A DNA stretch of 64,000 bases from Nitrosomonadales bacterium (lineage in GTDB: Bacteria > Pseudomonadota > Gammaproteobacteria > Burkholderiales > Gallionellaceae), in assembly GCA_025350915.1 (NCBI GenBank), contig JANXWX010000034.1:8677-72676 (forward strand). The letters run 5' to 3'. The notes beneath the pieces are model-generated. The model was not told the origin of the DNA and made no database searches. It was given only the letters and a program-made list of their open reading frames with translations. Of the stretch, positions 1-64,000 are shown piece by piece. How positions within the stretch are numbered: the first letter of the stretch is position 1; the number at the start of each line of letters is the position of its first letter. Made by a program: the position numbers and the translations under genes.

Positions 1-460
1 ATATTTTGTCCTGTTCCACCGCGACAATGACATCGGCAGGTTTGATCACCTCACTGCGCGAGCGTATTGCACCCTTTGAGGTGCCTGTGGCAACAACCCT
101 CTCATCGGTGCTGAACGTATGGTTCATGTAAAAAAATTTATCATCCCAGTGCGTCACCACCAATTCCGCGGTGTAACGCTCGAACGGGTGCAGTGATTTT
201 TTGTACGTCATCGTATGTTCCGCAATCACAGGAAACCATTTGCGCTTGCGCATGGTTTTAACCAGACCGGTGCGAATAAACAGATCTACCCGGTTCAAGT
301 CACAAATCGTCAGGTAGCGGCCGTTGTTCATGTGAATATTCAGGTCGAGGTCATTGGGCAGTACCCTTAAACGCAAGATGCTTGTTGAATTTTCTATGGA
401 CAGGCGCTCCCTGAACAGGGAATAAATATATACGTAGAGCAAACGAAAGATCAGGTTCAT
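1..460 (-). CDS. hotdog-fold thioesterase-like protein, C-terminus beyond window edge
   Basis: My own reverse-strand translation starts at the ATG at 458-460: MNLIFRLLYVYIYSLFRERLSIENSTSILRLRVLPNDLDLNIHMNNGRYLTICDLNRVDLFIRTGLVKTMRKRKWFPVIAEHTMTYKKSL... It stays open to base 1 with no stop. The LPNDLD..HMNNGRYL..DL.R.D pattern is typical of 4HBT-type acyl-CoA thioesterase family proteins. It is missing from the ORF track only because it is open-ended. Confidence 0.6.
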   Translation of the reverse strand, partial: MNLIFRLLYVYIYSLFRERLSIENSTSILRLRVLPNDLDLNIHMNNGRYLTICDLNRVDLFIRTGLVKTMRKRKWFPVIAEHTMTYKKSLHPFERYTAELVVTHWDDKFFYMNHTFSTDERVVATGTSKGAIRSRSEVIKPADVIVAVEQDKI

Positions 461-461
461 A

Positions 462-1376
462 TTAGTCTCTCATTTCCCGGCCAGTGAGTTTGATGAATAC
501 ATCTTCCAGATTGGCCGGGCGATGCATATAACGCAGCGCTGCATGTGCCTGTAAATGAGCTACCAGAGGCTGTGCATCCTGGACATAACAAAACGCTGTT
601 TCACCACTGATCTCGTGACGCTGAGAAAATTTCGCTGCATGCGCCGTTGCCCATTCTGCAACCTGGTCGCCAAACACTTCGACCACTTGCGGTTCGATAT
701 TGTGCTTGATCATGTCGCGCGGTGTATCTTCCGCAATCATACGGCCATGGTCGAGTATGGCAAGCCGGTGGCATAAACGCTCGGCTTCTTCCATAAAGTG
801 TGTGGTCAGCAACAAAGTTTTTCCCTGCGACGTGAGTTCGCGCAGCCGTTGCCAAATCAAGTGACGTGCCTGCGGGTCAAGGCCTGTCGTCGGTTCGTCC
901 AGAAAAATAATATCCGGGTCATTTACCAGTGCGCGCGCCAGACTTAATCTGCGCTTCATACCGCCGGAAAGGGTGGGTACCATTGCGCTGCGCTTACTGG
1001 TGAGGTTGGAAAATTCCAGCAGCATCGGAATGCGTGATTTGATTTCTTTTTCGCTCATACCGAAATAGCGGCCGTAAACCAGCAGGTTTTCTTCCACCGT
1101 AAAGTCGGGATCGAGGTTGTCGATCTGTGGCACTACGCCGATACGCAAACGCGCTTCACGCGCGAAATGCGGCACATCGTGGTTTAGCAATCTAACCGTG
1201 CCGCCATCCGGGTCGGTCAAGCCGAGCAACAAACGCAGCGTGGTAGATTTTCCCGCGCCATTCGGGCCGAGCAGGCCATAGCATTCACCTCGCTTGATGT
1301 GGATACTGATGTCATCAACAACGCGCAGGCCAGCATAAGATTTGTGCAGATGGTTAACTTCGATGATGGCAGTCAT
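462..1376 (-). CDS. ABC transporter ATP-binding protein (NodI / ABC-2 exporter type)
   Basis: 304-aa ORF. Walker [10 protein letters not shown], signature LSGGMKRRL, Walker [14 protein letters not shown]-loop TTHFMEEA. It overlaps the upstream hydrolase gene by 4 nt. No permease gene lies adjacent inside the window. Confidence 0.92.
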
Positions 1377-1987
1377 AAGGTATGCCCGGAAAAGTATTGG
1401 CTAACGATCGCTTTAATCTGGTGCAAATGACCGTGGAAAAAATGCGTTGCTTCGGGTACAAGCTGTATGGTCAGTTGCTGTGGGCGAGCCCAGTTAAGCG
1501 CCTCGGTCAAGGGGATAACCTCATCCAGTTCACCGTGGATGACCAGTGTATTCGCGGCGACCTGCGGCATCGCAAAGCGACCCACAGCCGGGGCGACCAA
1601 GATAAGCGCATTAGGTTGCAATGCAGCAGCAACCCGTGCCTGCACGTAACCGCCAAAAGAAAATCCGGCAAGAATCAGCGGCAATTGACCAAACTCTTGC
1701 TGTGCATAGTTCACCACCGAGAACACATCTTCCACTTCACCATTGCCTTCGTCAAAACTGCCACTGCTTTCACCCACCCCGCGGAAATTAAAGCGCAGGG
1801 CGACAAAACCCAGTTCCACAAAGGTTTTGACCAGCGTGGTGACAACCTTATTGTCCATGGTGCCACCCATGGTCGACAGCGGGTGTGCGACGATTGCGAT
1901 AGCGCGCGGCGCGCTTGGGGGCAGATGCGCCACCCCATACAAATTACCCGAAGGGGCAGGGATAGAAAATTTATGCTCCGCCTTCAT
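1373..1987 (-). CDS. alpha/beta-fold hydrolase
   Basis: 204-aa ORF. The nucleophile elbow GFSFGG, with later HGELDEVIP and ATHFFHGH, fits a Ser-Asp-His triad. 4-nt overlaps with both neighbours imply one operon. Confidence 0.8.
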
Positions 1988-2295
1988 AGTTTAAGGCGTT
2001 CCACGATACGACCATGTTTGAGATGTTCTTCAATAATTTCATCCAGATCATGCTCGTCCACATAGGTGTACCACACCGCCTCGGGATAAACGACCAATAC
2101 CGGGCCGTCTTCACACCTGTCCATGCAGCCAGCCGAATTTATTCGTATGCGATGTTCATCGGAAGAAAGCCCCATTTTATTTACCTTGCTTTTGACATAG
2201 TCGCGCATTTTCTGCGCGTTAAAATTGTTGCAGCAGGCTTCGCCGCCTTCACGCTGGTTGGTACAAAAAAATACATGGTGCTCGAAATAAGGCAT
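1984..2295 (-). CDS. thioredoxin-like [2Fe-2S] ferredoxin domain protein
   Basis: 103-aa ORF. The cysteine pattern HHVFFCTNQR..ACC...AGCMDRCEDGPV and the VVYPE..WY segment are typical of (2Fe-2S) ferredoxin-domain proteins. Confidence 0.8.
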   Translation of the reverse strand: MPYFEHHVFFCTNQREGGEACCNNFNAQKMRDYVKSKVNKMGLSSDEHRIRINSAGCMDRCEDGPVLVVYPEAVWYTYVDEHDLDEIIEEHLKHGRIVERLKL

Positions 2296-2352
2296 CGCGG
2301 AATTTATGAGGTTAAAGTTGAAGGGTGCAGCAGAAACGAAGGCGATATTTTA

Positions 2353-3426
2353 CTACTTTCGCTGCAAGGCCGTACGCCACAGATACACAAGCAACAGGAC
2401 AGGGAACAACAAATTAACCAGTTGGGTTAGGCCGTTATAGTTGAGCATGTGCAAGTAATGCCAGTGATACAAGCGCATAGCGGTGGAAGGTGAGCCGCTA
2501 AACAGCATATTTTGCACCAACATCAGGTAAGTCAGCGCTGCGATGCTGCTGATGCCCAGCAGCCAAGTGCGCGGAAGTTGCATGGTGATCATCAGTAATG
2601 CGATTCCTGCCGGCAACCCAAGCATTGCTTCGCTATCCAGCCATAAAAACAATGCCCACGATTTGAGCAAAATAGCCGCGGCGATAAACTTAATCAACAT
2701 GACGGTGCCAAGCACCACTAACAATAAATTGATCATATTTCGCCGCTCGCGCATGAGTGTTAACAGCAACAAGCCGAGCAACATTAAATTGAGCGCTACT
2801 TCGGAAAATTTGATGAAGCTGAAGGGTGACACTGGCACGATGTCAAAGGGCCAGCGAGCCACCGCGCTGACAAACATGCTGCCCAGCATGGGTAATGAAG
2901 GGTTGGATTGGGCGAATATCCATAAAAAGACCAGTGCCAGGCCGAAATCACTCAGCCTGCCATGCTTGAACCATGCGTCATGCAAAAGCTTGAAACGAGC
3001 CAGCCAAGTATGGCTTGAGAGAAATAAAGAAAAAGCCGTGCCACAGAAAGATCCGGCCGTGTTACTGAGCAAATCGCTATTTGAACTGACACGTGAGGGC
3101 AGATATATCTGCGCGTATTCCAGCAGCAGTGATAAACATAAACCGGATAAGGTAGCAAACAGCAGTGCATAAAAAGTGGAATAGCGGTAGCGAAACAAAT
3201 AGGCCAGCAAAATGCCAAAAGGCAAATACGCCAGGCCATTAATCGTAAAATCAAACCAGGTGAAGGTCTGGTAAATGGGCGCAGTTAACACATCAATAAA
3301 TGACAAGCCCTGCTCTTGCCATCCTGTAAACGGGATCAGGCTTGCATAGACGATAAACAGGGCGTAGCACACCGCAAGATAGCGGTGCAGTCGGTAGCGC
3401 GGGGTTAAATTGGTGATATCTCTCAA
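2353..3426 (-). CDS. VanZ family multi-pass membrane protein
   Basis: 357-aa very hydrophobic ORF. The N-terminal third contains the VanZ-like stretch LLLEYAQIYLPSRVSSNSDLLSNTAGSFCG. The C-terminal half adds further predicted TM helices. Confidence 0.72.
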   Translation of the reverse strand: MRDITNLTPRYRLHRYLAVCYALFIVYASLIPFTGWQEQGLSFIDVLTAPIYQTFTWFDFTINGLAYLPFGILLAYLFRYRYSTFYALLFATLSGLCLSLLLEYAQIYLPSRVSSNSDLLSNTAGSFCGTAFSLFLSSHTWLARFKLLHDAWFKHGRLSDFGLALVFLWIFAQSNPSLPMLGSMFVSAVARWPFDIVPVSPFSFIKFSEVALNLMLLGLLLLTLMRERRNMINLLLVVLGTVMLIKFIAAAILLKSWALFLWLDSEAMLGLPAGIALLMITMQLPRTWLLGISSIAALTYLMLVQNMLFSGSPSTAMRLYHWHYLHMLNYNGLTQLVNLLFPVLLLVYLWRTALQRK

Positions 3427-3585
3427 TTTGTATCCGTGTGAAATGTACTAGCCCTTGCAGGTTAATTGCACTATATGTTTTTGTCAAAAACATCAGCATA
3501 ATCATGTAAATCCGGCGTTGAGAATCATCGCCGCAAATGCGCAGGCGCATGCCTTCAGTATAAACACAATGCAGCTGAAATCGAC

Positions 3586-3969
3586 ATGACAAAAAAAATT
3601 GCGGGAATATTTTTAATATTGATAGCCAGTGGCGTATGGCTCTATCTGGATTTGCTTAACAAGCAGGAGTTGGGTAGCGCAGAACAAATACATCTGAGTG
3701 TAGAAACAGCGCGGGCAGAAGCCAAAAAACGGGCAGACATGAAGGAGAATTTTGAAAATCTCACGCTTATCTATTTAAATCACTGTCAGGTTGCAGCTGA
3801 AGATGCAAACAACAACTATATGGAAGTTGCGGAATTGGCAATGGCACCACGTAAAAATGGAAAGAAAGATGTACCGCAAATATTGGAAGAGGAGGCGGAA
3901 AAAATAAAAACGGCAGCAATGGCAGTATGCCAGAAAATATATAACGGACGCTTGCAAAGCGGTATATAA
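3586..3969 (+). CDS. hypothetical membrane-anchored protein
   Basis: 127-aa ORF with an N-terminal hydrophobic anchor (IAGIFLILIASGVWLYL) followed by a charged helical region. No recognisable family motif. Confidence 0.5.
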   Translation: MTKKIAGIFLILIASGVWLYLDLLNKQELGSAEQIHLSVETARAEAKKRADMKENFENLTLIYLNHCQVAAEDANNNYMEVAELAMAPRKNGKKDVPQILEEEAEKIKTAAMAVCQKIYNGRLQSGI

Positions 3970-4075
3970 GTTAATATTACGATAATGCAGCATGTTAAAA
4001 ATATGCAGAAAAACTAAACGCAGCGAAGTGCAAACCACTTTGCATTTCGCTATATAACCCGCATAGAAAGCCATT

Positions 4076-4996
4076 ATGTCAAAGATCCTGGCAACACTGT
4101 TCATGTCATCCGTATTCATTTTTTCAAGTAACGCGATAAATGCAGAAACCCCATCTGCTGATGGCGGTATGACCGCAGAGCAATTTCTTGCTACGCTTAA
4201 ATTCCAGAATGGAAAAATTACCTTACCCAATAACATCGCAACCCTGGATATGCCGCCGTCATTTCGCTATCTTGACCCTGCAGATACAGAGAAAATTCTG
4301 GTCAATGCATGGGGTAATCCCCCCGGCAGTAAAACATTGGGCATGATACTTCCATCAGACGTCAGCCCGCTTACAGAAAATAGCTGGGGCGTCATCATTT
4401 CCTACACCGACGATGGTCATATCAAGGATGATGATGCCGACAGCATAAAATATGACGATCTGCTCAAGGATATGCAAGACGCAGTAAAAGAGGCCAATGA
4501 AGCACGCAAGCAAAAAGGTTATGAAGCGATGACGTTGCTAGGCTGGGCAGAAGCACCCCACTACGATAAAGCGAGCCACAAATTTTACTGGGCTAAAGAG
4601 TACGTCACCGAAACACAGACAGGCACACATTCGCTGAATTACAACATCCGCGTATTGGGACGCAAAGGCGTGCTGGTATTAAATGCGGTGGCGGGTATGA
4701 ACCAGATTGATGCGATCAAAGGTGAAATGAAAAATGTCGTGGCCTTTACTGATTTTACCGCAGGCAATGGCTATAAGGACTTTGATGTGAGCACAGACAA
4801 AGTTGCCGAATACGGGTTGGCTGCGCTGGTTGCAGGCGGCGTGGCAGCCAAGCTGGGCTTCTTCGGCAAGATATTTGCGTTCCTGCTGCTGTTTAAGAAG
4901 TTCGTATTGATTGGCTTGGCCGCAGTTGGGGCCGGTTTCTATAAATTAATTGGCCGCAACAAAAAAGAAGCAAAGAACGAGAACGATCAAGCGTAG
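4076..4996 (+). CDS. DUF2167-type membrane-anchored protein
   Basis: 306-aa ORF. It has a signal peptide (LFMSSVFIFSSNAINA), a soluble domain with SWGVIISYTDDGHIKDDDADSIKYDDLLKDMQ, and C-terminal TM helices. This layout and motif match DUF2167 proteins as I remember them. Confidence 0.72.
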   Translation: MSKILATLFMSSVFIFSSNAINAETPSADGGMTAEQFLATLKFQNGKITLPNNIATLDMPPSFRYLDPADTEKILVNAWGNPPGSKTLGMILPSDVSPLTENSWGVIISYTDDGHIKDDDADSIKYDDLLKDMQDAVKEANEARKQKGYEAMTLLGWAEAPHYDKASHKFYWAKEYVTETQTGTHSLNYNIRVLGRKGVLVLNAVAGMNQIDAIKGEMKNVVAFTDFTAGNGYKDFDVSTDKVAEYGLAALVAGGVAAKLGFFGKIFAFLLLFKKFVLIGLAAVGAGFYKLIGRNKKEAKNENDQA

Positions 4997-5011
4997 CATT
5001 AGCCGTGCCAC

Positions 5012-5047
5012 AAAACCCCTGCAGAGAAAATTGCAGGGTTTTTTTTG
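5012..5047. terminator. bidirectional rho-independent terminator between convergent genes
   Basis: The sequence is aaaa-CCCTGCA-gagaaaat-TGCAGGG-tttttttt. A 7-bp GC-rich stem is flanked by an A-run and a T8 run. It sits in the 52-nt gap between the stops at 4996 (+) and 5049 (-). Confidence 0.65.
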
Positions 5048-5048
5048 G

Positions 5049-5588
5049 CTATTTCATACGCGAAGGCAATTTGATCGTTTCACCCGCAACCATAAATTTA
5101 CCCTTGCCGCGATGATGAAGTGTCTGCGGATTTTTTATCGCAGGATCCACCCACGCCTTGAGTACTTCAAGAATAAAAAAGTTATACGAGTTGACCAGCC
5201 GTGTATCTACAACTTTGCACTCCAGGCTGGCATAGCACTCTGCAAGCAGTGGAGCCTGCACCAGGCTTGCACCAACCGGCGTCAAACCGGTGCGCGCAAA
5301 CTTGTCCACCTTGCGCCCGCTACAGTTGCCGATGGTCACCACCTGCTTGGCTAAATCAACGGTCGGAATATTGATCACGCATTCGCGTGTGGCTTTCAGG
5401 GCTGCAAACGAATAGTTGTTGCCACTGATCAGACAACCCACCAAAGGCGGTTCAAACTCCATCATCATGTGCCATGACTGCGTCATGATATTGTGCGCAC
5501 CTTTATGGGAGGTGGTGATCAACACAACAGGGCCGGGTTCCAGCAAGGTGTAGACTTTGCCTAGAGGGAAGGATTTTTTCTTCTTCAT
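5049..5588 (-). CDS. flavin reductase family protein (FMN-binding split barrel)
   Basis: 179-aa ORF. PGPVVLITTSHKGAHNIMTQSWHMMMEFEPPLVGCLIS and RTGLTPV...APLLAECYASLECKV follow the flavin reductase-like domain pattern. Confidence 0.85.
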   Translation of the reverse strand: MKKKKSFPLGKVYTLLEPGPVVLITTSHKGAHNIMTQSWHMMMEFEPPLVGCLISGNNYSFAALKATRECVINIPTVDLAKQVVTIGNCSGRKVDKFARTGLTPVGASLVQAPLLAECYASLECKVVDTRLVNSYNFFILEVLKAWVDPAIKNPQTLHHRGKGKFMVAGETIKLPSRMK

Positions 5589-5816
5589 TACGGTTTCCTT
5601 TAAGTGTGCACAATACCCTGTTAGTTGTCAGTACAGTGACTTTTTAAGTCGGTAAAATCGATAGTAGTGAATGGCTGTTTTTCGGTGCGGACACACGCTC
5701 CTTCATTTCGGAAGGGCCGCTTTCTAAGTATTCCCGCCTTTCGTCCTACGATGCTCCCCGCCTTAAAACAGACCTTGGAACTGTGATATCACTTCGCGCA
5801 CAAGAACCAAATCGAT

Positions 5817-6527
5817 TTAAGAAAAGCCTTCAACAATATAAGTTGCGCCAAGTGAATTTGCCCATACTTGATCGAGTAAGGAGCGCGACGATGTGCTGGC
5901 TTTGTCATGCAGAGCATTCAAGAATGGAATGATACAAAGTTTCTGGCTTGCAATTATGGGAGCATTCCATCCAGGAGAATTCTTTAATTCTGCCCAATCT
6001 TCTGGGTAAAAATTTGCTACCACCACCTCACAAAGCAACACAACATCCAAAGGAAAATACAACCATCTTGGTTCTTTAATTGGCACTTCAAAAGTCTTGG
6101 TGTACCCAGGTGTATGCCCCCCAAATTGTAGGTGGAAGAGCGGGCCTTCCTGAAATTGATTCTTTGGGGAATTTGCGAAATCAATATGATGCTTGATTAA
6201 GACATTACCTTCGTCATCCAATACCTCCAATGCAAGATCAAGACGTTTAAAACAGACACCTCCTGCAGGGCTTCGATGGACACTGATGGAGGCATATATC
6301 TGTGGCTGAATAGTCTTATTTAAATGTCGATCATGTTTGCGCTTGAATACAATAGGATTAGATTTTGAAATTTCATATGACCATATGAATTTCTCTTTCG
6401 CATTAGCAACAGTGATTCTGGCTAATTCCTCAAAAACGTTCCCAGCCTCAATGATCTTCTTTTGATGAAGTGCCCGACCAGTCTGTCGAAGCGCATCTGC
6501 CATTTCTTTAGCAGTTGGGACACTCAT
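5817..6527 (-). CDS. hypothetical protein, last gene of the methyltransferase/GHKL-kinase operon
   Basis: 236-aa ORF. Its ATG overlaps the stop of the upstream gene (ATGA at 6524-6527). I recognise no motif. It has no TM segment and no signal peptide. Confidence 0.7.
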   Translation of the reverse strand: MSVPTAKEMADALRQTGRALHQKKIIEAGNVFEELARITVANAKEKFIWSYEISKSNPIVFKRKHDRHLNKTIQPQIYASISVHRSPAGGVCFKRLDLALEVLDDEGNVLIKHHIDFANSPKNQFQEGPLFHLQFGGHTPGYTKTFEVPIKEPRWLYFPLDVVLLCEVVVANFYPEDWAELKNSPGWNAPIIASQKLCIIPFLNALHDKASTSSRSLLDQVWANSLGATYIVEGFS

Positions 6528-7690
6528 GATGGCATCTGAGTTTGCGGTTGAATTTTTCCGTTCCTGATTTTTTCAGCCAGACTTTCATCGGAATCATCGA
6601 TAACCAAATCACGGCTTTCATAGGCACCGGTCTGAATACAGTACCAGCAAATTCTTGATGGCTCCAAGAAAGGTTGATAGTTGGCATCGTAGCCCAAAAC
6701 AGAATGTTTCAGCTCGGTGGGGTGATCGCAACTTGAACAGGCAACCCAGAAATATTCATCTGAAGATTTACTCCACTTGGATATAGCAGGCTTTAGCTCG
6801 ATCTGTAGTGCATTCGATAGCTTCGCGACCCTTTCAGAACCTGCCAACGAGCCTAATGACGCACCCAAAGTTTCTTTGCTCCATGCATCTAGCCGATGCC
6901 ACCACCAGCGCGGCCACCCCTCACATAACAGACCGCTATAGCCTAGTTTAAAATCAAACAGCTTGGCTTTAAGCTGGGGAATATTGGGAGAGTCTGGAGA
7001 TACACCAAGCCTCGCCAATAAATGCTCATCAGACAATAGGATGCCGGGGCGCCGAATCAACAACGCCATTACCTTCGCGACGATTTGATGGGGGTATTGG
7101 ATTTTAGCGATGGCACGTATTGCTTGATGATTTAACACCATCTCAGCCTCATGCGAATCCAGCTCAAGATGGATATTTGGCGCAACGGGATTATTATTGT
7201 TCTTGGTATAACTGGCATGAATAGTTTTATAAGCTGTCGCCATACTTGCTATACGACTGGCTGCCAGCGCTAACGGCTGCGGAGAGACGAGCTCTTCTTT
7301 CGATATAACAAGATCAAAAAGATCTTCTGCCGTCAAGTCAGCATGAAAAATACGTTTTATATAATCTTCTTGTGAAAGCAGAATAAGCGGCAAGTCACAG
7401 TTCGGTTGGTCAATAGCACGGTCACGTATCTGTTGAGCTAAAGCGCTTGCACGATATTTATTTTTTTGCCCCCCACCTTCAGCATCCTTGATCGGTACTT
7501 CGTCAAGACGAAAGTCAATTGCGGCAAAGTCGTAATGTTGATCTATTAAATGACCCGCAAGTTCGGTCACTTCATGTTCGGGTAGGCGAAATTCGATATT
7601 CAGCTGGCCACTTGAGTTGTTGGTAAGCAACTCGGCATATTTCTTTTCCTCTTCCTTGTCATCAATAAAAACACCTTTAAACAAGATCAC
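6524..7690 (-). CDS. receiver (REC)-like domain protein with C-terminal CxxC...CxxC zinc-ribbon / possible His-Me finger
   Basis: 388-aa ORF. The N-terminus has VFIDD (D10 D11), AAIDFRL (D59), PLILLSQ (S106) and DLVISKEE (K131), matching CheY-like positions. The C-terminus has CEGWPRWWWHRLDAW and C318-SS-C-DH..N337..C348-WY-C351. The track start is GTG at 7690. TTG at 7684 has better spacing to the AGGAGG box at 7689-7694. Confidence 0.7.
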   Translation of the reverse strand: MILFKGVFIDDKEEEKKYAELLTNNSSGQLNIEFRLPEHEVTELAGHLIDQHYDFAAIDFRLDEVPIKDAEGGGQKNKYRASALAQQIRDRAIDQPNCDLPLILLSQEDYIKRIFHADLTAEDLFDLVISKEELVSPQPLALAASRIASMATAYKTIHASYTKNNNNPVAPNIHLELDSHEAEMVLNHQAIRAIAKIQYPHQIVAKVMALLIRRPGILLSDEHLLARLGVSPDSPNIPQLKAKLFDFKLGYSGLLCEGWPRWWWHRLDAWSKETLGASLGSLAGSERVAKLSNALQIELKPAISKWSKSSDEYFWVACSSCDHPTELKHSVLGYDANYQPFLEPSRICWYCIQTGAYESRDLVIDDSDESLAEKIRNGKIQPQTQMPS

Positions 7691-7694
7691 CTCC

Positions 7695-9989
7695 TTATTG
7701 TTGTGCTTTTGCAGCTGGGACTAAGAAATCAAATCGACAATTAAATCCCTGCTCGGTATCTCCAAGGCGAACATGCCCACTATTGGCGCTTGCGATATCA
7801 GAAACGATCTTCAATCCCAACCCAGAACCGGGGCCAACTAATTCATCATCGCCATATTGGTGCGTTGTAAAAAAAGCATCGAATATCTTATCCGCAATCG
7901 CTGGATCAACACCCGTTCCAGTATCCTGAAAACCGATACGGACAAACTCGCCTTCACGATCTGCGCTGATTTTAATTTTTCTATTGCCAGTATTGGCACG
8001 ATCCATTGCCTTGATTGAATTTGTGAGGAAATTGAATAACACAGAATCAATTTCGCTCCGATGCATAGAAGTAGTGCGAAGATAAGGCGGGTCAATAGTT
8101 ACCTCAAACTCAACCTGCCTCGTATCAAGATAGTGTTTGAATTGGGATACGAATTCGGTAATTACGCTGTGAATGGCGATCTCATTTTTTTCACGCTTGG
8201 CTGTATGGGCTATCAGGCTCATCACATAGGAGGCCAAATCATTAAGCTGACTAAGGCTCGCTTCTACGTCATCAATGGGCTTCTTGGCTTTATCCTTTGC
8301 GCCGAGGTCGGTCAGCAATCCTTTCAAATTCAGGATGCTGCCGCTGAAACCATTCAGCGCCCCGCGTATTTCATGACTGAATACGGCTATCGAGGTACCC
8401 AATGAAGCCAGGATTCGCAACAACTCCTCATAACGTAGATGCACTTTTTCGCGTTGTTCCTGTTCCTGCTCAAAACTTTCAACGATCTTCTGAACTTCCT
8501 CTTGAGCGTCTTTCAGCACATCAACTGGTACAGCGTTTCCCCCCGAAGAGCCACTTTGTATTGATGTGGCCGACACGTCTTCAAATATCTTTTTTACACG
8601 TTCGGAAGGTTTGCCGCGCTTAGAAGTAAAATCTTTTTGACCTGCTGTCTGTTTTCTTTCGCGAGCAGCCGCAACGCGCATAGCTGCCCACTCAAGTCCA
8701 CCTCTGACAAAATCGGCAAGTTGTGCAAATGCTTCATTTTCAATCAGGCCTTCTCGACTGCTGGTTTCTTCGAGAAGCACGTTCTCATCGCTTGCTAGTT
8801 CGACTTGCCCAAAAAAATTGTTATTGCTCGCAGGAATTAGCAGGCTTCTACGGCCAGTGTCATATGCAAGGCGAAGCCAATCATCGCGAGGCTCACCATA
8901 AGGAAGAACGCGGAAGCCATCACGATACAAGCGAATTCCCCCATATTCAGCACCAACGTCCTGTGCCGTCCTGCTTGAAAATCCTTCGATTAGCTCTGAG
9001 GAATAAATAAAGTAATCTGCCTCGAAGGTTGAAACACCCACCAGATCAAAGTTGCGATCTAGCGTTATTTGATCTGTAAACCCAAGTCTTTTTGATTCGA
9101 GCAGAATGTGCGCATGGCCATCTTTGTCAATATGCCCACTGATCCGAGCTAACCTTTGATCAAGGAAAGTTTTATCGAGAGAGAATTCCATTCTGACTTC
9201 ATCAGAATTTTTCCCATTGATAACTACTGAGAAGCCTGGGTCAGGCTCTACCCCCTTATTTTTAACTAGTGCTTTACCTCGATACGTTCGCCTGACCTTA
9301 TATGGTGGCTGGAGCAGAATGACGGATTTCCACACGCGCTTCAATTGAGCTTCTGTCCATCTGTCACGCATCGTAACAATGGTTAATTTCGTTCCGTGCG
9401 CCTCTGGTGGCTTATCAAAGCGTTCAACTGAAAACGTCAGCATGCCTATATCTACATCAGGCTTAAACACATCGTCCCAGTTGAATTGCACGCGTACACC
9501 TTGGGTCTCGCCGATCACACCTGACTCAAGAATCAGTTCTTTTCCAAGACGTTCAACCGCAAACCGCCCAATGCCTTTGCGCCCAGCTCGTGAACGCTTA
9601 AACCTATCGGAGATTGGGGATAGCTCCTTGTCATTGGTCGAAAGCCGCATCCATGAGCTACGTATTGTTTCCTCAGTCATTCCCGAGCCGTCGTCAGCAA
9701 TGGTGAGAACCCCGCCAGGTTTATCAAACGCAACGAAATCGATTCTTACTTCTGTAGCATCCGCATCGTAGGCGTTCTTAATTAGTTCACTGAGAGCGGT
9801 TTCTTGGCGACCGACGAGTTCAAAGCCTAGGCGATGAATATGCCGCGCATCGATTGAAAATCGTACTGAGCTTTTATCACATTCAAGTATTTTTTTATTG
9901 AGCTCCGCAATAGCCTGAAAATCGACATGCTCCTGCTCAAGCTCTATTGAAAGCTGCTTTTTAAGCGTGTTAAGAAGATCAGATTTCAT
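7695..9989 (-). CDS. dual GHKL protein: MORC/HSP90-like ATPase N-terminus fused to histidine-kinase transmitter
   Basis: 764-aa ORF. The N-terminal Bergerat fold has SELIKNAYDADATEV (N box), IADDGSGM (G1) and GRKGIGRFAVERLG (G2). The C-terminal transmitter has the H box VFSHEIRGALNG (His539), N box LFNFLTNSIKAM, G1 QDTGTGV, F box IFDAFFTT and G2 GPGSGLGLKIV. No TM segments. Confidence 0.85.
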   Translation of the reverse strand: MKSDLLNTLKKQLSIELEQEHVDFQAIAELNKKILECDKSSVRFSIDARHIHRLGFELVGRQETALSELIKNAYDADATEVRIDFVAFDKPGGVLTIADDGSGMTEETIRSSWMRLSTNDKELSPISDRFKRSRAGRKGIGRFAVERLGKELILESGVIGETQGVRVQFNWDDVFKPDVDIGMLTFSVERFDKPPEAHGTKLTIVTMRDRWTEAQLKRVWKSVILLQPPYKVRRTYRGKALVKNKGVEPDPGFSVVINGKNSDEVRMEFSLDKTFLDQRLARISGHIDKDGHAHILLESKRLGFTDQITLDRNFDLVGVSTFEADYFIYSSELIEGFSSRTAQDVGAEYGGIRLYRDGFRVLPYGEPRDDWLRLAYDTGRRSLLIPASNNNFFGQVELASDENVLLEETSSREGLIENEAFAQLADFVRGGLEWAAMRVAAARERKQTAGQKDFTSKRGKPSERVKKIFEDVSATSIQSGSSGGNAVPVDVLKDAQEEVQKIVESFEQEQEQREKVHLRYEELLRILASLGTSIAVFSHEIRGALNGFSGSILNLKGLLTDLGAKDKAKKPIDDVEASLSQLNDLASYVMSLIAHTAKREKNEIAIHSVITEFVSQFKHYLDTRQVEFEVTIDPPYLRTTSMHRSEIDSVLFNFLTNSIKAMDRANTGNRKIKISADREGEFVRIGFQDTGTGVDPAIADKIFDAFFTTHQYGDDELVGPGSGLGLKIVSDIASANSGHVRLGDTEQGFNCRFDFLVPAAKAQQ

Positions 9990-11703
9990 CGCGTAAGCGC
10001 CTTCTCCGATTCCTTACGATTTCTAATTCTCTGGCCAATGCGAAAATTAGTTGTTCATGGACAGATTTTTTTCTATTCCCAAAAATAAACATGTTAGCAA
10101 CTTGCTGCGCCCCCTCGGAATCACCTTTACGGAAACATGCGTCAATTTGTGAAAAGGCAGCATCAGTCTGCTCAACTGTCTTATCTTTTGGGAGGATGAG
10201 CCTTAATCTGTTTGCCTCGGATGGCTCAATTTTCAGGACTCCAGAACCATAACTCCGGCCTACATACTCAGCGGATAGCTGGCTAAAAGTAGAACACAGA
10301 GAGATAACTAACTGTTTCCTTGTTTGTTGTAATACAGATGGATTAAAAAATACTCGATGAATAGAATTCGTCGCATTGATTGCGGCATTGTTCAGCACCA
10401 TTCTCGGTCCATCGTGCATCATGTAAGAGAAGAAAGCATCAGGGATACGCCCATCATCGGCTCTCAACCAATCTTTTCGGCGGCGAAATGTACTGTTTTG
10501 TAGGCGCTCATTTTCTGGAAACGTTGCCGCATAACGCACCGCTGCATGTGACATCCTCTTGTCAGGTCGATGAAATAATAGATAGGGTTTGTCCTGAGAT
10601 TTCCAATCTTCAATATCCATTTCGTTGATCTGTGTGCCTTGGATATACGCGAATTTTGAAAGAATGGGCTTAAGGTTACGTTCACCAAGATGGTGAAGTT
10701 TGGCGCGGCTTGGTGACATGATGAAGAATCGATTTGCGCCAGTCACAGTGCCTATCAATACCTTGCACAGATCGCCCAGTCTCACTGCGTCTGTGCTGTC
10801 GGCCAAGGTGTCGTAGATACTTGTTTCATCCAGAGCAGTATGCAATTGCTTCAGAGCGATTGGCTTATCCAGAGATGAACTAACTTGGCTTTTGGTAGCT
10901 ATCACACTATCTAGTTGATCCGCCGATGTACAGTGGCTAATTTGAATGCCCTTAGATGACCCACCAAAGCCAGAACACAGCAGAATTACTGTACGCTCTT
11001 CCACTCCGTCCGATAGAAACATTCTTTCGGTTAGCTGAATAGCGATAACCTCATCAAAGCTAGCGGCAATATCCTCGCGCAAGCTTGTCGCATAATCCGC
11101 TTCCAAAAAACTCCCAGGGAGCACCCATGCCATCCTGCCGCCGGGCATAAGGAAGGACATGGCATGCAATACGAAATAAGCCCATAAGCTAGCTCTGCCG
11201 TTAATTTTAATTCCTGTTTCTTCTTTCCATGCCTGAACTGAAGCCTTCTGGTTCGCAGACATGTTGTGTAGGGAGACGTAAGGTGGATTTCCTATGACTA
11301 CATCAAATGCTTGCGCAGAAAAGCTTTGTGGGGATACCGCAACAAAATCAGAAAGTACGTAACGGCGCTCAATACTCAAAATACCGAGCTTTTCAAAAAG
11401 ATATGCGAATGCTTGTGGGTCGATATCACAACCATAAAGTTGATTCTTGGGGGATGGGCTACCCAGTTCAGATAGCCTATCTACCGCCGCCTGAAGAAAG
11501 CCACAACCGCCAAACCCAGGCTCTAATACATGCTCATTACGTGAGCGAATTGCCCACTTGGCAAGAAGTGAAGCAAGGACACTTGGAGTGTAATATGCAC
11601 CCAACTCCCTTTGGGTAAGAGGTTGGCTAGAAGGATCGCTTTGTGCTGTAGTCGGCATTACATCAAAACCAGCAGTAGACGTTGCAGTAGTGTTCCTAAC
11701 CAT
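9979..11703 (-). CDS. N6-adenine DNA methyltransferase, gamma class (Eco57I/TaqI-like with C-terminal target-recognition domain)
   Basis: 574-aa ORF. GAYYTPSVLASLL, AdoMet motif I VLEPGFGGCGFL and motif IV VIGNPPYVS occur in gamma-class order. The C-terminal LGDLCKVLIGTVTGANRFFI resembles the TaqI-type specificity domain. Its stop overlaps the next gene by 11 nt. Confidence 0.85.
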   Translation of the reverse strand: MVRNTTATSTAGFDVMPTTAQSDPSSQPLTQRELGAYYTPSVLASLLAKWAIRSRNEHVLEPGFGGCGFLQAAVDRLSELGSPSPKNQLYGCDIDPQAFAYLFEKLGILSIERRYVLSDFVAVSPQSFSAQAFDVVIGNPPYVSLHNMSANQKASVQAWKEETGIKINGRASLWAYFVLHAMSFLMPGGRMAWVLPGSFLEADYATSLREDIAASFDEVIAIQLTERMFLSDGVEERTVILLCSGFGGSSKGIQISHCTSADQLDSVIATKSQVSSSLDKPIALKQLHTALDETSIYDTLADSTDAVRLGDLCKVLIGTVTGANRFFIMSPSRAKLHHLGERNLKPILSKFAYIQGTQINEMDIEDWKSQDKPYLLFHRPDKRMSHAAVRYAATFPENERLQNSTFRRRKDWLRADDGRIPDAFFSYMMHDGPRMVLNNAAINATNSIHRVFFNPSVLQQTRKQLVISLCSTFSQLSAEYVGRSYGSGVLKIEPSEANRLRLILPKDKTVEQTDAAFSQIDACFRKGDSEGAQQVANMFIFGNRKKSVHEQLIFALARELEIVRNRRRRLRDEI

Positions 11704-11722
11704 ATAGCCTAACTTTTAGTAA

Positions 11723-11751
11723 ATTATATACGTGACCAACTTAATTGGCAC
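11723..11751 (-). promoter_or_regulatory. candidate sigma70 promoter for the four-gene operon
   Basis: On the minus strand, GTGCCA (-35, 4/6) is followed by a 17-nt spacer and TATAAT (-10, 6/6). It ends about 19 nt before the methyltransferase ATG. That leaves a very short leader and a weak RBS, so it is tentative. Confidence 0.3.
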
Positions 11752-12074
11752 GCCAGCAGACGCTTTAAGCTGTAAATAAACAAAGACATCGTAACGTCTC
11801 TATTATTGACTAGCTATTTTCTTTGCGGGGAATCCTAACAGATTTCAGCGCATGAGTGGCATTGATAAGTAGTTATACCGCTCCAGCTTGATTTCTGATG
11901 CACGTGTAGGTCGTGAATTGAACCGAAGCGGACTTCCAAAGTATAGGGGCATATGCCCGCTTTGGCCGAGTAGTGGACATTGATGTTAGTTGAGCACCGA
12001 GTGTTGCCTAGTAGCCGCATACATAAAGTGAGTATTATGAATAGATTTGGCATATTAGTAATGCTGCTGATCTT

Positions 12075-12443
12075 CTAATATTTCAACATGTTTATGGTGA
12101 CATCTTTTTGATCGAGATCCCAAGCGCCGGGCGAGAATACACCAATGATAGGAACGATGAATATCATTGAGCCGATAAAATCAGCAATGCCTGTCGGACT
12201 TATTGAATAAGAAACTGATTTTTGTGCTGGGTAAAACCCTTGTTTGTAACAGGCGTAGGAGAAAACCTTGTCTCGACGTGCTTCAACGGTAGCCTGGCCC
12301 GTATAAGACTCGCCACCATTGATTTGCAGCGTTGCATCAGGCTCCGAGCAGGCTGCTTTTACCATTTCTGTTTTAGGCACAAAGGCGGAGCATCCTGAAG
12401 TGAAGATGCTGGCGGCCAAGATGACCGAAATAATTTTTTTCAT
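12075..12443 (-). CDS. small lipoprotein, function unknown
   Basis: 122-aa ORF. It has a signal peptide with the lipobox MKKIISVILAASIFTSG-C and a hydrophobic segment near the C-terminus. Confidence 0.6.
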   Translation of the reverse strand: MKKIISVILAASIFTSGCSAFVPKTEMVKAACSEPDATLQINGGESYTGQATVEARRDKVFSYACYKQGFYPAQKSVSYSISPTGIADFIGSMIFIVPIIGVFSPGAWDLDQKDVTINMLKY

Positions 12444-12540
12444 GTAGTGCTGTCCTTGACTATTAAGTGCGCTGCTTCCTGGTGTCTATAACAATATGGG
12501 GTAATACCCATCATAAATTATGTAACTCTTCAAATACCAC

Positions 12541-12840
12541 TTAAAAGAAATCTTCTTCCCGTTGGTGTCGCACAGCTAGTACGGTTACTGTCCGGTTATC
12601 CTCGATTTCAAATAAGGCAACATAACCGTTTGCGCCAAAACTGATAATTAATTCACGCAGCAAGGGATGTTCCGGTGATACCTTGCGGCAACTGAATGGA
12701 AAAGTACGCAGGAATTCAATGCCTTTTGCAATAGCAGAGCGGGCACGCTTGGCGGCCTTTAAATCACGTTCCGCGAGAAAATCAAACAAGTGTTGCAGAT
12801 CTTTCGCTGCCGCAGGCGTAAATCGAACTGTGTAGTTCAC
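12541..12840 (-). CDS. type II toxin-antitoxin system RelE/ParE family toxin
   Basis: 99-aa ORF. It begins FTPAAAKDLQHLFDFL and ends with the core LRELIISFGANGYVALFEIEDNRTVTVLAVRHQREEDF, typical of ParE-like toxins. It overlaps the upstream antitoxin gene by 4 nt. Confidence 0.85.
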   Translation of the reverse strand: MNYTVRFTPAAAKDLQHLFDFLAERDLKAAKRARSAIAKGIEFLRTFPFSCRKVSPEHPLLRELIISFGANGYVALFEIEDNRTVTVLAVRHQREEDFF

Positions 12841-13124
12841 TTGCGGGAAAGTGCCTTGCCTGATTTCACTATCGTTTTATCCAGACTGGTTAGCATTTCT
12901 TCTGCTGAAATATATTTTCCAGTTAGGCGCGCCTCATCTCTGGCAGCTAAACCGCGTGCAATAAATTCTTTCTGCATCGCTCGTCGTTGAATATTGAATT
13001 GGACTGACTCCAGCAAAAAACCGGAAAGGGTTTCGCCTTCTATCAGGGCGGCCTCGGCAGCATCGCGTACCTTTTCGCTTACTCGCAACGAAGGGAACGT
13101 GGAAGTTTTGATCATTGTTTTCAT
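12837..13124 (-). CDS. ribbon-helix-helix (ParD/CopG-like) antitoxin
   Basis: 95-aa ORF directly upstream of, and overlapping, the ParE-like toxin. The N-terminal FPSLRVSEKVRDAAEAAL..GETLSGFLLESV fits an RHH DNA-binding fold. AAGGAG RBS precedes the ATG. Confidence 0.72.
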   Translation of the reverse strand: MKTMIKTSTFPSLRVSEKVRDAAEAALIEGETLSGFLLESVQFNIQRRAMQKEFIARGLAARDEARLTGKYISAEEMLTSLDKTIVKSGKALSRK

Positions 13125-13136
13125 TATTGCTCCTTT

Positions 13137-13158
13137 ATGCGTTGCAAATGCAACGCAT
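13137..13158. promoter_or_regulatory. palindrome upstream of the antitoxin gene (candidate TA operator)
   Basis: ATGCGTTGCA-aa-TGCAACGCAT forms 10-bp perfect inverted arms. It lies 13 nt upstream of the antitoxin ATG and 35 nt downstream of the polA stop. No T-run follows on the minus strand, so I favour an operator over a terminator. Confidence 0.35.
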
Positions 13159-13192
13159 TGCCGCTCTAAATAAACTTAAGTGCAAGCAAAGA

Positions 13193-15943
13193 TTAGTGAG
13201 CTGCTTCCCAGTTAGCGCCCATCCCTAGACCGACTTCCAGTGGCACTTTTAGTTCGGCTACATGACACATTAAATCCGGTAATTTTTCTTTCACTAAAGC
13301 CAACTCCTTATCCGGTACTTCTAGCACCAGTTCGTCATGCACCTGCATGATTAATCGTGTTTGCAGCTGTTCTTTCTCAATCCAGTTCTGCACCGCCACC
13401 ATCGCCAGCTTGATCAGGTCAGCCGCCGTGCCTTGCATCGGGGCGTTGATCGCAGCGCGTTCGGCAGCCTGGCGGCGCATGCCGTTGCCGCCGTTGATTT
13501 CGGGCAGCCACAGGCGGCGGCCGAATACGGTTTCGACGTAGCCTTGCTGCTTGGCAGTATCACGTGTGGTTTGCATGTAGTTCGCCACACCGGGGTAGCG
13601 GGCGAAGTAGCGTTCGATATAGGCCTGTGCCGCGCTGCGCTCGATGCCGAGCTGGCTGGCGAGGCCGAACGCGGACATGCCGTAGATCAAACCGAAGTTG
13701 ATTACCTTGGCATAGCGGCGCTGTTCGTTGCTGACCGCCTCCGGCTCGGCCGCAAAGATCTCGGCGGCGGTGGTGCGGTGCACGTCGAGGCCGTGGGCGA
13801 AGGCATGCAACAGGCCTGTATCACTCGATAGATGCGCCATGATGCGTAGCTCGATTTGTGAATAGTCGGCGGACACGATATGGCTGCCGGGGTCGGCGAT
13901 AAACGCTTCGCGGATGCGGCGGCCTTCGGCGGTGCGCACCGGGATGTTTTGCAGGTTGGGGTCATTGGAGGCGAGGCGTCCGGTAATCGCCACGGCCTGT
14001 GCGTAGTTGGTATGCACCCGGCCGGTTTGCTGATTGACCATCAACGGCAATTTATCGGTGTAGGTGGATTTGAGCTTCGCCATGCCGCGATATTCGAGTA
14101 ATAATTTTGGCAGCGGATAGTCCAGGGCCAGTTCTTGCAGTACTTCTTCGTCGGTGGAGCGCGAGCCGGTTGCGGTTTTTTTCTTCGACGGAATGCCGAG
14201 TTTGTCGAATAATATTTCCTGTAGTTGCTTGGGTGAAGCGAGGTTGAAGGGCTGGCCAGCTAGCTCGTAGGCCTGTGTTTCAAGCGTAAGCAACTTCTCA
14301 CCCAGCTCGCGACTTTGTTCGTTGAGCAGCTTGCTGTCGAGCAGCACGCCATTGCGTTCCATCACAAATAGCACTTGCCGTGCTGGCATTTCAATATCGC
14401 GATAAACACGTTCAAGTTTTCCTTGCGCCTTGAGTTGCGGCAACAGAGTTTGGTGCAATTGCAGGGTGATGTCGACATCCTCGGCGGAATATTGTGTGGC
14501 TTTGTCGAGCTCAACCTGATCAAAGCCGATTTGTTTGGCGCCCTTGCCTGCCACCTCTTCAAAGGTGATGGTCTTGAGGCCAAGGTGGCGCATCGCGAGG
14601 TCATCCATATTGTGCGTGCGATGGCTTTCCAGCACGTAGGATTGCAGCAGCGTGTCTTCGGCAATACCTGCCAGCTTGATGCCGTGGTTGGCAAAAATAT
14701 GTTGGTCGTATTTCAAGTTTTGCCCAAGCTTTTTATGCGATGTGCTTTCCAGCCACGGCTTGAGTTTTTGCAGGACGTGTTCGCGGTTTAATTGCGCGGG
14801 TGCGCCGGAATAGTGATGGGCCACGGGAATATAGATCGCGTGGTGCGCCTCGATCGCGATTGAGATGCCCACCAGTTGAGAAGTCATACTATCGAGTCCG
14901 GTGGTTTCGGTATCCACGCACACCAGTTCAGCCTGCAAAATTTTTGCGAGCCAAGTGTCGAGTTGCGCGTCGGTCAGGATGCATTCATAACGTGTGGCGG
15001 GTGCAACGACCTCACCACTGCTGGCATCGAACATGCTGCCCTGTTGCGGGGAGGCGCTGGGTTCTTGTTTGGCTGCATGAGCGGAATTGGCAACAGGTGC
15101 GGGCAGTACATCGCGTAGCAGGGTTTTAAAGCCAAAGCCCTGTAACAACGTGCGCAAATTTTCGCTATCCTGCGGCGGGGCAACCAGTTCATCAAAATGT
15201 ACCGGTAGCGGCACATCGCATTTCACGGTGATCAACTTGCGCCCCATCGGCAACCATTCCAGCGCACTGCGCAGATTTTCACCCACGGCACCACTTACTT
15301 CGTCGGCATGGGTGATCAGGTTATCCAGCGTGCCATACTGGTTGAGCCATTTTACGGCGGTCTTGGGTCCGCATTTGTTGACACCGGGCACGTTGTCGAC
15401 CGTGTCACCGACGAGTGTAAGGTAATCTACGATGCGCTCAGGTGGCACGCCAAATTTGGCGAGCACACCGGCCTCATCGAGTGTTTCATTGCTCATGGTG
15501 TTGATTAGTGTCACCTGGCTGTTCACCAGCTGCGCGAGATCTTTATCGCCGGTTGAAATGACACAGCGGCTCCCGCCTTGGGTGGCCTGCTGTGCCAGCG
15601 TACCGAGTACATCATCCGCCTCTACGCCATCTATCATCAGGATATTCCAGCCGAAAGCGGCAATGGCTTTGTGCAGGGGCTCTATCTGTGCGGCAAGCTC
15701 CGGCGGCATCGAGGGACGATGGGCTTTGTATTCGGGGTACCAGTCGTCGCGGAAGGTTTTTCCCTTGGCATCAAATACGCACGCGCTATAATCCGACGGG
15801 TAATCGGCACGCAGCCGGCGCAGCATATTGAGCACACCCTGTATGGCCCCGGTCGGTTCGCCGGTGGGGCTGCGCAAATCTGGCATCGCATGAAATGCGC
15901 GATACAGGTAAGATGAACCATCTACTAATAACAATGTTTTCAT
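13193..15943 (-). CDS. polA: DNA polymerase I
   Basis: 916-aa ORF. The 5'-nuclease N-terminus reads LLVDGSSYLYRAFHA. The 3'-5' exonuclease has VCVDTETTGLD. The polymerase motifs are DYSQIELRIMAH, RRYAKVINFGLIYG and QVHDELVLEV. Confidence 0.97.
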   Translation of the reverse strand: MKTLLLVDGSSYLYRAFHAMPDLRSPTGEPTGAIQGVLNMLRRLRADYPSDYSACVFDAKGKTFRDDWYPEYKAHRPSMPPELAAQIEPLHKAIAAFGWNILMIDGVEADDVLGTLAQQATQGGSRCVISTGDKDLAQLVNSQVTLINTMSNETLDEAGVLAKFGVPPERIVDYLTLVGDTVDNVPGVNKCGPKTAVKWLNQYGTLDNLITHADEVSGAVGENLRSALEWLPMGRKLITVKCDVPLPVHFDELVAPPQDSENLRTLLQGFGFKTLLRDVLPAPVANSAHAAKQEPSASPQQGSMFDASSGEVVAPATRYECILTDAQLDTWLAKILQAELVCVDTETTGLDSMTSQLVGISIAIEAHHAIYIPVAHHYSGAPAQLNREHVLQKLKPWLESTSHKKLGQNLKYDQHIFANHGIKLAGIAEDTLLQSYVLESHRTHNMDDLAMRHLGLKTITFEEVAGKGAKQIGFDQVELDKATQYSAEDVDITLQLHQTLLPQLKAQGKLERVYRDIEMPARQVLFVMERNGVLLDSKLLNEQSRELGEKLLTLETQAYELAGQPFNLASPKQLQEILFDKLGIPSKKKTATGSRSTDEEVLQELALDYPLPKLLLEYRGMAKLKSTYTDKLPLMVNQQTGRVHTNYAQAVAITGRLASNDPNLQNIPVRTAEGRRIREAFIADPGSHIVSADYSQIELRIMAHLSSDTGLLHAFAHGLDVHRTTAAEIFAAEPEAVSNEQRRYAKVINFGLIYGMSAFGLASQLGIERSAAQAYIERYFARYPGVANYMQTTRDTAKQQGYVETVFGRRLWLPEINGGNGMRRQAAERAAINAPMQGTAADLIKLAMVAVQNWIEKEQLQTRLIMQVHDELVLEVPDKELALVKEKLPDLMCHVAELKVPLEVGLGMGANWEAAH

Positions 15944-15961
15944 TTTTTAATAGGAATTGAG

Positions 15962-16678
15962 ATGAACGATAAAGCCAGTTTGCCACATTCGCCCACCGCT
16001 GAACTGATGCACTCAAAAGAAGCCTGGCGTGTATTCGGTATTATGTCAGAGTTCGTCTCCGCGACCCAACGTCTCAACAATATTCACCCGGCGGTCAGCA
16101 TTTTCGGCAGTGCGCGCACACCGCATGATCATCCTTATTTTCAGCTGACTGAAGAGATAGCGCGACTGCTCTCCGATGCCGGATTTTCGGTAATCTCCGG
16201 TGGCGGCCCCGGCATTATGGAGGCAGCCAACAAGGGTGCGTTCTACGGCAAGTCACCCAGTGTCGGCCTGAATATCCAGTTGCCGCATGAGCAGCATAAC
16301 AACCCCTACCAGAACGTGAGCCAAACCTTTCAGCATTTCTTTACGCGCAAGGTGATGTTCGTCAAGTTTGCAAGCGCTTACGTGGTGATGCCCGGTGGCT
16401 TTGGCACACTAGATGAGTTGATGGAAGCGCTTACCCTGGTACAAACCGGCAAGACCCGCCGCATCCCGATTATTCTGGTCGGGCAAAAATTCTGGGGCGG
16501 TTTGGTGGAGTGGATCAAAAACACATTGTTGGCGGAAAAAATGATTTCGCCGGAAGATATGGATTTAATCAAGATAATCGATGACCCACGAGCGATTGTT
16601 GATGCGATTTTCAAACACTATGAAACACGCGGATTTGAGCCATCGGAAGCCGAAATTGAGAAGCAGCTGAATCTGTAA
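15962..16678 (+). CDS. LOG family / TIGR00730 Rossmann-fold protein (lysine-decarboxylase-like nucleotide phosphoribohydrolase)
   Basis: 238-aa ORF. SGGGPGIMEAANKGA and the hallmark PGGFGTLDELMEAL are present. Confidence 0.9.
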   Translation: MNDKASLPHSPTAELMHSKEAWRVFGIMSEFVSATQRLNNIHPAVSIFGSARTPHDHPYFQLTEEIARLLSDAGFSVISGGGPGIMEAANKGAFYGKSPSVGLNIQLPHEQHNNPYQNVSQTFQHFFTRKVMFVKFASAYVVMPGGFGTLDELMEALTLVQTGKTRRIPIILVGQKFWGGLVEWIKNTLLAEKMISPEDMDLIKIIDDPRAIVDAIFKHYETRGFEPSEAEIEKQLNL

Positions 16679-16894
16679 TTGTTTTTACGTAGTCATTCAG
16701 TCGTGATCTGACAGCTACGTTTTGAGCCAGGTGTTGGCTGTTATTTTTGGCTGCTACGACTACCGTACCGGCTTATAGTAATTTTTCGTATTCCTTCAAT
16801 TTTTTTTGGCGTGGCGTTGGCGTTGTTTTTCTTCTTCCGCTTTTTGGTATTCGTTCCACTTTGCTTCAACGTAGGAATAGCCTTTTTTGCCCTT

Positions 16895-17045
16895 ATGTTA
16901 AAGCCGGGTGGAACAATTGCGGTTACGAGTTGGGCGCACGTCGATCAATCACCCGCAATGCAGACCATGTTTGGCGCCTTGCGGGTGATGAAGCCAAAAT
17001 TACCGGAACCTCAACGTGCAGTGGCAACGCTTGCCAACCATATCC
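16895..17045 (+). pseudogene. possible remnant of a class I SAM-dependent methyltransferase
   Basis: The segment ..LKPGGTIAVTSWAHVDQSPAMQTMFGALRVMKPKLPEP.. inside ORF 16811-17152 looks like the post-motif-III part of a class I methyltransferase. The ORF lacks any AdoMet-binding GxGxG region. Its N-terminus is low-complexity poly-Phe. Confidence 0.3.
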
Positions 17046-17184
17046 ACCACGCTAGGCTCAGATGCCTGGTTGGGTACCGCACTCAAATAAATATCAGCCT
17101 GTACGGCCGTATATGTGCTTTGCCTAAAGCCTTTTTCATGCGCATCGGCTAAAATACGCACATACAAATTATTGGAGTACGGCA

Positions 17185-17526
17185 ATGCGTTTATTGAGCG
17201 TTTTACTGTTGGCTAGTCTGGCTGGCACTGCCTTTGCCGGCGAAGCCCCCCTTACTCCCCAATATAAACCCCTGCCACCACCGCCCGCGATGGATCAGAA
17301 TGCGTCTGACAGCGATCTGGAGCCGCAGGTCACGATTACCGAAAAAAAGGATGTGCGGATTGAAGAATATCGTTCAGGCGGCAAGCTTTACATGATTAAA
17401 GTAACGCCTAAAGTTGGCCCACCCTATTATCTGATTGATGAGCAGGGAAACGGAAGTTTCGCACGTCAGGAGGAGCCGCTGGGCCCGCAGGTGAGCCCGC
17501 CACGTTGGGTGATCCATCGTTTTTAA
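17185..17526 (+). CDS. DUF2782 domain secreted protein
   Basis: 113-aa ORF. It has a signal peptide (LLLASLAGTAFA) and VTITEKKDVRIEEYRSGGKLYMIKVTPKVGPPYYLID. Its position between polA and thrB is typical for this family. Confidence 0.82.
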   Translation: MRLLSVLLLASLAGTAFAGEAPLTPQYKPLPPPPAMDQNASDSDLEPQVTITEKKDVRIEEYRSGGKLYMIKVTPKVGPPYYLIDEQGNGSFARQEEPLGPQVSPPRWVIHRF

Positions 17527-17571
17527 TTTATCAAATTTTCTATTGTGCAGACATAGTTCAGGTATCGTTTA

Positions 17572-18522
17572 ATGGCAGTTTTTACCAGCGTCAGTGAGCA
17601 GGAATTTTCCGCATGGCTCGGCAATTATTCACTCGGTACTTTGCTTGAGTTGCAGGGAATCTCATCCGGTATTGAAAACACGAATTATTTTGCAACAACG
17701 AGCAACGGACGTTTTGTATTAACCCTGTTTGAAAAGCTCAAGGCAGATGAGTTGCCTTTCTTTTTGAACCTGATGGCGCATCTTGCGCGGCACGGCATAC
17801 CCTGTCCGAGCCCGGTTGCGAATCGGCATGATCAATTTCTGGGCGAGCTGAATGGCAAGCCTGCCTGTATCGTCAGCCGGCTCACTGGTAAATCACTTAC
17901 GCATCCCACGGTAGCCAATTGTGCCGCAGTGGGTGCGATGCTTGCTCAGATGCACGTGGCGGGACTGGGTTTTGATGAGCCTATGGCGAACCCGCGCGGG
18001 GCTGCTTGGCGTGGCTCAGCAGCAACACAGGTAAGTTCATTTTTAACCGCTCAGGATGCAGCCTTGCTGCACAGTGAAGTTGCCTTTCACGAGCAGCATA
18101 CGCTGGCAGAATTGCCGCAGGGTGTCGTGCATGCCGACCTGTTTCGCGACAATGCGCTGTTCGATGGTGAGCGTGTGGGTGGCCTGATTGATTTTTATTT
18201 TGCCTGCAATGACAGCCTGTTGTATGACGTGGCCATTACGGTTAACGACTGGTGTGTGGGCGAGGGCGGCCAACTGAATGTTGCGCGTACCCGGGCTTTG
18301 CTCGATGCATACAATGTGGTGCGCCCCTTTACCGAGCGGGAAGCAAGCTTGTGGTCAGTTGCTCTGCGTGTGGCGGCGTTGCGTTTTTGGATTTCCCGCC
18401 TGTTTGATTTGCACAAACCGCGTGGAGGCGAGCTGGTTAACGCGCACAACCCTGATCAATTCAAACATATTTTGCAACGGCATATCGCTGCAAATGGAGA
18501 TGTTATTCGCTTGAGGCCATGA
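17572..18522 (+). CDS. thrB: homoserine kinase (APH-fold ThrB type)
   Basis: 316-aa ORF. MAVFTSVSEQEFSAWLGNYSLGTLLELQGISSGIENTNYF and the kinase core GVVHADLFRDNALF are present. Confidence 0.92.
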   Translation: MAVFTSVSEQEFSAWLGNYSLGTLLELQGISSGIENTNYFATTSNGRFVLTLFEKLKADELPFFLNLMAHLARHGIPCPSPVANRHDQFLGELNGKPACIVSRLTGKSLTHPTVANCAAVGAMLAQMHVAGLGFDEPMANPRGAAWRGSAATQVSSFLTAQDAALLHSEVAFHEQHTLAELPQGVVHADLFRDNALFDGERVGGLIDFYFACNDSLLYDVAITVNDWCVGEGGQLNVARTRALLDAYNVVRPFTEREASLWSVALRVAALRFWISRLFDLHKPRGGELVNAHNPDQFKHILQRHIAANGDVIRLRP

Positions 18523-19292
18523 TGAAAATTCAAAAAATACCACCCAGCCACGGTTTGTTGTGGATAAAGCACGGTTACCGTTTGATCATGCGCAGTCCGC
18601 TGCATGCTTTGTCATTGGCGATGGTTTTTTTGATGTCGATGATGCTGGTGATGGTTATACCTGTCGGTGGAATTTTGTTTGCGATGCTGCTGATGCCGGT
18701 AATGATGGCTGGCTATATGCGTGTTTGCCGTGCACTGGAATACAGCGAAAAAGTGGTGCCACGATATATTTTTTCCGGCTTTGAAAGCAGAACAGCGCAG
18801 CTTGTATCGATAGGCGGCATGCTGCTGGTGGGTATGCTGGTGGTTTCCATGATTACAGTGATGATTGGTGGGGATACCTTGAACACCCTGATTACCGCCT
18901 ATCAAAAACAGCCCGACTCCCATGTTATGCTGGAAGCGATGCTGGCACCCGATTCCGGTTTGATGCCGAGTTTGCTGACAGGATTGATACTGCTGTTTGT
19001 ACTGATGCTGGCACTGCAGTACGCGCCGATGCTGGTTTACTTTGATCAGAAAACACCAATCGAAGCAATCAAGCTGAGTATGCAAGGCTCGTTGCGAAAT
19101 ATCATCCCGTTGACGGTGTACAGCATGCTTATGCAACTGCTTGCATTTTTCGTGAGTGTGATTCCGTTTAATCTGGGCATCTTTATTTTTCTGCCGATTG
19201 CACTGACTTCAATGTATGTCAGTTATCGCGATATTTTTGCTGAAGAAAAAGTAGAAGCATCTCCCCCGGATATTGATCAGCCTTCTGTTTAG
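18519..19292 (+). CDS. multi-pass membrane protein (BPSS1780-like)
   Basis: 257-aa hydrophobic ORF overlapping the thrB stop by 4 nt. The N-terminal PPSHGLLWIKHGYRLIMRSPLHALSLAMVF resembles the BPSS1780 membrane-protein family found after thrB in Burkholderiales. Confidence 0.7.
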   Translation: MMKIQKIPPSHGLLWIKHGYRLIMRSPLHALSLAMVFLMSMMLVMVIPVGGILFAMLLMPVMMAGYMRVCRALEYSEKVVPRYIFSGFESRTAQLVSIGGMLLVGMLVVSMITVMIGGDTLNTLITAYQKQPDSHVMLEAMLAPDSGLMPSLLTGLILLFVLMLALQYAPMLVYFDQKTPIEAIKLSMQGSLRNIIPLTVYSMLMQLLAFFVSVIPFNLGIFIFLPIALTSMYVSYRDIFAEEKVEASPPDIDQPSV

Positions 19293-19630
19293 CTTTTGAA
19301 TTCCTCAAATGCCAGCAGCACTTCCGCTGCATACATCAATGACGGCCCACCGCCCATGTACACCGCGACCGCCAGCATTTCATTCACCTGCCCACGTGTT
19401 GCGCCCAGTCTAACCAGTCCCTTTACATGAAAACCGATACAACCATCGCAGCGTGTTGAAACTGCAATACCGGTGGCGATTAACTCTTTCTGCAGCGCAG
19501 ATAGAACACCGTCTGCCATTGCTGTCTTGGCCAGTGTATCAAAAGCCGCCATCGGCTCTTTAGCTTCGCTGCGGAATGGCATCAGCAGTTGCTTGATATT
19601 TTGCGTAATTTCTTTGTACGATTTGCCCAT
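19289..19630 (-). CDS. carboxymuconolactone decarboxylase (AhpD-like) family protein
   Basis: 113-aa ORF with the CxxC-containing motif TRCDGCIGFHVKGL, typical of CMD/AhpD-like proteins. Confidence 0.85.
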   Translation of the reverse strand: MGKSYKEITQNIKQLLMPFRSEAKEPMAAFDTLAKTAMADGVLSALQKELIATGIAVSTRCDGCIGFHVKGLVRLGATRGQVNEMLAVAVYMGGGPSLMYAAEVLLAFEEFKS

Positions 19631-19675
19631 GTTTATCTCCTTGTGGTTGAATATTGGATTCTGAAAAAACTTTTT

Positions 19676-19861
19676 GCCACAGAGTACACAGAGATCACAG
19701 AGAATGCGAGGTGCTCAGAGGTTAGTGCATTGCACTCATGGAGTAATGTGCCTAAAGATACAGATTCAACATTACCGTTCTGTGGCCTCTGTACCCGCAA
19801 GGAGCAGGCCGAGATTGTAGGGTGCTAAAGCACCAGCAACGTACGCTCTGTTCCCTGTGGC
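19676..19861. repeat. intergenic element with CACAGAG 9-nt periodic repeats and imperfect terminal inverted repeats
   Basis: The left arm GCCACAGAGTACACAGAGATCACAGAG carries CACAGAG at 19678, 19687 and 19696. An internal inverted copy CTGTGGCCTCTGT lies at 19780-19792. The right arm CTCTGTTCCCTGTGGC at 19846-19861 is the reverse complement of GCCACAGGGAACAGAG. Internal hairpins are AGTGCA-t-TGCACT and GGTGCT-aa-AGCACC. Confidence 0.4.
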
Positions 19862-19874
19862 TAGTTTGAGAATT

Positions 19875-22040
19875 TTATAGCGCAGTCAATTTAGCATACT
19901 CCAGCGATAACCATTTGCTGCCTGTCTTGCGAAACTGTACCTGTACTCGCGCATCCGCACCGTTACCTTCAACGCTCAAGACGACCCCTTCGCCAAATTT
20001 AGCATGCTCCACATTTTGCCCGATGCGCCAGCCGCTCATGTCTGCAGGGCGTTTCGCGGGGGCGGCATAATCGGCTACAGCATGCTGGGTAGGGTAGGGA
20101 GCGTAGGCCGGTTTAAATGCGCTGCGGGGAGCCAGGCGCGGGGTAATCCAATGCAGCAGTTCTTCCGGCAGTTCGCGCATAAAACTAGAAACCATCGCGG
20201 AGTTAGTTTGGCCGTGCAACATGCGGCTTTGCGCAAAGGTGAGATACAGGCGACGGCGCGCGCGGGTGATCGCCACATACATCAGGCGGCGCTCCTCGCC
20301 GAGGCCGTCTTCCATATGCTGGCTGTTCTGGTGCGGGAACAGGCCTTCTTCCATGCCGGTGATAAACACGCTGTGAAATTCCAGTCCTTTTGAGGCATGC
20401 ACCGTCATCAGGTGCAGTGCATCGTCCTGATCGCCGGCCTGATGCTCGCCTGCCTCAAGCGAGGCATGGCTAAGGAAAGAGGTGAGGCTATCGTCCTCAT
20501 TTTCATGTACGAACAGGGTTGCGGCATTGAGCAGTTCATTCAGGTTTTCAAGACGCTCTTCGGCTTCGCGTTTTTTTGCGCCCGTTTCATTGCTGTAATG
20601 TGCGATCAGTCCGCTTTCATTTAATACATGGCCGATGATCTCGGGTAGTGGCAATTCGCGCGTGGCGCTGCGCATCGCTACTATCATGCCGACAAATGCG
20701 GACACTTTTCCACCAGCACGCGCTGCCGCGTCAAACAACGTCGTGTTGTTCATCTTCGCCACTTCCTGCAATTGCTCTATGCTGCGCGCGCCGATACCAC
20801 GGGTGGGGAAGTTGATAATACGCAGCAGCGCATTGTCGTCATCGGTGTTTTCCATCACGCGCAGATAGGCCAGTGCATGCTTGATTTCCTGGCGTTCAAA
20901 GAAGCGCAGGCCGCCATAAACCCGGTAGGACAAACCCGCAGAAACCAGTGAATGTTCAAGTACGCGCGATTGGGCATTGGAGCGATACAGCAGCGCGATC
21001 TCGCGCAGATTGATACCCTCGGATTTTAATTGCTGAATTTCGCTGACAATAAAATTTGCCTCTTCCACATCGGTAGGGGCTTCGTAAACGCGCAATGGTT
21101 CACCGCCGCTTTCTGCAGTCCATAATTCCTTGCCGAGGCGGTTCTGGTTGTTGCTGATCAGCGCATTGGCGGCATCGAGTATGTTGCCGTGCGAACGGTA
21201 ATTCTGCTCAAGTTTGATCACATTTTCGACATGAAAATCACGCAGTAATTCTTGCATATTGCCGACATTCGCTCCGCGGAAAGCATAGATAGACTGGTCG
21301 TCGTCACCTACGGCAAACAGTGCATTGTCTTTGCCCGCAAGCAGTTTCAGCCAGCGGTACTGCAATGGGTTGGTGTCCTGAAACTCATCAACCAGGATGT
21401 GTTTGAAACGTGCCTGATAATGTTCGCGTATCGCCGCATTGCGTGACAGCAGTTCATAGCTGCGCAGCAATAACTCCGAAAAATCCACCACGCCCTCACG
21501 CTGGCACTGGGCGTCATATTCGGCAAAGATTTCAACTTTGCGCCGCGTGTAAGGGTCGTATGCTTCAACATCATTCGCGCGCAGGCCCTGTTCCTTGCTG
21601 CCGCTGATAAAATTTTGCACTTCGCGGGGGATGAATTTTTTATCATCGATATTCATGGCTTTCATTACACGCTTGATCGCGGATAACTGGTCGCCACTGT
21701 CAAGTATCTGAAAAGTCTGCGGCAAATTCGCTTCGCGAAAATGCGCGCGCAACATGCGGTTACACAGGCCGTGAAAGGTGCCTATCCACATGCCGCGCGT
21801 ATTGATGGGCAACATTGAAGTGAGGCGCGTGATCATTTCCTTGGCAGCCTTGTTGGTAAACGTCACCGCAAGAATGCCATGCGGGCTGACCGTGCCTGTG
21901 CTGATTAAATAAGCGATACGAGTGGTCAAGACGCGCGTCTTGCCGCTGCCGGCACCGGCAAGAATAAGGGCCGACTGGTGTGGCAGGGTGACCGCCTGTT
22001 GCTGGGGGGGGTTGAGGCCGGATAGAAGTGTAGTGTTCAT
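19875..22040 (-). CDS. uvrD: DNA helicase II (UvrD)
   Basis: I place the start at MNTTLLSGLNPPQQQAV (ATG at 22038-22040), not the track start at 22133. Walker A AGAGSGKTRVLT, motif II VDEFQDTN and helicase motifs VGDDDQSIYAFRGA and TVHASKGLEF are present. The C-terminal tail reads GQNVEHAKFGEGVV. Confidence 0.93.
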   Translation of the reverse strand: MNTTLLSGLNPPQQQAVTLPHQSALILAGAGSGKTRVLTTRIAYLISTGTVSPHGILAVTFTNKAAKEMITRLTSMLPINTRGMWIGTFHGLCNRMLRAHFREANLPQTFQILDSGDQLSAIKRVMKAMNIDDKKFIPREVQNFISGSKEQGLRANDVEAYDPYTRRKVEIFAEYDAQCQREGVVDFSELLLRSYELLSRNAAIREHYQARFKHILVDEFQDTNPLQYRWLKLLAGKDNALFAVGDDDQSIYAFRGANVGNMQELLRDFHVENVIKLEQNYRSHGNILDAANALISNNQNRLGKELWTAESGGEPLRVYEAPTDVEEANFIVSEIQQLKSEGINLREIALLYRSNAQSRVLEHSLVSAGLSYRVYGGLRFFERQEIKHALAYLRVMENTDDDNALLRIINFPTRGIGARSIEQLQEVAKMNNTTLFDAAARAGGKVSAFVGMIVAMRSATRELPLPEIIGHVLNESGLIAHYSNETGAKKREAEERLENLNELLNAATLFVHENEDDSLTSFLSHASLEAGEHQAGDQDDALHLMTVHASKGLEFHSVFITGMEEGLFPHQNSQHMEDGLGEERRLMYVAITRARRRLYLTFAQSRMLHGQTNSAMVSSFMRELPEELLHWITPRLAPRSAFKPAYAPYPTQHAVADYAAPAKRPADMSGWRIGQNVEHAKFGEGVVLSVEGNGADARVQVQFRKTGSKWLSLEYAKLTAL

Positions 22041-22090
22041 GGCGTAATTATCCCACAGGGCTTGTGTGCGAACATTGTTATGTACCAAAC

Positions 22091-22126
22091 AAAAAGGGGA
22101 AGCCCGTAATCTGGCTTCCCCTTTTT
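22091..22126 (-). terminator. rho-independent terminator downstream of prk
   Basis: The sequence is AAAAAGGGGAAGCC-cgtaatct-GGCTTCCCCTTTTT. The stem is 14 bp including the A/T extensions. On the minus strand a T-rich tail follows. It lies 39 nt after the prk stop. Confidence 0.65.
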
Positions 22127-22164
22127 GCTTCATGCCGGGTTGCCTCCGGCGTGCTTTGTTGCGG

Positions 22165-23055
22165 TTACTTCTTTTTGTTTTCGATCATCTCATGCATGAT
22201 CGGTGCAAGGATAATTTCCATTGCGTAGCTCATTTTGCCACCGGGTACTACCAGTGTGTTGGTACGCGACATGAACGAGCCGGGGATCATCTTGAGCATG
22301 TAGGGGAAATCCACTCCTTTGGGCTGGCGGAAGCGAACGACGACAAAACTTTCATCAGGCGTGGGGATGTCGCGTGCGATGAAAGGGTTGGAAGTATCCA
22401 CCGTAGCAACGCGCTGGAAGTTGATATCCGTGCGTGAAAATTGCGGTGTGATGAATTTGATGTAGTCAGGCATGCGACGCATGATGGTATCTACCGTTGC
22501 TTCGGCAGAGTAGCCGCGCTCGGCCTGATCGCGGTGTATCTTCTGGATCCATTCCAGGTTCACAACCGGTACCACGCCAATACCAAGGTCTACATATTTG
22601 GCAGCATCAACCTTGCCGTCGGTAGCCAGGCCATGCAGGCCTTCATAAAACAGCAGATCCGAATTTTTTTCGATGTCTTCCCAGGGTGTAAATACGCCTG
22701 GCTTAAGATCAGTCAGATTAAAATGTTTGTTGTGTTGTACTGCTTCTGCGTCACTGTGTACATAGTAACGACGCTGGCACATGCCCTTTTCGCCGTAGTT
22801 CTTGAAAGTTTCTTCGATCTTGTCGAAGTGGTTTGCTTCCGGGCCAAAGTGACTGAAGGAATGGTTACCCGCTTTGGCTGCTTCTGCCGATGCGGCGCGG
22901 AACGCCATGCGATCCAGGCTGTGCAAACTGTCGCCTTCGACGACGGCGGCGGTGATTTTTTCACGGCGGAAAATATTTTCAAAGGCGCGCTTGACGGTAG
23001 TTGTACCCGCTCCTGAGGAACCGGTAACTGCAATAACGGGATGCTTGCGGGACAT
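22165..23055 (-). CDS. prk: phosphoribulokinase
   Basis: 296-aa ORF. The start MSRKHPVIAVTGSSGAGTTTVKRAFENIFRRE contains a P-loop. Later SHFGPEANHFD and VNLEWIQKIHRD match bacterial PRK. Confidence 0.92.
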   Translation of the reverse strand: MSRKHPVIAVTGSSGAGTTTVKRAFENIFRREKITAAVVEGDSLHSLDRMAFRAASAEAAKAGNHSFSHFGPEANHFDKIEETFKNYGEKGMCQRRYYVHSDAEAVQHNKHFNLTDLKPGVFTPWEDIEKNSDLLFYEGLHGLATDGKVDAAKYVDLGIGVVPVVNLEWIQKIHRDQAERGYSAEATVDTIMRRMPDYIKFITPQFSRTDINFQRVATVDTSNPFIARDIPTPDESFVVVRFRQPKGVDFPYMLKMIPGSFMSRTNTLVVPGGKMSYAMEIILAPIMHEMIENKKK

Positions 23056-23237
23056 AAAAACCTCTTAAAAGATGAAGGATAGGAAAAATTTTAATCCGGC
23101 CATTCTAGCAGAACCGACACAAGCGGGCAAAAAGGCCGACTGGAGGAGCACAGGGGTGTGCGCACTTGCCAGTAGTATTGGCTTGATTAAGTGTGAGTAC
23201 AGGTTGATTTATCTATTTTTAGCGGAAATTAATGAAT

Positions 23238-23510
23238 TTACTGCTTCGGTGGAACATAGCCAGCGGGCATGGCCGAGCCCGTGCCGAAAAGGTATTTTTC
23301 CATTTCGTCGGCCAGGAATTTGCGTGCCTTCGCATCTGTCAAATTTAGGCGATTCTCGTTAACTTGCATAGTTTGAAATTTCAACCAGCCCTGCCACGCT
23401 TCCTTGGAAATATTCTCATAAATGCGCTGGCCCATAGCACCGGGATAGGTTGGGCGATCGAGGCCCTCAGCTTCACGACCCAGTTTTACGCAGTTCACCA
23501 TTCTTGTCAT
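23238..23510 (-). CDS. yggX: oxidative damage protection protein YggX (Fe2+-trafficking)
   Basis: [57 protein letters not shown] is the YggX signature. I prefer the ATG at 23510, which has GGGG 6 nt upstream, over the track start at 23522. Confidence 0.88.
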
Positions 23511-23631
23511 CACATGCCCCAATACAAAGTTTCAATTCGTAATTATGACATTACTTCGGTGATGAGTCTTGTGGTTTAAACCCACTCTGCATGGAAGGTT
23601 TCAATCGTAGAAAGTAAATACCTGGCAAAAT

Positions 23632-24963
23632 TTATTTTAATTTTTTGACAAATACCTTGGAACGCCGCTGATAGTTATATAACTGTTTTTTCTGTTCTGG
23701 CAGTGCTGAGATATCCGTTTCGGTAAACCCCCGCTCAACAAACCAGTGTGCGGTGCGGGTCGTCAATACAACCAGTTTGTTTAATTTCTGTTCACGTGCT
23801 TCGGCGCTGATATAGTTGAGCAGCGCGTCACCATAGCCATGCCGCCGGTAGGCGGGCTGTATCGCAAGGCAGGCCAGTTCGGCAGTCTTTTCATTGGCGA
23901 AGGGATATAGCGCGGCGCAGCCGATAATAATATGGTCATGTTCCAGCACGACGAAGCGGTCGATTTCCCGCTCCAGCAATTCACGGCTGCGGCGCACCAG
24001 TATGCCCTCTGTTTCAAGTGGTTCCAATATTTGCAGGATGGCGCCCACATCATCAATGGTGGCATCACGCAGGGTGTTAAGTGTGCTTTCCACCACCATG
24101 CTGCCTACACCCACATCGGAAAATAGCTCCTGCAACACGGCACCGTCAATATGACGGCTAATAAGGTGAGTACGGGTGACACCACCCTCGCAGGCACGAA
24201 TCGCACAGGGTAGAAACAACCCCACATCGTCGGGTAGTTTGCGTTTACTGCCCAGAATATCATTGGCATTGGCGATGGTCAGCTCGCCGATCAGCTTGCC
24301 CTTTTTGTCCATCACCCCGTCGGTATCCATCAGGAAAATCAGCTTGTCGGCATCCAGTGCAATGGCGGTGGAAGTTGCCACATCTTCCAGCGTAAGGTTG
24401 AAAATTTCGCCTGTGGGTGAAAAGCCCAGTGGTGATAACAAAACGACCTCGTTGTAGGCTAACCTGTCCCTGATTGCTGCCGTGTCAACCTTGCGCACGT
24501 TTCCGGTATGCAGCAAATCCACACCGTGGATAACACCCATCGGTTGGGCTGTAATAAAATTTCCGCCGGCGACGCGGATGTCAGCATTGGCCATCGGAGA
24601 GTTGGCCAGCCCCATCGAGAGCAAGGCCTCAATTTCAAAACGCACCCTTCCCACCGCCTCTTTGACGCACAGCATGGTGGAGGCATCGGTCAGGCGGATG
24701 CCATGATGGTAATGGTCGTCAATTTGATTGTGCGACAAGTGTTGCTCGATTTGCGGGCGTGCGCCATGCACCAGCACCAGCCTGACACCGAGGCTGGCCA
24801 GCAGATTGAGGTCGTGTGTCAGCTCGACAAATTTACCGTCAGCGACGACCTCTCCGCCAAAAGCGACGACGAAGGTTTTGCCTCGAAATGCATTGATATA
24901 GGGCGCAACAGAGCGAAACCAGGCAACGAAGTCGGTAGTGGCGGGAGCGGGGATGTGTTGCAT
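23632..24963 (-). CDS. argA: amino-acid N-acetyltransferase (N-acetylglutamate synthase)
   Basis: 443-aa ORF. The N-terminal amino-acid-kinase fold reads FVAWFRSVAPYINAFRGKTFVVAFGGE. The C-terminal GNAT domain has AIQPAYRRHGYGDALL. Confidence 0.92.
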   Translation of the reverse strand: MQHIPAPATTDFVAWFRSVAPYINAFRGKTFVVAFGGEVVADGKFVELTHDLNLLASLGVRLVLVHGARPQIEQHLSHNQIDDHYHHGIRLTDASTMLCVKEAVGRVRFEIEALLSMGLANSPMANADIRVAGGNFITAQPMGVIHGVDLLHTGNVRKVDTAAIRDRLAYNEVVLLSPLGFSPTGEIFNLTLEDVATSTAIALDADKLIFLMDTDGVMDKKGKLIGELTIANANDILGSKRKLPDDVGLFLPCAIRACEGGVTRTHLISRHIDGAVLQELFSDVGVGSMVVESTLNTLRDATIDDVGAILQILEPLETEGILVRRSRELLEREIDRFVVLEHDHIIIGCAALYPFANEKTAELACLAIQPAYRRHGYGDALLNYISAEAREQKLNKLVVLTTRTAHWFVERGFTETDISALPEQKKQLYNYQRRSKVFVKKLK

Positions 24964-24983
24964 AAGTCTAAGCGCCTATTAAG

Positions 24984-25961
24984 CTATTGCCGGATTATAA
25001 CGGCCTCGTCAGGGATTGTTGGTTTTTTCTGTTCGATTTCCAGCAGGGTTTTTTGCATGACAGGCAACAGCGGCCCGCCGATTTCCAGCGCCCTGTAGAT
25101 ATTTTCCAGCGCGGCTTTATGTTTGCCCTGATCACTTTGGGTTTGGGCAAGATTGTTGAAAGCGGCCGCTGAAGTGGGATGATCCTGGGTGAGCTGCTGA
25201 AATATTTGTTCAGCCAATGCAAGCTTGCCCTGATTGTAGGCGTGATTACCAGCGGCAATAAATACCAGTAAGTCGTTAGGCCAGCGCTGCATGGCTGCTG
25301 TATATGCAGGCCATGTATCCGTTTTGGGGCTGGTGTATTCCAGTGCCGCTAAGCTCGGGATTAAATTCTCCGGTATCGCAGTCTGGGGAAGACGCTCGGG
25401 TGGCAGCGCCAGCATTGCCCAGTATTGACTGCGGGACCAGGTGTGCTCAAAGGTCGTAAATGGCATGACCAGTCGCTCATTTGAGCCGGAACGCAGGATC
25501 AACTCTTCCTGATTCAGGTCATAGCCGATAACAACTGCGTAATGCCATAGCGGGTACCAGCTCAAACCCAGGTTTTGCAGCACGATTACGGGATTGCCCG
25601 CAGCCACCTCTGTTAGCAAGTCCAGTAGCTCGGGACGCAGCACATACGCCAACAGCCCGTAATGCCGTGAGGTAGCCAGCATTTCCACCTGCAGGCTACC
25701 CTGTTTGTCGGGAAGATATAAAAATTCCTTGAGCTGTTCAGGAGTGGCATTGACCTTCTCCTTGTGCATCAACATGGCCAGCGATGCTGGACCACACTGG
25801 TACGCGTCCTGCGGAAAGTATTTAACTTCGCTCAGTTCTGTGCGTGCTGGCAAGCCAGCCGGCGCGGCGTTGCGCAAGGCTTTGGTTTGCGGCGTGCTGC
25901 ACGCGGCAAGCAGCAAAATGAAAACGCCCGCAACAAAGCGGGCGTAGTTGAAGTAATGCAT
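24984..25961 (-). CDS. PA2778-family cysteine peptidase (C39-like domain plus TPR), lipoprotein
   Basis: 325-aa ORF. Lipobox LLLAAC. The catalytic-Cys context is YQCGPASLAMLM, and later WHYAVVIGYD provides the His. C-terminal TPR-like repeats include AAAFNNLAQTQSDQGKHKAALENIYRALEI. Confidence 0.8.
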   Translation of the reverse strand: MHYFNYARFVAGVFILLLAACSTPQTKALRNAAPAGLPARTELSEVKYFPQDAYQCGPASLAMLMHKEKVNATPEQLKEFLYLPDKQGSLQVEMLATSRHYGLLAYVLRPELLDLLTEVAAGNPVIVLQNLGLSWYPLWHYAVVIGYDLNQEELILRSGSNERLVMPFTTFEHTWSRSQYWAMLALPPERLPQTAIPENLIPSLAALEYTSPKTDTWPAYTAAMQRWPNDLLVFIAAGNHAYNQGKLALAEQIFQQLTQDHPTSAAAFNNLAQTQSDQGKHKAALENIYRALEIGGPLLPVMQKTLLEIEQKKPTIPDEAVIIRQ

Positions 25962-25968
25962 TTGTGGC

Positions 25969-26364
25969 TTAGCGATGTCTTACAAAGGAGAAGACGTGGG
26001 TAAGTCCCAGGATATCAGTGATCAATAATATGATGAATATCAGCAGGAAGAAGCCCAAGATATCCACACCGCCTGCAGGCAGTGTATCGAGGTGTCCGTT
26101 GATGCTGGCGATTTCACTGTCGGTCATCATGTCTACACGGGATTTTGCAGCATCTGCGCTAATACCGCGTGCCTGCAACTGGGTTTGCACATCTGCACGG
26201 TCAAAAAATTCGCGTACGCGTTCACGGTTGTTTTGTGCCGTTTGAATATTGGCGATTTGTTCACTTGAGATCAATGTGGCCTGGGCAAAAGGTGTCCACA
26301 GGCTCATACACAGCACACTGAGCATTAAAGTGCGGCTGATAAATCTGGTCGTCGAATTTTCCAA
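25969..26364 (-). CDS. PA2779-family small protein, partner of the PA2778 peptidase
   Basis: 131-aa ORF immediately upstream of the peptidase gene. It has a signal peptide, the region RERVREFFDRADVQTQLQARGISADAAKSRVDMMTDSEI, and a C-terminal TM helix. Confidence 0.72.
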   Translation of the reverse strand: MENSTTRFISRTLMLSVLCMSLWTPFAQATLISSEQIANIQTAQNNRERVREFFDRADVQTQLQARGISADAAKSRVDMMTDSEIASINGHLDTLPAGGVDILGFFLLIFIILLITDILGLTHVFSFVRHR

Positions 26365-26547
26365 TTGTCATCTCCTCGAAATAAGTTTAATGCTACTGCT
26401 GTTTGATATAATTTTCAGAACTCTAACCAGAATAGCATGGATATGCAAGGGTGAGTAAGTCTGATTGTTTGCTTGGCAGGGGGCAAATTAAATACTGGCA
26501 ATACAGTGGCAGATTTGGTAAAAAATACAACAAACGGATTTAATACA

Positions 26548-26576
26548 TTGACAGCTTGGGGTAATCGCACTATAAA
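26548..26576 (+). promoter_or_regulatory. sigma70 promoter for the DUF3015 gene
   Basis: TTGACA (6/6) is followed by a 17-nt spacer (gcttggggtaatcgcac) and TATAAA (5/6). It lies about 90 nt upstream of the ATG at 26665. Confidence 0.55.
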
Positions 26577-26664
26577 ATCTCTACGTTGGCAAAATCCTCC
26601 AACAGTGTTTGTGTAAGGGTAAACCGCAACATTTTTAAATGTAACGTATTGCTTGGGGATAAAT

Positions 26665-27168
26665 ATGACTAAAATGAAATTAGTATTGACTGCCGCAGTT
26701 ATGATTGCAGTTCTTCCTATGGCTGCTATGGCCGCCGGTGAGAACAACGTGGGTTCATGCGGCTGGGGTTCTAAAGTGTTTGCAGGACAAAAGGGTCTTT
26801 TCCCTCAAATCGGCGCGACCTCAACGAACGGAACTTCCGGTAACCAGACCTTTGCGATTACTTCCGGTACCTCCGGTTGTACACAAGACGGCGCTGTATC
26901 TTCAAACTGGAAAACAGCAATGTACATCGATGGCAACAAATCCAAGCTGGCGCAGGACATGTCCAAAGGCAGCGGTGAGTCATTGGCTTCATTGGCGCAG
27001 TTGATCGGCGTTAAAGATGCTGACAAAGTGGCTTTCTATCGTGCAACTAAAGAAAACTTCGCTCAGATCTTTGTTTCCGAACAAGCTTCTGCAGATCAAA
27101 TTGCAGCAGGTCTGAAGCAAGTGTTGGCAGCTGATCGTACTTTGGCCCAATACACCGCAGCGATTTAA
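26665..27168 (+). CDS. DUF3015 domain secreted protein
   Basis: I place the start at ATG 26665 (MTKMKLVLTAAVMIAVLPMAAMA), with GGGGA upstream. GSCGWGSKVF...TSGNQTFAITSGTSGC matches the DUF3015 pattern. Confidence 0.8.
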   Translation: MTKMKLVLTAAVMIAVLPMAAMAAGENNVGSCGWGSKVFAGQKGLFPQIGATSTNGTSGNQTFAITSGTSGCTQDGAVSSNWKTAMYIDGNKSKLAQDMSKGSGESLASLAQLIGVKDADKVAFYRATKENFAQIFVSEQASADQIAAGLKQVLAADRTLAQYTAAI

Positions 27169-27184
27169 TGCATTTGTCACAATA

Positions 27185-27220
27185 AAAACACCCAGTGGTT
27201 CGCCACTGGGTGTTTTTTTA
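27185..27220 (+). terminator. rho-independent terminator after the DUF3015 gene
   Basis: ACACCCAGTGG-ttcg-CCACTGGGTGT forms an 11-bp stem with a tetraloop. TTTTTT follows. Confidence 0.75.
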
Positions 27221-27250
27221 TGGGTATTTTATCAAGCCTGGAGAGAGTGA

Positions 27251-29167
27251 ATGTTGTATCGAAAAGTGCTGGTTTTCTGTTTTGTATTACTGTCATACCC
27301 AGTGCTGGCACAAGATGACCTATATCTACGGCAGTTAATTCAAAAATCACGTGAAATGCACTTGGCAGAGCGTGTTGAGTGGCAAAATTTATTGCATATC
27401 AAGCCCTATGTATTGTGGCCCGGATCACGCAGTCTGGCGGATGATCCCGCATTTTTTAATGCCCCTGACGGCAAGTTCAATGCCCAGGCCGAACTCGAAG
27501 CCACGTTGAAAGCATTTTTTTCCACGCTTGAGGAAACAGACAAACAGCAAAACCCCCAATGCCGTTTTGTTGCGCGCTATCACTGGCTTGGCCAGCAATT
27601 GCAGTTTGACTCCTCGCGAATGAAGGTGCAGGAATGCAAACGTTTTAATGCCTGGGTCAAGGCGATCAACCCGCATGAAATTACCCTGGTATTTCCTTCA
27701 TCCTATTTGAACAGTCCCGCCTCGATGTACGGCCATACCTTGTTGCGTATCGATGCCAAAGATCAGGACGAGCGCACCCGGCTGCTTGCTTATACTGTCG
27801 GCTATGCAGCCAGCACCGATGAGACCAATGGATTGATTTTCGCCTACCAGGGCCTCACGGGAGGGTATCCGGGTGTGTTTCAGACGGCACCCTATTATCT
27901 TAAGGTGACTGAATACACCGATATGGAAAATCGCGATATTTGGGAGTATCGGCTTGACTTAACGGCAGATGAAATTCAGCGTCTGGTGATGCACATCTGG
28001 GAAATGGGCCCGACTTATTTTGACTACTATTTTCTGGATGAAAATTGTGCCTATGAAGTATTGTCGCTTCTGGATGTCGCCCGACCGAGCCTGAAATTGA
28101 CGGATGAGTTTCGCTGGTGGGCAATACCTTCCGATACCGTACGTGCGGTGACAGAAAACACTAATTTGTTAAAGCAGGCAATTTACCGCCCTTCAAATGC
28201 AACCGTCATTATGCAACGCTTGCGCAGTATGTCGCCCCCTTTGCGCTCGCTCTCCAGTGCGCTGAGCCTGGGAAAAATTCAACTCAATGATGCCAGTGTG
28301 AATGCATTAACCGTTGAGCAAAAGGCCCAGGTATTTGAGTTGAGTTATGACTACATCGCCTACTTGCGTGCCAGTAAAAGTGACTGGCCGGACGCGGGCA
28401 AACTTTCCAGGGATTTGTTGGTAGCCAGGAGTGCATTGAATACGCCCTCGGCGACACCTGCGATAGCGGTGCCGGAAGTACGCCCTGATCAGGGGCACAA
28501 ATCGTTGCGAGTAGGGTTGGGCAGCGGAAATAGTGATGGAGTTAATTATCAGGAGCTAACCATACGTCCGGCCTACCACGATCAGACTGATCCCGGTGCG
28601 GGCTATATACGCGGCGCAGAGATCCAGTTTTTTAATCTTGCATTGCGACATTATGAGAACGGCGACGCTGCGCGGGTCGAGGAGTTTGTGCCGATCGATA
28701 TTTTTTCGCTGTCACCGCGCAATGAATTTTTTCAGTCCTTGTCATGGAAGGTAAATGTCGGGTGGGCCAGAAAACACATGCCGGACGGCAGCGAGCCACT
28801 GGTGGCGAGATTGAACGGCGGCGCAGGCTATGCCTGGGATGCGCCATCACTGGATAGTCCCCATGCATTGACCTATGCTTTTATTGATGCGTCTCTGGAA
28901 ACTTCGAAAAAATTCGGCAGTGATTATGCATTTGGCATGGGGCCGTCTGTGGGCGTAGTTGGTGATGTGAACAGTAAATGGCGTGTGAATGCCTATGCAA
29001 GCGTGCAACGCTTTGCCTTGGGTGACCAGCATACCAAAGCAGATTTGATACTATTGCAGCGTTACTCAATCGGCCCTCAAACTGCCCTGCGTTTAGAGGT
29101 GGCAAGGAAGCTGGAGTTTGATCTAATATGGACGGATGCGCGGCTCTCTTTGCAGCAATATTTCTAA
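27251..29167 (+). CDS. DUF4105 (Lnb N-terminal periplasmic domain) protein with large C-terminal beta-rich region
   Basis: 638-aa ORF with a signal peptide. The hallmarks NSPASMYGHTLLRID and YYFLDENCAY of DUF4105 are present. Confidence 0.78.
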   Translation: MLYRKVLVFCFVLLSYPVLAQDDLYLRQLIQKSREMHLAERVEWQNLLHIKPYVLWPGSRSLADDPAFFNAPDGKFNAQAELEATLKAFFSTLEETDKQQNPQCRFVARYHWLGQQLQFDSSRMKVQECKRFNAWVKAINPHEITLVFPSSYLNSPASMYGHTLLRIDAKDQDERTRLLAYTVGYAASTDETNGLIFAYQGLTGGYPGVFQTAPYYLKVTEYTDMENRDIWEYRLDLTADEIQRLVMHIWEMGPTYFDYYFLDENCAYEVLSLLDVARPSLKLTDEFRWWAIPSDTVRAVTENTNLLKQAIYRPSNATVIMQRLRSMSPPLRSLSSALSLGKIQLNDASVNALTVEQKAQVFELSYDYIAYLRASKSDWPDAGKLSRDLLVARSALNTPSATPAIAVPEVRPDQGHKSLRVGLGSGNSDGVNYQELTIRPAYHDQTDPGAGYIRGAEIQFFNLALRHYENGDAARVEEFVPIDIFSLSPRNEFFQSLSWKVNVGWARKHMPDGSEPLVARLNGGAGYAWDAPSLDSPHALTYAFIDASLETSKKFGSDYAFGMGPSVGVVGDVNSKWRVNAYASVQRFALGDQHTKADLILLQRYSIGPQTALRLEVARKLEFDLIWTDARLSLQQYF

Positions 29168-29168
29168 C

Positions 29169-29999
29169 ATGCGTTCGCTATCAATCCTGATATTGACGGT
29201 ATTGCTTTCGGCTTGTACCGGTGTATTTTTCCAGCCGCAACAAGTTCAATATCTGACACCGGATAAAATCGGCCTCGTCTATGAAGATGTTTATTTCCAC
29301 AGCTCTGATGGGGTAAAGCTGCATGGCTGGTGGCTGCCAGCCAAGGGTCAGGCTAAAGGCACGGTTTTGTTTTTTCATGGCAATGCAGAAAATATCAGCA
29401 CGCACATCGGCAATGTGTATTGGCTGCCGGCACAGAATTACAATGTATTTTTGCCCGATTATCGCGGTTATGGAAATTCCGAGGGCGAACCGACGCTGGC
29501 AGGCGTGCAGGATGACCTGAACAGTGCGATGAAGTATTTGTTGCTGCGCAAGGATGTTGATACTGATCGCATTGTCATCCTGGCGCAAAGTCTGGGTGGT
29601 GCATTGGCCATATACAACGTGGCACATAGCCCTTACCGCGCAAAAATAAAAGCACTCATTTCTGAAAGTGCTTTTTCTGATTATCGAAACCTGGCCCGCG
29701 AAAAGCTGGCGTCATTCTGGCTTAGCTGGCCGCTGCAGTGGCCGTTGTCATTTTTAATCGACAACGACTATAGCCCATTGGATGCAGTGAGTCATATCAC
29801 CCCGATTCCCTTGTTGATTATTCATGGCAACAAAGACAATGTGGTTCCGCTCCCGCATGGGCAAATCCTGTTTGATGCTGCTGCACAGCCGAAGGAGATG
29901 TGGATCGTTCCCGAGGGCGGCCATATTGAGGCCTTAAAACATGAAAAATACCGAAAGCTGCTGATTGAATATCTTGATAGGGTATTACCCAAAAGTTAG
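29169..29999 (+). CDS. alpha/beta hydrolase lipoprotein
   Basis: I place the start at ATG 29169 (MRSLSILILTVLLSAC, lipobox), 1 nt after the upstream stop. LFFHGNAENI, the nucleophile elbow LAQSLGG, and IHGNKDNVVP plus GGH complete the triad. Confidence 0.8.
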   Translation: MRSLSILILTVLLSACTGVFFQPQQVQYLTPDKIGLVYEDVYFHSSDGVKLHGWWLPAKGQAKGTVLFFHGNAENISTHIGNVYWLPAQNYNVFLPDYRGYGNSEGEPTLAGVQDDLNSAMKYLLLRKDVDTDRIVILAQSLGGALAIYNVAHSPYRAKIKALISESAFSDYRNLAREKLASFWLSWPLQWPLSFLIDNDYSPLDAVSHITPIPLLIIHGNKDNVVPLPHGQILFDAAAQPKEMWIVPEGGHIEALKHEKYRKLLIEYLDRVLPKS

Positions 30000-30028
30000 T
30001 CGATGAAAAGCCAGGCAACTGAAAATTA

Positions 30029-30790
30029 TTAGGACGGTTGTTTTATTGTGGTGCAAACCGGACAATTCACATCACGCGACAATTTGATCGTGCGCAAGCC
30101 GCTATGCAGCGTATCAATCAGCAGCAGTTTCCCGCACAGTGACGTTCCTATTTCAAGCAAAAGCTTGAGCGCCTCCGCCGCCTGCAGGCTGCCGATAACA
30201 CCGACCAGTGGCGCGAACACGCCCATTTCGGCACAGCGCGTGTCTTCATGTTCGGTGTTTTCCGGATACAGGCAGTGGTAACACGGGCTGTGTTCCTGAC
30301 GAAAATCGAATACCGTGACTTGTCCGCCAAAGCGTATTGCAGCGCCTGATACCAGCGGCTTCTTCAGTTGTACGCAGACACGATTGAGCGCATAGCGGGT
30401 GTTGAAGTTGTCGCTGCAATCGAGCACGACATCGGCTTGTGCAACCAGCTCCAGCAGGCGGGCGGATTCCGCCCGTTCGTTCAAATTGTTGACCTCTACA
30501 TCGGGGTTGATATCAGCGATGGCAGCGCGTGCTGAGTCCACCTTGTTTTTGCCGATGCTGGTGGTGCGATGCAGGATCTGGCGCTGCAGATTGGTCAGGT
30601 CGACAGTGTCGTTATCGCAGATTGTCAGCGTACCCACGCCGCTTGCGGCAAGAAACAACGCGACAGGTGAGCCCAAACCGCCTGCCCCAATAATCAGCGC
30701 GTGTGCACCCCTGAGTTTCTCTTGCCCTTCTATGCCGATTTCCGGCAATAGAATATGCCGGCTATAACGAAGTAGCTGCTGGTCATTCAT
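30029..30790 (-). CDS. moeB: molybdopterin-synthase adenylyltransferase (HesA/MoeB/ThiF family)
   Basis: 253-aa ORF. RYSRHILLPEIGIEGQEKL, the nucleotide loop IIGAGGLGSP, DLTNLQRQILH, and CxxC pairs (CYHC, CPVC) are present. Confidence 0.87.
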   Translation of the reverse strand: MNDQQLLRYSRHILLPEIGIEGQEKLRGAHALIIGAGGLGSPVALFLAASGVGTLTICDNDTVDLTNLQRQILHRTTSIGKNKVDSARAAIADINPDVEVNNLNERAESARLLELVAQADVVLDCSDNFNTRYALNRVCVQLKKPLVSGAAIRFGGQVTVFDFRQEHSPCYHCLYPENTEHEDTRCAEMGVFAPLVGVIGSLQAAEALKLLLEIGTSLCGKLLLIDTLHSGLRTIKLSRDVNCPVCTTIKQPS

Positions 30791-30805
30791 GTTAATGTTT
30801 TAACG

Positions 30806-31210
30806 CTATTTGTATTCGCGCAGTTCTTTGGGCGTGTCATCATGGTCGCCATGCGGATGATTTTCGTAGAGCTTGGCAAAGACCACGGGTGTATTCGATT
30901 TGGTCAGATGTTCCGGGGTGTTCAGATTGTGATACTGCACTTCCTCACAATAGAAGATCAGTTGCTTGCTCAACTTGTTCAACAAATTTTCCTTAAAACA
31001 GAAACCGGCTTTTTTGAGCGCACTTTCCAGTCCCTCAAGTGAATAATCACGCAAGCTGTAGCTGATATGCAGGCGGTTTGGTTCGGCGGATTTTTCTACC
31101 CGCATTTTTTCCAGGCCACTCAGCAATGCAAAAGCACGTTCCAGCTGTCCTGCCGGCTCTTCGGCAAAAAACAAATCATGCTCTGTAAGGGGATCGTCAG
31201 CTCTGGCCAT
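30806..31210 (-). CDS. hypothetical protein
   Basis: 134-aa ORF packed between ctpA and moeB. It is acidic and His-rich at the C-terminus (HPHGDHDD). I recognise no family. Confidence 0.55.
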   Translation of the reverse strand: MARADDPLTEHDLFFAEEPAGQLERAFALLSGLEKMRVEKSAEPNRLHISYSLRDYSLEGLESALKKAGFCFKENLLNKLSKQLIFYCEEVQYHNLNTPEHLTKSNTPVVFAKLYENHPHGDHDDTPKELREYK

Positions 31211-31213
31211 GGA

Positions 31214-32632
31214 TTATTTTCCTTGCAGAATGTGCATTCCTTTCAGCAAATTGAGCGCCTGATTTAGCTGATAGTCATTTTTCGAACCAAATTCGGTAAT
31301 TTTTGGTTTGTCCGATTCATCATCTTTGTTTTCGCCATCTTTGTTTTTAGGAGCCGCTTTCGGTTTGACGTCAGCCTTTGCAGGTGACTCGGGTTCAACC
31401 TTTTTATTTCCGTTGGTCAGATGATGTTCCAGATCGGCTTCACGCAGGCGGAATGTATTTTCTAGTCCCGTTGTGGATGGGTCTTCAGCAATGATGTCCG
31501 GCACGATACCGGTTGCCTGAATGGAGCGGCCATTGGGTGTGAAATAACGTGCGGTCGTGAGTTTGATCGCGGTATTGTTGCCCAACGGCAAGATGGTTTG
31601 CACCGAGCCTTTGCCAAAGGATTGTGTGCCCATGATGACCGCGCGTTTGTGGTCTTGTAATGCACCCGAAACGATTTCGGAAGCCGATGCCGAACCGCCG
31701 TTAATCAATACGACCATGGGCACTGTCTTGAATGTGTCCGGCAGATTTTTCAGATAGTCGGATTGACCGGTACCGCGCAGGTAATCTGAAGAAGTTGCAT
31801 TCAGGCGCATTTTTGCATCCTCGGTACGTCCTTCTGTATAGACCACCAGCGCGTCTTTCGGCAGGAAGGCGGCAGAGACACCGACAGAGCCGGTAAGCAA
31901 ACCGCCCGGGTTGTTACGCAAATCGAGTACCAATCCCTGCAGTGTGCCTTTGCTTTCCTTGAGTAATTTCTCCAGCGCGGTAGCCATGTTCGGACCGGTA
32001 TGTTCCTGGAACTGGGTAATGCGCAAATAGGCATAGCCAGGTTCAACCAGTTTGGATTTTACGCTCTGAACCTTGATCACGGCGCGTGTAACAGTGATGA
32101 GCAAAGGCTTGGGATCCGGTTTTCTCAATATGGTCAGTACGATATTGCTGCCGGGCTTGCCGCGCATTTTTTTGACGGCATCGTTGAGTGAAATGCCCTT
32201 TACCAGGGTGTCATCCAGTTTGATAATCAAGTCGCCACTCTTGATCCCGGCATTGTAAGCGGGTGTATCTTCAATCGGCGAAATAACCTTTACCAGACCG
32301 TCTTCCATGCTCACTTCAATACCCAAGCCGCCGAATTCACCCTGGGTACCCACCTGCAATTCCTTGAAGCTTTCTGCGTCAAGATAGGCTGAATGCGGAT
32401 CAAGCCCGCTGAGCATGCCTGATATCGCTTCGGTAATTAATTTTTTATCGCTGACAGGTTCAACATAGTCGCTTTTGATGCGGCCAAAAACCTCGGCGAA
32501 GCTGTGTAGTTCCTCTATGGGCAGTGATGAGACACTATCTTTTTCAGCCACGGCAGCAAAGTGCATGCTGACCAGCACGCCAGCAATAAGTCCCAAACCT
32601 ATCAACCCAATTTTTTCAACACGACTGCGCAT
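31214..32632 (-). CDS. ctpA: carboxy-terminal processing peptidase, family S41
   Basis: 472-aa ORF. The PDZ region has GGLGIEV...GDLIIKLD. The catalytic region has LINGGSASASEIVSGALQD and GTQSFGKGSVQ. Confidence 0.92.
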   Translation of the reverse strand: MRSRVEKIGLIGLGLIAGVLVSMHFAAVAEKDSVSSLPIEELHSFAEVFGRIKSDYVEPVSDKKLITEAISGMLSGLDPHSAYLDAESFKELQVGTQGEFGGLGIEVSMEDGLVKVISPIEDTPAYNAGIKSGDLIIKLDDTLVKGISLNDAVKKMRGKPGSNIVLTILRKPDPKPLLITVTRAVIKVQSVKSKLVEPGYAYLRITQFQEHTGPNMATALEKLLKESKGTLQGLVLDLRNNPGGLLTGSVGVSAAFLPKDALVVYTEGRTEDAKMRLNATSSDYLRGTGQSDYLKNLPDTFKTVPMVVLINGGSASASEIVSGALQDHKRAVIMGTQSFGKGSVQTILPLGNNTAIKLTTARYFTPNGRSIQATGIVPDIIAEDPSTTGLENTFRLREADLEHHLTNGNKKVEPESPAKADVKPKAAPKNKDGENKDDESDKPKITEFGSKNDYQLNQALNLLKGMHILQGK

Positions 32633-32650
32633 ATTTGATAAACCTTTTAG

Positions 32651-33838
32651 TTACCTGATTTTAGAAAAGCGACCCTTGATCCATTTGGCGGGATCCAGCG
32701 GTTTTCCTTCATAACGAAGTTCAAAGTATAAACCGTAATTCTCATTTCCGCCGCTATTGCCGATCGCCGCAATGGCATCCCCCCCCTGCAACCCATCACC
32801 TACCTGTTTATACAGTGTTTCATTGTTGCCGTATAAGCTCATGTAACTCTGGCCATGGTCTATGATCAGCAGGTTGCCAAAGCCGCGCAGCCAGTCTGCA
32901 TAAATAACCCTGCCCGGGGCGACTGCGTAAACCATTTGGCTGGCTGCGGCCTTGATAAACAGACCTTTCCACAGAACAGGGCTATCGGGTCTTTTGCTGC
33001 CATATTTATTGCTGACTGTGCCTTTTACCGGCAGGGGGAGTTTTCCTTTGAGGGATAAGAAAGCGGTTCTGTGAATTGGTTCGGCAGACGGCTGCCTATT
33101 CTGGTTTGGCGCAGCTTTTACGGGTTCTGCAACAATCTGGGTCAGGTTTTCCAGTAATTTTGACAGGCGGTTTTCATCCCGTTGCAAACGACCAATTTCC
33201 TGGCTCTGATGCTTGAGCTGTAATGCAATTTTTTTGAGTACCAGTTGATGCGACTGTTTTTCTCTCAGTAGATTCTTTTTTTGCAATGCCTGTTCGGCTT
33301 GCATCGCTTCGAGTTCGAGATGTTTTTGTTGTGCCTGACTGGCGACAGCGCTTAATTTGGCAAGATTGTTGCGCATTTTATCGAGCCATGCGGCGCGGCT
33401 TCGCGCGATATACTCATAATATTGCAACTCGCGGGCAGCCTGGTTCGGATCCTGATTGTTCAGCAATAGCTTGAAGTATTCCTGTTTTCCGCCCAAGTAT
33501 TGCTGATTCAGCAATTGGCCCAGCAGCAATTGTTGTTCCTGCATCTCGCGGCTCACCTCGCTGGTCTGCTGCTTGAATTGACCAAGCACCTGATTTGCCT
33601 GGCGCTGCTGTTTGGATAGTTGATACAGGATGCGGTTGCTGTCGCTTATTGCGCGCTCTGACTCACGCAATGCATCTGCGGTTTCAGATTTACTATCGCT
33701 GGTTTTTTCCATCTCTTGCTGTAGCGATGAAATGCGCTGGCGCAATCTCTCCAGATCCTGCTTCTGGTCCGCATAAACAGTGTGTATGCATAGCCATCCG
33801 GCAACACCAAACAGAGCGATGCGGGCAAGTGATGTCAC
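32651..33838 (-). CDS. envC: murein hydrolase activator EnvC-like (coiled coil plus M23/LytM domain)
   Basis: 395-aa ORF. It has a signal peptide, a long Gln-rich coiled coil, and the C-terminal LytM region GNLLIIDHGQSYMSLYGNN...GNSGG...LYFELR. Confidence 0.87.
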   Translation of the reverse strand: MTSLARIALFGVAGWLCIHTVYADQKQDLERLRQRISSLQQEMEKTSDSKSETADALRESERAISDSNRILYQLSKQQRQANQVLGQFKQQTSEVSREMQEQQLLLGQLLNQQYLGGKQEYFKLLLNNQDPNQAARELQYYEYIARSRAAWLDKMRNNLAKLSAVASQAQQKHLELEAMQAEQALQKKNLLREKQSHQLVLKKIALQLKHQSQEIGRLQRDENRLSKLLENLTQIVAEPVKAAPNQNRQPSAEPIHRTAFLSLKGKLPLPVKGTVSNKYGSKRPDSPVLWKGLFIKAAASQMVYAVAPGRVIYADWLRGFGNLLIIDHGQSYMSLYGNNETLYKQVGDGLQGGDAIAAIGNSGGNENYGLYFELRYEGKPLDPAKWIKGRFSKIR

Positions 33839-35361
33839 TACAGATTGACAAGGGTCTTGCCGGTCATTTCCTGCGGCTGTGGCAAGCCCATTAATTTAAG
33901 CATGGTTGGGGCGATATCCTGCAGCGCGCCCGAAGCGGCCATTTTCGCCTTGCGGCCAATATAGATAAATGGCACCGGGTTCAATGTGTGTGCGGTATGT
34001 GCCTGATGTGTTGCGTGATCGATCATTTGCTCCGCATTGCCATGATCGGCAGTTATCAACACTTCGCCACCGCATTGCTGCATCGTGCTGACCACACGAC
34101 CCAGGCAGATATCGAGCGCTTCAATTGCCTTGATCGCCGCAGCCAGGTTGCCACTGTGGCCAACCATATCGCCGTTGGCATAGTTGCAGATAATGGACTG
34201 GTATTTACCGCTGCGTATAGCTTCTTCAAGTTTGTCGGTCACTTCGAATGCACTCATTTCCGGCTTGAGATCATAGGTCTTGACCTTGGGCGAGGGAACG
34301 AGGATGCGATCTTCACCTTCATAGGGCTGCTCTTTGCCACCATTGAGGAAGTAGGTGACGTGCGCGTATTTTTCTGTTTCGGCTATGCGTAATTGTTTCA
34401 GTCCCAGATTGGAAATGTATTCACCGAAACAATTGATGATCGCAGCGGGCTTGTAGGCGGTGGGCAGGTGAAAATCTTCACCGTAACTGCTGAGGGTGAT
34501 AAAACTGGCCAGCTTGGGAAATTTCCCGCGTTTGAAACCGTCAAAATCAGGCTCCGTCAGCGCTCGGGTTAATTCGCGTGCGCGATCAGCGCGGAAATTC
34601 ATGAATACGGCTACGTCACCATCCTGCATCACCACTTTTCCGCCGATCGAAGTGGCCTGTACAAACTCATCGTTTTCATCACGCGCATAAGCTTGATGCA
34701 AACCGTCCTGAGCAGTTGCTGCACTGAAAGGCGCTTTGCCCTGTGTGATCAGGTCATAGGCCAGTTGCACGCGCTCCCAGCGGTTATCCCGGTCCATTGC
34801 GAAAAAACGTCCAACGATGGAAGCAATACGGCCTCCGCCCAGCGCGGCGCATTTGTCCTGCATCTTCTTCAGGGATTGCCCGGCACTGCGTGGCGGCGTA
34901 TCGCGGCCATCGAGCATGGCATGCACATAGACTTTTTCCAGGCCGCTGCGAACGGCCATGTCCACCATGGCAAGAATGTGATCTTCATGGCTATGTACGC
35001 CTCCGGGTGAGAGCAGACCCATGATGTGGATAGCCGAGTTATTCTGTTTTGCCTGCGAAACGGCGCCGGCCAATGCGGGATTTTTATAGAACGACCCATC
35101 AAGGATATCTACCTCGACGCGTGTCAGTTCCATTTGTACGATACGACCGGCTCCGATGTTCAGATGACCCACTTCTGAATTACCCATCTGTGAGGTTGGC
35201 AGACCCACCGATTTTTCCGATGCATTGATCAGCGTGTGCGGAAAGTCTTTCCATAGACGATCATAATTCGGTTTGTGCGCAAGTGCAATTGCGTTGTTAT
35301 CAGGATCTTCGCGATACCCAAAACCGTCGAGGATGAGCAATAGGACAGGGGTGATTTTCAT
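33838..35361 (-). CDS. gpmI: 2,3-bisphosphoglycerate-independent phosphoglycerate mutase
   Basis: 507-aa [37 protein letters not shown] and ITADHGNAE are present. Confidence 0.95.
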
Positions 35362-35505
35362 GATGGTTATGCTTTCTTGCTGGCTTTTTTAGAGTAAAAG
35401 TATCAGAATACAATCGTTTGCTAATTAAGTTCTATTTTAGCTGATTTCAGATCGTCTTACGATGCCGCTTTATTATTTAGTTATGTTGAAAAGGTGTTAA
35501 CGGAA

Positions 35506-35808
35506 ATGAACAAGAAATTGATTGATAGGGATGAAGATATTCTGCAGGCATCATTGGCGATTAAATCAATTGCACATCCTCTAAGACTTAAAATTTTATG
35601 TGTTCTGGGCAGCGAGGAAGTGAGCGTTCAGGAAATAGTTGATTCTGTCGGCACCTCGCAAAGCAATATTTCACAGCATTTGGCCCTGCTAAGGGATAAG
35701 GGTGTCTTGTGCACACGCAAGGATGCCAATCGTGTGTATTACAGAATAAACGACCATCGCACACTGAAACTGGTTGAGTTGATGCGGGATGTGTTTTGCA
35801 CCAGCTAG
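35506..35808 (+). CDS. ArsR/SmtB-family transcriptional regulator, YgaV-like
   Basis: I place the start at ATG 35506. The wHTH reads HPLRLKILCVLGSEEVSVQEIVDSVGTSQSNISQHLALLRDKGVL. Cys residues sit in KILCVL, VLCTRKD and the C-terminal DVFCTS. The first and last positions parallel E. coli YgaV as I recall it. Confidence 0.82.
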   Translation: MNKKLIDRDEDILQASLAIKSIAHPLRLKILCVLGSEEVSVQEIVDSVGTSQSNISQHLALLRDKGVLCTRKDANRVYYRINDHRTLKLVELMRDVFCTS

Positions 35809-35822
35809 CCTGACATTTCTGG

Positions 35823-35851
35823 TTGCATAGTTTTGTATATTAGAATATAAT
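35823..35851 (+). promoter_or_regulatory. sigma70 promoter for the MFP-RND operon
   Basis: TTGCAT (5/6) is followed by a 17-nt spacer (agttttgtatattagaa) and TATAAT (6/6). It lies 52 nt upstream of the MFP ATG. Confidence 0.6.
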
Positions 35852-35861
35852 AATATTATTA
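35848..35861. promoter_or_regulatory. 14-bp perfect palindrome overlapping the -10 box (candidate ArsR-family operator)
   Basis: TAATAAT-ATTATTA is a perfect palindrome. It overlaps the last 4 nt of the TATAAT box. The region is very AT-rich, so chance palindromes are more likely than elsewhere. Confidence 0.35.
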
Positions 35862-35902
35862 ATAAGCGGTATTGTATTGCTATCTACTAAGGTGATTAAA
35901 CT

Positions 35903-36940
35903 ATGAAACTTCAAACTATCTTATTGAATGCGCTCGGTGTTTGTTCTGCAGTATTGTCTTTTTCCCTGCAGGCTGAGCCGCTGGCAGTCGTCAAGGCGGA
36001 GTACCGTGAAGTAGCGCAAACCTACAGTGTTGAGGGGATAATGGAGGCAGTACGCCAATCCACCGTTTCTGCACAAATCTCTGGTCGGGTAAAAGAAGTG
36101 AATTTCGATGTGGGCGACACGGTCAAAAAGGGCCAGGTTATCCTGCGTATCGATGAGCGTGAAACAGAGCAGGCGCTGGCAGGTAGCCAGGCGCAGGTGA
36201 TGCAAGCGCAAGCTGCGCTGACCCAGGCCAAGGCCAGTTACGAGCGTTCACTGCAGTTGTTTGAACAGAAATATATCAGCCAATCCGCTCTGGATAAGGC
36301 AAAGGCGGATTTCGACATGGCCAAGGCCCAGGCTGCCGCCAGTGAGGCGGGAGAAAGCCAACAGGCATTGGCAAGAGGTTATGCCTCGGTTATAGCGCCG
36401 TTCTCTGGTGTGGTCGCTCAGCGTCTGGTTGAGGTCGGTGAAATGATGACCATAGGCAAGCCGATGATGGTGGGTTTTGATCCCTCTCAACTGCGTGTCG
36501 TGGTGAATGTGCCGCAATACAAGCTGGCCGACATTGGCACCCATCCCAAAGTAAGTGTCGAGCTGACATCGGTCAAGCGCTGGGTTAAGGCTGCCGCTGT
36601 TTCAGTACAACCGTCAGCCGATTCGCGCACCCATAGCACCCAGGTGCGTATCACCATGCCCGCAAATGAAAAAGGTATCTACCCGGGTATGTTTGTTCGC
36701 GCCCACTTTGCAGTGGGCAAGGCCAACAAGCTGCTAATACCGGCCAGTGCGGTGGTGCGTCGCAGCGAGGTGGTGGGTGTTTATGTCGTGGATGAGAAGG
36801 GTGGCGCACGCTTGCGTCAGATTCGCCTGGGCGAGACAACCGCAGAAAATGAGGTTGAAGTACTGGTGGGGCTGAATCCGGGTGAAAACGTGGCGCTCGA
36901 CCCGATCAAAGCTGGTATGGCTGTGTCTCAGTCCAAATAA
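35903..36940 (+). CDS. efflux RND transporter periplasmic adaptor subunit (MFP)
   Basis: 345-aa ORF. It has a signal peptide, the lipoyl/hairpin pattern GRVKEVNFDVGDTVKKGQVILRID, a coiled-coil Ala/Gln stretch, and VIAPFSGVV. Confidence 0.88.
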   Translation: MKLQTILLNALGVCSAVLSFSLQAEPLAVVKAEYREVAQTYSVEGIMEAVRQSTVSAQISGRVKEVNFDVGDTVKKGQVILRIDERETEQALAGSQAQVMQAQAALTQAKASYERSLQLFEQKYISQSALDKAKADFDMAKAQAAASEAGESQQALARGYASVIAPFSGVVAQRLVEVGEMMTIGKPMMVGFDPSQLRVVVNVPQYKLADIGTHPKVSVELTSVKRWVKAAAVSVQPSADSRTHSTQVRITMPANEKGIYPGMFVRAHFAVGKANKLLIPASAVVRRSEVVGVYVVDEKGGARLRQIRLGETTAENEVEVLVGLNPGENVALDPIKAGMAVSQSK

Positions 36941-37051
36941 ATGCCCAAATATATAGTAAGTAAGGGTGCAACATTGAGAATGCGTTTCTCAATGTAATAA
37001 CCGACAGCAACATTTACTTTTGCCTAATATTACTTATCAGGAATAACGATC

Positions 37052-40000
37052 ATGGGTATCTCCGGACGTATCTCTAAATTTTTTATGCATTCGCAAATGA
37101 CGCCATTGCTGGCGTTGGTGGCTGTGCTGCTGGGCATCTTCGCTGTGATGGTTACGCCGCGTGAAGAAGAGCCGCAAATCAACGTGACCATGGCAAACGT
37201 GATGATCGCCTATCCCGGCGCATCCAGCCAGGATGTGGCGCGTACCGTATCAACACCTGCCGAACAGGTGTTGTCGCAAATTGCCGGTGTGGAACATGTG
37301 TACTCCGTGTCGCTGCCGGGTATGGCTATCATTTCCGTACAGTTCAAGGTGGGTGAGTTGCACGGCCCATCCATGGTTAAACTGTATGACGTAATCAATT
37401 CACATGCAGACTGGTTGCCGGCAACACTGGGCGTGATGCAACCGCTGATCAAGGCGAGGGGAATTGATGATGTGCCTATCGCCGCATTTACGCTGTGGCG
37501 TGATCAGGCTGAAGGCAGCGGTCTGGCTTTGACCCATGTCGCGCATGCCATCGAGTCGGAGCTAAAGCGCGTCAATGGAACGCGTGAAGTAACCACTATC
37601 GGTGCGACACAGCGCATGGTGCGGGTATTGCTGAATCCGGAGGCGCTGAATGCCTATCAGTTGTCGATACAGGAAGTGCGCGCTGCACTGCAGGCCGCCA
37701 ACGTATCGAAAAGTGCGGGTTATTTAACCCAGCGTAACCGGGAAATACTGGTTCAAACCGGTAATTTTTTGAGTACCGCCGGCGAAGTCAAACAACTGGT
37801 CGTGGGTGTTTCCAGTGGCAAGCCTGTGTATTTACAGGATGTAGCAGACGTAAAAGATGGTGCCGATTTGCCATCTAAGTATGTATGGATGGGTACCGGT
37901 GCTGCCGCTGCCGATAAAGGAATATCTGCCAAGGGTGAATTCACCGCCGTTACACTCGCGGTGTCTAAAAAACCCGGTGAAAATGCGGTTGATGTCGCCA
38001 GCAAACTGCTGCAGCGGGTTGAAGAATTAAAAGGCACGGTTATCCCTTCGGATGTGCATGTCACCACGACGCGTAACTATGGTGAGACAGCCAATGACAA
38101 GGCAAAGAAGCTGATACAGAAACTGATCTTTGCGACCAGTGCGGTAATTGCTCTGGTATGGATTGCGCTGGGTCGCCGTGAAGCGCTCATCGTGGGTGTT
38201 GCGGTATCACTCACTTTGGCGGTGACATTGTTTGCCTCCTGGGCCTACGGTTTTACACTTAACCGCGTGTCACTATTTGCATTGATTTTTTCCATTGGAA
38301 TACTGGTGGATGATGCGATTGTGGTGGTGGAGAATATACATAGACGCCGTGAACTGGACACGCATAAGCCCTTGTCGGAAATTATTCCGGAAGCGGTAGA
38401 TGAGGTGGGTGGCCCCACCATTTTGGCAACCCTCGCTGTTATTGCGGCATTGCTGCCTATGGCGTTTGTGACGGGGTTGATGGGTCCCTATATGAGCCCG
38501 ATTCCAATCAATGCCAGCATGGGCATGTTGATCTCGCTGGCGGTGGCTTTTGTTGTTACACCTTGGCTGGCATTGCGTTTCTCGGCTTCCCATCATGCGA
38601 CGGTCAAGAATGAAAATGATAGTGGTTTGGCGCGCTTCTTCCGCGCACGCCTGACACCATTCCTGAATGGCGAGCACGGCAAGAAGGCGCGCAAGAAACT
38701 ATGGCTGGGAATTCTTGCCGGATTGTTCTTGTCGGTATCGCTTGTAGTCGTCAAGTTGGTGGTATTAAAAATGCTCCCGTTCGACAATAAATCCGAGTTT
38801 CAGGTGGTGGTTGATATGCCAACCGGCACCGCGCTGGAGCAAACCTCGGCAGTGTTGCATGAGATCGGCGCGTATCTGGCCACAGTGCCGGAAGTAACCG
38901 ATTACCAGGGCTATGCGGGTACCGCGGCACCGATTAATTTCAATGGTTTGGTGAGGCAGTATTATTTGAGATCCTCCTCCGAGCAAGGTGATATCCAGGT
39001 AAACCTGCAGGACAAGCACCATCGCAAGCTGAGCAGTCACGAGGTTGCCGGAAAAGTGCTGGTGCCAATCGAAAAAATCGCGAAAAAATGGGGAGCCAAA
39101 GTCAAGATCGTTGAAGTACCACCCGGCCCGCCCGTATTGTCTCCCATAGTGGCAGAAATCTATGGCCCGGATTATGAGGGCGCGCGCAAAGTGGCGGGGG
39201 TGGTGCGTGAACAATTCGCCAGGACACCGGATATTGTTGCGATTGACGATACCGTAACCGAAGCCGCGCCGAAAATGGTGATGCATGTGTTGCAAAGCAA
39301 GGCGGCATTGCTCGGCATAGCACCGCAGGATATCGTCGATACGATCCACGTGGCTTTATCTGGCCAGGATGTGACCTCGCTGCACGACGACACAGCAAAG
39401 TATGCCTTGCCACTGCGCATGAGCCTGCCAGTCGAGAGTCGCAGCCGTATCGATAACGTGCTTAAACTTAAGGTGCGTGCCCGAGACGGGGTGCTGGTGC
39501 CTTTGTCGGAACTGGTGCAGATTGTTAATCTGGAGAGGGATTATCCGATTTATCATAAGGATCTTTTACCGGTGGTTTATGTGTTTGGCGACATGGCAGG
39601 CAAGCTGGATAGCCCGCTGTACGGCATGTTTGGTATAGACAGCAAACTTGATGGCATCCCACTGGCAGAGGGCGGCATTCTGCAAAACTGGTATTTCAAG
39701 TCACCTTCCAATCCCTACTCTGCCTATTCACTGAAATGGGACGGCGAGTGGCAGGTCACTTTTGAAACTTTCCGTGATATGGGGATCGCCTATGCAGTGG
39801 GGTTGGTGCTGATCTACCTGCTGGTGGTGGCACAGTTCAAGAACTATCTGGTGCCGCTGATTATCATGGCGCCAATCCCGCTGACAATCATCGGCGTGAT
39901 GCCGGGGCATGCCTTGCTGGGTGCACAGTTCACCGCCACCTCCATGATAGGCATGATCGCACTGGCGGGTATTATTGTGCGTAACTCTATCCTGCTGGTG

Positions 40001-40252
40001 GATTTTGTTAACCTGCAACTGGCCGAGGGAGTCAAGTTGCAGCAGGCCGTTATCACCGCGGCAAGTGCACGCGCCAAGCCGATTATCCTGACCGGACTAG
40101 CCGCGATGGCGGGTGCATTATTTATACTGGATGACCCCATTTTCAATGGACTGGCGATCGCTTTGATCTTCGGTATCATGGTTTCTACGGTGTTAACGCT
40201 AGTGGCCATACCGGTACTGTATTACGCCACTTTGTACAAGAAATTCGAGTAG
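37052..40252 (+). CDS. efflux RND transporter permease subunit (AcrB/AcrD/AcrF superfamily)
   Basis: 1066-aa ORF. It has the twelve-TM, two-large-loop layout. TM4 reads FALIFSIGILVDDAIVVVENI, with a duplicated second half (GMIALAGIIVRNSILLVDF). Confidence 0.93.
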   Translation: MGISGRISKFFMHSQMTPLLALVAVLLGIFAVMVTPREEEPQINVTMANVMIAYPGASSQDVARTVSTPAEQVLSQIAGVEHVYSVSLPGMAIISVQFKVGELHGPSMVKLYDVINSHADWLPATLGVMQPLIKARGIDDVPIAAFTLWRDQAEGSGLALTHVAHAIESELKRVNGTREVTTIGATQRMVRVLLNPEALNAYQLSIQEVRAALQAANVSKSAGYLTQRNREILVQTGNFLSTAGEVKQLVVGVSSGKPVYLQDVADVKDGADLPSKYVWMGTGAAAADKGISAKGEFTAVTLAVSKKPGENAVDVASKLLQRVEELKGTVIPSDVHVTTTRNYGETANDKAKKLIQKLIFATSAVIALVWIALGRREALIVGVAVSLTLAVTLFASWAYGFTLNRVSLFALIFSIGILVDDAIVVVENIHRRRELDTHKPLSEIIPEAVDEVGGPTILATLAVIAALLPMAFVTGLMGPYMSPIPINASMGMLISLAVAFVVTPWLALRFSASHHATVKNENDSGLARFFRARLTPFLNGEHGKKARKKLWLGILAGLFLSVSLVVVKLVVLKMLPFDNKSEFQVVVDMPTGTALEQTSAVLHEIGAYLATVPEVTDYQGYAGTAAPINFNGLVRQYYLRSSSEQGDIQVNLQDKHHRKLSSHEVAGKVLVPIEKIAKKWGAKVKIVEVPPGPPVLSPIVAEIYGPDYEGARKVAGVVREQFARTPDIVAIDDTVTEAAPKMVMHVLQSKAALLGIAPQDIVDTIHVALSGQDVTSLHDDTAKYALPLRMSLPVESRSRIDNVLKLKVRARDGVLVPLSELVQIVNLERDYPIYHKDLLPVVYVFGDMAGKLDSPLYGMFGIDSKLDGIPLAEGGILQNWYFKSPSNPYSAYSLKWDGEWQVTFETFRDMGIAYAVGLVLIYLLVVAQFKNYLVPLIIMAPIPLTIIGVMPGHALLGAQFTATSMIGMIALAGIIVRNSILLVDFVNLQLAEGVKLQQAVITAASARAKPIILTGLAAMAGALFILDDPIFNGLAIALIFGIMVSTVLTLVAIPVLYYATLYKKFE

Positions 40253-40345
40253 AATGCTGTGTTAATTGCTATTTCACCTGCGTAGTTCAGTACGGTGAAA
40301 TAGGAATGATGTTAATAGGTAATTATTAATTTTGGAGAGAGAGTT

Positions 40346-40555
40346 ATGAACGCAGAACGTATCGTTAGAATTGTTGCAGGATTTATGATTATGTTGACAT
40401 TGTCACTGGGTCTGGAAGCCAGCCCGATTTTTGTCAGCAAATACTTCCTGTTCTTTACCGCATTTGTTGGTTTGAATTTATTCCAGAGCGGCTTTACCCG
40501 TTTTTGCCCGTTGACCAATATATTGTCGAAGTTCGGAGTCAAGGGCAGTTGCTAA
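40346..40555 (+). CDS. DUF2892 (YgaP C-terminal-like) small membrane protein
   Basis: 69-aa ORF. RIVRIVAGFMIMLTLSLG...FFTAFVGLNLFQSGFTRFCPL is the two-helix DUF2892 pattern. A GGAGAGAG RBS lies upstream. Confidence 0.75.
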   Translation: MNAERIVRIVAGFMIMLTLSLGLEASPIFVSKYFLFFTAFVGLNLFQSGFTRFCPLTNILSKFGVKGSC

Positions 40556-40596
40556 ACAAGCTGCAGTCTGAGTTACCCGTCTTGCGCGGGTTGAAC

Positions 40597-42342
40597 ATGG
40601 CCCACATTAGTCTGGTATTGATCGGATTAATGTGGGTTTTGCCGTTTCTGTACTACTACCACGCCTACCCGCTCACGACCTTCTATCAGGAATGGGGTGC
40701 TGCGATACTGGGTTTAAGCGCGAGTATTTTTTTACTGAATAAATCCTTTTGGCAAAAGCCGGAAGTACCGCGCATAGTATTGCTGCCAATATTTTTAATG
40801 CTACTGGTGTTGCTGCAATATTTGCTGGGAAAAATTACCTATTTTGACCAGGCACTGCTGTTCACCCTGTACATGTTGTGGGCGACCTTGCTGATGATGT
40901 TGGGCAAAGCGTTGCGCGATAAGCTGGGATTGCCGGTGCTGGCAACTGTTTTGGCCGTATTTCTGCTGTTGGGTGCGGAGCTCAACGCGATGCTCGGCAT
41001 CTTGCAGCACTATCGCTGGCATACGTTTCTGGACCCCGTAGTCACGGCCAAAAATGGTATCGCCGTTTACGGCAATATGGCGCAACCCAATCATTATGCC
41101 AACTACATCATGCTGGGTCTGATATCGCTGGGCTTGTTGCGTATGCACATGCGTAACTGGCAAGCCGTGGTATTGGCGTTGCCCTTATTATTTGTGCTGG
41201 TGCTGAGCGGGTCGCGCAGCTCCTGGTTTTATATGCTGAGTCTGACTGCTTTGGCGGCGTTATGGCAGTATCGCGACAAGTCCTGCAAACATCTGTTGCA
41301 TTACGGTTTGATGCTGCTGCTGGGTTTTGGCCTGATGCATTGGGTGGTGCATTTATCCTGGTTTAGCGGAACAACAGGTAGCGTCACGACCATGCAGCGG
41401 ATGCTGGCTGGGGACACCAGCGGAAGTATCAGACTGTATTTGTGGCACGAGTCCTGGTTGATCTTTTCCCAGTTTCCGCTTTTCGGAGCCGGCCTGGGTC
41501 AGTTTGCCTGGCAGCATTTTCAGTTGGGCCCGCAATTGCACGCGACCAATATCACGGGCCTCTATAACAATGCCCATAACCTGTTTATACAGATAGCCGT
41601 AGAGCTGGGATTCGGCGGATTATCGATCGTGCTGGTGACACTTGGGCTTTGGGTATGGCAAAGCATTCGCTTACAGATGACGCAATATCACTGGTGGGCT
41701 TATGCGGTGCTGAGCGTGCTGTTTATCCACAGCATGCTTGAATACCCGCTGTGGTATGCCTATTTTATGGGTGTGGCGGCTTTTTTACTGGGCGTGCTGG
41801 ATCATCGCGTTTATCGTTTGGAGTTGCGTAAAATGGGGCGTCTGTCGGTGGCGTCGATACTGGTACTGGGATTTATTTCGATGTTTCAGTGGCAGCTTGG
41901 ATACCAGCGTCTGGAAGGCGTGTTGAGCATACGAGCGCATTCTGCAGCAGACAATACCGTGGCAAACAGGATGCGGGATGGGCTAGTACGGTTATATGGC
42001 ATCGTGCTATTGCAACCGTACACAGAGCTGTTTTTGAACAGCTGGATGGAGATCAATGCGGAGGAACTGGATAAAAAAACCGCGTTTAATGCAGGTTCGG
42101 CTCGCTTTATACCCATTAGTAATGTGGTTTATCGCATGGCCTGGCTGCAGGCGTTGGCAAATAAACAGGCAGAAGCGCGGTTGCAGGTGGAGCGTGCTAT
42201 CTGGGCGTACCCTGCAGATTTCCCCGTCCAGAAAAACGAGTTAAGTGCGTTGGCGCAGAAAGATCCGGAGCACTTCGCAGCTCTGTTAGAATTCGCAATC
42301 AAGAAAAATGAGGAGTATGTCAATGCAGTATCTGCAAAATAA
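40597..42342 (+). CDS. PglL/PilO-type O-oligosaccharyltransferase (O-antigen ligase/Wzy_C superfamily)
   Basis: I place the start at ATG 40597 (MAHISLVLIGLMWVLPFLYYYHAYPLTTFYQEWGAAILGL), a typical PglL N-terminus. The Wzy_C core has SRSSWF and YNNAHNLFIQIAVELGFGG. A C-terminal soluble helical domain follows. The track start at 40504 would overlap the DUF2892 gene. Confidence 0.72.
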   Translation: MAHISLVLIGLMWVLPFLYYYHAYPLTTFYQEWGAAILGLSASIFLLNKSFWQKPEVPRIVLLPIFLMLLVLLQYLLGKITYFDQALLFTLYMLWATLLMMLGKALRDKLGLPVLATVLAVFLLLGAELNAMLGILQHYRWHTFLDPVVTAKNGIAVYGNMAQPNHYANYIMLGLISLGLLRMHMRNWQAVVLALPLLFVLVLSGSRSSWFYMLSLTALAALWQYRDKSCKHLLHYGLMLLLGFGLMHWVVHLSWFSGTTGSVTTMQRMLAGDTSGSIRLYLWHESWLIFSQFPLFGAGLGQFAWQHFQLGPQLHATNITGLYNNAHNLFIQIAVELGFGGLSIVLVTLGLWVWQSIRLQMTQYHWWAYAVLSVLFIHSMLEYPLWYAYFMGVAAFLLGVLDHRVYRLELRKMGRLSVASILVLGFISMFQWQLGYQRLEGVLSIRAHSAADNTVANRMRDGLVRLYGIVLLQPYTELFLNSWMEINAEELDKKTAFNAGSARFIPISNVVYRMAWLQALANKQAEARLQVERAIWAYPADFPVQKNELSALAQKDPEHFAALLEFAIKKNEEYVNAVSAK

Positions 42343-42733
42343 TATTTGGACTATCGTCATTGCCATCATGAGTGGCACGATGTTGTTATGGTCTTTTTTT
42401 GGTAACCGTCTGCGCGGGATAAAAGATGTAGACCTCGCCGAGGCTTTGCAGCTGATCAATCACAAAAATGCATTGGTTTTGGATGTCCGCGAAGAGTCTG
42501 AATATAAATCCGGCCACATCCTCAATGCAAAATGGATACCGCTCGGCAAGCTGTCCGGTCGCACGGGAGAGCTGGAGCGCTACCGCGAACAGGATATCGT
42601 GGTTGTTTGCCGCAGCGGCAACCGTTCTTCAAGTGCTTGCGCATTGCTGGTTAAACAAGGCTTCGCTCAGGCGGTTAATATGTCAGGCGGCGTAATGGCC
42701 TGGCAGAAATCTAACTTACCTCTGGAGAAATAA
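42323..42733 (+). CDS. rhodanese-like domain protein with N-terminal TM anchor (YibN-like)
   Basis: I place the start at ATG 42323, 7 nt after AGGAG. The TM helix is IWTIVIAIMSGTMLLWSFF. The active-site loop is VVVCRSGNRS. Its position before grxC-secB-gpsA mirrors E. coli yibN. Confidence 0.85.
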   Translation: MQYLQNNIWTIVIAIMSGTMLLWSFFGNRLRGIKDVDLAEALQLINHKNALVLDVREESEYKSGHILNAKWIPLGKLSGRTGELERYREQDIVVVCRSGNRSSSACALLVKQGFAQAVNMSGGVMAWQKSNLPLEK

Positions 42734-42735
42734 TC

Positions 42736-42993
42736 ATGGCAAAAGTAACCATGTATTGCACTGAAGTGTGCCCTTATTGCGTACGCGCCGAGCAGTTGCT
42801 CAAAAAACGCGGCGTGACTGAAATCGAAAAAATCCGCATTGATCTGCTGCCCGAACAGCGCGACATCATGATGGCAAAAACCGGCCGTCGCACGGTGCCG
42901 CAAATCTACATTGGCGAACACCATGTGGGCGGTTTTGATGATATGGCCGAGCTGGATAGTCAGGGCGGCTTAATGCCCTTGTTAAATGCCTGA
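42736..42993 (+). CDS. grxC: glutaredoxin 3
   Basis: 85-aa ORF. The CPYC active site, TVPQIYIG and GGFDDM are present. Confidence 0.93.
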   Translation: MAKVTMYCTEVCPYCVRAEQLLKKRGVTEIEKIRIDLLPEQRDIMMAKTGRRTVPQIYIGEHHVGGFDDMAELDSQGGLMPLLNA

Positions 42994-43032
42994 GCATTTG
43001 GCGACGATAAAATAAAAAACCAAGGAATTGCA

Positions 43033-43503
43033 ATGAGCGAAGCAGCAGCGACAGAAGTCAAACAGCCAGAATTCAATATTGAAAAACTCTACGTTAAAGA
43101 TTTGTCGGTAGAGGTACCCCATGCCCCGAGTATTTTTCTGGAGCGTGAAAGCCCGCAGGTAGATATGCAGCTGCACACAGAAAATTCGGCAATCGGTGAA
43201 GGCGTTTACGAAGTGACCGTTACCGCTACACTCACCGCCAAGCTAAGTGTGCAGGACAAAATCATGTTCCTGATCGAGGCAAAACAGGCAGGTATTTTTC
43301 ATGTGAAAAATTTGCCCGCTGCCGAGATCGATTCAGTACTTGCTGTGGTATGTCCAAACATCCTGTTTCCCTATCTGCGTGAAGTGGTAACGGACGTATC
43401 CGTTCGCTCCGGTTTCGCACCTGTGCTGCTCAATCCGATCAATTTTGAAGCGCTGTACCAGCAACAGAAAGATCAGGCGGCGGCTGCAGCGACCAAGCAT
43501 TAA
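43033..43503 (+). CDS. secB: protein-export chaperone SecB
   Basis: 156-aa ORF. FNIEKLYVKDLSVEVPHAP and CPNILFPYLREVVTDVSVRSGFAPVLLNPINFEALY are present. Confidence 0.93.
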   Translation: MSEAAATEVKQPEFNIEKLYVKDLSVEVPHAPSIFLERESPQVDMQLHTENSAIGEGVYEVTVTATLTAKLSVQDKIMFLIEAKQAGIFHVKNLPAAEIDSVLAVVCPNILFPYLREVVTDVSVRSGFAPVLLNPINFEALYQQQKDQAAAAATKH

Positions 43504-43514
43504 GTTGACGTAAA

Positions 43515-43997
43515 ATGAAACTGACCGGACATCAATCATCGAGCGGAATACCCGGATTGCCGGGTTGGATGGTCCTGGTAATATTTTTGTTGTCAGCCGA
43601 TGCAGCCAGTGCGCTTGAGTATGTGTCAGTCTCGGACAATACCGCCGTCCTCTACGATGCAAACTCGACCAAGTCAAAAAAATTATTTGTGATCAGCCGC
43701 TACACGCCGCTGGAAGCAGTGGTGAATCTGCAAAACTGGATCAAGGTGCGCGACAGCTCGGGCACGATGGCCTGGATTGAAAGACGCTCCGTCAGTGACA
43801 AGCATTACGTCGTCGTCAGTGTTGCCATGGCGTCGGTGTTGCGCGCACCGGAAGCCAATGCACCCGTGATATATCAGGTGTCCAGAAACGTGGCGATGGA
43901 ATCGCTGGGGGTAAATGGCGGCGGCTGGATCAAGGTACGAGATCAGGACGGCACCCTGGGCTATATGAAATCCATCGAGGTATGGGGAGCAGAATGA
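43515..43997 (+). CDS. bacterial SH3 domain-containing secreted protein
   Basis: 160-aa ORF with a signal peptide. It has two SH3b-like units (LEAVVNLQNWIKVRDSSGTMAWI and MESLGVNGGGWIKVRDQDGTLGYM). Confidence 0.68.
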   Translation: MKLTGHQSSSGIPGLPGWMVLVIFLLSADAASALEYVSVSDNTAVLYDANSTKSKKLFVISRYTPLEAVVNLQNWIKVRDSSGTMAWIERRSVSDKHYVVVSVAMASVLRAPEANAPVIYQVSRNVAMESLGVNGGGWIKVRDQDGTLGYMKSIEVWGAE

Positions 43998-44049
43998 AGG
44001 TGGATTTTTATCAATACAGCGTCGACCTGCAGCGACGTATTTCAGTTAG

Positions 44050-45042
44050 ATGAATATTTCAGTATTAGGTGCCGGCGCCTGGGGAACCGCGCTGGCAATC
44101 AGCCTGGCACCACGACACCACGTTACCCTGTGGGTGCGCAACAAACAGCAAATTGCCGACATGCGCAGCGCGGGTAAGAATCAGGCATATCTTCCGGAAT
44201 TTGCTTTGCCTGAAGCGCTGCAACTGGAGCATGACTTTGATGCGGCTTTGCGCGGCACAGAAATGATCATACTGGCTGTGCCTATCTCCGCCCTGCGCGC
44301 CACCCTCACACTCATCTCGCGTTTGCCTGCCCCCGTTCCCGTGGTCTGGCTGTGTAAAGGCTTTGAAGCGGAAACCGCGCTGTTGGCACATCAGATCGTT
44401 GCTGAAATTTTACCCGCTACTTTTCCGAGCGCGGTATTGTCAGGCCCCAGCTTCGCGCAGGAAGTGGCGAAAAATTTACCTACTGCACTGGTGTTGGCAT
44501 CAACGGATATGGAATTTGCACGGCAGGCAGCACAGAGTTTGCACAACCCACGTTTGCGCATATACACCAGTAATGATGTGGTGGGCGTGGAAGTGGGCGG
44601 TGCGGTAAAAAATGTGCTGGCCATTGCCGCAGGTATTTCAGACGGCATGGGCTTCGGTTACAACACGCGTGCAGCATTGTTAACGCGCGGCTTGTCTGAA
44701 ATGACCCGACTGGGGCTCAGATTGGGCGGTCGCGCCGAAACCCTCGGTGGTTTATCTGGCGTGGGCGATTTGATCTTGACCTGCACCGGTGATTTGTCAC
44801 GCAACCGTAATGTCGGCTTGTTGCTGGCGCAGAAATATGACCTGCCTTCTATCCTGAAAAAATTGGGCCATGTTGCCGAAGGCGTTTACACCGTCAAAGC
44901 GGTGCATCAACTGGTGCAAAAACTGGGCGTCGAAATGCCGATTTGTGAAGCGGTTTACCGCATACTTTATGAGCAGGTTGATGCAGCCAGAGTGGTGGAG
45001 GAGCTGCTTGGCAGAATACCGGATACCGAGTTTCGTAACTGA
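44050..45042 (+). CDS. gpsA: NAD(P)H-dependent glycerol-3-phosphate dehydrogenase
   Basis: 330-aa ORF. VLGAGAWGTALA, LSGPSFAQEV and KNVLAIAAGISDG are present. Confidence 0.95.
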   Translation: MNISVLGAGAWGTALAISLAPRHHVTLWVRNKQQIADMRSAGKNQAYLPEFALPEALQLEHDFDAALRGTEMIILAVPISALRATLTLISRLPAPVPVVWLCKGFEAETALLAHQIVAEILPATFPSAVLSGPSFAQEVAKNLPTALVLASTDMEFARQAAQSLHNPRLRIYTSNDVVGVEVGGAVKNVLAIAAGISDGMGFGYNTRAALLTRGLSEMTRLGLRLGGRAETLGGLSGVGDLILTCTGDLSRNRNVGLLLAQKYDLPSILKKLGHVAEGVYTVKAVHQLVQKLGVEMPICEAVYRILYEQVDAARVVEELLGRIPDTEFRN

Positions 45043-45070
45043 TTAACACCAAAGCGGTGTTTGTGAAGCG

Positions 45071-45544
45071 TTAAACTGCCCCCGTAAACCCCAACTGCCG
45101 CCACACTTCATACACCGCCACTGCCACCGAGTTGGATAAATTCAAACTGCGATTGTCGGGCATCATCGGCAGGCGCAAACGCTGTTCCGGTTTGAGTGAA
45201 GCCAAAATATCCGCTGGCAGCCCGCGACTTTCTGGCCCGAAAAGCAGCGCATCTCCGGTTTGAAATTGAGCTTTATGAAAGTGATTTGATGCTTTGGTGG
45301 TCAAGGCAAACAGCCTTGAAGCAGGCAACGTCTGCAAGCAATCGTTAAGATTGTCATGGACTTTCATCTCGGAAAATTCGTGATAATCCAGACCGGCGCG
45401 GCGTAATTGTTTGTCGTCAATATCAAATCCCAGAGGACGAACCAAATGCAGTTGCGCACCGGTGTTTGCACACAGGCGAATAATATTGCCGGTGTTGGGC
45501 GGAATTTCCGGTTCAAATAAAATAACGTGAACCAGCGGGCTCAA
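45071..45544 (-). CDS. trmL: tRNA (cytidine/uridine-34 2'-O)-methyltransferase TrmL
   Basis: 157-aa SPOUT-fold [42 protein letters not shown] and [10 protein letters not shown] are present. Confidence 0.9.
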
Positions 45545-45551
45545 CGTGCAG

Positions 45552-46397
45552 TTACCAGTTACCGGTGACCATCAGGCCGACCGTATCAAGCGTAACCATC
45601 GGTGCAACCTTGACGCTCTTTGTCTGTTTATTGGTATCCATCACAGTGTTAACCGCTTCCCAAGCCATATACCAACCCAGTACTACCTGCGAAGGAAAAT
45701 GGGCATCATCATTGATGCGAGACCAGCCGGCGGCTGCAGAGGCCAGATAGGCGGGATATTTCACCCAGCCATTGTCGGGATTCATCGCGGCAATGGTGAG
45801 AAAGGGTACTGCACCCACAAACGAATGACCGCTGACGCCGTGGCCATCCTGAATATTGATAATACGCCATGCCGAGCCGGTGTCAGATTCCCCCGGGCGT
45901 GCCGCACCGGTCGTCCACTGCATTACCCACATTGCCGGCAGCCCGGCGATATAGGCACGACTGGCGTTAGCGCCCCAATTGCCGATGGCAGTATCGGTAT
46001 CAATATAATTGATACTGGCAGCAAGCAGCGCCACGGGCACCATATATTTCCCTTCGCCGAAGGTCTTTGCATAAAAGCCGCTGGGGTTGCTTATATTGCT
46101 GGCCCAGGAGTTTGTTTTTTCGCTGCGTACACTGTCCTGATACCAGTTTCGTATACTCATGTCGACGTTGGTATTGGCAGCGATACCGCCCAGTCCAAAA
46201 GCGATACCGAGGCGAATCAGGCGATCTTTGCTGTAAAAGTTTCCATAATCGTTCGAGATCGTGCTGCCAATCGAGGGGCTCGCTGTGCTAACAACCTCTT
46301 CAGCAGCTTGCACTGCCTGAAGTAACAATGTGGCGGTGGCAAGAAAAAATAAAACAGTCAGGCGCATCAAATTCTGCTGCGTGGTGCTCTTTAACAA
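45552..46397 (-). CDS. PAP2-superfamily phosphatase, secreted/membrane
   Basis: 281-aa ORF with a signal peptide. The three acid-phosphatase motifs occur in order: GAARPGE, VSGHSF and [16 protein letters not shown]. Confidence 0.7.
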
Positions 46398-46688
46398 TGC
46401 AGTCCCCTTAAAATATCGAGTGAGTTAAGTAAGTTGAATCTACAGCGAACGCGGCTTAGCCCGAAATCGCCTGAATTGTGCAGCCGGAGTTGAATGAAAG
46501 CACAGTCTGTGACAGTATCCGCAAAGTATTTCCAGTTTTAGCCGTTAACGCTATCATTGGGCGGCAAAATTATAGCAGAGATCAGGCGTAAAGCAGGGTG
46601 CAGACTAAGAACGGAAAAAACCGCGAGCTAAGCGGTACCATGTCTTGCAGATTAAACTAGAACCAACTTAAACACGGGGCAACATGCT

Positions 46689-48392
46689 ATGGCACGTCCG
46701 GAAAAAATTCGCTTAGGCGATCTGCTGGTAACGCAAAAACTGATCACGATGGAACAGCTGACCACCGCGCTGGATCAGCAAAAACGCACAGGCCGTAAAT
46801 TGGGCCGCGTCTTGGTTGATAATTCTTACGTAACCGAAGACCAGATCTCCGAGGCGCTCGCCAAGCAGCTCAATATTCCGTTCATCAACCTCAAATTTTA
46901 TAACGTCAATATCGACATGGTACGCCGCTTGCCGGAGAGCCAGGCACGCCGTTTCCGCGCCATTGTGCTTGAAGAGCGCAATGGCATGCTGTTGGTGGGC
47001 ATGACCGATCCGTCCGACTTGGGATCCTTCGATGAAATTACCCGGTTGTTGAAGCGTGATATCGACCTCGCGGTTGTTACCGAGGGGCAGTTGCTGGAAG
47101 TGATTGATCGCGTATACCGACGCACGGAAGAAATTACCGGACTGGCGAAAGAGCTATCAGAAGACCTCGGTGATACGGTCATCGACTTCGGCTTGCTCTC
47201 GGATTCAGTAGGGCTTGAAGAAGCACCGGTGGTGAAGCTGTTGCAAAGTATGTTTAATGATGCAACGCAGGTGCGAGCATCCGACATTCATATCGAACCG
47301 CAAGAAGGTGTGCTTAAAATCCGTTTCCGTATCGATGGTGAGTTGCATCTACAGGCAGAAGCCGACAGCAAAATTGCACCCTCGTTAGTGTTGCGTTTAA
47401 AACTGATGTCAGGGCTGGATATATCGGAAAAGCGCTTGCCGCAAGACGGTCGCTTGAATATTCGTGTGCGCGACCAGTCAATAGACGTGCGTATTTCCAC
47501 CATGCCAACCCAGCATGGCGAAGCTGTCGTCATGCGTTTGCTAAATCAAAGCGGCGGTGCGCTTTCACTGGACAAATTGGGCATGCCGGAAAGCATGCTG
47601 ATCCGATTCCGTCAAATTATCAGTCGCAGTAGCGGTATGGTGTTGGTGACCGGGCCAACGGGTAGCGGTAAGACATCTACGCTGTATGCGGCCTTGGCCG
47701 AAATCAATACCGTCAATCAAAAGATAATTACCGTTGAAGATCCGGTAGAGTTTCGCTTGCCCGGCATCAATCAAGTACAGGTAAACGAGAAAATTGATTT
47801 GTCCTTTGCACGCGTCCTGCGCGCCGCCTTGCGGCAGGATCCCGATGTCATACTGGTGGGCGAGATGCGTGACAATGAAACTGCACAAATAGGTCTGCGT
47901 GCCGCGATGACGGGCCACCTGGTGCTGTCTACGCTGCATACGCGTGACACAGCCGGAACCCTGTTCCGTCTGGTGGATATGGGCGTGCCCAAATTCATGG
48001 TGGCTTCTTCGGTACAGGTGGTATTGGCACAGCGCCTGTTGCGGCGCGTATGTGAAAGTTGCAAGGAACCTTACACCCCCACCCCGCAAGAAGGCGAGTG
48101 GCTGTCGCATGAAGGCGTTGAAAAAGGGCAGCTCGGTAAACTGATGAAGGGGCGCGGTTGTTCACATTGCAATGGAACCGGATATCGCGGACGTATGGGC
48201 GTATATGAAATGCTGGAAATGACCCAGATACTGGTGGAAGCCGCCGCCCATCAGGATTCCAACCATTTTATGCAGGCTGCGCGCGAGTACATGAAGGGCA
48301 AGACCTTGATAGATCACGCCCTGCATCAGATGATACTCGGCAATACTACTGTGGCCGAAGTAATGAGTGTCAGCAATGACAGGGAAGACTGA
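46689..48392 (+). CDS. mshE: MSHA-type pilus assembly ATPase MshE (GspE/PulE family) with N-terminal MshEN domain
   Basis: 567-aa ORF. Tandem RLGxxLVxxxLIxxxQLxxALxxQ-like motifs lie at residues 8-60. Walker A GPTGSGKTS, Asp box, Walker B ILVGEMRD, His box LVLSTLHT and the tetracysteine CESC...CSHC are present. Confidence 0.9.
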   Translation: MARPEKIRLGDLLVTQKLITMEQLTTALDQQKRTGRKLGRVLVDNSYVTEDQISEALAKQLNIPFINLKFYNVNIDMVRRLPESQARRFRAIVLEERNGMLLVGMTDPSDLGSFDEITRLLKRDIDLAVVTEGQLLEVIDRVYRRTEEITGLAKELSEDLGDTVIDFGLLSDSVGLEEAPVVKLLQSMFNDATQVRASDIHIEPQEGVLKIRFRIDGELHLQAEADSKIAPSLVLRLKLMSGLDISEKRLPQDGRLNIRVRDQSIDVRISTMPTQHGEAVVMRLLNQSGGALSLDKLGMPESMLIRFRQIISRSSGMVLVTGPTGSGKTSTLYAALAEINTVNQKIITVEDPVEFRLPGINQVQVNEKIDLSFARVLRAALRQDPDVILVGEMRDNETAQIGLRAAMTGHLVLSTLHTRDTAGTLFRLVDMGVPKFMVASSVQVVLAQRLLRRVCESCKEPYTPTPQEGEWLSHEGVEKGQLGKLMKGRGCSHCNGTGYRGRMGVYEMLEMTQILVEAAAHQDSNHFMQAAREYMKGKTLIDHALHQMILGNTTVAEVMSVSNDRED

Positions 48393-49624
48393 TGGCAGTA
48401 TTTGCATACAGGGGTAGGAATACCAGCGGTGATCTGGAGCAGGGCACGCTGGAAGGAGACGACAGCACCGCCGTTGCGGACCAGTTGTTTAAACGTGGCA
48501 TCACGCCCACTGAAATCAAACTGACCAGCAAGGTTGCTGAAGTCGCAACCAGCGGTGCCTCACTATGGCAAACCCTGAACGAACGGAAAGTCGACGTTGT
48601 AGAGCTAATGCTATTCAGCCGGCAAATGAACACGCTGTTACGAGCAGGTGTGCCTATCATGCGTGCATTGGCAGGGTTGCAGGAGTCTGCTCAAAATCCA
48701 ACCATGGTTGCGACGCTGCAAAGTTTGCGCGAAAGTCTGGATAGCGGCCGTGAGTTGAGCGCGGCGATGCGCCTGCTTCCAAAAATATTTTCCCCGTTCT
48801 ATGTCAGCATGGTACAGGTAGGAGAAATGACAGGATTGCTGGACGAAACTTTTATGCGCCTATATGGGCATCTTGAGTTTGAAAAAGAAATGAGTGAACG
48901 CGTTAAATCTGCTTTGCGCTACCCAATGTTTGTGCTGATTGCCATGGCATTAGCAATAATCGTTATAAACGTACTTGTCATCCCTGCATTTGCCAAGGTA
49001 TTTGCCGGGTTCCATACCGAGCTTCCACTGATGACACGAATGTTGATGGGTTTCTCCAATTTTATGGTGAGTTATTGGATTTATTTACTGGCTATAGTTG
49101 TAGGAACAGTATTTGGGATACGCAAATACATTAGTACAACGACAGGACGATATGCATGGGATAAATACAAGTTGGAGATTCCTATCGCCGGCAAAATTAT
49201 CATGAAAACGACCCTTGCGCGATTTGCGCGTAGTTTGGCGCTCGCATTCAAAAGCGGAATCCCGATTTTGCAAGGGTTAACAGTTGTGTCAATGGTGGTG
49301 GATAATACTTTCTTCCGCAGTCGTATTGAACAAATGCGCGATGGTGTAGAACGTGGTGAAAGTATTTTGCGCACAGCCGTTGCAGCAGCGGTATTCGACC
49401 CTACTGTGTTGCAAATGATTGCAATCGGCGAAGAAACGGGTGATATGGATGGCCTGATGTTTGAAATTGCCGGTATGTACGAGCGGGATGTCGAGTACGA
49501 AATAAAAACGTTGGCAGAACAGATCGAGCCTATCATGATTGTAGCGTTGGGAATTATGGTGTTGATACTTGCTTTGGGTGTCTTTCTGCCGATGTGGGAT
49601 ATGGGCAAGGCGGCGTTACATTGA
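48392..49624 (+). CDS. mshG: type IV pilus platform protein MshG (GspF/PilC family)
   Basis: 410-aa ORF. Its start overlaps the mshE stop (TGATG). It has two T2SSF repeats (LFSRQMNTLLRAGVPI and FARSLALAFKSGIPI) and three TM helices. Confidence 0.88.
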   Translation: MAVFAYRGRNTSGDLEQGTLEGDDSTAVADQLFKRGITPTEIKLTSKVAEVATSGASLWQTLNERKVDVVELMLFSRQMNTLLRAGVPIMRALAGLQESAQNPTMVATLQSLRESLDSGRELSAAMRLLPKIFSPFYVSMVQVGEMTGLLDETFMRLYGHLEFEKEMSERVKSALRYPMFVLIAMALAIIVINVLVIPAFAKVFAGFHTELPLMTRMLMGFSNFMVSYWIYLLAIVVGTVFGIRKYISTTTGRYAWDKYKLEIPIAGKIIMKTTLARFARSLALAFKSGIPILQGLTVVSMVVDNTFFRSRIEQMRDGVERGESILRTAVAAAVFDPTVLQMIAIGEETGDMDGLMFEIAGMYERDVEYEIKTLAEQIEPIMIVALGIMVLILALGVFLPMWDMGKAALH

Positions 49625-49667
49625 GGCGAGCATTATAAGAAAAAGAATTTTCACGGGGAATGGCGAA

Positions 49668-50216
49668 TTGAACAGCGACAAATTGAATCATCCAGTTACT
49701 GGCAAGGGGTTCACCCTGATTGAACTGGTTATCGTAATAAGTTTGATTGCTGTACTTGCTGGTATGCTGTTAAGCCGTGTTCTGGTTTATCAGGAGTTGG
49801 CGGAAAAAGCCGCAATGCAACAAGTGGTCAGCGCGCTGCAAAGTTCATTGTTGTTGCAGTACGGACATCGTATGACCCTTGGTTTGGGGAGCGAATTAAA
49901 AGATATAGTTAATGAAAACCCGATGGAGTGGCTAGCGCTCAAGCCGAACAATTATTCTGGTGAAATAAAAAAAATCAGACCCGGCGTAATCGATCCCGGC
50001 ACTTGGGGTTTTGATACACAAACGCGCGAGTTGGTCTATGCGCCCTATCATACAACCCATTTTGTAACGCCAAAGGACGGTCAGAAATTGATAAGATTTC
50101 GTACCCGGCTGGTTTATGAAAATATGCCCGGCAGGAAATACAAGGGTAGCAAGGAGCTCGCCGGGGTAACGTTCTCAGCGATAGAACCCTATCAATGGAC
50201 AATACAGGAAAAATAA
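49668..50216 (+). CDS. prepilin-type N-terminal cleavage/methylation domain protein (minor pilin, MshB/MshF position)
   Basis: The class III signal is [20 protein letters not shown]. There is no in-frame ATG after the mshG stop. I use the in-frame TTG at 49668, 8 nt after GGGGA. The TTG at 49683 is an alternative, so the start is uncertain. Confidence 0.65.
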   Translation: MNSDKLNHPVTGKGFTLIELVIVISLIAVLAGMLLSRVLVYQELAEKAAMQQVVSALQSSLLLQYGHRMTLGLGSELKDIVNENPMEWLALKPNNYSGEIKKIRPGVIDPGTWGFDTQTRELVYAPYHTTHFVTPKDGQKLIRFRTRLVYENMPGRKYKGSKELAGVTFSAIEPYQWTIQEK

Positions 50217-50840
50217 ATGGACACATTATTCTCAGATGAATTGTTAACACATAGCTTCTTCATATTTTTACTGCTGGGAAGTGTGGTCGGTATGATAGCA
50301 GGCGCAACTTTGCTGATTCGGCCGGGCTGGCTTTTGCAGGCAGGCAAGGTGGTTAATCGCTGGGTTTCAACACGTAAATTGATGCGCATATTTGCACGTT
50401 CGGTAGCTTTGGAAGGCTGGCTTTATCGTTACAATGTTGTATTCGGCGTGCTGCTGTCAGTGTGCTCCCTCTATATAATTTATTTCTTTACAGTCGTATT
50501 TGATAAAAAGCTCGAGCAGAACAACTTTTTCAAATTTGATTCAATTCCGCCTATACTGATGGATGGTCTTTTAGATGCAGCGACATTGTTCTTTTTAATT
50601 GCTGCAGTATTTATTTTTTTGATCAGTCTGTTTTTGATTTTCAGACCCAGTATGCTCAAAGATTTAGAGGACAGAGCGAATCATAAAACCTCAATACGCA
50701 AAGGGCTAAAGCCGCTCGAAAAATTGCATGATAGTTTGGATCAGTACGTTCTGAAACATAAGCGAGTGGTTGGTTTGCTACTCTTTACCGGCAGCGTTTA
50801 TACCTTGGCGACACTTGCATTGCATTGGAAAGTGATTTAA
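50217..50840 (+). CDS. hypothetical four-TM membrane protein inside the pilus locus
   Basis: 207-aa ORF starting 1 nt after the preceding stop. It has four hydrophobic helices. I recognise no family motif. Confidence 0.55.
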   Translation: MDTLFSDELLTHSFFIFLLLGSVVGMIAGATLLIRPGWLLQAGKVVNRWVSTRKLMRIFARSVALEGWLYRYNVVFGVLLSVCSLYIIYFFTVVFDKKLEQNNFFKFDSIPPILMDGLLDAATLFFLIAAVFIFLISLFLIFRPSMLKDLEDRANHKTSIRKGLKPLEKLHDSLDQYVLKHKRVVGLLLFTGSVYTLATLALHWKVI

Positions 50841-51065
50841 TAAGTACCGCGTAATTGTTAGCCGGCGTTCTATCAGCTTGAAAGGTATGATTCCCCGGAT
50901 GAAAGGTACTTGTAAGTACTTGGGAATTAAACTACATTCTGCCGGCTTGTGCGAATTGTGTGCTGCGGCACTTTGATTGGTTCAGGTGTAACAAGACAAT
51001 GTGCGGGTTCGTATATTGAAAAAATTGGGGCTGCGGCCCTTAAACTAAGTTCTAAGGAGAGCATA

Positions 51066-51635
51066 ATGAAAAACCAAAAAGGATTTACGTTAATTGAATT
51101 AATCGTCGTAATCGTTATTCTGGGGATCTTGGCAGCAACAGCGTTGCCAAGATTTACAAACCTGCAACGGGATGCACGCGTTGCGAAATTGAACGCTGTT
51201 CGTGGTTCCGTACAGGCAGCAACTGCACTTATACGCTCAACTGTATTGGTCCGCGCAGGTACAACCGATGCTGCTGTTTGTACAGGTGGTGGTACTGCAA
51301 ATAACCTGGTTGGTGCAGCTGGTACGGTATGTACTGAGAACGGTATCGTCAACCTTGTAAACGGTTATCCAGCCAGTTCTGCATTTGGTACGGCAGGTAT
51401 TATTTCGGCAGCAGGTCTTGTTAGCACACCATTCGCGCCTACATTGGCGAATTTGAATGCTGAAGGATACGGCGCAACAATTGCAGCACCTAGCACTGTA
51501 TTTTCAGTAATTGGTGGTACAGGCACGACAGGTGCTACTGGTGCGCAGATTAACGCGACTTGCTCCTTCACCTATGCAGCAGCTGCCGCCGGTGGTGCGC
51601 CAACTATAGGCGTACCTACTATCACGGGTTGTTAA
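51066..51635 (+). CDS. mshA: major MSHA-type pilin
   Basis: I place the start at ATG 51066, after AAGGAGAG. The leader and cleavage site are [30 protein letters not shown]. The Ala/Gly/Thr-rich globular part has two Cys pairs (C..VC and C..GC at the C-terminus). The track start at 50949 is an artefactual 5' extension. Confidence 0.85.
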
Positions 51636-51811
51636 AGTCAGGGCATAGAATGCTAAACTTGAAATGCATGTAACTGTACATAAGTAGATTCAGTTTCATA
51701 AGTGTGTTTAGCGTTCAGTTTTGGTACTTGGCTCCAAGATAATTATGCCCATTGATGCTAACAGTGACCGGTAGTTAATGTAACAACTCTGGCTAGATGG
51801 CGTTTACAACT

Positions 51812-51863
51812 AAACCCAACATTCAGCAATGCCATTTAGCTTTGCTTAATGTTGGGTTTTTTG
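51812..51863 (+). terminator. rho-independent terminator after the major pilin gene
   Basis: AAACCCAACATT...AATGTTGGGTTT forms a 12-bp stem. The loop contains an inner AGCAA/TTGCT stem. TTTTG follows. Confidence 0.6.
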
Positions 51864-51958
51864 TCGCACAGATTAAAAACATTAGCAGGCAAGCGTTCAG
51901 TCGTTGCTATGATAGATAAGCAAGAAGGCTTACAGATATTTGTGCATAAATAAATGTT

Positions 51959-52480
51959 ATGAACAGAATTTCCATAAAATTTATATTTTTTAAACGAAAT
52001 GCATCCGGTAGTGCAGGATTGATATCGTCAGCGCGTCAGCTGGGTTTTACTCTTGTGGAATTGATCACTATTATGGTTATCCTGGGTATTCTTGGCGCGA
52101 CTGCTGTACCACGTTTTTTTGACCGTAATGCTTTTGATAGTCGTGGATTTTATGATCAGACTGTTTCAACATTACGCTATGCACAAAAAATCGCAATCGC
52201 ACAACGAACAAGTGTTTGTGTCGTTGATTCGGCCACTGAAATAGGGATATTTGCTGCTGATTGCGTTACGCCATTAAATGTTTTTCCGGCACAAAATTGT
52301 GCGACCGATGGTCTGGTTTATCAGTACAAGATTTGTGTGAAATCTGGAATCACGATGACTTCGCCACCGGGAAATATTACTTTTAATGCTTTAGGCGGTA
52401 CGCCAGTACAAAAAATTTATACCGTGAGTGGATATAACTTGCCAATTACAGTTGAAGCGGAAACGGGATATGTACACTAA
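51959..52480 (+). CDS. prepilin-type minor pilin (MshC-like, GspH/FimT-type)
   Basis: 173-aa ORF. LG-FTLVELITIMVILGILGATAVPRF is followed by FYDQTVSTLRYAQKIAI. The 29-aa leader is unusually long, so the start is uncertain. Confidence 0.68.
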   Translation: MNRISIKFIFFKRNASGSAGLISSARQLGFTLVELITIMVILGILGATAVPRFFDRNAFDSRGFYDQTVSTLRYAQKIAIAQRTSVCVVDSATEIGIFAADCVTPLNVFPAQNCATDGLVYQYKICVKSGITMTSPPGNITFNALGGTPVQKIYTVSGYNLPITVEAETGYVH

Positions 52481-52991
52481 CCCGCTAACCACAGAAAAGT
52501 TACGCTCATCATTGGATAATTTAAATGAGGAATCTTTTTTTCAGCGTGGCATCAGCCTGATAGAGCTAATCGTTTTTATGGTCATTATGAGCGTCGCGGT
52601 GTCAGGAGTTCTGCTGATAATGAATAATGTAACCGGTCATAGTGCCGATAGCTTGTTGCGCAAGCAGGCGCTGGCCAGTGCAGAATCTTTGCTCGAAGAA
52701 ATCCAGTTGCGGGATTTTACAGCCGTGGCGGCGAATGCCCCGGTGACGTTGGCAAACAGAACGTCTGTTTATCATATTGTGAGTGACTATAATGGTTTCG
52801 CTACGGTAGGTATTTACTCGGCAACTACGGGGGCACAGGTACCGGGGCTGGCAAGTTATAGCGCGTTAGTGACTGTTACGCCAACGGCGCTCGGTGCAAT
52901 CGCTGCGGCGAACTCGGTGCTAATCACAGTGACCATCACTGACCCGGAGGGTAATCCCATGCGGGTGTCTGGCTACAGGACGAATTACTGA
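52470..52991 (+). CDS. prepilin-type minor pilin (MshD-like)
   Basis: I place the start at ATG 52470. RG-ISLIELIVFMVIMSVAVSG is followed by LRKQALASAESLLEEI. It overlaps the upstream gene by 11 nt. Confidence 0.68.
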   Translation: MYTNPLTTEKLRSSLDNLNEESFFQRGISLIELIVFMVIMSVAVSGVLLIMNNVTGHSADSLLRKQALASAESLLEEIQLRDFTAVAANAPVTLANRTSVYHIVSDYNGFATVGIYSATTGAQVPGLASYSALVTVTPTALGAIAAANSVLITVTITDPEGNPMRVSGYRTNY

Positions 52992-53842
52992 TGCTAAGCA
53001 TTAATAATAAGTTTAGTGGCTTCACCCTGATTGAGATGATCGTGGTGATGGTTATCACCGGTATCATCGGTGGTATGGTGGCAATTTTTATACAGGCACC
53101 GGTGAGGGGATACATGGATAGCGCTCGACGTGCTGAGATGACAGATATTGCAGATACGGCGCTACGCCGCCTTGCGCGTGACATCCGCACGGCCGTACCA
53201 AATAGTATTCGTGTGGCAACCTGTGGCATAACACCCTGTGTTGAGTATTTGCCAACTAAAGCAGGCGGACGTTACCGTGCAGATATACCGGGCAATATAT
53301 TGTATTTTGGTTCGCCTGGAGGCACATCCACATTTGATATTATCGGGCCGGCAATCAGTTTTGCCGCCGGCGATTTCATCGTGATTGGCAGCCAGCAGTC
53401 CGATGGTAATCCGCCCTATATCCAGGGTGCGGCTGGCATATTGCGTGCTTATACCGGTGGAACAGGGTTGCAAGCAACCGTCAGTTTTTCGAACACCGCA
53501 TTGCCAGTTTGGGCTGAGGTGCCCAGTCACCGTTTTGCAGTAGTGGATGGAACACAGCAGGCAGTAACCTACGCTTGTGTAGGCGTTGGTACTAATGTGG
53601 CAACTGGCGATGGTACCGGGGGTCTTAACCGGTACAGCAACTATGGTTTCAGATTTCCTCAAGCAGCTCCTACAACTTTAGGCGTTGCACCCGCCTTACT
53701 GGCTGATCGGATAAGTGCCTGCACGATAGTTTATAACCCGGTGAATCAGCGTGATGGTCTGGTGGAAATAACGCTGACGATTACGCGAGCAAATGAAAGC
53801 ATCAATCTGACCCATGCAATCCATGTTAATAACGTACCGTGA
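52991..53842 (+). CDS. prepilin-type minor pilin (MshO-like)
   Basis: 283-aa ORF. SG-FTLIEMIVVMVITGIIGGMVA is followed by ADTALRRLARDIRTAVPNSIRV. Confidence 0.72.
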   Translation: MLSINNKFSGFTLIEMIVVMVITGIIGGMVAIFIQAPVRGYMDSARRAEMTDIADTALRRLARDIRTAVPNSIRVATCGITPCVEYLPTKAGGRYRADIPGNILYFGSPGGTSTFDIIGPAISFAAGDFIVIGSQQSDGNPPYIQGAAGILRAYTGGTGLQATVSFSNTALPVWAEVPSHRFAVVDGTQQAVTYACVGVGTNVATGDGTGGLNRYSNYGFRFPQAAPTTLGVAPALLADRISACTIVYNPVNQRDGLVEITLTITRANESINLTHAIHVNNVP

Positions 53843-53846
53843 AAAT

Positions 53847-54278
53847 ATGAAACGTTACAGCAAACCATTGCAACAAGGATTCAGTATGATCACCGCTATC
53901 TTTCTGTTGGTGGTGCTGGGTACATTGGGCACCATGATGGTCACTTTTTTTGCCGCGCAACAGAAAAGTTCGGCGCAGGATGTGATGGGTTCACGCGCCT
54001 ATCAGGCAGCACGTGCTGGTATTGAGTGGGCTGCATTCAATATTGCACCACCCGCGGCTACACCTTGGCCAGGCTGCGTACCAGTTACTCCACTTGGCCC
54101 ACTGGCGGGGAGTTTGGCACCGTTCGCTGTGACGATCAATTGCGTTGTAACCCCCGTACTGGAAGGAACTGGAATCACCATTAATGTATACAGCATTACA
54201 TCAACTGCAGTTGCAGGTGGCCTGCCCGGAAATCCGGATTATGTAGAGCGTGTTATCACAGCAACTTTTGGGCGTTGA
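53847..54278 (+). CDS. pilus minor component (MshP / PilX-like)
   Basis: I place the start at ATG 53847. MKRYSKPLQQG-FSMITAIFLLVVLGTLG is followed by SRAYQAARAGIEWAA, as in PilX/MshP-type proteins. Confidence 0.62.
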   Translation: MKRYSKPLQQGFSMITAIFLLVVLGTLGTMMVTFFAAQQKSSAQDVMGSRAYQAARAGIEWAAFNIAPPAATPWPGCVPVTPLGPLAGSLAPFAVTINCVVTPVLEGTGITINVYSITSTAVAGGLPGNPDYVERVITATFGR

Positions 54279-54382
54279 GTTGAGTAATTAATCGTGTGAT
54301 CGAGATAGTTCATCATGCCAAATAATGATAGAAGAATTCGATCTACTAATTGCTAAATATAAATAATTTACCGGAGGCAAAG

Positions 54383-57300
54383 ATGCCATCAGGAAAAAAT
54401 AGAGCAAGTACAGTGCAAATTAAATCGCTATTGAACAGTTTTCTTAGAAAAAATAAGTGCTTCAGTAGCAGTAATTTTTTATTAAATTTCCTGATCCCGT
54501 TTGTTTGTTTACTGATGGGGGTGAGCAGTGAGGCTTTGGCGGCTACGGTTTCAGCCAGCCCAACGAGTTGTGTCAGTGTGGCAGGTATTGGCACGGTAGC
54601 CTGGACCAACCCATCGCAGGCTAATTTGAGCGATAACAGCTATGCAACCGCCTCTGTTGATGGTACGACTACACGTTATGTTCGTTGCACCGGTTACAAC
54701 TTTGCGATACCCGCAGGGGCTACCATCGATGGCATTACAGTTAATGTAGAACGCAGATCAAGCAGTGTTGCCAATGGTGGAAGCAGGGATGCAGCGGTGC
54801 GTATAGTCAAGGCGGGTGTCATTGGCACAGCGGATCGTTCTACAGCAACGGCATACACAGCTGCGGATGTAATCGAAGCCCATGGTAGCGCTGCAGATTT
54901 GTGGGGTACAACATGGACTTCGGCAGATATCAATTCAATCAATTTTGGTGCCTCCTATGCAGCGACCAAACCCAGTGCTGCTGGTGCTGCGCACACTATC
55001 AGGCTGGATCATATACAGATCACGATTAGTTATACACCGATAGCTGGAACTTATTCCGCAACGGCAAGCCCTACTGCCTGCGCCAGTGTAAATTGGGCAG
55101 GTGGTAATCGGCCATGGTCCAGTCCTATCCGAGCATCCGCAAGTGACAACAGCTATACAACAGCAACGGTGGACGGCACGACTACCCGCTATTTACAATG
55201 CACAGGTTACAACTTTGCGATTCCAACCGGCGCAACCATCAATGGGATTACAGTTAATGTAGAACGAAAATCAAACAGTGTTGCGAATGGCGGTAGCAGG
55301 GATGCGGCGATGCGTGTAGTCAAGGCTAACGTCATCGGTACGGCAGATCGTTCAACTACCACGCTTTACACCACTGCAGATGTGGTAGAAGCGCATGGTG
55401 GAATTTCAGATTTGTGGAGCACCATATGGACTCCTGCACAAATCAATGCTGCAAACTTTGGTGCAGCGTTCGCGTCTACCAAACTCAGTTCAGCAGGTGC
55501 GGCGCACACAATTAGTGTGGATCATATGCCGATTACGGTGACCTACACCATTGGTGCGGTCGGGCCTGATCATATCCGTATTACACATGGCGGTAGTGGA
55601 TTGACTTGCTCACCAGTGTTGCTGACAGTCATAGCCTGTGCCAATGCTGCCTGTACTGCACCGCATTTCACCGGTTCTGCTGTTACGGGTAGTGTGACCT
55701 GGGCTGGGGTACCGGGAGGTAGTGTGCCTTTCAATATAATCGTCGGGGGTACAACCCAGCTTGGTTTGCCGGTAACAACGGTGCAAACGGTGACGCTCGG
55801 CACCACGGCGGTATCGCCAGCGCCTGTGAGCGCGAGTGATTGTATTAATTCGGGCGGCGGTTCTGCATGCAGCCTTTCATTCGCCGATTCCGGGTTGATG
55901 TTGAACGTGCCCAATCATGTTGCAGAAACCTCACAAAACATTACCATCAGTGCCGTACGTAAAGCGGATAATGCGGCACTCTGTGTCCCTGCATTTGCAA
56001 GCGTCACGCGCGCGATAAATGTCAAGTGTGTATATACCAATCCGGGTTCGGGTACGTTGGCTGTGCGTGTGGGAGGGAGTGCGTTGAATGCGGCCAACAG
56101 CGCTGCAGCGGCATGTGATGGTACGGGTCGTTCGGTTAACTTTGCTTTTGATGCCACCGGTATTGCTACGGGCACATTGCAATATGCCGATGTCGGACAG
56201 ATGACGTTGAATGCTACTTACACGGGCAGTGGTGCAACCGGTGATGCCGGGCTGAGTATGACAGGCACAGGTTCATTCATTGCCGCGCCGGCATCTTTTG
56301 CCTTCAGCAACATTACGCCGGTTTCGGTATTCAAAGCAGGCAGTGTTTACAATGCCAGCATAACTGCGCGTAATGCTTCGAATACGGCAACGCCCAATTT
56401 TGGCAAAGAAACCGCCCCTGAAGGTGTCACACTGAGCCCCAATCTGGTCGCGCCAGTGGGTGGCAATAACCCCGCGATCGGCAATAATATTATTTTGGGT
56501 AGCAGCTTTACCAGCGGGGTAGCTAGCTTAACCAATCTCAGTTGGGGCGAGGTGGGTTTGATTACTATGACAGCCAAACTGACCAATCCTACATATTTGG
56601 GCACAACCTTCACTGCAAGCGGGATAAGCGGTAATGTCGGACCATTTATACCGGATCATTTTGATACGATGACATCCGGCGGTATGACTTGTCCTGTTGG
56701 TTTAACCTGCCCGGCGCAATTTAATGGATTTGTCTATTCCGGTCAGGCGCTCTCAACGCAAGTGAAAGCCTATAACCTGGGTGGTACGGTTACGCAAAAC
56801 TATGACAGCACGTTTGCTTACTCAAAGGCAGTGACCTTGTCCGCAATGAATTCACTGGGTGGTGCAACAACTAACCCGGCCGGTGGAACATTGACAATGA
56901 ACACCCTGCCTGCAACGGCATTTAGCTTGGGCGTTGCCAATACCAGTACGCCCGTTTATACGTTCCCGGTATCACTAACTGCGCCAACAGATATTTATAT
57001 TCGTGCAATAGATACCGACAGTGTCAGTTCGCTGCGTACTGTTGCATTAAACTCCATTGAGGGTGGCATGACAGTCGTCAGCGGACGCAGCAAAATATCC
57101 AATGCCTATGGTTCTGAATTGTTGCCGTTAACGTTGACTGTGAATGTGCAGTTGTGGAATGGCACAAACTGGGTAAACAGCACAACAGACGGTGCCACAC
57201 AGTTTAATACCAGCCTCAGTCCTGCTGGTAATATCGTACCAATCATTGTGACAGGACCACTTGCACTGGGTAACATCAGTGTCAAAACACCTGCAACGGT

Positions 57301-57499
57301 TACAGTGGTAGCGGGCGTGAGTACATTTACCTTGAATAAACCTTCAGTCACAGGCAGTGTTGACCTCAGCTTGAACACGCCAAGCTACCTCTACACTGGC
57401 AGTAATAACGCCGCTGTTAACCCGGCTATTCCCGGCCGGGCTACATTTGGGGTTTACTCGGGTAATCCCAACCTGATATATCAGCGTGAAGCTTATTAA
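54383..57499 (+). CDS. large secreted MshQ-position protein (candidate pilus-associated adhesin)
   Basis: I place the start at ATG 54383, 5 nt after GGAGG. The signal peptide ends SSEALA-AT. The protein is 1038 aa, Thr/Ser/Gly/Ala/Asn-rich and looks all-beta. It is the last gene after the minor pilins, as mshQ is in Vibrio. The C-terminus reads GRATFGVYSGNPNLIYQREAY. Confidence 0.72.
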   Translation: MPSGKNRASTVQIKSLLNSFLRKNKCFSSSNFLLNFLIPFVCLLMGVSSEALAATVSASPTSCVSVAGIGTVAWTNPSQANLSDNSYATASVDGTTTRYVRCTGYNFAIPAGATIDGITVNVERRSSSVANGGSRDAAVRIVKAGVIGTADRSTATAYTAADVIEAHGSAADLWGTTWTSADINSINFGASYAATKPSAAGAAHTIRLDHIQITISYTPIAGTYSATASPTACASVNWAGGNRPWSSPIRASASDNSYTTATVDGTTTRYLQCTGYNFAIPTGATINGITVNVERKSNSVANGGSRDAAMRVVKANVIGTADRSTTTLYTTADVVEAHGGISDLWSTIWTPAQINAANFGAAFASTKLSSAGAAHTISVDHMPITVTYTIGAVGPDHIRITHGGSGLTCSPVLLTVIACANAACTAPHFTGSAVTGSVTWAGVPGGSVPFNIIVGGTTQLGLPVTTVQTVTLGTTAVSPAPVSASDCINSGGGSACSLSFADSGLMLNVPNHVAETSQNITISAVRKADNAALCVPAFASVTRAINVKCVYTNPGSGTLAVRVGGSALNAANSAAAACDGTGRSVNFAFDATGIATGTLQYADVGQMTLNATYTGSGATGDAGLSMTGTGSFIAAPASFAFSNITPVSVFKAGSVYNASITARNASNTATPNFGKETAPEGVTLSPNLVAPVGGNNPAIGNNIILGSSFTSGVASLTNLSWGEVGLITMTAKLTNPTYLGTTFTASGISGNVGPFIPDHFDTMTSGGMTCPVGLTCPAQFNGFVYSGQALSTQVKAYNLGGTVTQNYDSTFAYSKAVTLSAMNSLGGATTNPAGGTLTMNTLPATAFSLGVANTSTPVYTFPVSLTAPTDIYIRAIDTDSVSSLRTVALNSIEGGMTVVSGRSKISNAYGSELLPLTLTVNVQLWNGTNWVNSTTDGATQFNTSLSPAGNIVPIIVTGPLALGNISVKTPATVTVVAGVSTFTLNKPSVTGSVDLSLNTPSYLYTGSNNAAVNPAIPGRATFGVYSGNPNLIYQREAY
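54542..55549 (+). repeat. tandem duplication of a module of about 170 aa (about 500 nt) at the N-terminus of the MshQ-like protein
   Basis: Copy 1 is 54542-55039 and copy 2 is 55040-55549. They are colinear with no spacer. Shared blocks are SDNSY.TA.VDGTTTRY..CTGYNFAIP.GATI.GITVNVER.S.SVANGGSRDAA.R.VKA.VIGTADRST and AGAAHTI..DH..IT..YT. Long stretches are also identical at the nucleotide level, for example ggttacaactttgcgat and attacagttaatgtagaacg. Confidence 0.85.
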
Positions 57500-57550
57500 A
57501 CTCACTGTCTGCAGGCTACACAACTGATCTAATGTTTGAGCTTTATATTG

Positions 57551-57581
57551 TCTCACTGCGAATATGCAGTGGGACATTTTT
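57551..57581 (+). terminator. candidate rho-independent terminator after the MshQ-like gene
   Basis: TCTCACTGC-gaatat-GCAGTGGGA forms a 9-bp stem with one G-U pair. caTTTTTaT follows. Confidence 0.5.
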
Positions 57582-57651
57582 ATGTTCTATGCGTCGATTT
57601 GTTCTATTTTAGAATAAACGATTGACAACAAAGAGTTATTGAAATATCTTC

Positions 57652-58632
57652 ATGTTAATTATGAAAATTCCATTTTTAGCTAAAATATTGAAGCGAGCCA
57701 AGCAGTCTGGTCCTGCTTGTGTGCTGACGTTTGATAATAATGGAATCAATTTTGCACAAACAGATTACGTGGCGGGAAGGCCACGTTTAATAAATTATTC
57801 ATTCCATCCTGTCGCGAGTATGAGTTTATACGGTATTACGGCAGTAACCATCGAGAAAGTATGCAAAGAAAAGCATTGGAATAGTTTCCGCTTTTCAACG
57901 CTATTAGCACCGGGTGAGTATCAGATAATGCAGGTAGATGCCCCCAACGTGCCTGAAAGCGAGATGAAGGCTGCCATACGCTGGAACATCAAAGATCTGC
58001 TCAGTTACCATGTGGATGATGCAACCCTGGATGTGTTATTCATACCATCGGGGCAGGCGGGAGTTGAACGCGTAAAATCCCTTTATGTTGTAGCGGCGTC
58101 AAATGAGCTGATCAAAAAACGCACTGAATTATTTGAAAGTGCGCATGTCGGTCTCAGTGTCATTGATATACCCGAGATGGCGCAGCGTAATATTGCGGCA
58201 TTGTTTGAAAAGGAAGATCGGGCACTGGCATTGCTGGCTTTCGATATAAACGGTTGCTTGCTCACCTTCACCAGCGGCGGTGAATTATACATGGCCCGCA
58301 GAATAGAGATTTCACCCGGGCAACTGCTGGATGCGGATGAGTTGATGCGACAGCAGTATCTGGATCGTCTTGAGCTGGAGTTGCAGCGTTCCATTGATCA
58401 CTTTGACCGGCAATTTAAGCATCTGCCAGTGCAGCGGCTGTTAGTCTCTGTTCCGCGTAATGTTGGCCTGGTGGAAATATTGGCCAGCAATCTGGATCTA
58501 CCGGTAGTGCAGCTGGATTTGAACGAGGTAATGGATTTGGGCACGATGCCCGATCTCGACGGTGATGAAGCGATTGTTTACGCGCTGCATACCCTGGGTG
58601 CTTCACTACGCCAGGAAGGTAAGGCGAAATGA
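57652..58632 (+). CDS. mshI: PilM-like (actin-fold) pilus assembly protein, MshI N-terminal equivalent
   Basis: 326-aa ORF, first gene of the downstream block. Its size and the segments LSVIDIPEMAQRNI and LLAFDINGCLLTF fit PilM/MshI-type proteins. The ATG at 57661 (MKIPFL) is an alternative start. Confidence 0.7.
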   Translation: MLIMKIPFLAKILKRAKQSGPACVLTFDNNGINFAQTDYVAGRPRLINYSFHPVASMSLYGITAVTIEKVCKEKHWNSFRFSTLLAPGEYQIMQVDAPNVPESEMKAAIRWNIKDLLSYHVDDATLDVLFIPSGQAGVERVKSLYVVAASNELIKKRTELFESAHVGLSVIDIPEMAQRNIAALFEKEDRALALLAFDINGCLLTFTSGGELYMARRIEISPGQLLDADELMRQQYLDRLELELQRSIDHFDRQFKHLPVQRLLVSVPRNVGLVEILASNLDLPVVQLDLNEVMDLGTMPDLDGDEAIVYALHTLGASLRQEGKAK

Positions 58633-59258
58633 GCCAGCAAATCAATTTGTACCAGAAAGTATCGCGCAAGCAAACGAGTGCTTTTTCGTTGGAAGGGATG
58701 GCGTTAGGTCTGGGTGTAATCTTAATTTGTGCATTGCTGTATTTTTCATATGTTGTCTATCAAACGATGGATATTAAACATCAACTTGAAGCAGGTAATG
58801 CGAAGCTGGCCTCGGAGCAAGCCAAGCTTGATAGTTTGAATACTGATTTTTCAAGCAAGAGATCGGGTTTAACATATGAGCAGGAATTAAAAAATTTAGA
58901 AGCTGAATTGTCAGCACAGCACGAAATCATTAATGCCCTCAAAAGCGGCGTGATCGGCAATACCCAGGGATATTCAATATACATGCAGGCCTTTGCAAGA
59001 CAGGTTGTCAGCGGTTTATGGCTTACTGGCTTTAGTATAGTAGGCGATGCAAAACAAATGAGTTTAAGCGGCGGGGTTCTAAGCCCGGATTTAGTCCCCG
59101 GATATATCCTGCGCTTGAATAAGGAGAAGGTAATGCGCGGCAAAACCTTTACTTCTTTGCACATGCAACTCCCCAATGTGGAGGAGGGCAAGCCGGCGAA
59201 CACAAGGTATGTTGAATTTAACTTGCAGTCCACTGTCGCCGAAGAGGCTGAAGAATGA
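58629..59258 (+). CDS. PilN-like bitopic pilus assembly protein (MshI C-terminal equivalent)
   Basis: 209-aa ORF with a 4-nt overlap. The N-terminus MSQQINLYQ is followed by a single TM helix (LGLGVILICALLYFSYVVY) and then a coiled coil, as in PilN/fimbrial assembly proteins. Confidence 0.7.
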   Translation: MSQQINLYQKVSRKQTSAFSLEGMALGLGVILICALLYFSYVVYQTMDIKHQLEAGNAKLASEQAKLDSLNTDFSSKRSGLTYEQELKNLEAELSAQHEIINALKSGVIGNTQGYSIYMQAFARQVVSGLWLTGFSIVGDAKQMSLSGGVLSPDLVPGYILRLNKEKVMRGKTFTSLHMQLPNVEEGKPANTRYVEFNLQSTVAEEAEE

Positions 59259-59956
59259 TGAAACAGTACTGGGATAAATTAAGTTCAAAAGTGGACGCAA
59301 TGTCAAAGCGCGAACGCGTGTTGATCTTTGCGTCATTGACCGTGCTTGTGTTATCACTGGTGGATACTTTCATGCTTGAGCCAGTGTTTATGAGCCAAAA
59401 AGAATTACGTGTTCAGCTGGTGCAACAAACGGCAAGCTTGGCTGAGCTACAGGCACAGGTTATTACCGTTGTACAGGAAAACTCTCCCAATTCAAATTCT
59501 CCGTTGCGGATACAGCTCAACCGCGTCAAAAAGGAGCTGGATGAAGGCAAGGCATTTCTGCAAAGCAATCGTGATCATCTGGTGCAACCAGAGAAAATGG
59601 CCGCACACCTCAGGCAATTGCTAAACAGAAATGGCCGATTACAGTTGGTTTCTTTGCAGACTATGGCTGTTACCCCGTTGATTGAAGAGGCAGTAATGTC
59701 AACAATTGGACAAGTGGTTAATCCAGAAATCCAACAGCCGGTCAGTGTCACCAGCAAGCAAGTATTTAAGCATGGTGTGCAACTTACCTTGCGCGGAAGT
59801 TATCTGGATTTGTTAAATTATTTGACTGAGCTTGAACGATTGCCACAGCAAATGTATTGGGCCAAGGCCGAGATGCAGGTTGTGAAGTATCCTGTGACCG
59901 AGCTTACGCTGGTATTGTACACACTGAGTCTGGATAAGACGTGGTTGCAAATATGA
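59255..59956 (+). CDS. mshJ: PilO-like pilus assembly protein MshJ
   Basis: 233-aa ORF with a 4-nt overlap. It has an N-terminal TM helix (VLIFASLTVLVLSLV), a coiled coil, and a C-terminal alpha/beta domain (VQLTLRGSYLDLLNYLTELE). Confidence 0.72.
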   Translation: MMKQYWDKLSSKVDAMSKRERVLIFASLTVLVLSLVDTFMLEPVFMSQKELRVQLVQQTASLAELQAQVITVVQENSPNSNSPLRIQLNRVKKELDEGKAFLQSNRDHLVQPEKMAAHLRQLLNRNGRLQLVSLQTMAVTPLIEEAVMSTIGQVVNPEIQQPVSVTSKQVFKHGVQLTLRGSYLDLLNYLTELERLPQQMYWAKAEMQVVKYPVTELTLVLYTLSLDKTWLQI

Positions 59957-60396
59957 TGAAATGTATTTCAAAAATTATCCTGATATTGTTGTGCAGTAAT
60001 GCAGTTGTGGCTGTATCAGATGAGCTACAAGACCCGACGCGTCCTCCGGCCGGTATAAGCGACCCCGCGTTGATTTTCGGACAGCCAATTATTCCGCAGG
60101 TTAAAGGGCTGCAATCGGTCATTATTTCTCCTGCACGATGCGCTGCCATTATCGATGGTAAAACAGTTGAGCTGGGTGCGGTGCATGGTAATGAAATATT
60201 ATTTGAAGTTGGCGAGCATGGCGTAATTATGCTGGGAAGTAATGGCAAGCAACGGTCAATAAGATTGTTTCCCACAGTCGGAATGAAGATGAAAGAAACT
60301 TTGCCGTTAGAGAAGCAGACGGTAATATGTAAATACAAACAAAAATACGATGTAAAAAATCCTGCTTTAAACGCAGGAAAGAAGGAGAGACAATGA
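59953..60396 (+). CDS. mshK: MshK-like small periplasmic protein
   Basis: I place the start at ATG 59953, overlapping the mshJ stop. It has a signal peptide and the DPTRPP motif characteristic of MshK. Confidence 0.68.
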   Translation: MMKCISKIILILLCSNAVVAVSDELQDPTRPPAGISDPALIFGQPIIPQVKGLQSVIISPARCAAIIDGKTVELGAVHGNEILFEVGEHGVIMLGSNGKQRSIRLFPTVGMKMKETLPLEKQTVICKYKQKYDVKNPALNAGKKERQ

Positions 60397-62078
60397 TTCG
60401 ACTATTAGGAATATTAGCGTTGCTGGTGTTGTCAGCATGCTCTTCCACGACCAGGAGTCGCAATGTTACAGCCGATGTAATCAACAATGAATTGAATGCG
60501 GTTGTTCAGGAGCGGGCTAATGCAAATAAATCAAATGCGGTGAATGATGCGTTGTTGCCTCCCGTTTCCGCCGGAATGCAGGGTGGTGATGGTAAGCCGC
60601 AGGAAACCCGGTTTGATCTGGTCGTAAACAATACACCCGCCAATCAGGTGTTCACCGCCATCGTCTCCGGCACACGCTACAGTATACTTGTACCTGCGGA
60701 TGTGGCCGGTAGCATTTCGCTTAATTTGAAGGACGTAACCGTTTTTGAAGCACTCGAAACTATTCGTAATGTCTATGGTTATGAATACAAAGTTGATGGT
60801 ACCCGAATTTTTATTCAGGGTATTTCAATGCAGACACGTATATTTCAGGTAAGTTATCTGACCGGTCAGCGTAATGGTTCATCTTCATTACGTGTTATTT
60901 CGAGTGCCGTTACCAACTCTTCATCAGGTAGCGCGACTACCTCAGATCCGTCAAAGAGCACTGACAGCAGTATTGTCAGCATGACAACCAGCTCCAATTT
61001 CTGGGATGATCTGAGCAAAGCACTTAATGTTATTGTTGGATCTGAAAATGGACGCAGTGTGGTTGTTAGCCCTATGTCAGGTGTTATTGTTGTTCGCGCC
61101 ATGCCGGATGAGTTGAGGAGTGTTTCAGCTTACCTGAAAGCATCGCAAATTTCCGTTGAGCGCCAGGTAATTCTGGAAGCCAAAATTATTGAAGTGTCGT
61201 TGATTGATAGTTTGCAAACGGGTGTTAACTGGGGTTCATTTACTAATGACACAAACAATTTTACGTCCGTAGGTCAATTAGGGCCAGGTGGCTCACTTTC
61301 CCCTACGATAGGCGGCGTACCTTCGTCTCTGGCGATAGCTCCCGGCACGGGGACTTCTTTAACGGGATTAACCGGGACAGGGTATTCGGGAGTTCCGGGG
61401 TCAAGTTTGTCAGCGGGCGGTACTAATACGGGAAGTATGTTTGGGTTGGCATTTCAAACTAGTAATTTTGCTGCATTACTGAATTTTCTGGAATCACAGG
61501 GAAGTGTGCATGTGTTGTCCAGCCCTCGCATTGCAACTTTGAACAATCAGAAGGCAGTACTGAAAGTGGGTACGGATGAATTTTTTGTAACTGGATTTTC
61601 AACTACTACAACGGTAGTTGGCACGACCGCAGTCACGACACCAAGCTTGACAATACAACCTTTCTTTTCTGGGATTGCGCTTGATGTGACGCCACGCATT
61701 GATGAAAACAATGAAATTATATTGCATGTCCATCCTTCAGTAGGCCAGGTTACAACGGTTAATAAGATTTTGAATCTTGGCGGTACGGTTGGAACTTATA
61801 CATTGCCCCTAGCATCCAGCACCGTGTCGGAAACCGATAGTATCGTTCGAGCCCGGAATGGCCAGATAGTCGCAATCGGCGGATTGATGCGACAAGCGAC
61901 AATTGAAGAAGAGTCCGGTTTACCCGGTTTGTCCAAGCTAATCTTCGGCCACACTGCCAAGCGTACTGAAAAGCGGGAATTGATTATTCTGATCAAGCCC
62001 ACAGTGGTCAATGGTGATAAAGACTGGTCAGATGACATTACACGTAGTCGTGATCGTGTGAATGGTATGACCAGGTAG
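60393..62078 (+). CDS. mshL: MSHA-type pilus secretin MshL (lipoprotein)
   Basis: 561-aa ORF. Lipobox LVLSAC. The secretin core has VLSSPRIATLNNQKAVLKVGTDEFFV, the S-domain has IVAIGGLM, and later GLPGLSKLIFGH. Confidence 0.9.
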   Translation: MIRLLGILALLVLSACSSTTRSRNVTADVINNELNAVVQERANANKSNAVNDALLPPVSAGMQGGDGKPQETRFDLVVNNTPANQVFTAIVSGTRYSILVPADVAGSISLNLKDVTVFEALETIRNVYGYEYKVDGTRIFIQGISMQTRIFQVSYLTGQRNGSSSLRVISSAVTNSSSGSATTSDPSKSTDSSIVSMTTSSNFWDDLSKALNVIVGSENGRSVVVSPMSGVIVVRAMPDELRSVSAYLKASQISVERQVILEAKIIEVSLIDSLQTGVNWGSFTNDTNNFTSVGQLGPGGSLSPTIGGVPSSLAIAPGTGTSLTGLTGTGYSGVPGSSLSAGGTNTGSMFGLAFQTSNFAALLNFLESQGSVHVLSSPRIATLNNQKAVLKVGTDEFFVTGFSTTTTVVGTTAVTTPSLTIQPFFSGIALDVTPRIDENNEIILHVHPSVGQVTTVNKILNLGGTVGTYTLPLASSTVSETDSIVRARNGQIVAIGGLMRQATIEEESGLPGLSKLIFGHTAKRTEKRELIILIKPTVVNGDKDWSDDITRSRDRVNGMTR

Positions 62079-62083
62079 CGGTT

Positions 62084-63043
62084 ATGTACCTTGAACACTT
62101 CGGCCTGCGCGAACTGCCGTTTTCCCTGACACCGGATACCAGTTTTTTCTTTGCCTGCTCCAGTTATCAGGAAGCGCTCAATACCCTGCTGGTTGCCGCA
62201 CGTAATGGTGAGGGCTTTATCAAGATCGTGGGCGAAGTGGGTAACGGCAAAACCTTGTTGTGCCGAAAGTTTCTTGCCACACTGAATGATAGTGACGACT
62301 CATCAACCAATGCGATTGGCACACAGGATGAGGCGGAAGTGGCCAGCAAAAAAGGTCGGTTCGCCACTGCCTATATTCCCAACCCCTATCTCGAACCGCG
62401 CAGTCTGTTGCTGGCACTTGCGGATGAATTTCGCATAAAACTTGAACCGAGCGTTGATCAACATGCACTACTGAAAGAGTTGACTCAAGCGTTACTAAAT
62501 TATGCGCGTGAAGGCAAGCGTGTTCTGGTTTGCCTGGATGAAGCGCAGGCGATGCCGCTGGAAAGCCTGGAAGTGTTGCGACTGTTGACCAACCTGGAGA
62601 CGGAAAAACGCAAGTTGATGCAGGTGGTGCTGTTTGGCCAACCCGAGCTGGATGAGCGGTTAAAGCAAAACTCGGTGCGTCAACTGCGTCAGCGTATCAG
62701 TTTTCAATATGAACTGAAGGGTTTGCTGCACGACGAGCTCGATCGTTATTTGCGCCATCGTCTGCGTGTTGCCGGCTACGCGGGTGAAACCTTGTTTAAC
62801 AATGCTGCAGTCGCGCATCTGCACCGGGTTACCAAGGGTACACCCAGATTGGTTAATATAATTTCAAACAAGACGCTGATGCTGGCCTTTGGCGAGGGTA
62901 GCCAGGTTGTGCTGCCGCGTCACGTGGCGATGGCGGCGGCAGATACGCCTGAAGCTAGCCGTGACACAAGGCCGTGGATTCTATTCGGTCTATTACTCGT
63001 GTTAAGTGTAATTTTGATTTTCAACTGGGTAGTCATGCCATGA
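62084..63043 (+). CDS. mshM: ExeA-like AAA ATPase MshM
   Basis: 319-aa ORF. It starts MYLEHFGLRELPFSLTPDTSFFF. Walker A GEVGNGKT, Walker B VLVCLDEAQ, and a C-terminal TM helix are present. Confidence 0.88.
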   Translation: MYLEHFGLRELPFSLTPDTSFFFACSSYQEALNTLLVAARNGEGFIKIVGEVGNGKTLLCRKFLATLNDSDDSSTNAIGTQDEAEVASKKGRFATAYIPNPYLEPRSLLLALADEFRIKLEPSVDQHALLKELTQALLNYAREGKRVLVCLDEAQAMPLESLEVLRLLTNLETEKRKLMQVVLFGQPELDERLKQNSVRQLRQRISFQYELKGLLHDELDRYLRHRLRVAGYAGETLFNNAAVAHLHRVTKGTPRLVNIISNKTLMLAFGEGSQVVLPRHVAMAAADTPEASRDTRPWILFGLLLVLSVILIFNWVVMP

Positions 63044-64000
63044 GTTTGATCAATCAGGTTTTAAAAGACCTGGACAAGCGGGGCGCCAACACAAATATTG
63101 GTGAAGCGACGATACGGGTTGTGCATTTAAATCGCAGGCGTAATGTCATCAGGTTAACAACGGCAGGTGCGGCAGCGTTGCTGCTGTTGTTGGGTATGGC
63201 CTGGTTAGTGTGGCAGGGCAAGGCGCAACGGCAGGGGTCACCTGCTGCTGTTGCCACTGTGCAGCCATCCGTGGTAACTGCAACACAATCCACTGTTGCA
63301 TCTGTCCAGCTTACTCCACCGAGTATTGACAATGTCATCCCTGAGTCCATCACTACCCGGGGCGTTACGCAGATCGTTACCGTCATCGGCCGACATTTCA
63401 AACCCGGTGCCCGTGTGAATTTGCGCGAAGAAGGCGGGCAGTTGTATGCAGATCGCGCAATCGTTCAATTTTTGCCGAATCAATTGACGCTGAAATTGAA
63501 TTTCGGCAAAGCCACCAAAGCTTGGACCCTGGAAGTTATGAATGCGGATGGCGCAGTTTCCGGGCAGTATTTGTTTACAGTACGTGCCGCTACGACAAAT
63601 ACTGCCACAGATAAAAGTACTTTTAGAACTAAAAATGTAGCCGATGTCCATGCATCAGGATTTATCGTTACCAATCCGCCTGTAGCTGAATTAAAAGATG
63701 GCATCAGCAAGCGCCCCACGCAGCTTAGCCTGAATCAGCAGGCTGACAATGAATATCGCCGTGCCTATCAGCTCATGCGACAGGGGCGTAATACAGAAGC
63801 ACTCGCCGGGTATGAGGCCGCATTATTGCTGGATGCAAGGCATGATCAGGCGCGGCAAGCCATGGTGAGTTTGCTGTTGGAAAAAAAACATCATGCCGAT
63901 GCGGAAAGAGTGCTGCAGGAAGGACTGGCAATCAATCCGCAACAAACCGATTTTGCAATGTTGCTGGCCCGATTACAGGCGGACAGAAATGCGTTGCCGA
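63040..64000 (+). CDS. mshN: MshN-like TPR protein with IPT/TIG-like insert, C-terminus beyond window edge
   Basis: My own translation starts at ATG 63040 (ATGA overlap with the mshM stop): MSLINQVLKDLDKRGANTNIG... It has a TM helix (AAALLLLLGMAWLVW) and a beta-rich segment. From about 63720 it has TPR-like repeats (EYRRAYQLMRQGRNTEALAGYEAALLLD). It is open to base 64000, so it is missing from the ORF track. Confidence 0.8.
   Translation, partial: MSLINQVLKDLDKRGANTNIGEATIRVVHLNRRRNVIRLTTAGAAALLLLLGMAWLVWQGKAQRQGSPAAVATVQPSVVTATQSTVASVQLTPPSIDNVIPESITTRGVTQIVTVIGRHFKPGARVNLREEGGQLYADRAIVQFLPNQLTLKLNFGKATKAWTLEVMNADGAVSGQYLFTVRAATTNTATDKSTFRTKNVADVHASGFIVTNPPVAELKDGISKRPTQLSLNQQADNEYRRAYQLMRQGRNTEALAGYEAALLLDARHDQARQAMVSLLLEKKHHADAERVLQEGLAINPQQTDFAMLLARLQADRNALP

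Follow-up and report, generated by a model that had tools for sequence, protein, structure and literature searches.

Sequence analysis of a mobile four-gene cassette akin to the Ambrosia anti-phage system in a member of the Gallionellaceae

Ambrosia, a five-gene system of Pseudomonas aeruginosa described in a 2025 preprint, protects against phage and consists of an XRE protein, an N6-methylase, a GHKL-kinase, a REC protein and an HNH protein (AbrR-AbrA-AbrB-AbrC-AbrD; bioRxiv 10.1101/2025.09.30.679545). Defence is abolished by AbrB N40A and AbrC D60A and also requires AbrD H60, raised expression of the cassette has been shown, and phage grown in an AbrA-expressing host are still restricted (bioRxiv 10.1101/2025.09.30.679545). 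A kinase with HATPase_c_3, DHp and HATPase_c domains, accompanied by a linked receiver-like protein near R-M genes, had been reported in 2021 (Bellieny-Rabelo et al., PMC8011034); attention was first drawn to this HEF_HK family because a plant pathogen induces it while infecting its host. Here we analyzed a window of 64,000 nucleotides of contig JANXWX010000034.1 from a Gallionellaceae bacterium, in which an earlier note had pointed to a cluster of four genes. The note knew of no named system with such a composition, a statement that overlooks both PMC8011034 and Ambrosia (bioRxiv 10.1101/2025.09.30.679545).

Layout, conservation and mobility of the cassette

The ORF list returned the four minus-strand ORFs of the earlier note with exact coordinates, arranged head to tail and together spanning 5817-11703:

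9979-11703, minus: gene 1, 574 aa
7695-9989, minus: gene 2, 764 aa
6524-7690, minus: gene 3, 388 aa from GTG 7690, or 386 aa from TTG 7684
5817-6527, minus: gene 4, 236 aa

Two of the junctions that had been described were confirmed by reading the sequence: the methylase stop overlaps the kinase ATG by 11 nt (9979-9989), and the receiver gene and gene 4 share an ATGA (6524-6527). The third, a gap of 4 nt between the kinase gene and gene 3 (7691-7694), depends on GTG 7690, which overlaps an AAGGAGG box, and disappears with the likelier start at TTG 7684. Because this TTG lies 5 nt past GGAGG, gene 3 homologues begin with MFKG, and the gene caller assigns to an identical metagenome contig a 386-aa gene 3 that begins 10 nt after the kinase stop, the true start is probably TTG 7684, giving a product of 386 aa. 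Receiver residue D59 would then become D57; the numbering with D59 is kept here. Homology searches returned numerous full-length homologues for all four genes, which are therefore real genes and not chance ORFs, and the view that they form a single coupled cassette is supported.

The window was compared by blastn with two related Gallionellaceae loci. Homology was limited to 5644-11969 in locus L006 (88%) and to 5803-11862 in locus L007 (83%), and the flanks beyond were unrelated to those of the window. In close relatives the cassette travels as a block of ~6.2 kb:

5644..11969, minus: mobile block, comprising the four genes, an upstream leader of ~170-260 nt and ~170 nt downstream
11723..11751, minus: promoter-like site (GTGCCA, 17 nt, TATAAT), ~20 nt upstream of the methylase ATG

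The GC content is 0.44-0.46 across the block versus ~0.50 farther along the window, and a search around the block for flanking repeats, tRNAs and Rfam families found none. The promoter-like site has 10 of 12 matches in a consensus scan and lies in a region where such sites are no more frequent than expected by chance; L006 and L007 also conserve the ~170 nt around it. An ORF scan of 11704-12074 found neither an XRE gene nor any other ORF.

The co-occurrence in unrelated genomes that the earlier note had proposed to check was found: of 16 genome loci found with gene 4 as the seed, 15 have the complete set, as do all 5 loci found with the kinase. A Hymenobacter plasmid bears a more distant version, and the same neighbours accompany gene 4 relatives of a second tier. 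Kinase, receiver and gene 4 always follow one another in this order, mostly with overlaps of 4 nt. The methylase gene occupies three different positions among the loci. The cassette is mobile and sometimes forms Tn7-like cargo; Tn7-like genes adjoin it in L004 and L025, and ORFs flanking the cassette loci include matches to TniQ (3) and TnsB (2) models. Proximity to defence genes, likewise proposed as a check, was seen at some loci, the 113 flanking ORFs including Avs2, type I R-M, Septu PtuA and PDC-S51 in a survey that had no background control. A pAgo gene adjoins the Hymenobacter copy. In L026 and in the window itself, the surroundings of the cassette consist of housekeeping genes and include no defence genes.

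The four predicted proteins

Gene 1 is a predicted gamma-class N6-adenine DNA methyltransferase of the Eco57I type. The earlier assignment, made from the NPPY motif, agrees with matches to the Pfam models N6_Mtase (4e-16), Eco57I (1.5e-15) and M_Eco57I_C (8e-11) and to the PADLOC model MTase_II (1e-80):

11497-11523, minus: FxGxG motif (motif scan)
11278-11289, minus: NPPY motif, aa 139-142
~10192-10836, minus: Eco57I-type C-terminal (target-recognition) domain (Pfam)

At locus L008, the kinase, receiver and gene 4 products are 80%, 72% and 63% identical to those of the window, as compared to only 38% for the methylase. These identities indicate that the methylase has been swapped independently of the other three proteins, which therefore probably read no fixed DNA sequence of their own.

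Gene 2 is a predicted soluble GHKL-histidine kinase of 764 aa and a homologue of AbrB. The combination of a Bergerat ATPase and a histidine-kinase transmitter that had been read from its motifs was recovered by Pfam, with HATPase_c_3 at aa 63-175 and HATPase_c at aa 646-759:

9345..9863, minus: N-terminal MORC/paraMORC-like GHKL ATPase, aa 43-215, with E68, N72, D99xGxG and G136xKGxG
8490..9344, minus: middle conserved region, aa 216-500, which also aligns with AbrB
8895-8927, minus: invariant YRDGFRVxPYG...DW motif of the middle region
7713..8453, minus: histidine-kinase transmitter, aa 513-759, with DHp followed by N, G1, F and G2 boxes
8373-8375, minus: codon of H539, the invariant phospho-His of DHp

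The N-terminus matches the NCBIfam model for the BbrUII/HgiDII restriction-enzyme N-terminus (1.5e-20), the match ending at ~aa 215, and a PADLOC match to REase_II (1.3e-14) is confined to this GHKL part; aa 513-758 match NCBIfam kinase models such as AtoS (1.3e-24). Across 21 homologues of gene 2, no variation was seen in the motifs ELIKNAYDAD, DDGSGM, GRKGIGRFA and FSHEIRG or in the four transmitter boxes (N, G1, F and G2), and H539, E540, N653, N657, D689xGxG, F703 and G721xGxG are likewise invariant in its homologues. Residue N72 aligns with AbrB N40. In the middle region, Y355, R356, F359, R360, P363, G365, D370 and W371 are invariant across the superfamily.

Gene 3 had been described as a CheY-like receiver protein, and this description holds for its N-terminal part:

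7286..7690, minus: receiver (REC) domain, aa 1-135
7514-7516, minus: codon of D59 in REC
6527..7198, minus: C-terminal module, aa 165-388, helical, with a four-Cys element at its end
6893-6919, minus: GWPRWWWHR motif of the C-terminal module
6728-6739, minus: C318/C321 of the four-Cys element
6638-6649, minus: C348/C351 of the four-Cys element

Residues D10, D11, D59, S106 and K131 are conserved in homologue alignments and lie at the ends of strands 1, 3, 4 and 5 in the AlphaFold model (pLDDT 87.5), for which the best PDB matches in Foldseek are all receiver domains (TM ~0.72-0.74). Gene 3 has no match in the Pfam, NCBIfam and PADLOC libraries, the 2023 PADLOC release having no model for it. 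The CxxC-DH..N..CxxC element of the earlier note stands as far as the cysteines are concerned, which are largely kept in closer homologues (C318 invariant; C321, C348 and C351 nearly so), but its 'DH' is not conserved; in the broader family, C318 alone of the four stays at or above 90%. Across 34 family members, H201, Y251, G253, R261, W263, R287, C318 and R346 are conserved, and the C-terminal module has no conserved acidic residue. Because arginine and aromatic residues are conserved while acidic ones are not, this module looks like a binding rather than a catalytic one. Its helical region at aa 200-250 is possibly winged-helix-like, as read by eye from the secondary structure of the model. 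In 10 of 27 family members, Pfam gave a weak match to that part of GpA_ATPase which contains cysteines, and no structural relative of the module was seen in the Foldseek lists, which receiver matches fill.

Gene 4, in which the earlier note could recognise nothing, indeed has no match in Pfam, NCBIfam or PADLOC, the 2023 PADLOC release having no model for it, and no sequence match in the PDB. Its family alignment revealed one conserved core, in which H132, G136 and R154 are invariant and H114 and D116 nearly invariant:

6003-6203, minus: conserved core of gene 4, with H114xD116, GPxxH132xQxGG, PR154W and CExxxAN

A Foldseek search of the PDB with the predicted structure (pLDDT 89.2, pTM 0.88) returned nothing better than E 0.18, with TM below 0.2, and hhalign showed no relation to the Ambrosia HNH protein (probability 0.1%). 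The gene 4 profile matched 958 clusters at 50% identity among 1.84 billion proteins, and the best 150 of these are all stand-alone proteins, 71-274 aa long and for the most part of 210-260 aa. Gene 4 represents an undescribed family for which no sequence or structural relative was found. No nuclease or other effector domain is recognisable in the four proteins.

Relation to described systems

The cassette and Ambrosia share the order methylase, GHKL-kinase, receiver and small fourth gene, and both have a gamma-class N6-adenine methylase. The kinases have the same two HATPase domains and similar sizes (747 aa in AbrB, 764 aa in gene 2), and AbrB residues 12-397 align with gene 2 residues 44-417 at 29.5% identity (E 5e-35). 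D59 of gene 3 aligns with AbrC D60, and hhalign against AbrC-type receivers gave a probability of 87.6% (E 3.5e-6). In a complete Deinococcus locus of the Ambrosia type (XRE, methylase, kinase, REC, HNH), the kinase matches gene 2 over its full length (E 4e-52). However, the cassette has no XRE gene corresponding to AbrR; the methylases belong to different subfamilies that match only in the SAM core (E 4e-4); gene 3 has 388 aa versus 209 in AbrC, with a distinct C-terminal module of ~250 aa and no sequence similarity to AbrC beyond the REC fold; and the slot of the HNH nuclease AbrD is filled by the unrelated 236-aa gene 4 family. Moreover, the cassette loci are distributed over Alpha-, Beta-, Gamma- and Deltaproteobacteria and Bacteroidota, whereas Ambrosia has been reported mostly in Pseudomonadales (bioRxiv 10.1101/2025.09.30.679545). 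The earlier note had named placement in a known system as an outcome that would speak against it; the comparisons go only half way towards such a placement. By these comparisons the cassette is a variant akin to Ambrosia, to which it is homologous, but lies outside Ambrosia as defined because it lacks XRE and HNH genes and has a different receiver architecture.

The HEF_HK/Response_reg_2 pairs (PMC8011034) resemble the cassette in their soluble kinase of the same HATPase_c_3, DHp and HATPase_c architecture, in a linked partner that is receiver-like and has no further known domain, and in their enrichment beside methylases and nucleases. They were found mostly with C5-cytosine methylases that have Vsr or HNH_2 neighbours, whereas the cassette kinase is always partnered by an Eco57I-type adenine methylase and gene 4, which that purely computational work does not describe. 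Neither PF19191 nor PF19192 of Pfam matched the window proteins or their homologues. The paraMORC/MORC ATPases (PMC2292703) and the BbrUII/HgiDII enzymes have in common with the cassette an N-terminal HATPase_c_3 GHKL module and a linked DNA methylase. These proteins carry a nuclease or work with helicases and nucleases; in gene 2, by contrast, the GHKL module and a histidine-kinase transmitter are joined in one protein, and neither a kinase fusion nor a receiver partner was described by Iyer, Abhiman and Aravind in 2008 (PMC2292703). Like the cassette as we read it, Detocs relies on a cytoplasmic kinase that passes phosphoryl groups by His-Asp transfer to a receiver protein carrying the output. 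It comprises a TPR-kinase (DtcA), a REC buffer (DtcB) and a REC-PNP effector (DtcC), the last of which reportedly degrades ATP. The cassette has no TPR sensor, buffer receiver or PNP domain, Detocs has no methylase, and the 2023 PADLOC release gave no Detocs-related match to the window; beyond generic kinase and REC folds, the two are unrelated.

Proposed mechanism and its alternatives

It is likely that the cassette serves defence by means of His-Asp transfer, and with moderate confidence we propose a four-gene mobile anti-invader cassette of the Ambrosia kind, namely an R-M-like system under a cytoplasmic two-component relay. The methylase, judged from its family, would write an m6A mark; since phage from AbrA-expressing cells are still restricted by Ambrosia, self-marking by methylation is not to be assumed. 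The paraMORC-like ATPase and the middle region of the kinase would sense infection or foreign DNA, with autophosphorylation of H539, as suggested by the invariance of both ATPase motif sets and of the phospho-His and by the requirement for the equivalent AbrB Asn in Ambrosia defence. The phosphoryl group would then pass to D59 of the receiver, a step suggested by the adjacent and translationally coupled genes, by the invariance of the active-site residues and by the match in alignment to AbrC D60. The phosphorylated receiver may act through its C-terminal helical and four-Cys module, thought to bind DNA, so as to raise cassette expression, as in Ambrosia, and/or to recruit or switch on gene 4. 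A mainly transcriptional output falls just short of an even chance, and direct activation of gene 4 seems rather unlikely. Gene 4, positioned in the HNH nuclease slot of Ambrosia-type loci, would be the most likely effector, probably as a metal-dependent enzyme acting on nucleic acid; we give this effector role an even chance, arguing solely from position and conserved polar residues because the protein shows no relation to HNH or to solved structures.

If the cassette were a type II R-M system of the conventional sort, gene 4 would act as a sequence-specific endonuclease of unrecognised fold, and the kinase and receiver would serve timing and control only, replacing a C-protein and delaying restriction until a new host is methylated. 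The methylase is adjacent at every locus, the XRE/C-protein-like regulator of Ambrosia-type loci is missing while the receiver has gained a possibly DNA-binding module, and for many type II endonucleases no relatives can be detected. Nevertheless, this explanation is unlikely: the methylase exchange at L008, where gene 4 is still 63% identical, is hard to envisage for a cognate pair sharing one specificity, a double ATPase of 764 aa in which no motif varies is heavy for timing alone, and methylation gave phage no protection in Ambrosia. Quite improbable, in our view, is abortive infection or depletion, with the relay turning on gene 4 as a toxin against a host metabolite, RNA or protein and the methylase in a side role. 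Detocs offers an example of a phosphorelay driving a non-nuclease effector, and the HxD...H...R core of gene 4 is enzyme-like with no nuclease signature, but the strict linkage to a DNA methylase, the kinase N-terminus common to BbrUII/HgiDII restriction enzymes and the DNA nuclease filling the homologous slot of Ambrosia-type loci indicate DNA as the substrate.

We regard as least probable a non-defence epigenetic module, in which control would run from the two-component system to an orphan adenine methylase or the other way round, with gene 4 as an accessory signalling protein. No nuclease is recognisable, some copies lie among housekeeping genes, and the kinase family came to notice through induction during plant infection (PMC8011034); yet the module is patchy across phyla, moves as a discrete block, occurs as Tn7-like cargo and beside defence genes, has a kinase homologous to that of a system with an anti-phage phenotype, and contains a gene 4 that diverges fast relative to the kinase. 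The anti-invader reading that we prefer, R-M-like defence under His-Asp phosphotransfer, was the general idea of the earlier note, and it has an experimental precedent in the homologous Ambrosia, where AbrB N40A and AbrC D60A abolish defence.

Organization of the four-gene cassette

The earlier note had proposed that four genes lie head to tail on the minus strand, and this arrangement was confirmed by an ORF listing of the window. The cassette contains the following features:

9979-11703, minus strand: gene 1, methylase, ORF of 574 aa
7695-9989, minus strand: gene 2, kinase, ORF of 764 aa
6524-7690, minus strand: gene 3, receiver protein, 388 aa from GTG 7690 or 386 aa from TTG 7684
5817-6527, minus strand: gene 4, ORF of 236 aa
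~20 nt upstream of the methylase ATG, minus strand: promoter-like site (sequence motif), GTGCCA, 17 nt, TATAAT

The 11-nt overlap between the methylase and kinase genes and the overlap of the receiver gene with gene 4 within an ATGA, both claimed previously, are indeed seen in the sequence. At the kinase-receiver junction (window 7682-7697; the sequence between the two genes is TAAGGAGGTGATCTTG) the proposed coupling holds, but the gap probably measures 10 nt and not the proposed 4 nt. TTG 7684 stands 5 nt past the Shine-Dalgarno box AAGGAGG. Because GTG 7690 overlaps this box, receiver homologues begin with MFKG, and the gene caller on an identical metagenome contig reported 386 aa for gene 3, translation of this gene probably starts at TTG 7684 and not at GTG 7690. 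This correction is a small change, which leaves the coupling argument unaffected.

Upstream of the methylase gene, the gap of 371 nt (11704-12074) contains no plausible ORF. The next genes past this gap are a lipoprotein-like ORF, and then a ParE toxin gene with its partner. At window positions 12541-13124 (minus strand) the ParE-family toxin of 99 aa (Pfam ParE_toxin, 2.5e-17) overlaps the ORF upstream of it, which has 95 aa and is probably the antitoxin, and this pair is located between the cassette and polA (13193-15943).

Gene 1 encodes a gamma-class N6-adenine methylase with NPPY at residues 139-142, and it matches the Pfam models N6_Mtase, Eco57I and M_Eco57I_C as well as the PADLOC model MTase_II (1e-80). 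The kinase encoded by gene 2 starts with a HATPase_c_3 module (Pfam), for which further matches are the N-terminal part of the BbrUII/HgiDII restriction enzymes (1.5e-20) and the PADLOC REase_II model. NCBIfam kinase models align with the C-terminal transmitter from about residue 513, and HATPase_c covers residues 646-759. In an alignment of 21 kinase homologues, reaching down to 25% identity, the first ATPase showed invariant E68, N72, D99xGxG and G136xKGxG, the middle region an invariant YRDGFRVxPYG...DW motif, and the transmitter invariant H539-E540 (DHp domain) together with its N, G1, F and G2 boxes.

Conservation and mobility

With gene 4 as the seed, 16 loci were obtained from a genome-wide scan. 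These are proteobacterial (Gallionellaceae, Sphingomonas, Aurantimonas, Stenotrophomonas, Lysobacterales, Moraxellaceae, Accumulibacter, Dechloromonas and a deltaproteobacterial MAG), with Bacteroidales also represented among the 16. The suggested co-occurrence of the four genes across unrelated genomes was borne out, since the set was complete in 15 of these loci, and all four genes were likewise present in each of the five contexts seeded with kinase homologues. The order kinase-receiver-gene 4 is fixed, usually with 4-nt overlaps, and the methylase gene either precedes these genes in the same direction or follows them, in convergent or in the same direction. The sixteenth locus, in Dechloromonas hankyongensis (L011, 9046-10687), retains only gene 4 and a receiver shortened to 316 aa. 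Minus-strand ORFs sit where the kinase and methylase belong, so that this locus is probably a remnant or decayed copy.

Homology to the closest relatives is limited to window positions 5644-11969 (88%) or 5803-11862 (83%), with unrelated flanks, and the ~170-nt leader with the promoter-like site belongs to the shared block. No terminal repeats, tRNA attachment site or structured RNA were found around this block. The GC content is 0.44-0.47 at window positions 2000-12000 versus about 0.50-0.54 in most of the window; this low-GC stretch exceeds the 6.2-kb block and also spans VanZ, DUF2167 and flavin-reductase genes. At other loci the cassette adjoins Tn7-like tnsA, tnsB, tniB and tniQ genes. 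Genes for a TnsA-like protein, an rve or Mu-transposase, TniB and TniQ stand directly beside the cassette at L004/L005 (15101-18313) and L025 (3262-7699), which suggests that it is carried there as transposon cargo. At L004, the cassette and the Tn7-like genes lie just downstream of dnaA-dnaN-recF-gyrB. Among 113 flanking ORFs from 14 genome loci, PADLOC reported TniQ (3) and TnsB (2); the defence matches in this survey, which had no background set, were Avs2, type I R-M, Septu PtuA and PDC-S51. Some cassette copies, including that of the window, sit among ordinary genes.

A distant cassette is present on a plasmid of Hymenobacter sp. PAMC 26628 (L022; NZ_CP014303, 1-12254). Its kinase is 34% identical, its gene 4 relative has 289 aa, its Eco57I-type methylase differs, and it adjoins a Piwi-domain (pAgo) gene and a gene for a 1118-aa DNA methyltransferase. 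Many of the metagenome contigs with close kinase homologues reach just 6-9 kb, roughly the length of the cassette itself, which fits with assembly breaks at the cassette borders that arise because the block occurs in different contexts within one community.

Relationship to Ambrosia and other known systems

Ambrosia, an anti-phage system validated in P. aeruginosa in a 2025 preprint, comprises the genes for AbrR (XRE), AbrA (N6 methylase), AbrB (kinase/HATPase), AbrC (REC) and AbrD (HNH) (10.1101/2025.09.30.679545). All domain mutants tested lose protection, including AbrC D60A, and the list of mutants also holds AbrB N40A and AbrD H60A (10.1101/2025.09.30.679545). Infection induces the abrA and abrD regions, phage from AbrA-expressing cells are still restricted, and the authors' cut-off for their AbrB HMM is 500 bits (10.1101/2025.09.30.679545). 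Using the protein sequences of Table S1 of that preprint, we found residues 12-397 of AbrB to be collinear with residues 44-417 of the window kinase (29.5% identity, E 5e-35, BLASTP of AbrB residues 1-400), with N72 opposite AbrB N40. The two kinases share the N-terminal HATPase_c_3 and the C-terminal HATPase_c. Plasmid P2 of Deinococcus gobiensis carries a complete Ambrosia-type locus with the order XRE, Eco57I-type methylase, kinase, REC and HNH, which was verified against AbrB, AbrC and AbrD. The alignment of the kinase from this locus with that of the window is full-length (E 4e-52). Gene 1 is of the same enzyme class as AbrA (NPPY, N6_Mtase) but of a different subfamily; the similarity is marginal both to AbrA, where it is confined to the SAM core (E 4e-4), and to the Deinococcus methylase (E 8e-9). 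No similarity of AbrC to the window receiver was detected by BLASTP and the A1 profile. With hhalign, the receiver domains aligned with those of the AbrC type at a probability of 87.6%, D59 being aligned with AbrC D60.

The remaining components differ. AbrC has 209 aa, whereas the window receiver has 388 aa with a different C-terminal half. AbrD is an HNH endonuclease, whereas the gene 4 family is unrelated to AbrD-type HNH proteins (hhalign probability 0.1%), and Pfam and PADLOC detected no HNH in gene 4 or gene 3. Ambrosia is headed by the HipB-like XRE protein AbrR, whereas the window cassette has no XRE gene in the gap at its head. Judged from sequence, the long receiver and gene 4 together replace the short receiver and HNH of Ambrosia. 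Since they were replaced together, and since gene 4 adjoined the long receiver in every locus examined, the receiver C-terminal module and gene 4 probably act as a pair. We may also speculate that the receiver took over the regulatory role of the XRE protein, because the latter was lost where the receiver gained a possible DNA-binding module.

Soluble kinases composed of HATPase_c_3, a DHp domain ('HEF_HK') and HATPase_c were described computationally by Bellieny-Rabelo et al. in 2021 (PMC8011034). Of these kinases, 91.6% were linked to a receiver-like protein without another domain, and the R-M genes beside which they were enriched consisted mostly of C5 methylases accompanied by Vsr or HNH_2 (PMC8011034). 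The linkage to R-M genes is shared, here through an Eco57I-type methylase beside the kinase-receiver pair in every complete locus. The window kinase has both HATPase domains and a DHp with H539-E540, and the adjacent REC-fold protein has no Pfam domain. PF19191 (HEF_HK) was unreported for the window kinase, 120 homologues and the Campylobacter, Enterobacter and Deinococcus relatives, and PF19192 (Response_reg_2) was unreported in 27 receiver family members at E up to 10; both models are possibly very narrow or absent from the library copy. A search for an E. coli copy of the related kinase-receiver pair, meant as a positive control for these two models, gave no match. Conjugative Campylobacter plasmids of about 50-75 kb (L024 and 40 others, e.g. 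NZ_CP092024 5401-9854) encode a related GHKL-kinase and a receiver protein of 340 aa, together with dcm in convergent orientation and with VapD, HicAB and an AAA ATPase nearby, and this set matches the C5-methylase type of the 2021 paper (PMC8011034).

Detocs consists of a TPR-kinase, a REC-only buffer and a REC-PNP effector, whereas no TPR or PNP was found in the cassette, which has a single receiver protein. The paraMORC R-M systems combine GHKL with an S5-fold domain (PMC2292703), and the GHKL part is present in the window kinase. For MADS (mad1-mad8), only the window methylase matches, and partially (mad2, 6e-18, PADLOC; 31 bits versus a cut-off of 720 in NCBIfam); no MADS matches were obtained for the kinase, the receiver or gene 4 with PADLOC and NCBIfam.

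The receiver, gene 4 and the proposed mechanism

Gene 3 had no domain-library match (Pfam, NCBIfam, PADLOC). Its AlphaFold model is confident (pLDDT 87.5, pTM 0.85) and places D10, D11, D59, S106 and K131 at the ends of strands 1, 3, 4 and 5, and the top Foldseek matches are all receiver domains (TM 0.72-0.74). The C-terminal 220 residues contain a helical region, which is possibly winged-helix-like when the model is read by eye, a GWPRWWWHR motif and a four-Cys element. Among 34 family members this half conserves H201, Y251, G253, R261, W263, R287, C318 and R346 and no acidic residue, a pattern that we read as typical of a module that binds and not of a nuclease. In the CxxC-DH..N..CxxC element pointed out earlier, the DH after the first CxxC is not conserved. 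An HNH reading of this element was rejected, as the DH is unconserved and no conserved acidic or metal-ligand position follows the second CxxC. Full-length Foldseek lists (PDB, viral) were filled by receiver-domain matches and taught us nothing about the C-terminal fold.

Gene 4 gave no match in Pfam, NCBIfam and PADLOC, and a profile search of PDB sequences returned nothing below E 0.5. Its model is confident (pLDDT 89.2, pTM 0.88), and Foldseek against the PDB found no structural neighbour (best E 0.18, TM below 0.2). Run against 1.84 billion proteins, the gene 4 profile identified 958 clusters at 50% identity; the best 150 of these are all stand-alone, mostly of 210-260 aa, and contain no fusions to known domains. 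Phage carriage was limited to one viral contig. The core conserved in 40 diverse members is H114xD116, P129xxH132xQxG136G137 and P153R154. The idea that gene 4 is a disguised nuclease of a known type, such as HNH or His-Me, was rejected after libraries, PDB profile, Foldseek and hhalign all remained without a match. For the HxD...H...R core, a cupin, 2OG-oxygenase, Vsr or Serratia-nuclease reading was also considered and dropped as unsupported, the fold search having seen none of them. Identities to the window across loci show that gene 4 diverges faster than the kinase; effectors and specificity factors of conflict systems often diverge fast. Gene 4 is thus far an effector candidate without a relative in sequence or structure. 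We consider it rather unlikely, though worth stating, that gene 4 is the first of a new catalytic fold (HxD...H...R) acting on nucleic acid and licensed post-translationally by contact with the phosphorylated receiver, whose C-terminal module would have co-evolved with it, so that the cassette would be a phosphorelay-gated restriction system, not a transcriptional circuit, with a paraMORC-like ATPase reading DNA and a His-Asp switch setting the effector free.

Based on the anatomy, conservation and homology of the cassette, we infer an Ambrosia-like mechanism in each of its functional steps. The kinase would sense infection or foreign DNA via its paraMORC-like ATPase and middle region and become phosphorylated on H539, from which the phosphoryl group would pass to D59 of the receiver. 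The receiver C-terminal module would then bind DNA and raise expression of the cassette, position or activate gene 4, or both, and gene 4 would act as the effector. The m6A mark would either protect self or mark the target.

Less probably, the cassette is a classical R-M system to which a control device was added, an abortive-infection toxin or an epigenetic circuit outside defence. As to a classical type II R-M system, no endonuclease domain was found in the cassette with Pfam, PADLOC, NCBIfam and Foldseek, and the methylase has been swapped while the other three genes stayed together. In a Gallionella sp. MAG (L008, cassette at 4674-10711) the kinase is 80%, the receiver 72% and gene 4 63% identical to the window, the methylase, swapped apart from these, only 38%; the values for L025 are 63%, 48%, 46% and 37%. 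(The L025 methylase gene, in 8119-14186, was called at only 381 aa, with M_Eco57I_C alone.) A cognate nuclease-methylase pair would not easily tolerate such exchange, which argues against a pair of this kind, and it is therefore probable that none of the other three proteins reads a fixed sequence by itself. Either the methylase would give specificity, or the mark would be read regardless of sequence context. The earlier interpretation of the cassette as a phosphorelay-controlled defence system is partly supported, and the validated homologue Ambrosia strengthens it. The accompanying claim of novelty had to be toned down, since a description of the kinase-receiver-methylase theme dates from 2021 and its demonstration from 2025. 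The novelty that remains lies in a widespread branch whose receiver output module is uncharacterised and whose effector candidate has no relative in sequence or structure.

Bacteria sense chiefly by two-component signalling, which was linked to immunity only recently, through Detocs and Ambrosia. The cassette shows the Ambrosia-type kinase to be central to a far larger, part-swapping set of systems in several phyla, of which one large branch swapped a recognisable HNH and short receiver for the long receiver and gene 4. Because genes 3 and 4 are missing from the 2023 release of PADLOC, this branch is not annotated as defence there. The independent exchange of the methylase offers a route to ask how an R-M-like system separates self from non-self without a matched nuclease, and solving gene 4 could reveal a new effector fold.

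Follow-up and report, generated by a model that had tools for sequence, protein, structure and literature searches.

A predicted CheY-like receiver protein with a Cys-rich tail in a four-gene methyltransferase–kinase cassette

Main finding

Within a 64,000-nucleotide stretch of DNA from a Nitrosomonadales bacterium (the window), a 388-residue receiver-like (response-regulator-like) protein is encoded at 6524–7690 on the minus strand, from a GTG start in a confirmed open reading frame. The protein is best read as the phospho-acceptor component of a four-gene cassette, in which a non-catalytic C-terminus would switch the output; the probability of this reading, including the mechanism proposed below, is roughly 0.6. 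As judged from conservation and a structural model, its N-terminal domain is a genuine CheY-like receiver with a complete predicted phospho-acceptor pocket, and its Cys-rich tail is a small predicted zinc finger rather than a DNA-cutting enzyme. Gene content and distribution indicate that the cassette is a self-contained, horizontally mobile unit of the phage-defence type. A first-pass annotation had suggested that the receiver protein could be the missing nuclease of the operon. This proposal was not borne out, and the missing effector is more likely to be the 236-residue product of the neighbouring gene, P4.

The receiver domain

A CheY-like receiver (REC) domain was assigned to residues 1–136 (7283–7690, minus strand) from the AF2 model, Foldseek searches, conservation and hhalign. 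In the AF2 model of the whole protein (pLDDT 87, pTM 0.85), strands at residues 4–9, 30–35, 55–59, 102–106 and 127–130, with helices in between, form a confident (βα)5 fold. Residues D10 and D11 follow β1, the phospho-acceptor D59 (codon 7514–7516) ends β3, S106 ends β4 and K131 follows β5. The first-pass annotation had placed these five residues in the strings VFIDD, AAIDFRL, PLILLSQ and VISKEE, and every string was found at the residues that it had given. The insert DAEGGGQKNKY is likewise present at residues 69–79, and the region between β3 and α3 (residues 60–80) is modelled with low confidence.

The receiver protein has 36 close homologues, and its family comprises at least 916 cluster representatives at E ≤ 1e-3, clustered at 50% identity. 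An alignment of 49 diverse relatives shows no variation at D10, D59 or K131 and at least 90% conservation at D11 and S106. The pocket quintet is thus kept in a family whose divergence reaches ~22% identity. When the whole model was searched against the PDB with Foldseek, all of the top 50 matches were response regulators; such whole-model searches are dominated by the REC domain. Against isolated REC domains, TM-scores were 0.70–0.74 with an rmsd of ~3.5 Å. The fold, the PDB matches and the conserved quintet together uphold the earlier suggestion that the N-terminus is a CheY-like receiver.

Profile comparisons gave weaker signals. The hhalign comparison of the receiver profile with CheY yielded E 1.7e-4 at a probability of 49%, with CheY residues D12/D13, D57 and T87 in register. 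Pfam PF00072 gave no match to the window protein at E ≤ 10, and among the 49 relatives none reached the Response_reg threshold (the best was a single member at E 0.0069). The REC assignment therefore rests on the fold, the key residues and weak profile–profile scores. The window protein shares the (βα)5 fold and the five canonically positioned pocket residues with canonical PF00072 receivers, but is only 11–16% identical to them. It also differs from them in an insert of ~20 residues after the acceptor Asp, in the family's own invariant Q86/R89 in α3, and in the absence of Lys-Pro after β5.

The C-terminal module

Secondary structure in the AF2 model and charge analysis define a long α5/linker helix and a helical region at residues 137–250 (6941–7282, minus strand). 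This region includes a helix–strand–helix–helix segment at residues 200–246, a modelled topology that could be winged-helix-like. Residues 166–250 are acidic throughout the family (median pI 5.2), and residues 137–250 gave no profile or PDB sequence match. A Trp-rich motif, CEGWPRWWWHRLDAW, which had been picked out at first reading, follows at residues 256–270 (6881–6925, minus strand); family alignments show that W259, R261 and W263 are at least 90% conserved across the whole receiver family. Residue R287 is invariant.

The tail carries a four-Cys finger (C318, C321, C348 and C351; 6638–6739, minus strand) that was defined from alignments and the AF2 model. The reported pattern C318-x2-C321-D322-H323-P...N337...C348-x2-C351 is present at these nucleotides, with the coordinates recomputed from the frame. 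In the model, a β-hairpin holds the first knuckle of the finger and the second knuckle opens a helix, so the finger appears to be zinc-ribbon or treble-clef-like. All four Cys are at least 90% conserved in alignment A1, and both CxxC pairs are kept throughout the sub-branch to which the window protein belongs. Family-wide, only C318 is invariant; the other three Cys are confined to this sub-branch, and most family members lack them. Of 25 family members, 9 weakly matched the zinc-ribbon segment of PF05876.

With the single sequence or a profile of the receiver protein as query, Pfam, NCBIfam, PADLOC, PHROGs and PDB sequences gave nothing significant. In the family alignments, no His, Asp or Glu past residue 154 is conserved family-wide. 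From its sequence, the C-terminal module appears to be a non-catalytic adaptor or binding domain, stabilised in the window's sub-branch by a predicted Cys4 zinc site.

The four-gene cassette

The receiver gene is the third of four, after genes for an N6-adenine methyltransferase and a paraMORC-GHKL/histidine-kinase fusion and before the gene for P4. The genes are tightly packed: the methyltransferase and kinase genes overlap by 11 nt, the kinase and receiver genes are separated by 4 nt, and the ATG of P4 overlaps the receiver stop codon (ATGA). The first gene (9979–11703, minus strand) encodes an Eco57I-like N6-adenine DNA methyltransferase of 574 residues, with Pfam matches to N6_Mtase, Eco57I and M_Eco57I_C and a PADLOC match to MTase_II at 1e-80. 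The methyltransferase matches mad2/MAD2 only weakly, and identity of the cassette with MADS (methylation-associated defence system), an unrelated 8-gene system (preprint), was rejected. Upstream of the methyltransferase start lies a weak promoter-like site (11723–11751, minus strand) with 10 of 12 consensus positions; the number of such sites in this region does not exceed the shuffled expectation.

The second gene (7695–9989, minus strand) encodes the cognate kinase of 764 residues, as defined by profile matches and an orthologue alignment. Its N-terminus is a paraMORC-type GHKL ATPase (HATPase_c_3) with the motifs KNAYDADA at residue 71, DDGSGM at 99 and GRKGIGRF at 136. This ATPase is followed by a conserved middle domain, the H-box FSHEIRG (His539, codon 8373–8375) and a C-terminal HATPase_c domain. 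The H-box and both GHKL domains are invariant in nine divergent orthologues, and the N, G1 and G2 boxes are intact. The gene upstream of the receiver is thus a histidine kinase gene, as had been supposed, and judging by its motifs the GHKL clamp ATPase looks active.

The last gene (5817–6527, minus strand) encodes P4, a candidate effector of 236 residues with an orphan fold, characterised here by a family alignment and by fold and profile searches. Residues H114, D116, H132, P153-R154 and E/D167 are universally conserved. P4 gave nothing significant against Pfam, NCBIfam, PADLOC, PHROGs or PDB sequences, whether searched singly or as a profile, and no HNH profile match. In Foldseek searches, no PDB or BFVD entry matched at E < 0.03, and no nuclease fold was recognised.

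The kinase–receiver–P4 triad occurs in 32 loci, many of them on mobile elements, in Proteobacteria and Bacteroidota. These loci (L001, L003, L005–L032, L034 and L035) are all those whose contig reaches far enough. The triad is colinear even in members that are only 24–30% identical, including one on a Bacteroidota plasmid. One locus, L017, departs from this pattern in its kinase: neither a kinase gene nor any open reading frame of at least 120 residues was found upstream of the receiver gene, and degradation or mis-assembly of the MAG contig is the probable cause. An Eco57I-type methyltransferase adjoins the triad in most loci. Cassettes are inserted into unrelated neighbourhoods and beside transposase, Tn7 or integrase genes, and the window cassette sits in a low-GC island.

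Proposed mechanism and alternative readings

It is proposed that the soluble kinase would detect infection, or DNA that is foreign or unmethylated, through its MORC-like N-terminal ATPase. The kinase would then autophosphorylate on His539 and pass the phosphoryl group to D59 of the receiver. Phosphorylation of D59 would re-position the C-terminal module, comprising the long α5 helix, the helical bundle, the GW-R-WW motif and the four-Cys finger. The re-positioned module would produce the output, most likely by binding and activating the translationally coupled P4, and less likely by binding DNA. That DNA methylation status plays a part is assumed because the genes are linked; in the related Ambrosia system, methylation by AbrA did not protect phage (bioRxiv 10.1101/2025.09.30.679545). 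Further points against the scheme are the lack of a Pfam Response_reg match at threshold, the failure of the C-terminal module to match anything searched, the preference of the Ambrosia authors for a transcriptional output of AbrC, and the lack of a recognisable nuclease fold in P4.

A bolder form of this scheme, which is possible though doubtful, is that the cassette represents a new type of phosphorylation-gated restriction system. The MORC-like clamp fused to the kinase would report unmodified invading DNA through His–Asp phosphotransfer, and the C-terminal module (GW-R-WW motif, invariant R287 and C318, and the Cys4 finger in one branch) would directly bind and unleash P4, whose fold is unseen in the PDB and whose active site would comprise H114, D116, H132 and E/D167. 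Control would then operate at the protein level rather than the transcriptional level. If so, the receiver output domain and the effector P4 would both be new protein families.

It is rather unlikely that the protein is a classical transcriptional response regulator, in which phospho-D59 frees a winged-helix-like segment (residues ~200–250), perhaps together with the finger, to bind a promoter, so that infection would induce the cassette. Such a model is favoured for AbrC by the authors of Ambrosia, a related phage-defence system in which AbrC is described as REC+wHTH and reporter fusions were induced upon infection (bioRxiv 10.1101/2025.09.30.679545). The modelled helix–strand–helix–helix segment and the weak promoter-like site upstream of the methyltransferase would fit such a regulator, and the Foldseek matches that span more than 200 aligned columns include several full-length NarL/FixJ-type regulators. 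However, these long alignments have an rmsd of 10–16 Å, so only the REC part superposes on the full-length regulators, and the hhalign alignment with AbrC also covers the REC part only. Furthermore, the putative wHTH region has the family-wide acidity noted above, conservation is poor in the third helix, which a wHTH would use for recognition, and none of 49 members matches an HTH profile. The regulator gene would also lie inside the tightly overlapping operon that it controls.

A pseudo-receiver or structural subunit, in which the REC-like domain has lost phosphotransfer and serves as a scaffold in a methyltransferase–GHKL–P4 complex, is quite improbable. Signalling folds are reused as scaffolds in many defence systems, and the missing Pfam REC match at threshold, the unusual insert of 20 residues that follows the acceptor Asp and the absent Lys-Pro after β5 could each be taken in this sense. 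Against this, the five pocket residues remain invariant or at least 90% conserved despite the family's divergence, and every kinase orthologue checked has kept its H-box His and a full CA domain. In the related Ambrosia system, the AbrC mutation D60A abolishes defence (bioRxiv 10.1101/2025.09.30.679545).

It is very improbable that the CxxC-DH...N...CxxC element forms a zinc-stabilised His-Me finger (HNH) nuclease gated by the receiver domain, as the first-pass annotation had suggested. The pattern is literally present, and the β-hairpin knuckle and helix N-terminus of the model have the geometry of a treble clef, the scaffold of His-Me fingers. The fourth gene of Ambrosia encodes an HNH nuclease, AbrD, that carries CxxC...DH...N...CxxC, so an HNH nuclease is to be expected somewhere in such systems. 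The candidate catalytic residues D322, H323 and N337, however, proved variable in homologue alignments, even in close relatives at 45–50% identity. Within the predicted zinc-finger sub-branch, the residue pair right behind the CxxC reads DH, NQ, NR, HK, HQ, KH, HY, GH, RN, DA, SH, DY, GR, LN or SA, and among relatives D322-H323 is swapped for GQ, KQ, NR, HK, SH, DA, LN and others. Residue H329 is Tyr, Asn or Phe in some members, three of the four Cys are missing in most of the family, and the family alignments contain no conserved His or Asn after the second CxxC. Profiles for HNH, HNH_2 and HNH_4 matched neither the window protein nor any of the 25 and 49 members searched; as a positive control, AbrD matches PF01844. 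In a true HNH nuclease such as AbrD, the DH lies ~15 residues past the first CxxC, whereas in the window protein it follows immediately. The plain zinc ribbon that the annotation had offered as its fallback is the better reading.

Comparison with known systems

The N-terminal paraMORC-type GHKL ATPase of the kinase (residues 43–215) is shared with the BbrUII/HgiDII type II restriction enzymes (NF050001; E 1.5e-20), and PADLOC REase_II matches the kinase at 1.3e-14. Only the first ~175 residues match, however, and a histidine-kinase module replaces their C-terminal part. The BbrUII/HgiDII family has no match in the receiver protein or in P4. The idea that P4 is the detached C-terminal nuclease part of such an enzyme was dropped because P4 has no NCBIfam match.

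Detocs (defensive two-component system, DtcABC) defends against phage by His–Asp phosphotransfer: its soluble kinase acts on a receiver that is fused to the effector, a PNP nucleosidase. Detocs is not known to have a methyltransferase or a GHKL/MORC sensor. The DefensePredictor paper names HATPase/REC in a figure legend only.

The closest known relatives of the window cassette are the Response_reg_2/HEF_HK pairs and Ambrosia. The Response_reg_2 (PF19192)/HEF_HK (PF19191) pairs are two-component-like, linked to restriction–modification and described in silico only (Bellieny-Rabelo et al. 2021, PMC8011034). As in the window, a soluble kinase-like protein with HATPase_c_3, DHp and HATPase_c domains stands beside a divergent receiver-like protein with conserved DD/D/T/K residues, next to a DNA methyltransferase and with an inferred paraMORC ancestry. 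The published pairs are mostly linked to C5-cytosine methylases, Vsr and HNH_2 (PMC8011034), whereas the window has an Eco57I-like N6-adenine methylase and the constant partner is the orphan P4. PF19192 gave no match to the window receiver at E ≤ 10, to 25 members at E ≤ 1 or to 49 members at E ≤ 0.01, and PF19191 did not match the window kinase. The receiver's database homologues carry no precomputed Pfam domains, so no link to PF19192 or PF19191 was found by that route.

Ambrosia (AbrR-AbrA-AbrB-AbrC-AbrD) is a validated phage-defence system of Pseudomonas aeruginosa that requires all of its genes; methylation by AbrA did not protect phage (bioRxiv 10.1101/2025.09.30.679545). Both systems are ordered as an N6-methyltransferase, a HATPase_c_3 plus histidine-kinase protein, a REC protein and a small fourth protein. 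Residues 44–417 of the window kinase are 30% identical to residues 1–399 of AbrB (E 2e-35), and the middle-domain motifs GGxRxYRxxFRVxPYG...DWL and REGL are common to both. The window receiver shares the α3 motif Y-x-[AG]-x-x-L-A-x-x-[IL]-R with AbrC, and hhalign places D59 opposite D60 (probability 63%, E 6.9e-5), hardly better than the comparison with CheY. AbrC, however, has 209 residues, whereas the 388-residue window receiver carries an unrelated C-terminal module of 250 residues. The methyltransferases are both of the N6_Mtase class, with 23% identity over 195 residues only (E 1e-4), and the window enzyme has an Eco57I and M_Eco57I_C architecture. AbrD is a Pfam HNH nuclease, whereas P4 is unrelated to it (hhalign probability 0.1%) and has an orphan fold. 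No open reading frame for an AbrR-like XRE/HipB-type regulator was found upstream of the cassette in the window. In one relative, L003, an HTH_3 gene precedes the kinase gene.

Two-component signalling inside restriction–modification-like cassettes was previously represented only by the in silico work of 2021 and one validated system (Ambrosia, 2025 preprint). The window cassette belongs to a widespread sister lineage, found in Proteobacteria and Bacteroidota on chromosomes, transposons and a plasmid. The present analysis corrects a tempting but wrong nuclease call on the receiver, and points to two protein families that lack annotation, those of the receiver C-terminal module and the 236-residue P4, as subjects for work on structure and function. 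In the sister lineage, the partner of the same paraMORC-kinase is a different and longer receiver, and a strictly co-inherited protein of orphan fold stands in place of the HNH nuclease. The two lineages thus offer a natural comparison of the signal that the kinase senses, and of whether the receiver acts on transcription or directly on an effector.

A kinase–receiver cassette on a low-GC stretch

The minus-strand ORF at 6524–7690 is a real gene; it starts with GTG and encodes a 388-residue protein, hereafter the receiver protein. The sequence strings quoted for it in the first-pass annotation all occur at the residue numbers given there, and the segment C318 to C351 lies at nucleotides 6638–6739, as that annotation had placed it. 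The gene is third in a cassette of four co-directional genes on the minus strand. Gene 1 (9979–11703) encodes an Eco57I-like N6-adenine methyltransferase matched by Pfam N6_Mtase, Eco57I and M_Eco57I_C. Gene 2 (7695–9989) encodes a soluble kinase of 764 residues, and gene 4 (5817–6527) encodes P4, a protein of 236 residues. Genes 1 and 2 overlap by 11 nt, genes 2 and 3 are separated by 4 nt, and genes 3 and 4 overlap as ATGA.

The kinase begins with a HATPase_c_3 domain (a paraMORC-type GHKL domain), with a further match to the N-terminal part of BbrUII/HgiDII restriction enzymes, and ends with a histidine-kinase core (residues ~513–760) matched by many NCBIfam kinase models. An alignment of nine divergent kinase orthologues revealed that the ATP-binding motifs of both GHKL domains are invariant, as is the H-box F-x-H-E-x-R, whose histidine is His539 in the window. 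The upstream kinase invoked in the first-pass annotation thus retains both GHKL domains and the H-box histidine. The middle domain (residues ~340–420), which has no profile match, contains the invariant elements GGxRxYRxGFRVxPYGE...DWLxL and TSSREGLxxN, common to AbrB of the Ambrosia defence system, and may be a MORC transducer (S5-like) domain.

The GC content of the cassette region is 44–46%, compared with ~55% in the adjacent polA (13193–15943). The low-GC stretch as a whole (~5600–13100; 0.43–0.47 against ~0.55) holds the cassette, a lipoprotein-like ORF (12075–12443) and a toxin–antitoxin-like pair, and by its composition looks like an inserted island. The pair, located between the cassette and polA, consists of two small overlapping minus-strand ORFs (12541–13124) that encode a YlcI/YnfO-family protein of 95 residues (E 2e-9) and a weakly RelE/StbE-like protein of 99 residues (E 0.078).

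The N-terminal receiver domain

The receiver protein has 36 close homologues (30–90% identity). Among the related loci, the nearest (85–86% identity) are in Gallionellaceae MAGs, so this family is the probable source of the window. When 1.84 billion cluster representatives were searched with a profile, 916 relatives scored E<=1e-3, of which 449 reached E<=1e-30; with very few exceptions they are 360–390 residues long. No Pfam label is attached to any relative, and the name 'hypothetical protein' is nearly universal among them; a single Burkholderia ambifaria entry is called 'response regulator'.

An AlphaFold2 model built from an alignment of 25 sequences was confident (mean pLDDT 87, pTM 0.85). 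In the model, residues 4–136 adopt the order β1-α1-β2-α2-β3-[insert]-α3-β4-α4-β5, followed by a long α5 (137–163). Asp10 and Asp11 lie immediately after β1, Asp59 ends β3, Ser106 ends β4 and Lys131 lies past β5. The 50 best Foldseek matches of the whole model in the PDB were all response-regulator or receiver structures, with TM-scores of 0.70–0.74 (normalised to isolated REC domains), an rmsd of ~3.5 Å and 11–16% identity. Across 49 relatives of 20–46% identity, D10, D59 and K131 never vary, and conservation of D11 and S106 is at least 90%.

Pfam Response_reg stays below threshold: the window protein gave no match at E<=10, and one of the 49 relatives matched at E 0.0069. In an hhalign comparison with E. 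coli CheY, the receiver profile aligned at E 1.7e-4, with CheY residues D12/D13, D57 and T87 opposite D10/D11, D59 and S106. The insert after D59 comprises ~20 residues of variable sequence and low model confidence (pLDDT ~58), and is closed by a conserved N-x-Y-[RK]-A...L-A-Q-x-x-R motif in which Q86 and R89 are invariant. The predicted fold, the key residues and the weak but correctly registered profile evidence together support a receiver domain at the N-terminus, as the first-pass annotation had proposed from the pocket residues.

The C-terminal module and the nuclease question

Residues 137–388 gave no match to Pfam, NCBIfam, PADLOC, PHROGs or PDB sequences. In the AlphaFold2 model residues 166–250 are helical, and the helix-strand-helix-helix segment at 200–246 could be winged-helix-like. 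Throughout the family, region 166–250 is acidic, with a median pI of 5.2; the third helix of this region shows little conservation. The GW-R-WW motif that follows (256–265) is a hallmark of the family.

The first-pass annotation suggested that the CxxC-DH...N...CxxC element further downstream could be a His-Me finger (HNH) nuclease, with a plain zinc ribbon as an equally possible alternative. In A1, an alignment of relatives (26–90% identity to the window protein), the D322, H323 and N337 columns, on which the nuclease reading rests, are not conserved: CDHP is replaced by CDRP, CGQP, CKQP, CNQP, CHQP, CNRP, CGRA, CSGP, CRQP or CCDG, and the residue aligned with N337 varies. The broader alignment A3 divides the family into two sub-branches. 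The window's sub-branch keeps C-x2-C...C-x2-C, with two essentially free positions after the first CxxC; several of its members have Y, N or F in place of H329. In the larger sub-branch the sequence is FWT[IV]C......PLDPxDG......PWQ[DE]xxY[IV]S, and three of the four cysteines are gone. Cys318 (codon 6737–6739, minus strand) is invariant even in this branch.

For metal-dependent cleavage, a nuclease would require conserved His, Asp or Glu residues. Past residue 154, the only family-wide invariants are Y154, L218, G253, R287 and C318; G216, G229, Y251, W259, R261, W263 and P324 are at least 90% conserved, and no conserved His, Asp or Glu was found across 49 relatives. No HNH-type profile matched the window protein or any relative scanned; AbrD of Ambrosia, a genuine HNH protein used as positive control, matched PF01844. 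The sole recurrent weak match was to a zinc-ribbon segment of the terminase gpA ATPase family (nine of 25 members, E ~0.002–0.01). In the model, the first CxxC lies within a β-hairpin (strands 314–317 and 324–326) and the second where strand 345–348 meets helix 349–354, a predicted geometry that is that of a zinc ribbon or treble-clef finger.

From alignments and model, we conclude that the CxxC element is not the active site of a nuclease but a predicted structural Cys4 finger, present in a single branch of the family; it is very unlikely that the receiver protein itself acts as a nuclease. The receiver, its kinase partner and, for the window's sub-branch with its retained cysteine pairs and hairpin/helix geometry, the predicted zinc finger stand from the earlier interpretation, whereas the nuclease, with its variable D322, H323 and N337 and no HNH profile match, does not.

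P4, the fourth protein

Of the 49 database homologues of P4, none is annotated, and the protein matches no Pfam, NCBIfam, PADLOC or PHROGs profile. Its AF2 model is confident (pLDDT 90.7, pTM 0.89), and the fold has no match in the PDB or BFVD, where the best E values are 0.14 and 0.036, respectively. Residues W49, H114-x-D116, P129, H132, G137, P153-R154, P159 and Q194 are kept across all cassettes, and position 167 is always acidic (E or D). The His/Asp/His/acid constellation sits on a β-sheet. This constellation, the strictly conserved gene position and the translational coupling make P4 the best candidate for the effector of the cassette.

The cassette in related loci

In every relative with a long enough contig (L001, L003, L005–L011, L012–L032, L034 and the Hymenobacter plasmid L035), a P4 homologue directly follows the receiver gene, and in all such loci except L017 the kinase gene precedes it. 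This order includes members just 24–30% identical to the window protein. L017 (a Parabeggiatoa MAG contig, 1–3364) has receiver and P4 genes, with no detectable kinase gene and no ORF of at least 120 residues in the 3.3 kb upstream, which may reflect decay or an assembly artefact.

The Eco57I-type methyltransferase gene lies directly upstream or, in many alphaproteobacterial loci, convergently downstream. It is found downstream of P4 on the opposite strand in L019, L021, L023–L025, L028 and L030–L032, all alphaproteobacterial. In L018 (a Thiotrichaceae MAG, 1388–12089), the triad lies between a 1116-residue Eco57I/MmeI-like methyltransferase and a 1085-residue PLD-nuclease/SNF2-helicase protein, and is thus able to associate with larger restriction machineries. 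The Bacteroidota locus L035 (NZ_CP014303.1, 3363–9946) reads sensor histidine kinase, receiver-like protein, P4 homologue and N-6 DNA methylase; RefSeq labels the middle two hypothetical proteins.

Apart from these genes, the surroundings of the loci have nothing in common: copies sit within a cobalamin operon, next to Tn7-like transposition genes, in an integrase island and after dnaA-dnaN-gyrB. Such scatter identifies the cassette as a defence-island-type mobile unit.

Proposed mechanism

Sequence and models show a predicted His–Asp phosphotransfer pair that is intact, together with a methyltransferase, a conserved fourth protein, operon coupling and mobility. The MORC-like ATPase of the kinase would sense DNA or infection, the phosphoryl group of His539~P would pass to D59, and the C-terminal module of the receiver would then drive the output. 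Transcriptional output, as proposed for AbrC, the REC protein of Ambrosia, is a serious rival; however, the helical region is acidic rather than basic and has no recognisable DNA-binding profile. These features and the strict adjacency and coupling of the receiver and P4 genes favour control of P4 by the receiver at the protein level. The uncharacterised output module and its orphan-fold partner P4 merit further study.

Comparison with known systems

Bellieny-Rabelo et al. (PMC8011034) described, in silico only, pairs of genes for RR-like (Response_reg_2, PF19192) and HK-like (HATPase_c_3+HEF_HK+HATPase_c) proteins, pairs that show linkage to methyltransferases and a paraMORC ancestry. Ambrosia was validated in P. 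aeruginosa in a 2025 preprint (bioRxiv 10.1101/2025.09.30.679545) and comprises AbrR (XRE regulator), AbrA (N6-methyltransferase), AbrB (HATPase/kinase), AbrC (REC protein) and AbrD (HNH nuclease). Every gene was required, the AbrC mutation D60A abolished defence, infection induced reporters, and AbrA methylation gave phage no protection.

Compared with the Ambrosia sequences (Table S1 of that preprint), the window kinase is homologous to AbrB (30% identity, E 2e-35), whereas the methyltransferase is only distantly related to AbrA and P4 is unrelated to AbrD. The receiver profile aligned with AbrC over the REC domain only, with D59 opposite D60 (probability 63%, E 6.9e-5). Neither PF19192 nor PF19191 matched the window proteins or any relatives scanned. 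The comparisons with Ambrosia proteins and with PF19192/PF19191 place the window cassette as a predicted sister lineage of both systems. This kind of system has been recognised recently, and the finding as first written is largely explained. The sensor-kinase chassis is shared with both precedents, whereas the receiver output and the fourth gene of the window cassette differ from those of either.

What the first reader, a model, noticed from the sequence alone, without database searches (positions are those of the whole stretch)
7695..9989. Single polypeptide with two Bergerat-fold ATPase modules and no conventional sensor domain
Seen:
- Residues about 60-150 form a HATPase_c_3/MORC-like module.
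- Residues about 350-420 carry IRLYRDGFRVLPYGEPRDDW and SREGLIENEAF.
- A charged, coiled-coil-looking stretch (EEVQKIVESFEQEQEQREKVHLRYEELLRIL) runs straight into the H box (His539, codon 8373-8375).
- A canonical kinase catalytic domain follows (LFNFLTNSIKA, DTGTGV, IFDAFFTT, GPGSGLGLKIV).
- There is no TM helix and no PAS-, GAF- or periplasmic-type input that I can see. The only candidate input domain is the first ATPase.

Established: MORC-type GHKL modules act as ATP-driven clamps on nucleic acid. Class I kinases autophosphorylate on the H-box His in a dimer.

Inference: ATP- and DNA-dependent dimerisation of the N-terminal GHKL could gate kinase activity. That would make this a cytoplasmic nucleic-acid-sensing histidine kinase.
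Basis: partly seen in the sequence, partly recalled or inferred. Interest (0 to 1): 0.75.

Follow-up and report, generated by a model that had tools for sequence, protein, structure and literature searches.

The report
MutL/MORC-like ATPase fused to kinase
This gene encodes a soluble histidine kinase whose input module is a MutL/MORC-type ATPase. It sits in a mobile four-gene cassette with a DNA methyltransferase. The design is already published, and a relative has been shown to defend against phage, but this version has partner proteins that nobody has described.

Summary
ORF 7695-9989 (- strand, 764 aa) carries two Bergerat-fold modules: HATPase_c_3 at aa 63-175 and HATPase_c at aa 646-759, both E 3.5e-24. 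It also has an H-box (His539-Glu540), all N/G1/F/G2 boxes, and no TM, PAS or GAF domain. An AlphaFold model shows that aa ~40-450 form a complete GHKL plus transducer ATPase resembling MutL, MORC2 and Hsp90. A long helix links this module to a DHp hairpin and a CA domain.

The gene is not alone. It lies in a translationally coupled cassette: N6-adenine MTase, then HK, then a 388-aa receiver-like protein, then a 236-aa protein. The HK, 388-aa and 236-aa trio recurs in the same order in 75-79 of 80 loci from many phyla. A DNA methyltransferase is nearly always adjacent, and the outer flanks vary.

The architecture is not new. Bellieny-Rabelo et al. 2021 described HATPase_c_3 + HEF_HK + HATPase_c kinases with RR-like partners beside R-M genes. 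The 2025 'Ambrosia' preprint showed that a homologous MTase/HK/REC/HNH cluster defends against phage. The window HK is 30% identical to AbrB (E 2e-35).

This clade differs from both. Its proteins fall below the PF19191 and PF19192 thresholds, it has no HNH and no XRE gene, and its fourth protein has a confidently predicted fold with no structural match. DNA-gated kinase activity remains an untested inference.

The parts
9979..11703 (-). N6-adenine DNA methyltransferase, 574 aa, of the Eco57I/gamma class (GNPPY motif). It is the first gene of the cassette and its stop overlaps the HK start by 11 nt.
   Evidence: Pfam N6_Mtase 3.9e-16, Eco57I 1.5e-15 and M_Eco57I_C 7.8e-11. PADLOC MTase_II 1.1e-80.
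11723..11751 (-). Sigma-70-like promoter match just upstream of the MTase start. No XRE/C-protein ORF lies in the 370-bp upstream gap.
   Evidence: 10 of 12 hexamer matches. This is a consensus match only.
7695..9989 (-). GHKL-ATPase/histidine-kinase fusion, 764 aa. This is the finding.
9465..9803 (-). N-terminal Bergerat-fold ATP-binding domain (aa 63-175). Motifs I-III are invariant: E68, N72, D99xGxG and K138-G-x-G141.
   Evidence: Pfam HATPase_c_3 3.5e-24. NCBIfam BbrUII/HgiDII restriction-enzyme N-terminus 1.5e-20. Invariance.
8640..9464 (-). Transducer-like middle domain (aa ~176-450). It holds the invariant GIRxYRxGFRVxPYGE..DDW and EETSSREGL motifs. Together with the GHKL domain it forms a MutL/MORC/Hsp90-type ATPase module.
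   Evidence: No Pfam or PDB sequence hit. The fold match spans about 430-480 columns to MutL NTD, MORC2, MORC3 and Hsp90 N+M. The region is homologous to AbrB aa 12-397.
8199..8525 (-). Charged connecting helix plus the DHp hairpin (aa 489-597). The phospho-acceptor His539 is at codon 8373-8375.
   Evidence: AF2 helices 489-562 and 565-597. Aligned to the HK853/ThkA H-box. H539-E540 are invariant.
7698..8186 (-). Kinase catalytic (CA) domain (aa 602-764) with the N, G1, F and G2 boxes.
   Evidence: Pfam HATPase_c 3.5e-24 at aa 646-759. Foldseek matches to YF1 and HK853.
6524..7690 (-). 388-aa partner (P388). It has an N-terminal receiver-like domain (D10-D11, D59, S106, K131) and an uncharacterised C-terminal region of about 250 aa. 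That region carries an HTH-like 'LLARLGVS' segment, a Trp-rich motif and a Cys cluster.
   Evidence: Signature residues are invariant or nearly so in 23 homologues. The top five PDB profile hits are all receiver domains, though weak. hhalign aligns in register with CheY, AbrC, and the Campylobacter and Enterobacter partner REC domains. No Pfam hit, including PF19192.
5817..6527 (-). 236-aa protein (P236), the fourth gene. Its start overlaps the P388 stop by 4 nt. It has an orphan fold with invariant H114, D116, H132, Q134, R154, E167 and N172.
   Evidence: AF2 pLDDT 90.6 and pTM 0.89. No Foldseek match in the PDB (best E 0.19) or BFVD (best E 0.036). No Pfam, PADLOC, NCBIfam or PDB sequence hit. 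The family has 958 clusters, all stand-alone. It is present directly after P388 in 75 of 80 loci.

Best explanation
The ORF encodes a soluble, dimeric sensor histidine kinase. A complete MutL/MORC-type ATPase (GHKL domain plus transducer domain, aa ~40-450) takes the place of a ligand-binding input domain. A long helix couples this ATPase to a HisKA-like DHp and a CA kinase core.

The kinase belongs to a horizontally mobile four-gene cassette associated with restriction-modification genes: N6-MTase, HK, receiver protein P388 and P236. This cassette is a sister of the HEF_HK/Response_reg_2 elements and of the Ambrosia anti-phage system.

Proposed mechanism:
1. ATP-driven closure of the N-terminal ATPase pair is triggered by an infection-related cue. 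The cue is most plausibly foreign DNA, perhaps presented by the methyltransferase. This closure alters the register of the connecting helices.
2. His539 is autophosphorylated by the C-terminal CA domain.
3. The phosphoryl group passes to Asp59 of P388.
4. Phospho-P388 switches on the output. It either activates itself or P236 directly (as in Detocs) or induces transcription of the cassette (as proposed for Ambrosia).

Shown here: the domain anatomy, conservation of the catalytic residues, the cassette and its distribution, and homology to AbrB. Inferred: the nature of the cue, the gating, the phosphotransfer and the defence role.
For: - Anatomy.
- The N-terminal half matches MutL NTD, MORC2-DNA, MORC3 and Hsp90 N+M over about 430-480 columns. 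The C-terminal half matches HK853 and YF1.
- Both ATP sites and the His-Glu pair are invariant in 84 homologues.
- Cassette: overlapping or abutting genes on one strand.
- A P388 homologue is present in 79 of 80 loci. A P236 homologue is present in 76 of 80, and in 75 it lies directly after P388.
- A window-type MTase is adjacent in 69 of 80 loci. A different Eco57I/MmeI-type MTase sits upstream in L036.
- Flanks are variable, with integrases, IS elements and R-M or defence genes. No Pfam family occurs in more than 3 of 142 neighbouring ORFs.
- A Hymenobacter plasmid copy lies next to a Piwi (pAgo) gene.
- P388 carries the receiver signature in register with CheY.
- Homology to Ambrosia AbrB: 30% identity over 374 residues, E 2e-35. 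In Ambrosia, the N40A (N-terminal GHKL), D60A (REC), MTase and HNH mutants each abolish defence.
- Published precedent for the architecture and its R-M linkage: PMC8011034. Published precedent for paraMORC GHKL+S5 proteins in R-M operons: PMC2292703.
Against: - No biochemical data exist for this clade.
- The window proteins do not reach the Pfam thresholds for HisKA, HEF_HK, Response_reg or Response_reg_2.
- No recognisable effector such as a nuclease is present in the four genes.
- In Ambrosia, pre-methylation of phage by AbrA did not protect it, so methylation-state sensing is doubtful.
- The MTase diverges much faster than the trio (38% against 80% identity between the window and L002). No trio component obviously co-varies with MTase specificity.
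- The monomer model has only moderate confidence in the linker and DHp region (pLDDT 50-70 for aa ~450-600).
- The Foldseek output gives no residue map, so the phosphate-contacting residue of the transducer domain was not identified.
Confidence: 0.62

Rival explanations
1. The kinase and receiver form a purely transcriptional switch, as the Ambrosia authors propose. Phospho-P388 binds DNA through its HTH-like segment and turns on the cassette's own genes during infection. The MutL/MORC-like module senses a cue other than DNA methylation.
For: - In Ambrosia, reporters replacing abrA or abrD are silent until infection, and AbrC is a REC-wHTH protein.
- P388 has an HTH-like 'LLARLGVS' segment conserved across the family.
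- A single promoter-like site lies upstream of the MTase.
Against: - The window has no XRE/C-protein.
- In alphaproteobacterial loci the MTase is convergent and therefore in a separate transcription unit.
- The P388 C-terminal region is about 250 aa, far larger than a wHTH, and has no match to known DNA-binding output domains.
- This model overlaps step 4 of the best explanation rather than excluding it.
Confidence: 0.3
2. The N-terminal GHKL plus transducer module is not a sensor. It is the DNA-manipulating motor or clamp of a restriction complex, the paraMORC role proposed by Iyer et al. 2008. The kinase half only tunes this complex, and P236 or the P388 C-terminus is the nuclease.
For: - The closest sequence relatives of the N-terminal domain are in type II restriction enzymes: NCBIfam BbrUII/HgiDII 1.5e-20 and PADLOC REase_II 1.3e-14.
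- paraMORCs are typical of R-M operons.
- Some variants add a PLD-nuclease plus SNF2-helicase gene directly after P236.
- MORC2 bound to DNA is among the best structural matches.
Against: - No nuclease signature was found in any of the four proteins.
- Strict conservation of a complete kinase core and a receiver partner implies that signalling is central.
- Sister systems in Campylobacter consist only of HK, RR and dcm.
Confidence: 0.25
3. The N-terminal ATPase reports the cell's nucleotide pool (ATP or NTP level) rather than nucleic acid. Bellieny-Rabelo et al. speculated this for HEF_HK proteins.
For: - Suggested in PMC8011034.
- The domain has an intact nucleotide pocket.
- Nucleotide depletion and changes in the nucleotide pool are known infection cues (own knowledge).
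Against: - The module has the full GHKL plus transducer design of DNA- or client-clamping ATPases, not that of a simple nucleotide-binding domain.
- The constant MTase linkage points to DNA.
Confidence: 0.1
4. It is an ordinary housekeeping cytoplasmic sensor kinase whose position next to a methyltransferase is incidental.
For: Databases annotate it simply as 'sensor histidine kinase' or 'ATP-binding protein'.
Against: - The same trio plus an MTase recurs across Pseudomonadota, Bacteroidota, Actinomycetota, Campylobacterota, Acidobacteriota, Nitrospirota and CPR, with unrelated flanks.
- It is found on plasmids and next to a pAgo gene.
- The cassette has lower G+C than its flanks (0.44-0.47 against 0.50-0.54).
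Confidence: 0.02

Closest known systems
Ambrosia anti-phage system of Pseudomonas aeruginosa (AbrR/A/B/C/D; bioRxiv 10.1101/2025.09.30.679545)
   Same: - The gene order is N6-MTase, then an HATPase_c_3...HATPase_c kinase, then a receiver protein, then a fourth gene.
- The window HK is 30% identical to AbrB over aa 44-417 (E 2e-35), including the RxYRDxFRVxPYG and REGL motifs.
- The receiver Asp aligns (D59 with D60).
- The MTases share the gamma-class N6 catalytic core (23% identity, E 1e-4).
   Different: - The window has no XRE regulator.
- The fourth gene is not an HNH nuclease. P236 shows no similarity to AbrD.
- P388 is 388 aa with a large unknown C-terminal region, whereas AbrC is a 209-aa REC-wHTH protein.
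- The preprint reports Ambrosia only in Gammaproteobacteria. This clade spans many phyla.
HEF_HK / Response_reg_2 two-component-like elements (Bellieny-Rabelo et al. 2021, PMC8011034; Pfam PF19191, PF19192)
   Same: - A soluble kinase with HATPase_c_3, a DHp-like helix pair and HATPase_c.
- An adjacent receiver-like gene.
- Enrichment of R-M genes nearby.
- A proposed origin from paraMORCs, with the N-terminal GHKL as the sensor.
   Different: - The window HK does not hit PF19191. One Geobacter homologue hits it below threshold at the DHp (19.8 bits against 24.1).
- None of 23 P388 homologues hits PF19192.
- The partner MTase is N6-adenine rather than mostly C5-cytosine.
- An extra conserved gene (P236) is present.
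paraMORC / MORC / MutL GHKL+S5 ATPases of R-M systems (Iyer, Abhiman & Aravind 2008, PMC2292703)
   Same: - An N-terminal GHKL domain with intact motifs followed by a transducer-type domain.
- Linkage to methylases and, in some variants, to PLD nucleases and SNF2 helicases.
   Different: - It is fused to a complete histidine-kinase core. The 2008 survey does not mention such a fusion.
- No sequence-level match to the Pfam S5/DNA_mis_repair domain.
Detocs defensive two-component system (Rousset et al., bioRxiv 10.1101/2023.01.24.525353)
   Same: It is a phosphorelay used directly as an immune system. Kinase His and receiver Asp mutants lose defence, and the effectors are modular.
   Different: - The Detocs kinase has a TPR input domain, not a GHKL ATPase.
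- It has a stand-alone buffer receiver and a PNP (ATP nucleosidase) effector.
- It has no methyltransferase. No homology was tested.
BbrUII/HgiDII-family type II restriction enzymes (NCBIfam NF050001)
   Same: The N-terminal ~175 residues are the best non-kinase sequence match of the window protein (E 1.5e-20, aa 43-215 against profile positions 2-175).
   Different: Only the GHKL domain matches. The remaining ~480 profile positions of the restriction enzyme are not matched, and the window protein carries a kinase core in their place.

Membership tests
GHKL (Bergerat-fold) ATPase, N-terminal module | Motif I (ExxxNxxD), motif II (DxGxG) and motif III (GxxGxG lid) are present and conserved | tested here: met
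   E68, N72, D75, D99-G101-G103 and K138-G139-G141 are invariant in 84 homologues. Pfam HATPase_c_3 3.5e-24.
MORC/paraMORC/MutL-type ATPase module | The GHKL domain is followed by an S5-fold transducer domain | tested here: inconclusive
   The fold-level match spans 428-480 columns to MutL NTD (target TM 0.60), MORC2 and MORC3, but also to Hsp90 N+M, whose middle domain differs. No sequence hit to any S5 or DNA_mis_repair profile. The phosphate-contacting residue was not identified.
MORC/paraMORC/MutL-type ATPase module | ATP-dependent N-terminal dimerisation and DNA clamping | not testable with these tools
   This needs a multimer model or biochemistry.
Class I (HisKA-type) histidine kinase | A DHp helix with phospho-acceptor His followed by an acidic residue, immediately upstream of a CA domain with N, G1, F and G2 boxes | tested here: met
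   phmmer aligns aa 521-762 to HK853 and ThkA. H539-E540, N653/N657, D689xGxG, F703/F706 and G719xGxGLG are invariant. AF2 shows a helical hairpin at 489-597.
Class I (HisKA-type) histidine kinase | A match to the Pfam HisKA (PF00512) profile | tested here: not met
   No HisKA hit at E <= 0.1.
HEF_HK / Response_reg_2 elements (PMC8011034) | Kinase architecture HATPase_c_3 + DHp-like + HATPase_c, soluble | tested here: met
HEF_HK / Response_reg_2 elements (PMC8011034) | PF19191 (HEF_HK) above the gathering score | tested here: not met
   No hit in the window protein. Among five homologues, only L038 hits, at 19.8 bits against a 24.1-bit cut-off.
HEF_HK / Response_reg_2 elements (PMC8011034) | The adjacent gene carries PF19192 (Response_reg_2) | tested here: not met
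   0 of 23 P388 homologues hit it at E <= 1. P388 is nevertheless receiver-like.
HEF_HK / Response_reg_2 elements (PMC8011034) | Linkage to R-M genes, especially a methyltransferase | tested here: met
   An N6 MTase is adjacent in 69 of 80 loci by tblastn, plus a different MTase in L036.
Ambrosia | An AbrB homologue (GHKL-HK) | tested here: met
   30% identity, E 2e-35 over aa 44-417. Only the first 399 aa of AbrB were available. Its C-terminal HATPase_c is known from the paper's table.
Ambrosia | An AbrC-type REC-wHTH response regulator | tested here: inconclusive
   The REC halves align weakly (hhalign E 0.0028, D59 with D60). The C-terminal parts are unrelated in size and sequence.
Ambrosia | The AbrD HNH endonuclease | tested here: not met
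   The P236 profile against AbrD shows no similarity (E 0.29). No HNH Pfam hit anywhere in the cassette.
Ambrosia | The AbrR XRE regulator | tested here: not met
   No plausible ORF upstream. HTH_3 occurs in only 2 of 142 neighbouring ORFs of related loci.
Ambrosia | Anti-phage activity | not testable with these tools
   This requires cloning and plaque assays.

The most novel reading that the evidence does not exclude
The kinase is a direct sensor of foreign DNA. In this reading the fast-evolving methyltransferase acts as the sequence-reading subunit. The MutL/MORC-like ATPase pair clamps DNA at unmodified sites, and that closure is converted into His539 autophosphorylation. The signal then activates P388 and P236, with P236 being a nuclease or other effector of a previously unseen fold. 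This would be the first histidine kinase gated by DNA clamping, and a new effector family.
Probability: 0.18. Interest if true: 0.8.

Novelty: new variant of a known kind. Interest (0 to 1): 0.5.

Why it matters
- The question of how a histidine kinase can be driven by a second, MutL/MORC-type ATPase in the same chain is still open. Neither the 2021 comparative paper nor the Ambrosia preprint resolves what the N-terminal ATPase senses.
- This clade is broad.
- The cassette is compact and self-contained, which makes it a convenient test system.
- Two of its four proteins are unannotated everywhere. One of them has a confidently predicted fold with no structural relative, so a new effector or adaptor family may be hidden here.
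- If the kinase does respond to DNA, it would link R-M-type self/non-self marking to phosphorelay signalling. It would also give a bacterial model for MORC-type ATPase switching.

Tried and rejected
- Pfam, PADLOC and NCBIfam on P388 and P236 gave nothing.
- Profile searches of P236, P388 and the HK middle region against PDB sequences gave no usable hits. The only signal was weak receiver hits for P388. Pfam on 20 middle-region homologues gave only scattered single hits.
- Foldseek of the P236 model against the PDB and viral structures gave no match.
- I asked whether P236 is a diverged AbrD-type HNH. hhalign rejects this. A ββα-Me reading of H114/H132/N172 crossed my mind but nothing supports it.
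- An inter-protein mutual-information scan (HK against P388, 67 pairs) was meant to look for DHp-receiver specificity covariation. Clade-splitting columns dominated it and it was uninformative.
- Search for the kinase in phage genomes found only two short unannotated metagenomic records. tblastn of P236 against plasmids found no match.
- The first neighbour scan failed on a size limit and was repeated with fewer ORFs.
- The apparently 'MTase-less' variants were partly wrong. L036 has a different large MTase upstream, and several other loci are cut by contig ends.
- A housekeeping-kinase reading was rejected on distribution and context.
I also could not build a dimer or a protein-DNA model.
Full report
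**1. The observation**

ORF 7695-9989 on the - strand encodes 764 aa.

- Pfam finds HATPase_c_3 at aa 63-175 and HATPase_c at aa 646-759. Both score E 3.5e-24, well above their cut-offs.
The His539 codon is 8375-8373.
- The Pfam HisKA profile does not hit. However, phmmer against PDB sequences aligns aa 521-762 with HK853 and ThkA, including the SHE(I/L)R H-box. NCBIfam kinase models cover aa ~513-758.
- There is no hydrophobic segment of TM strength, and Pfam finds no PAS or GAF domain.
- In 84 homologues of 46-91% identity, the catalytic residues of both ATP sites and the His-Glu pair are invariant.

**2. What the protein looks like**

The AlphaFold2 model was built from 84 sequences and has a mean pLDDT of 78.7. 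It contains:

- an α/β N-terminal half (aa ~40-450);
- a continuous helix at 489-562 that carries the charged stretch and His539;
- a return helix at 565-597, completing the DHp hairpin;
- a CA domain.

Foldseek against the PDB matches the C-terminal ~240-260 columns to YF1 (4gcz) and HK853. It matches the N-terminal ~430-480 columns to the following, all at E about 1e-11 to 1e-12:

- MORC2 ATPase bound to DNA (9cdj);
- B. subtilis MutL N-terminal domain (9n2k, TM 0.60 normalised on the target);
- MORC3 (6o1e);
- the N+M domains of Hsp90.

The 'middle' region carries the invariant GIRxYRxGFRVxPYGE..DDW and EETSSREGL motifs and has no Pfam or PDB sequence match. On the fold evidence it is the transducer-type domain of a complete GHKL ATPase. 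The N-terminal domain's closest non-kinase sequence relatives are BbrUII/HgiDII-type restriction enzymes and a PADLOC type II REase model.

**3. The gene is part of a cassette**

Four genes on the - strand abut or overlap:

- an Eco57I-class N6-adenine MTase (9979-11703);
- the kinase;
- a 388-aa protein, P388 (6524-7690);
- a 236-aa protein, P236 (5817-6527).

A promoter-like site lies upstream of the MTase. There is no XRE ORF in the upstream gap. The cassette has lower G+C than its flanks. It lies between housekeeping genes (PolA, a flavin reductase) and beside a ParE toxin-antitoxin pair.

They come from Pseudomonadota, Bacteroidota, Streptomyces, Campylobacterota, Acidobacteriota, Nitrospirota and CPR bacteria.

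- Profile searches find a P388 homologue in 79 of 80 loci.
- A P236 homologue is present in 76 of 80 loci, and in 75 it lies directly after P388 on the same strand. The four misses are L006, which also lacks P388, and three loci with little or no sequence after P388.
- A window-type MTase is adjacent in 69 of 80 loci. It is upstream on the same strand, convergent downstream in Alphaproteobacteria, or downstream on the same strand in Bacteroidota.
- L036 has a different 1116-aa Eco57I/MmeI-type MTase upstream and a PLD-nuclease plus SNF2-helicase gene after P236. L014 has the same PLD-SNF2 gene. L018 has a PLD protein and no MTase within reach.
- Outside the cassette nothing is conserved. The 142 neighbouring ORFs hit 160 Pfam families, none in more than three ORFs. 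These include integrases, IS elements, HNH_2, ResIII, PLD and other MTases.
- A Hymenobacter plasmid copy lies next to a Piwi-domain gene.

This is the signature of a mobile accessory module, probably a defence module.

**4. The partner proteins**

*P388.* It keeps the receiver signature (D10-D11, D59, S106, K131) invariant or nearly so in 23 homologues.

- Its only PDB profile hits are receiver domains, and they are weak (E 0.45-1.6).
- hhalign places these residues in register with CheY D12/D13, D57 and T87.
- hhalign also aligns them with AbrC D60.
- The same holds for the partner proteins of the related Campylobacter and Enterobacter kinases (E 2e-4 and 2e-5). Those partners themselves give sub-threshold Response_reg hits.
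- Its C-terminal ~250 aa match nothing. This region has an HTH-like LLARLGVS segment, a Y.G.FS.GW.RWW motif, and a Cys cluster in the proteobacterial clade.

*P236.* It gives a confident model (pLDDT 90.6, pTM 0.89).

- There is no structural neighbour in the PDB or BFVD and no profile hit anywhere.
- Its family has 958 clusters at E <= 1e-3. All of the best 150 are stand-alone proteins; the full-length ones are ~210-275 aa.
- Invariant H114, D116, H132, Q134, R154, E167 and N172 suggest an active or binding site. Its activity is unknown.

**5. Comparison with what is known**

*Bellieny-Rabelo et al. 2021 (PMC8011034).* They described soluble kinases with HATPase_c_3 + HEF_HK (PF19191) + HATPase_c, next to RR-like genes (PF19192) and enriched R-M genes. 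They proposed a paraMORC origin and placed the N-terminal GHKL in the sensor position. The window proteins are below threshold for both Pfam models. They therefore belong to a sister clade, not to the curated families.

*The 2025 Ambrosia preprint.* It showed that a P. aeruginosa cluster of XRE, N6-MTase, HATPase kinase, REC-wHTH and HNH genes protects against phage.

- Mutants in the N-terminal GHKL Asn (AbrB N40A), the receiver Asp (AbrC D60A), the MTase and the HNH each abolished defence.
- The cluster is induced on infection.
- AbrA-methylated phage stay sensitive.

Using the sequences in that paper's Table S1:

- The window kinase is 30% identical to AbrB over aa 44-417 (E 2e-35).
- The MTases share only the catalytic core.
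- P236 is unrelated to the HNH protein.

*Broader relatives.* Kinases with full-length similarity occur on 59 plasmid records. Examples are Campylobacter conjugative plasmids (HK + RR + dcm) and an archaeal Halomicrobium plasmid. Iyer et al. 2008 had already placed GHKL+S5 'paraMORCs' in R-M operons. Detocs shows that a phosphorelay can itself be an immune system.

**6. Mechanism**

The best-supported reading is as follows.

- The MutL/MORC-like ATPase is the input module of a dimeric kinase.
- ATP-driven closure of that module, in response to an infection-linked cue, is transmitted through the long helix to the DHp.
- His539~P is passed to P388 Asp59.
- Phospho-P388 drives the output.

Shown: the anatomy, the residue conservation, the cassette, and homology to a system in which the equivalent N-terminal Asn and receiver Asp are essential. 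Inferred: everything about the cue and the output.

Two observations weigh against simple 'unmethylated DNA' sensing:

- the Ambrosia methylation experiment;
- the MTase diverges far faster than the trio. Between the window and L002 the MTase is 38% identical, uniformly along its length, while the HK is 80%, P388 72% and P236 63% identical.

The second point would fit a model in which the MTase itself supplies sequence recognition to the complex. That is speculation.

The main rivals are a purely transcriptional switch, a restriction-motor role for the GHKL half, and nucleotide-pool sensing. The housekeeping reading is excluded by distribution and context.

**7. Verdict**

The finding is real and correctly read at the domain level. 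Its central idea, a GHKL ATPase as input to a kinase linked to methyltransferases, is already in the literature. A relative has been validated as an anti-phage system. The window adds a distinct, widespread and unannotated variant with an uncharacterised receiver protein and an orphan-fold fourth protein. DNA-gated kinase activity remains an attractive but untested hypothesis.

Noticed in passing
window 5817-6527 (-): P236 has a high-confidence predicted structure (pLDDT 90.6) with no Foldseek neighbour in the PDB or BFVD and no profile hit. The family has 958 clusters, and the members listed (the best 150) are stand-alone.
   Followed up: partly
window 9979-11703 vs L002:6127-7839: The MTase is only 38% identical between two Gallionellaceae cassettes whose kinases are 80% identical. 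The divergence is uniform along the gene, which suggests replacement of the whole MTase or very fast divergence within a conserved cassette.
   Followed up: partly
L036:2401-13102; L014:4117-7446; L018:5969-7297: Thiotrichales variants extend the cassette. They add a 1085-1109-aa PLD-nuclease plus SNF2-helicase protein after P236 and, in L036, a 1116-aa Eco57I/MmeI-type MTase upstream. L018 has a PLD protein upstream and no MTase within reach.
   Followed up: partly
L006, L008 (same MAG, QNER01), L011, L018, L046: Large sulfur bacteria carry several copies. Candidatus Parabeggiatoa has two in one MAG, and Candidatus Marithrix has two. L006 lacks the P388 and P236 partners.
   Followed up: no
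window 12541-13124 (-): A ParE-family toxin (99 aa, Pfam 2.5e-17) with an overlapping upstream 95-aa ORF, presumably the antitoxin. The pair lies between the cassette and polA.
   Followed up: partly
window ~4000-12000: G+C is 0.44-0.47 across the cassette and its immediate neighbours, against 0.50-0.54 on either side. This is consistent with acquired DNA.
   Followed up: no
plasmid hit H22 (NZ_CP044130.1, Halomicrobium sp. LC1Hm) and H6 (Campylobacter jejuni p15597A-2, L083): The GHKL-kinase fusion also occurs on an archaeal plasmid. It is common on Campylobacter conjugative plasmids, where it sits with a 340-aa response regulator and a convergent dcm gene but no fourth gene.
   Followed up: partly
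window 8361-8375 (HK aa 539-543): The position four residues after the phospho-acceptor His is an invariant Gly (H539-E-I-R-G543), not the Thr/Asn associated with HisKA phosphatase activity (10.64898/2026.02.27.708494). The kinase may therefore lack phosphatase activity towards its receiver.
   Followed up: no
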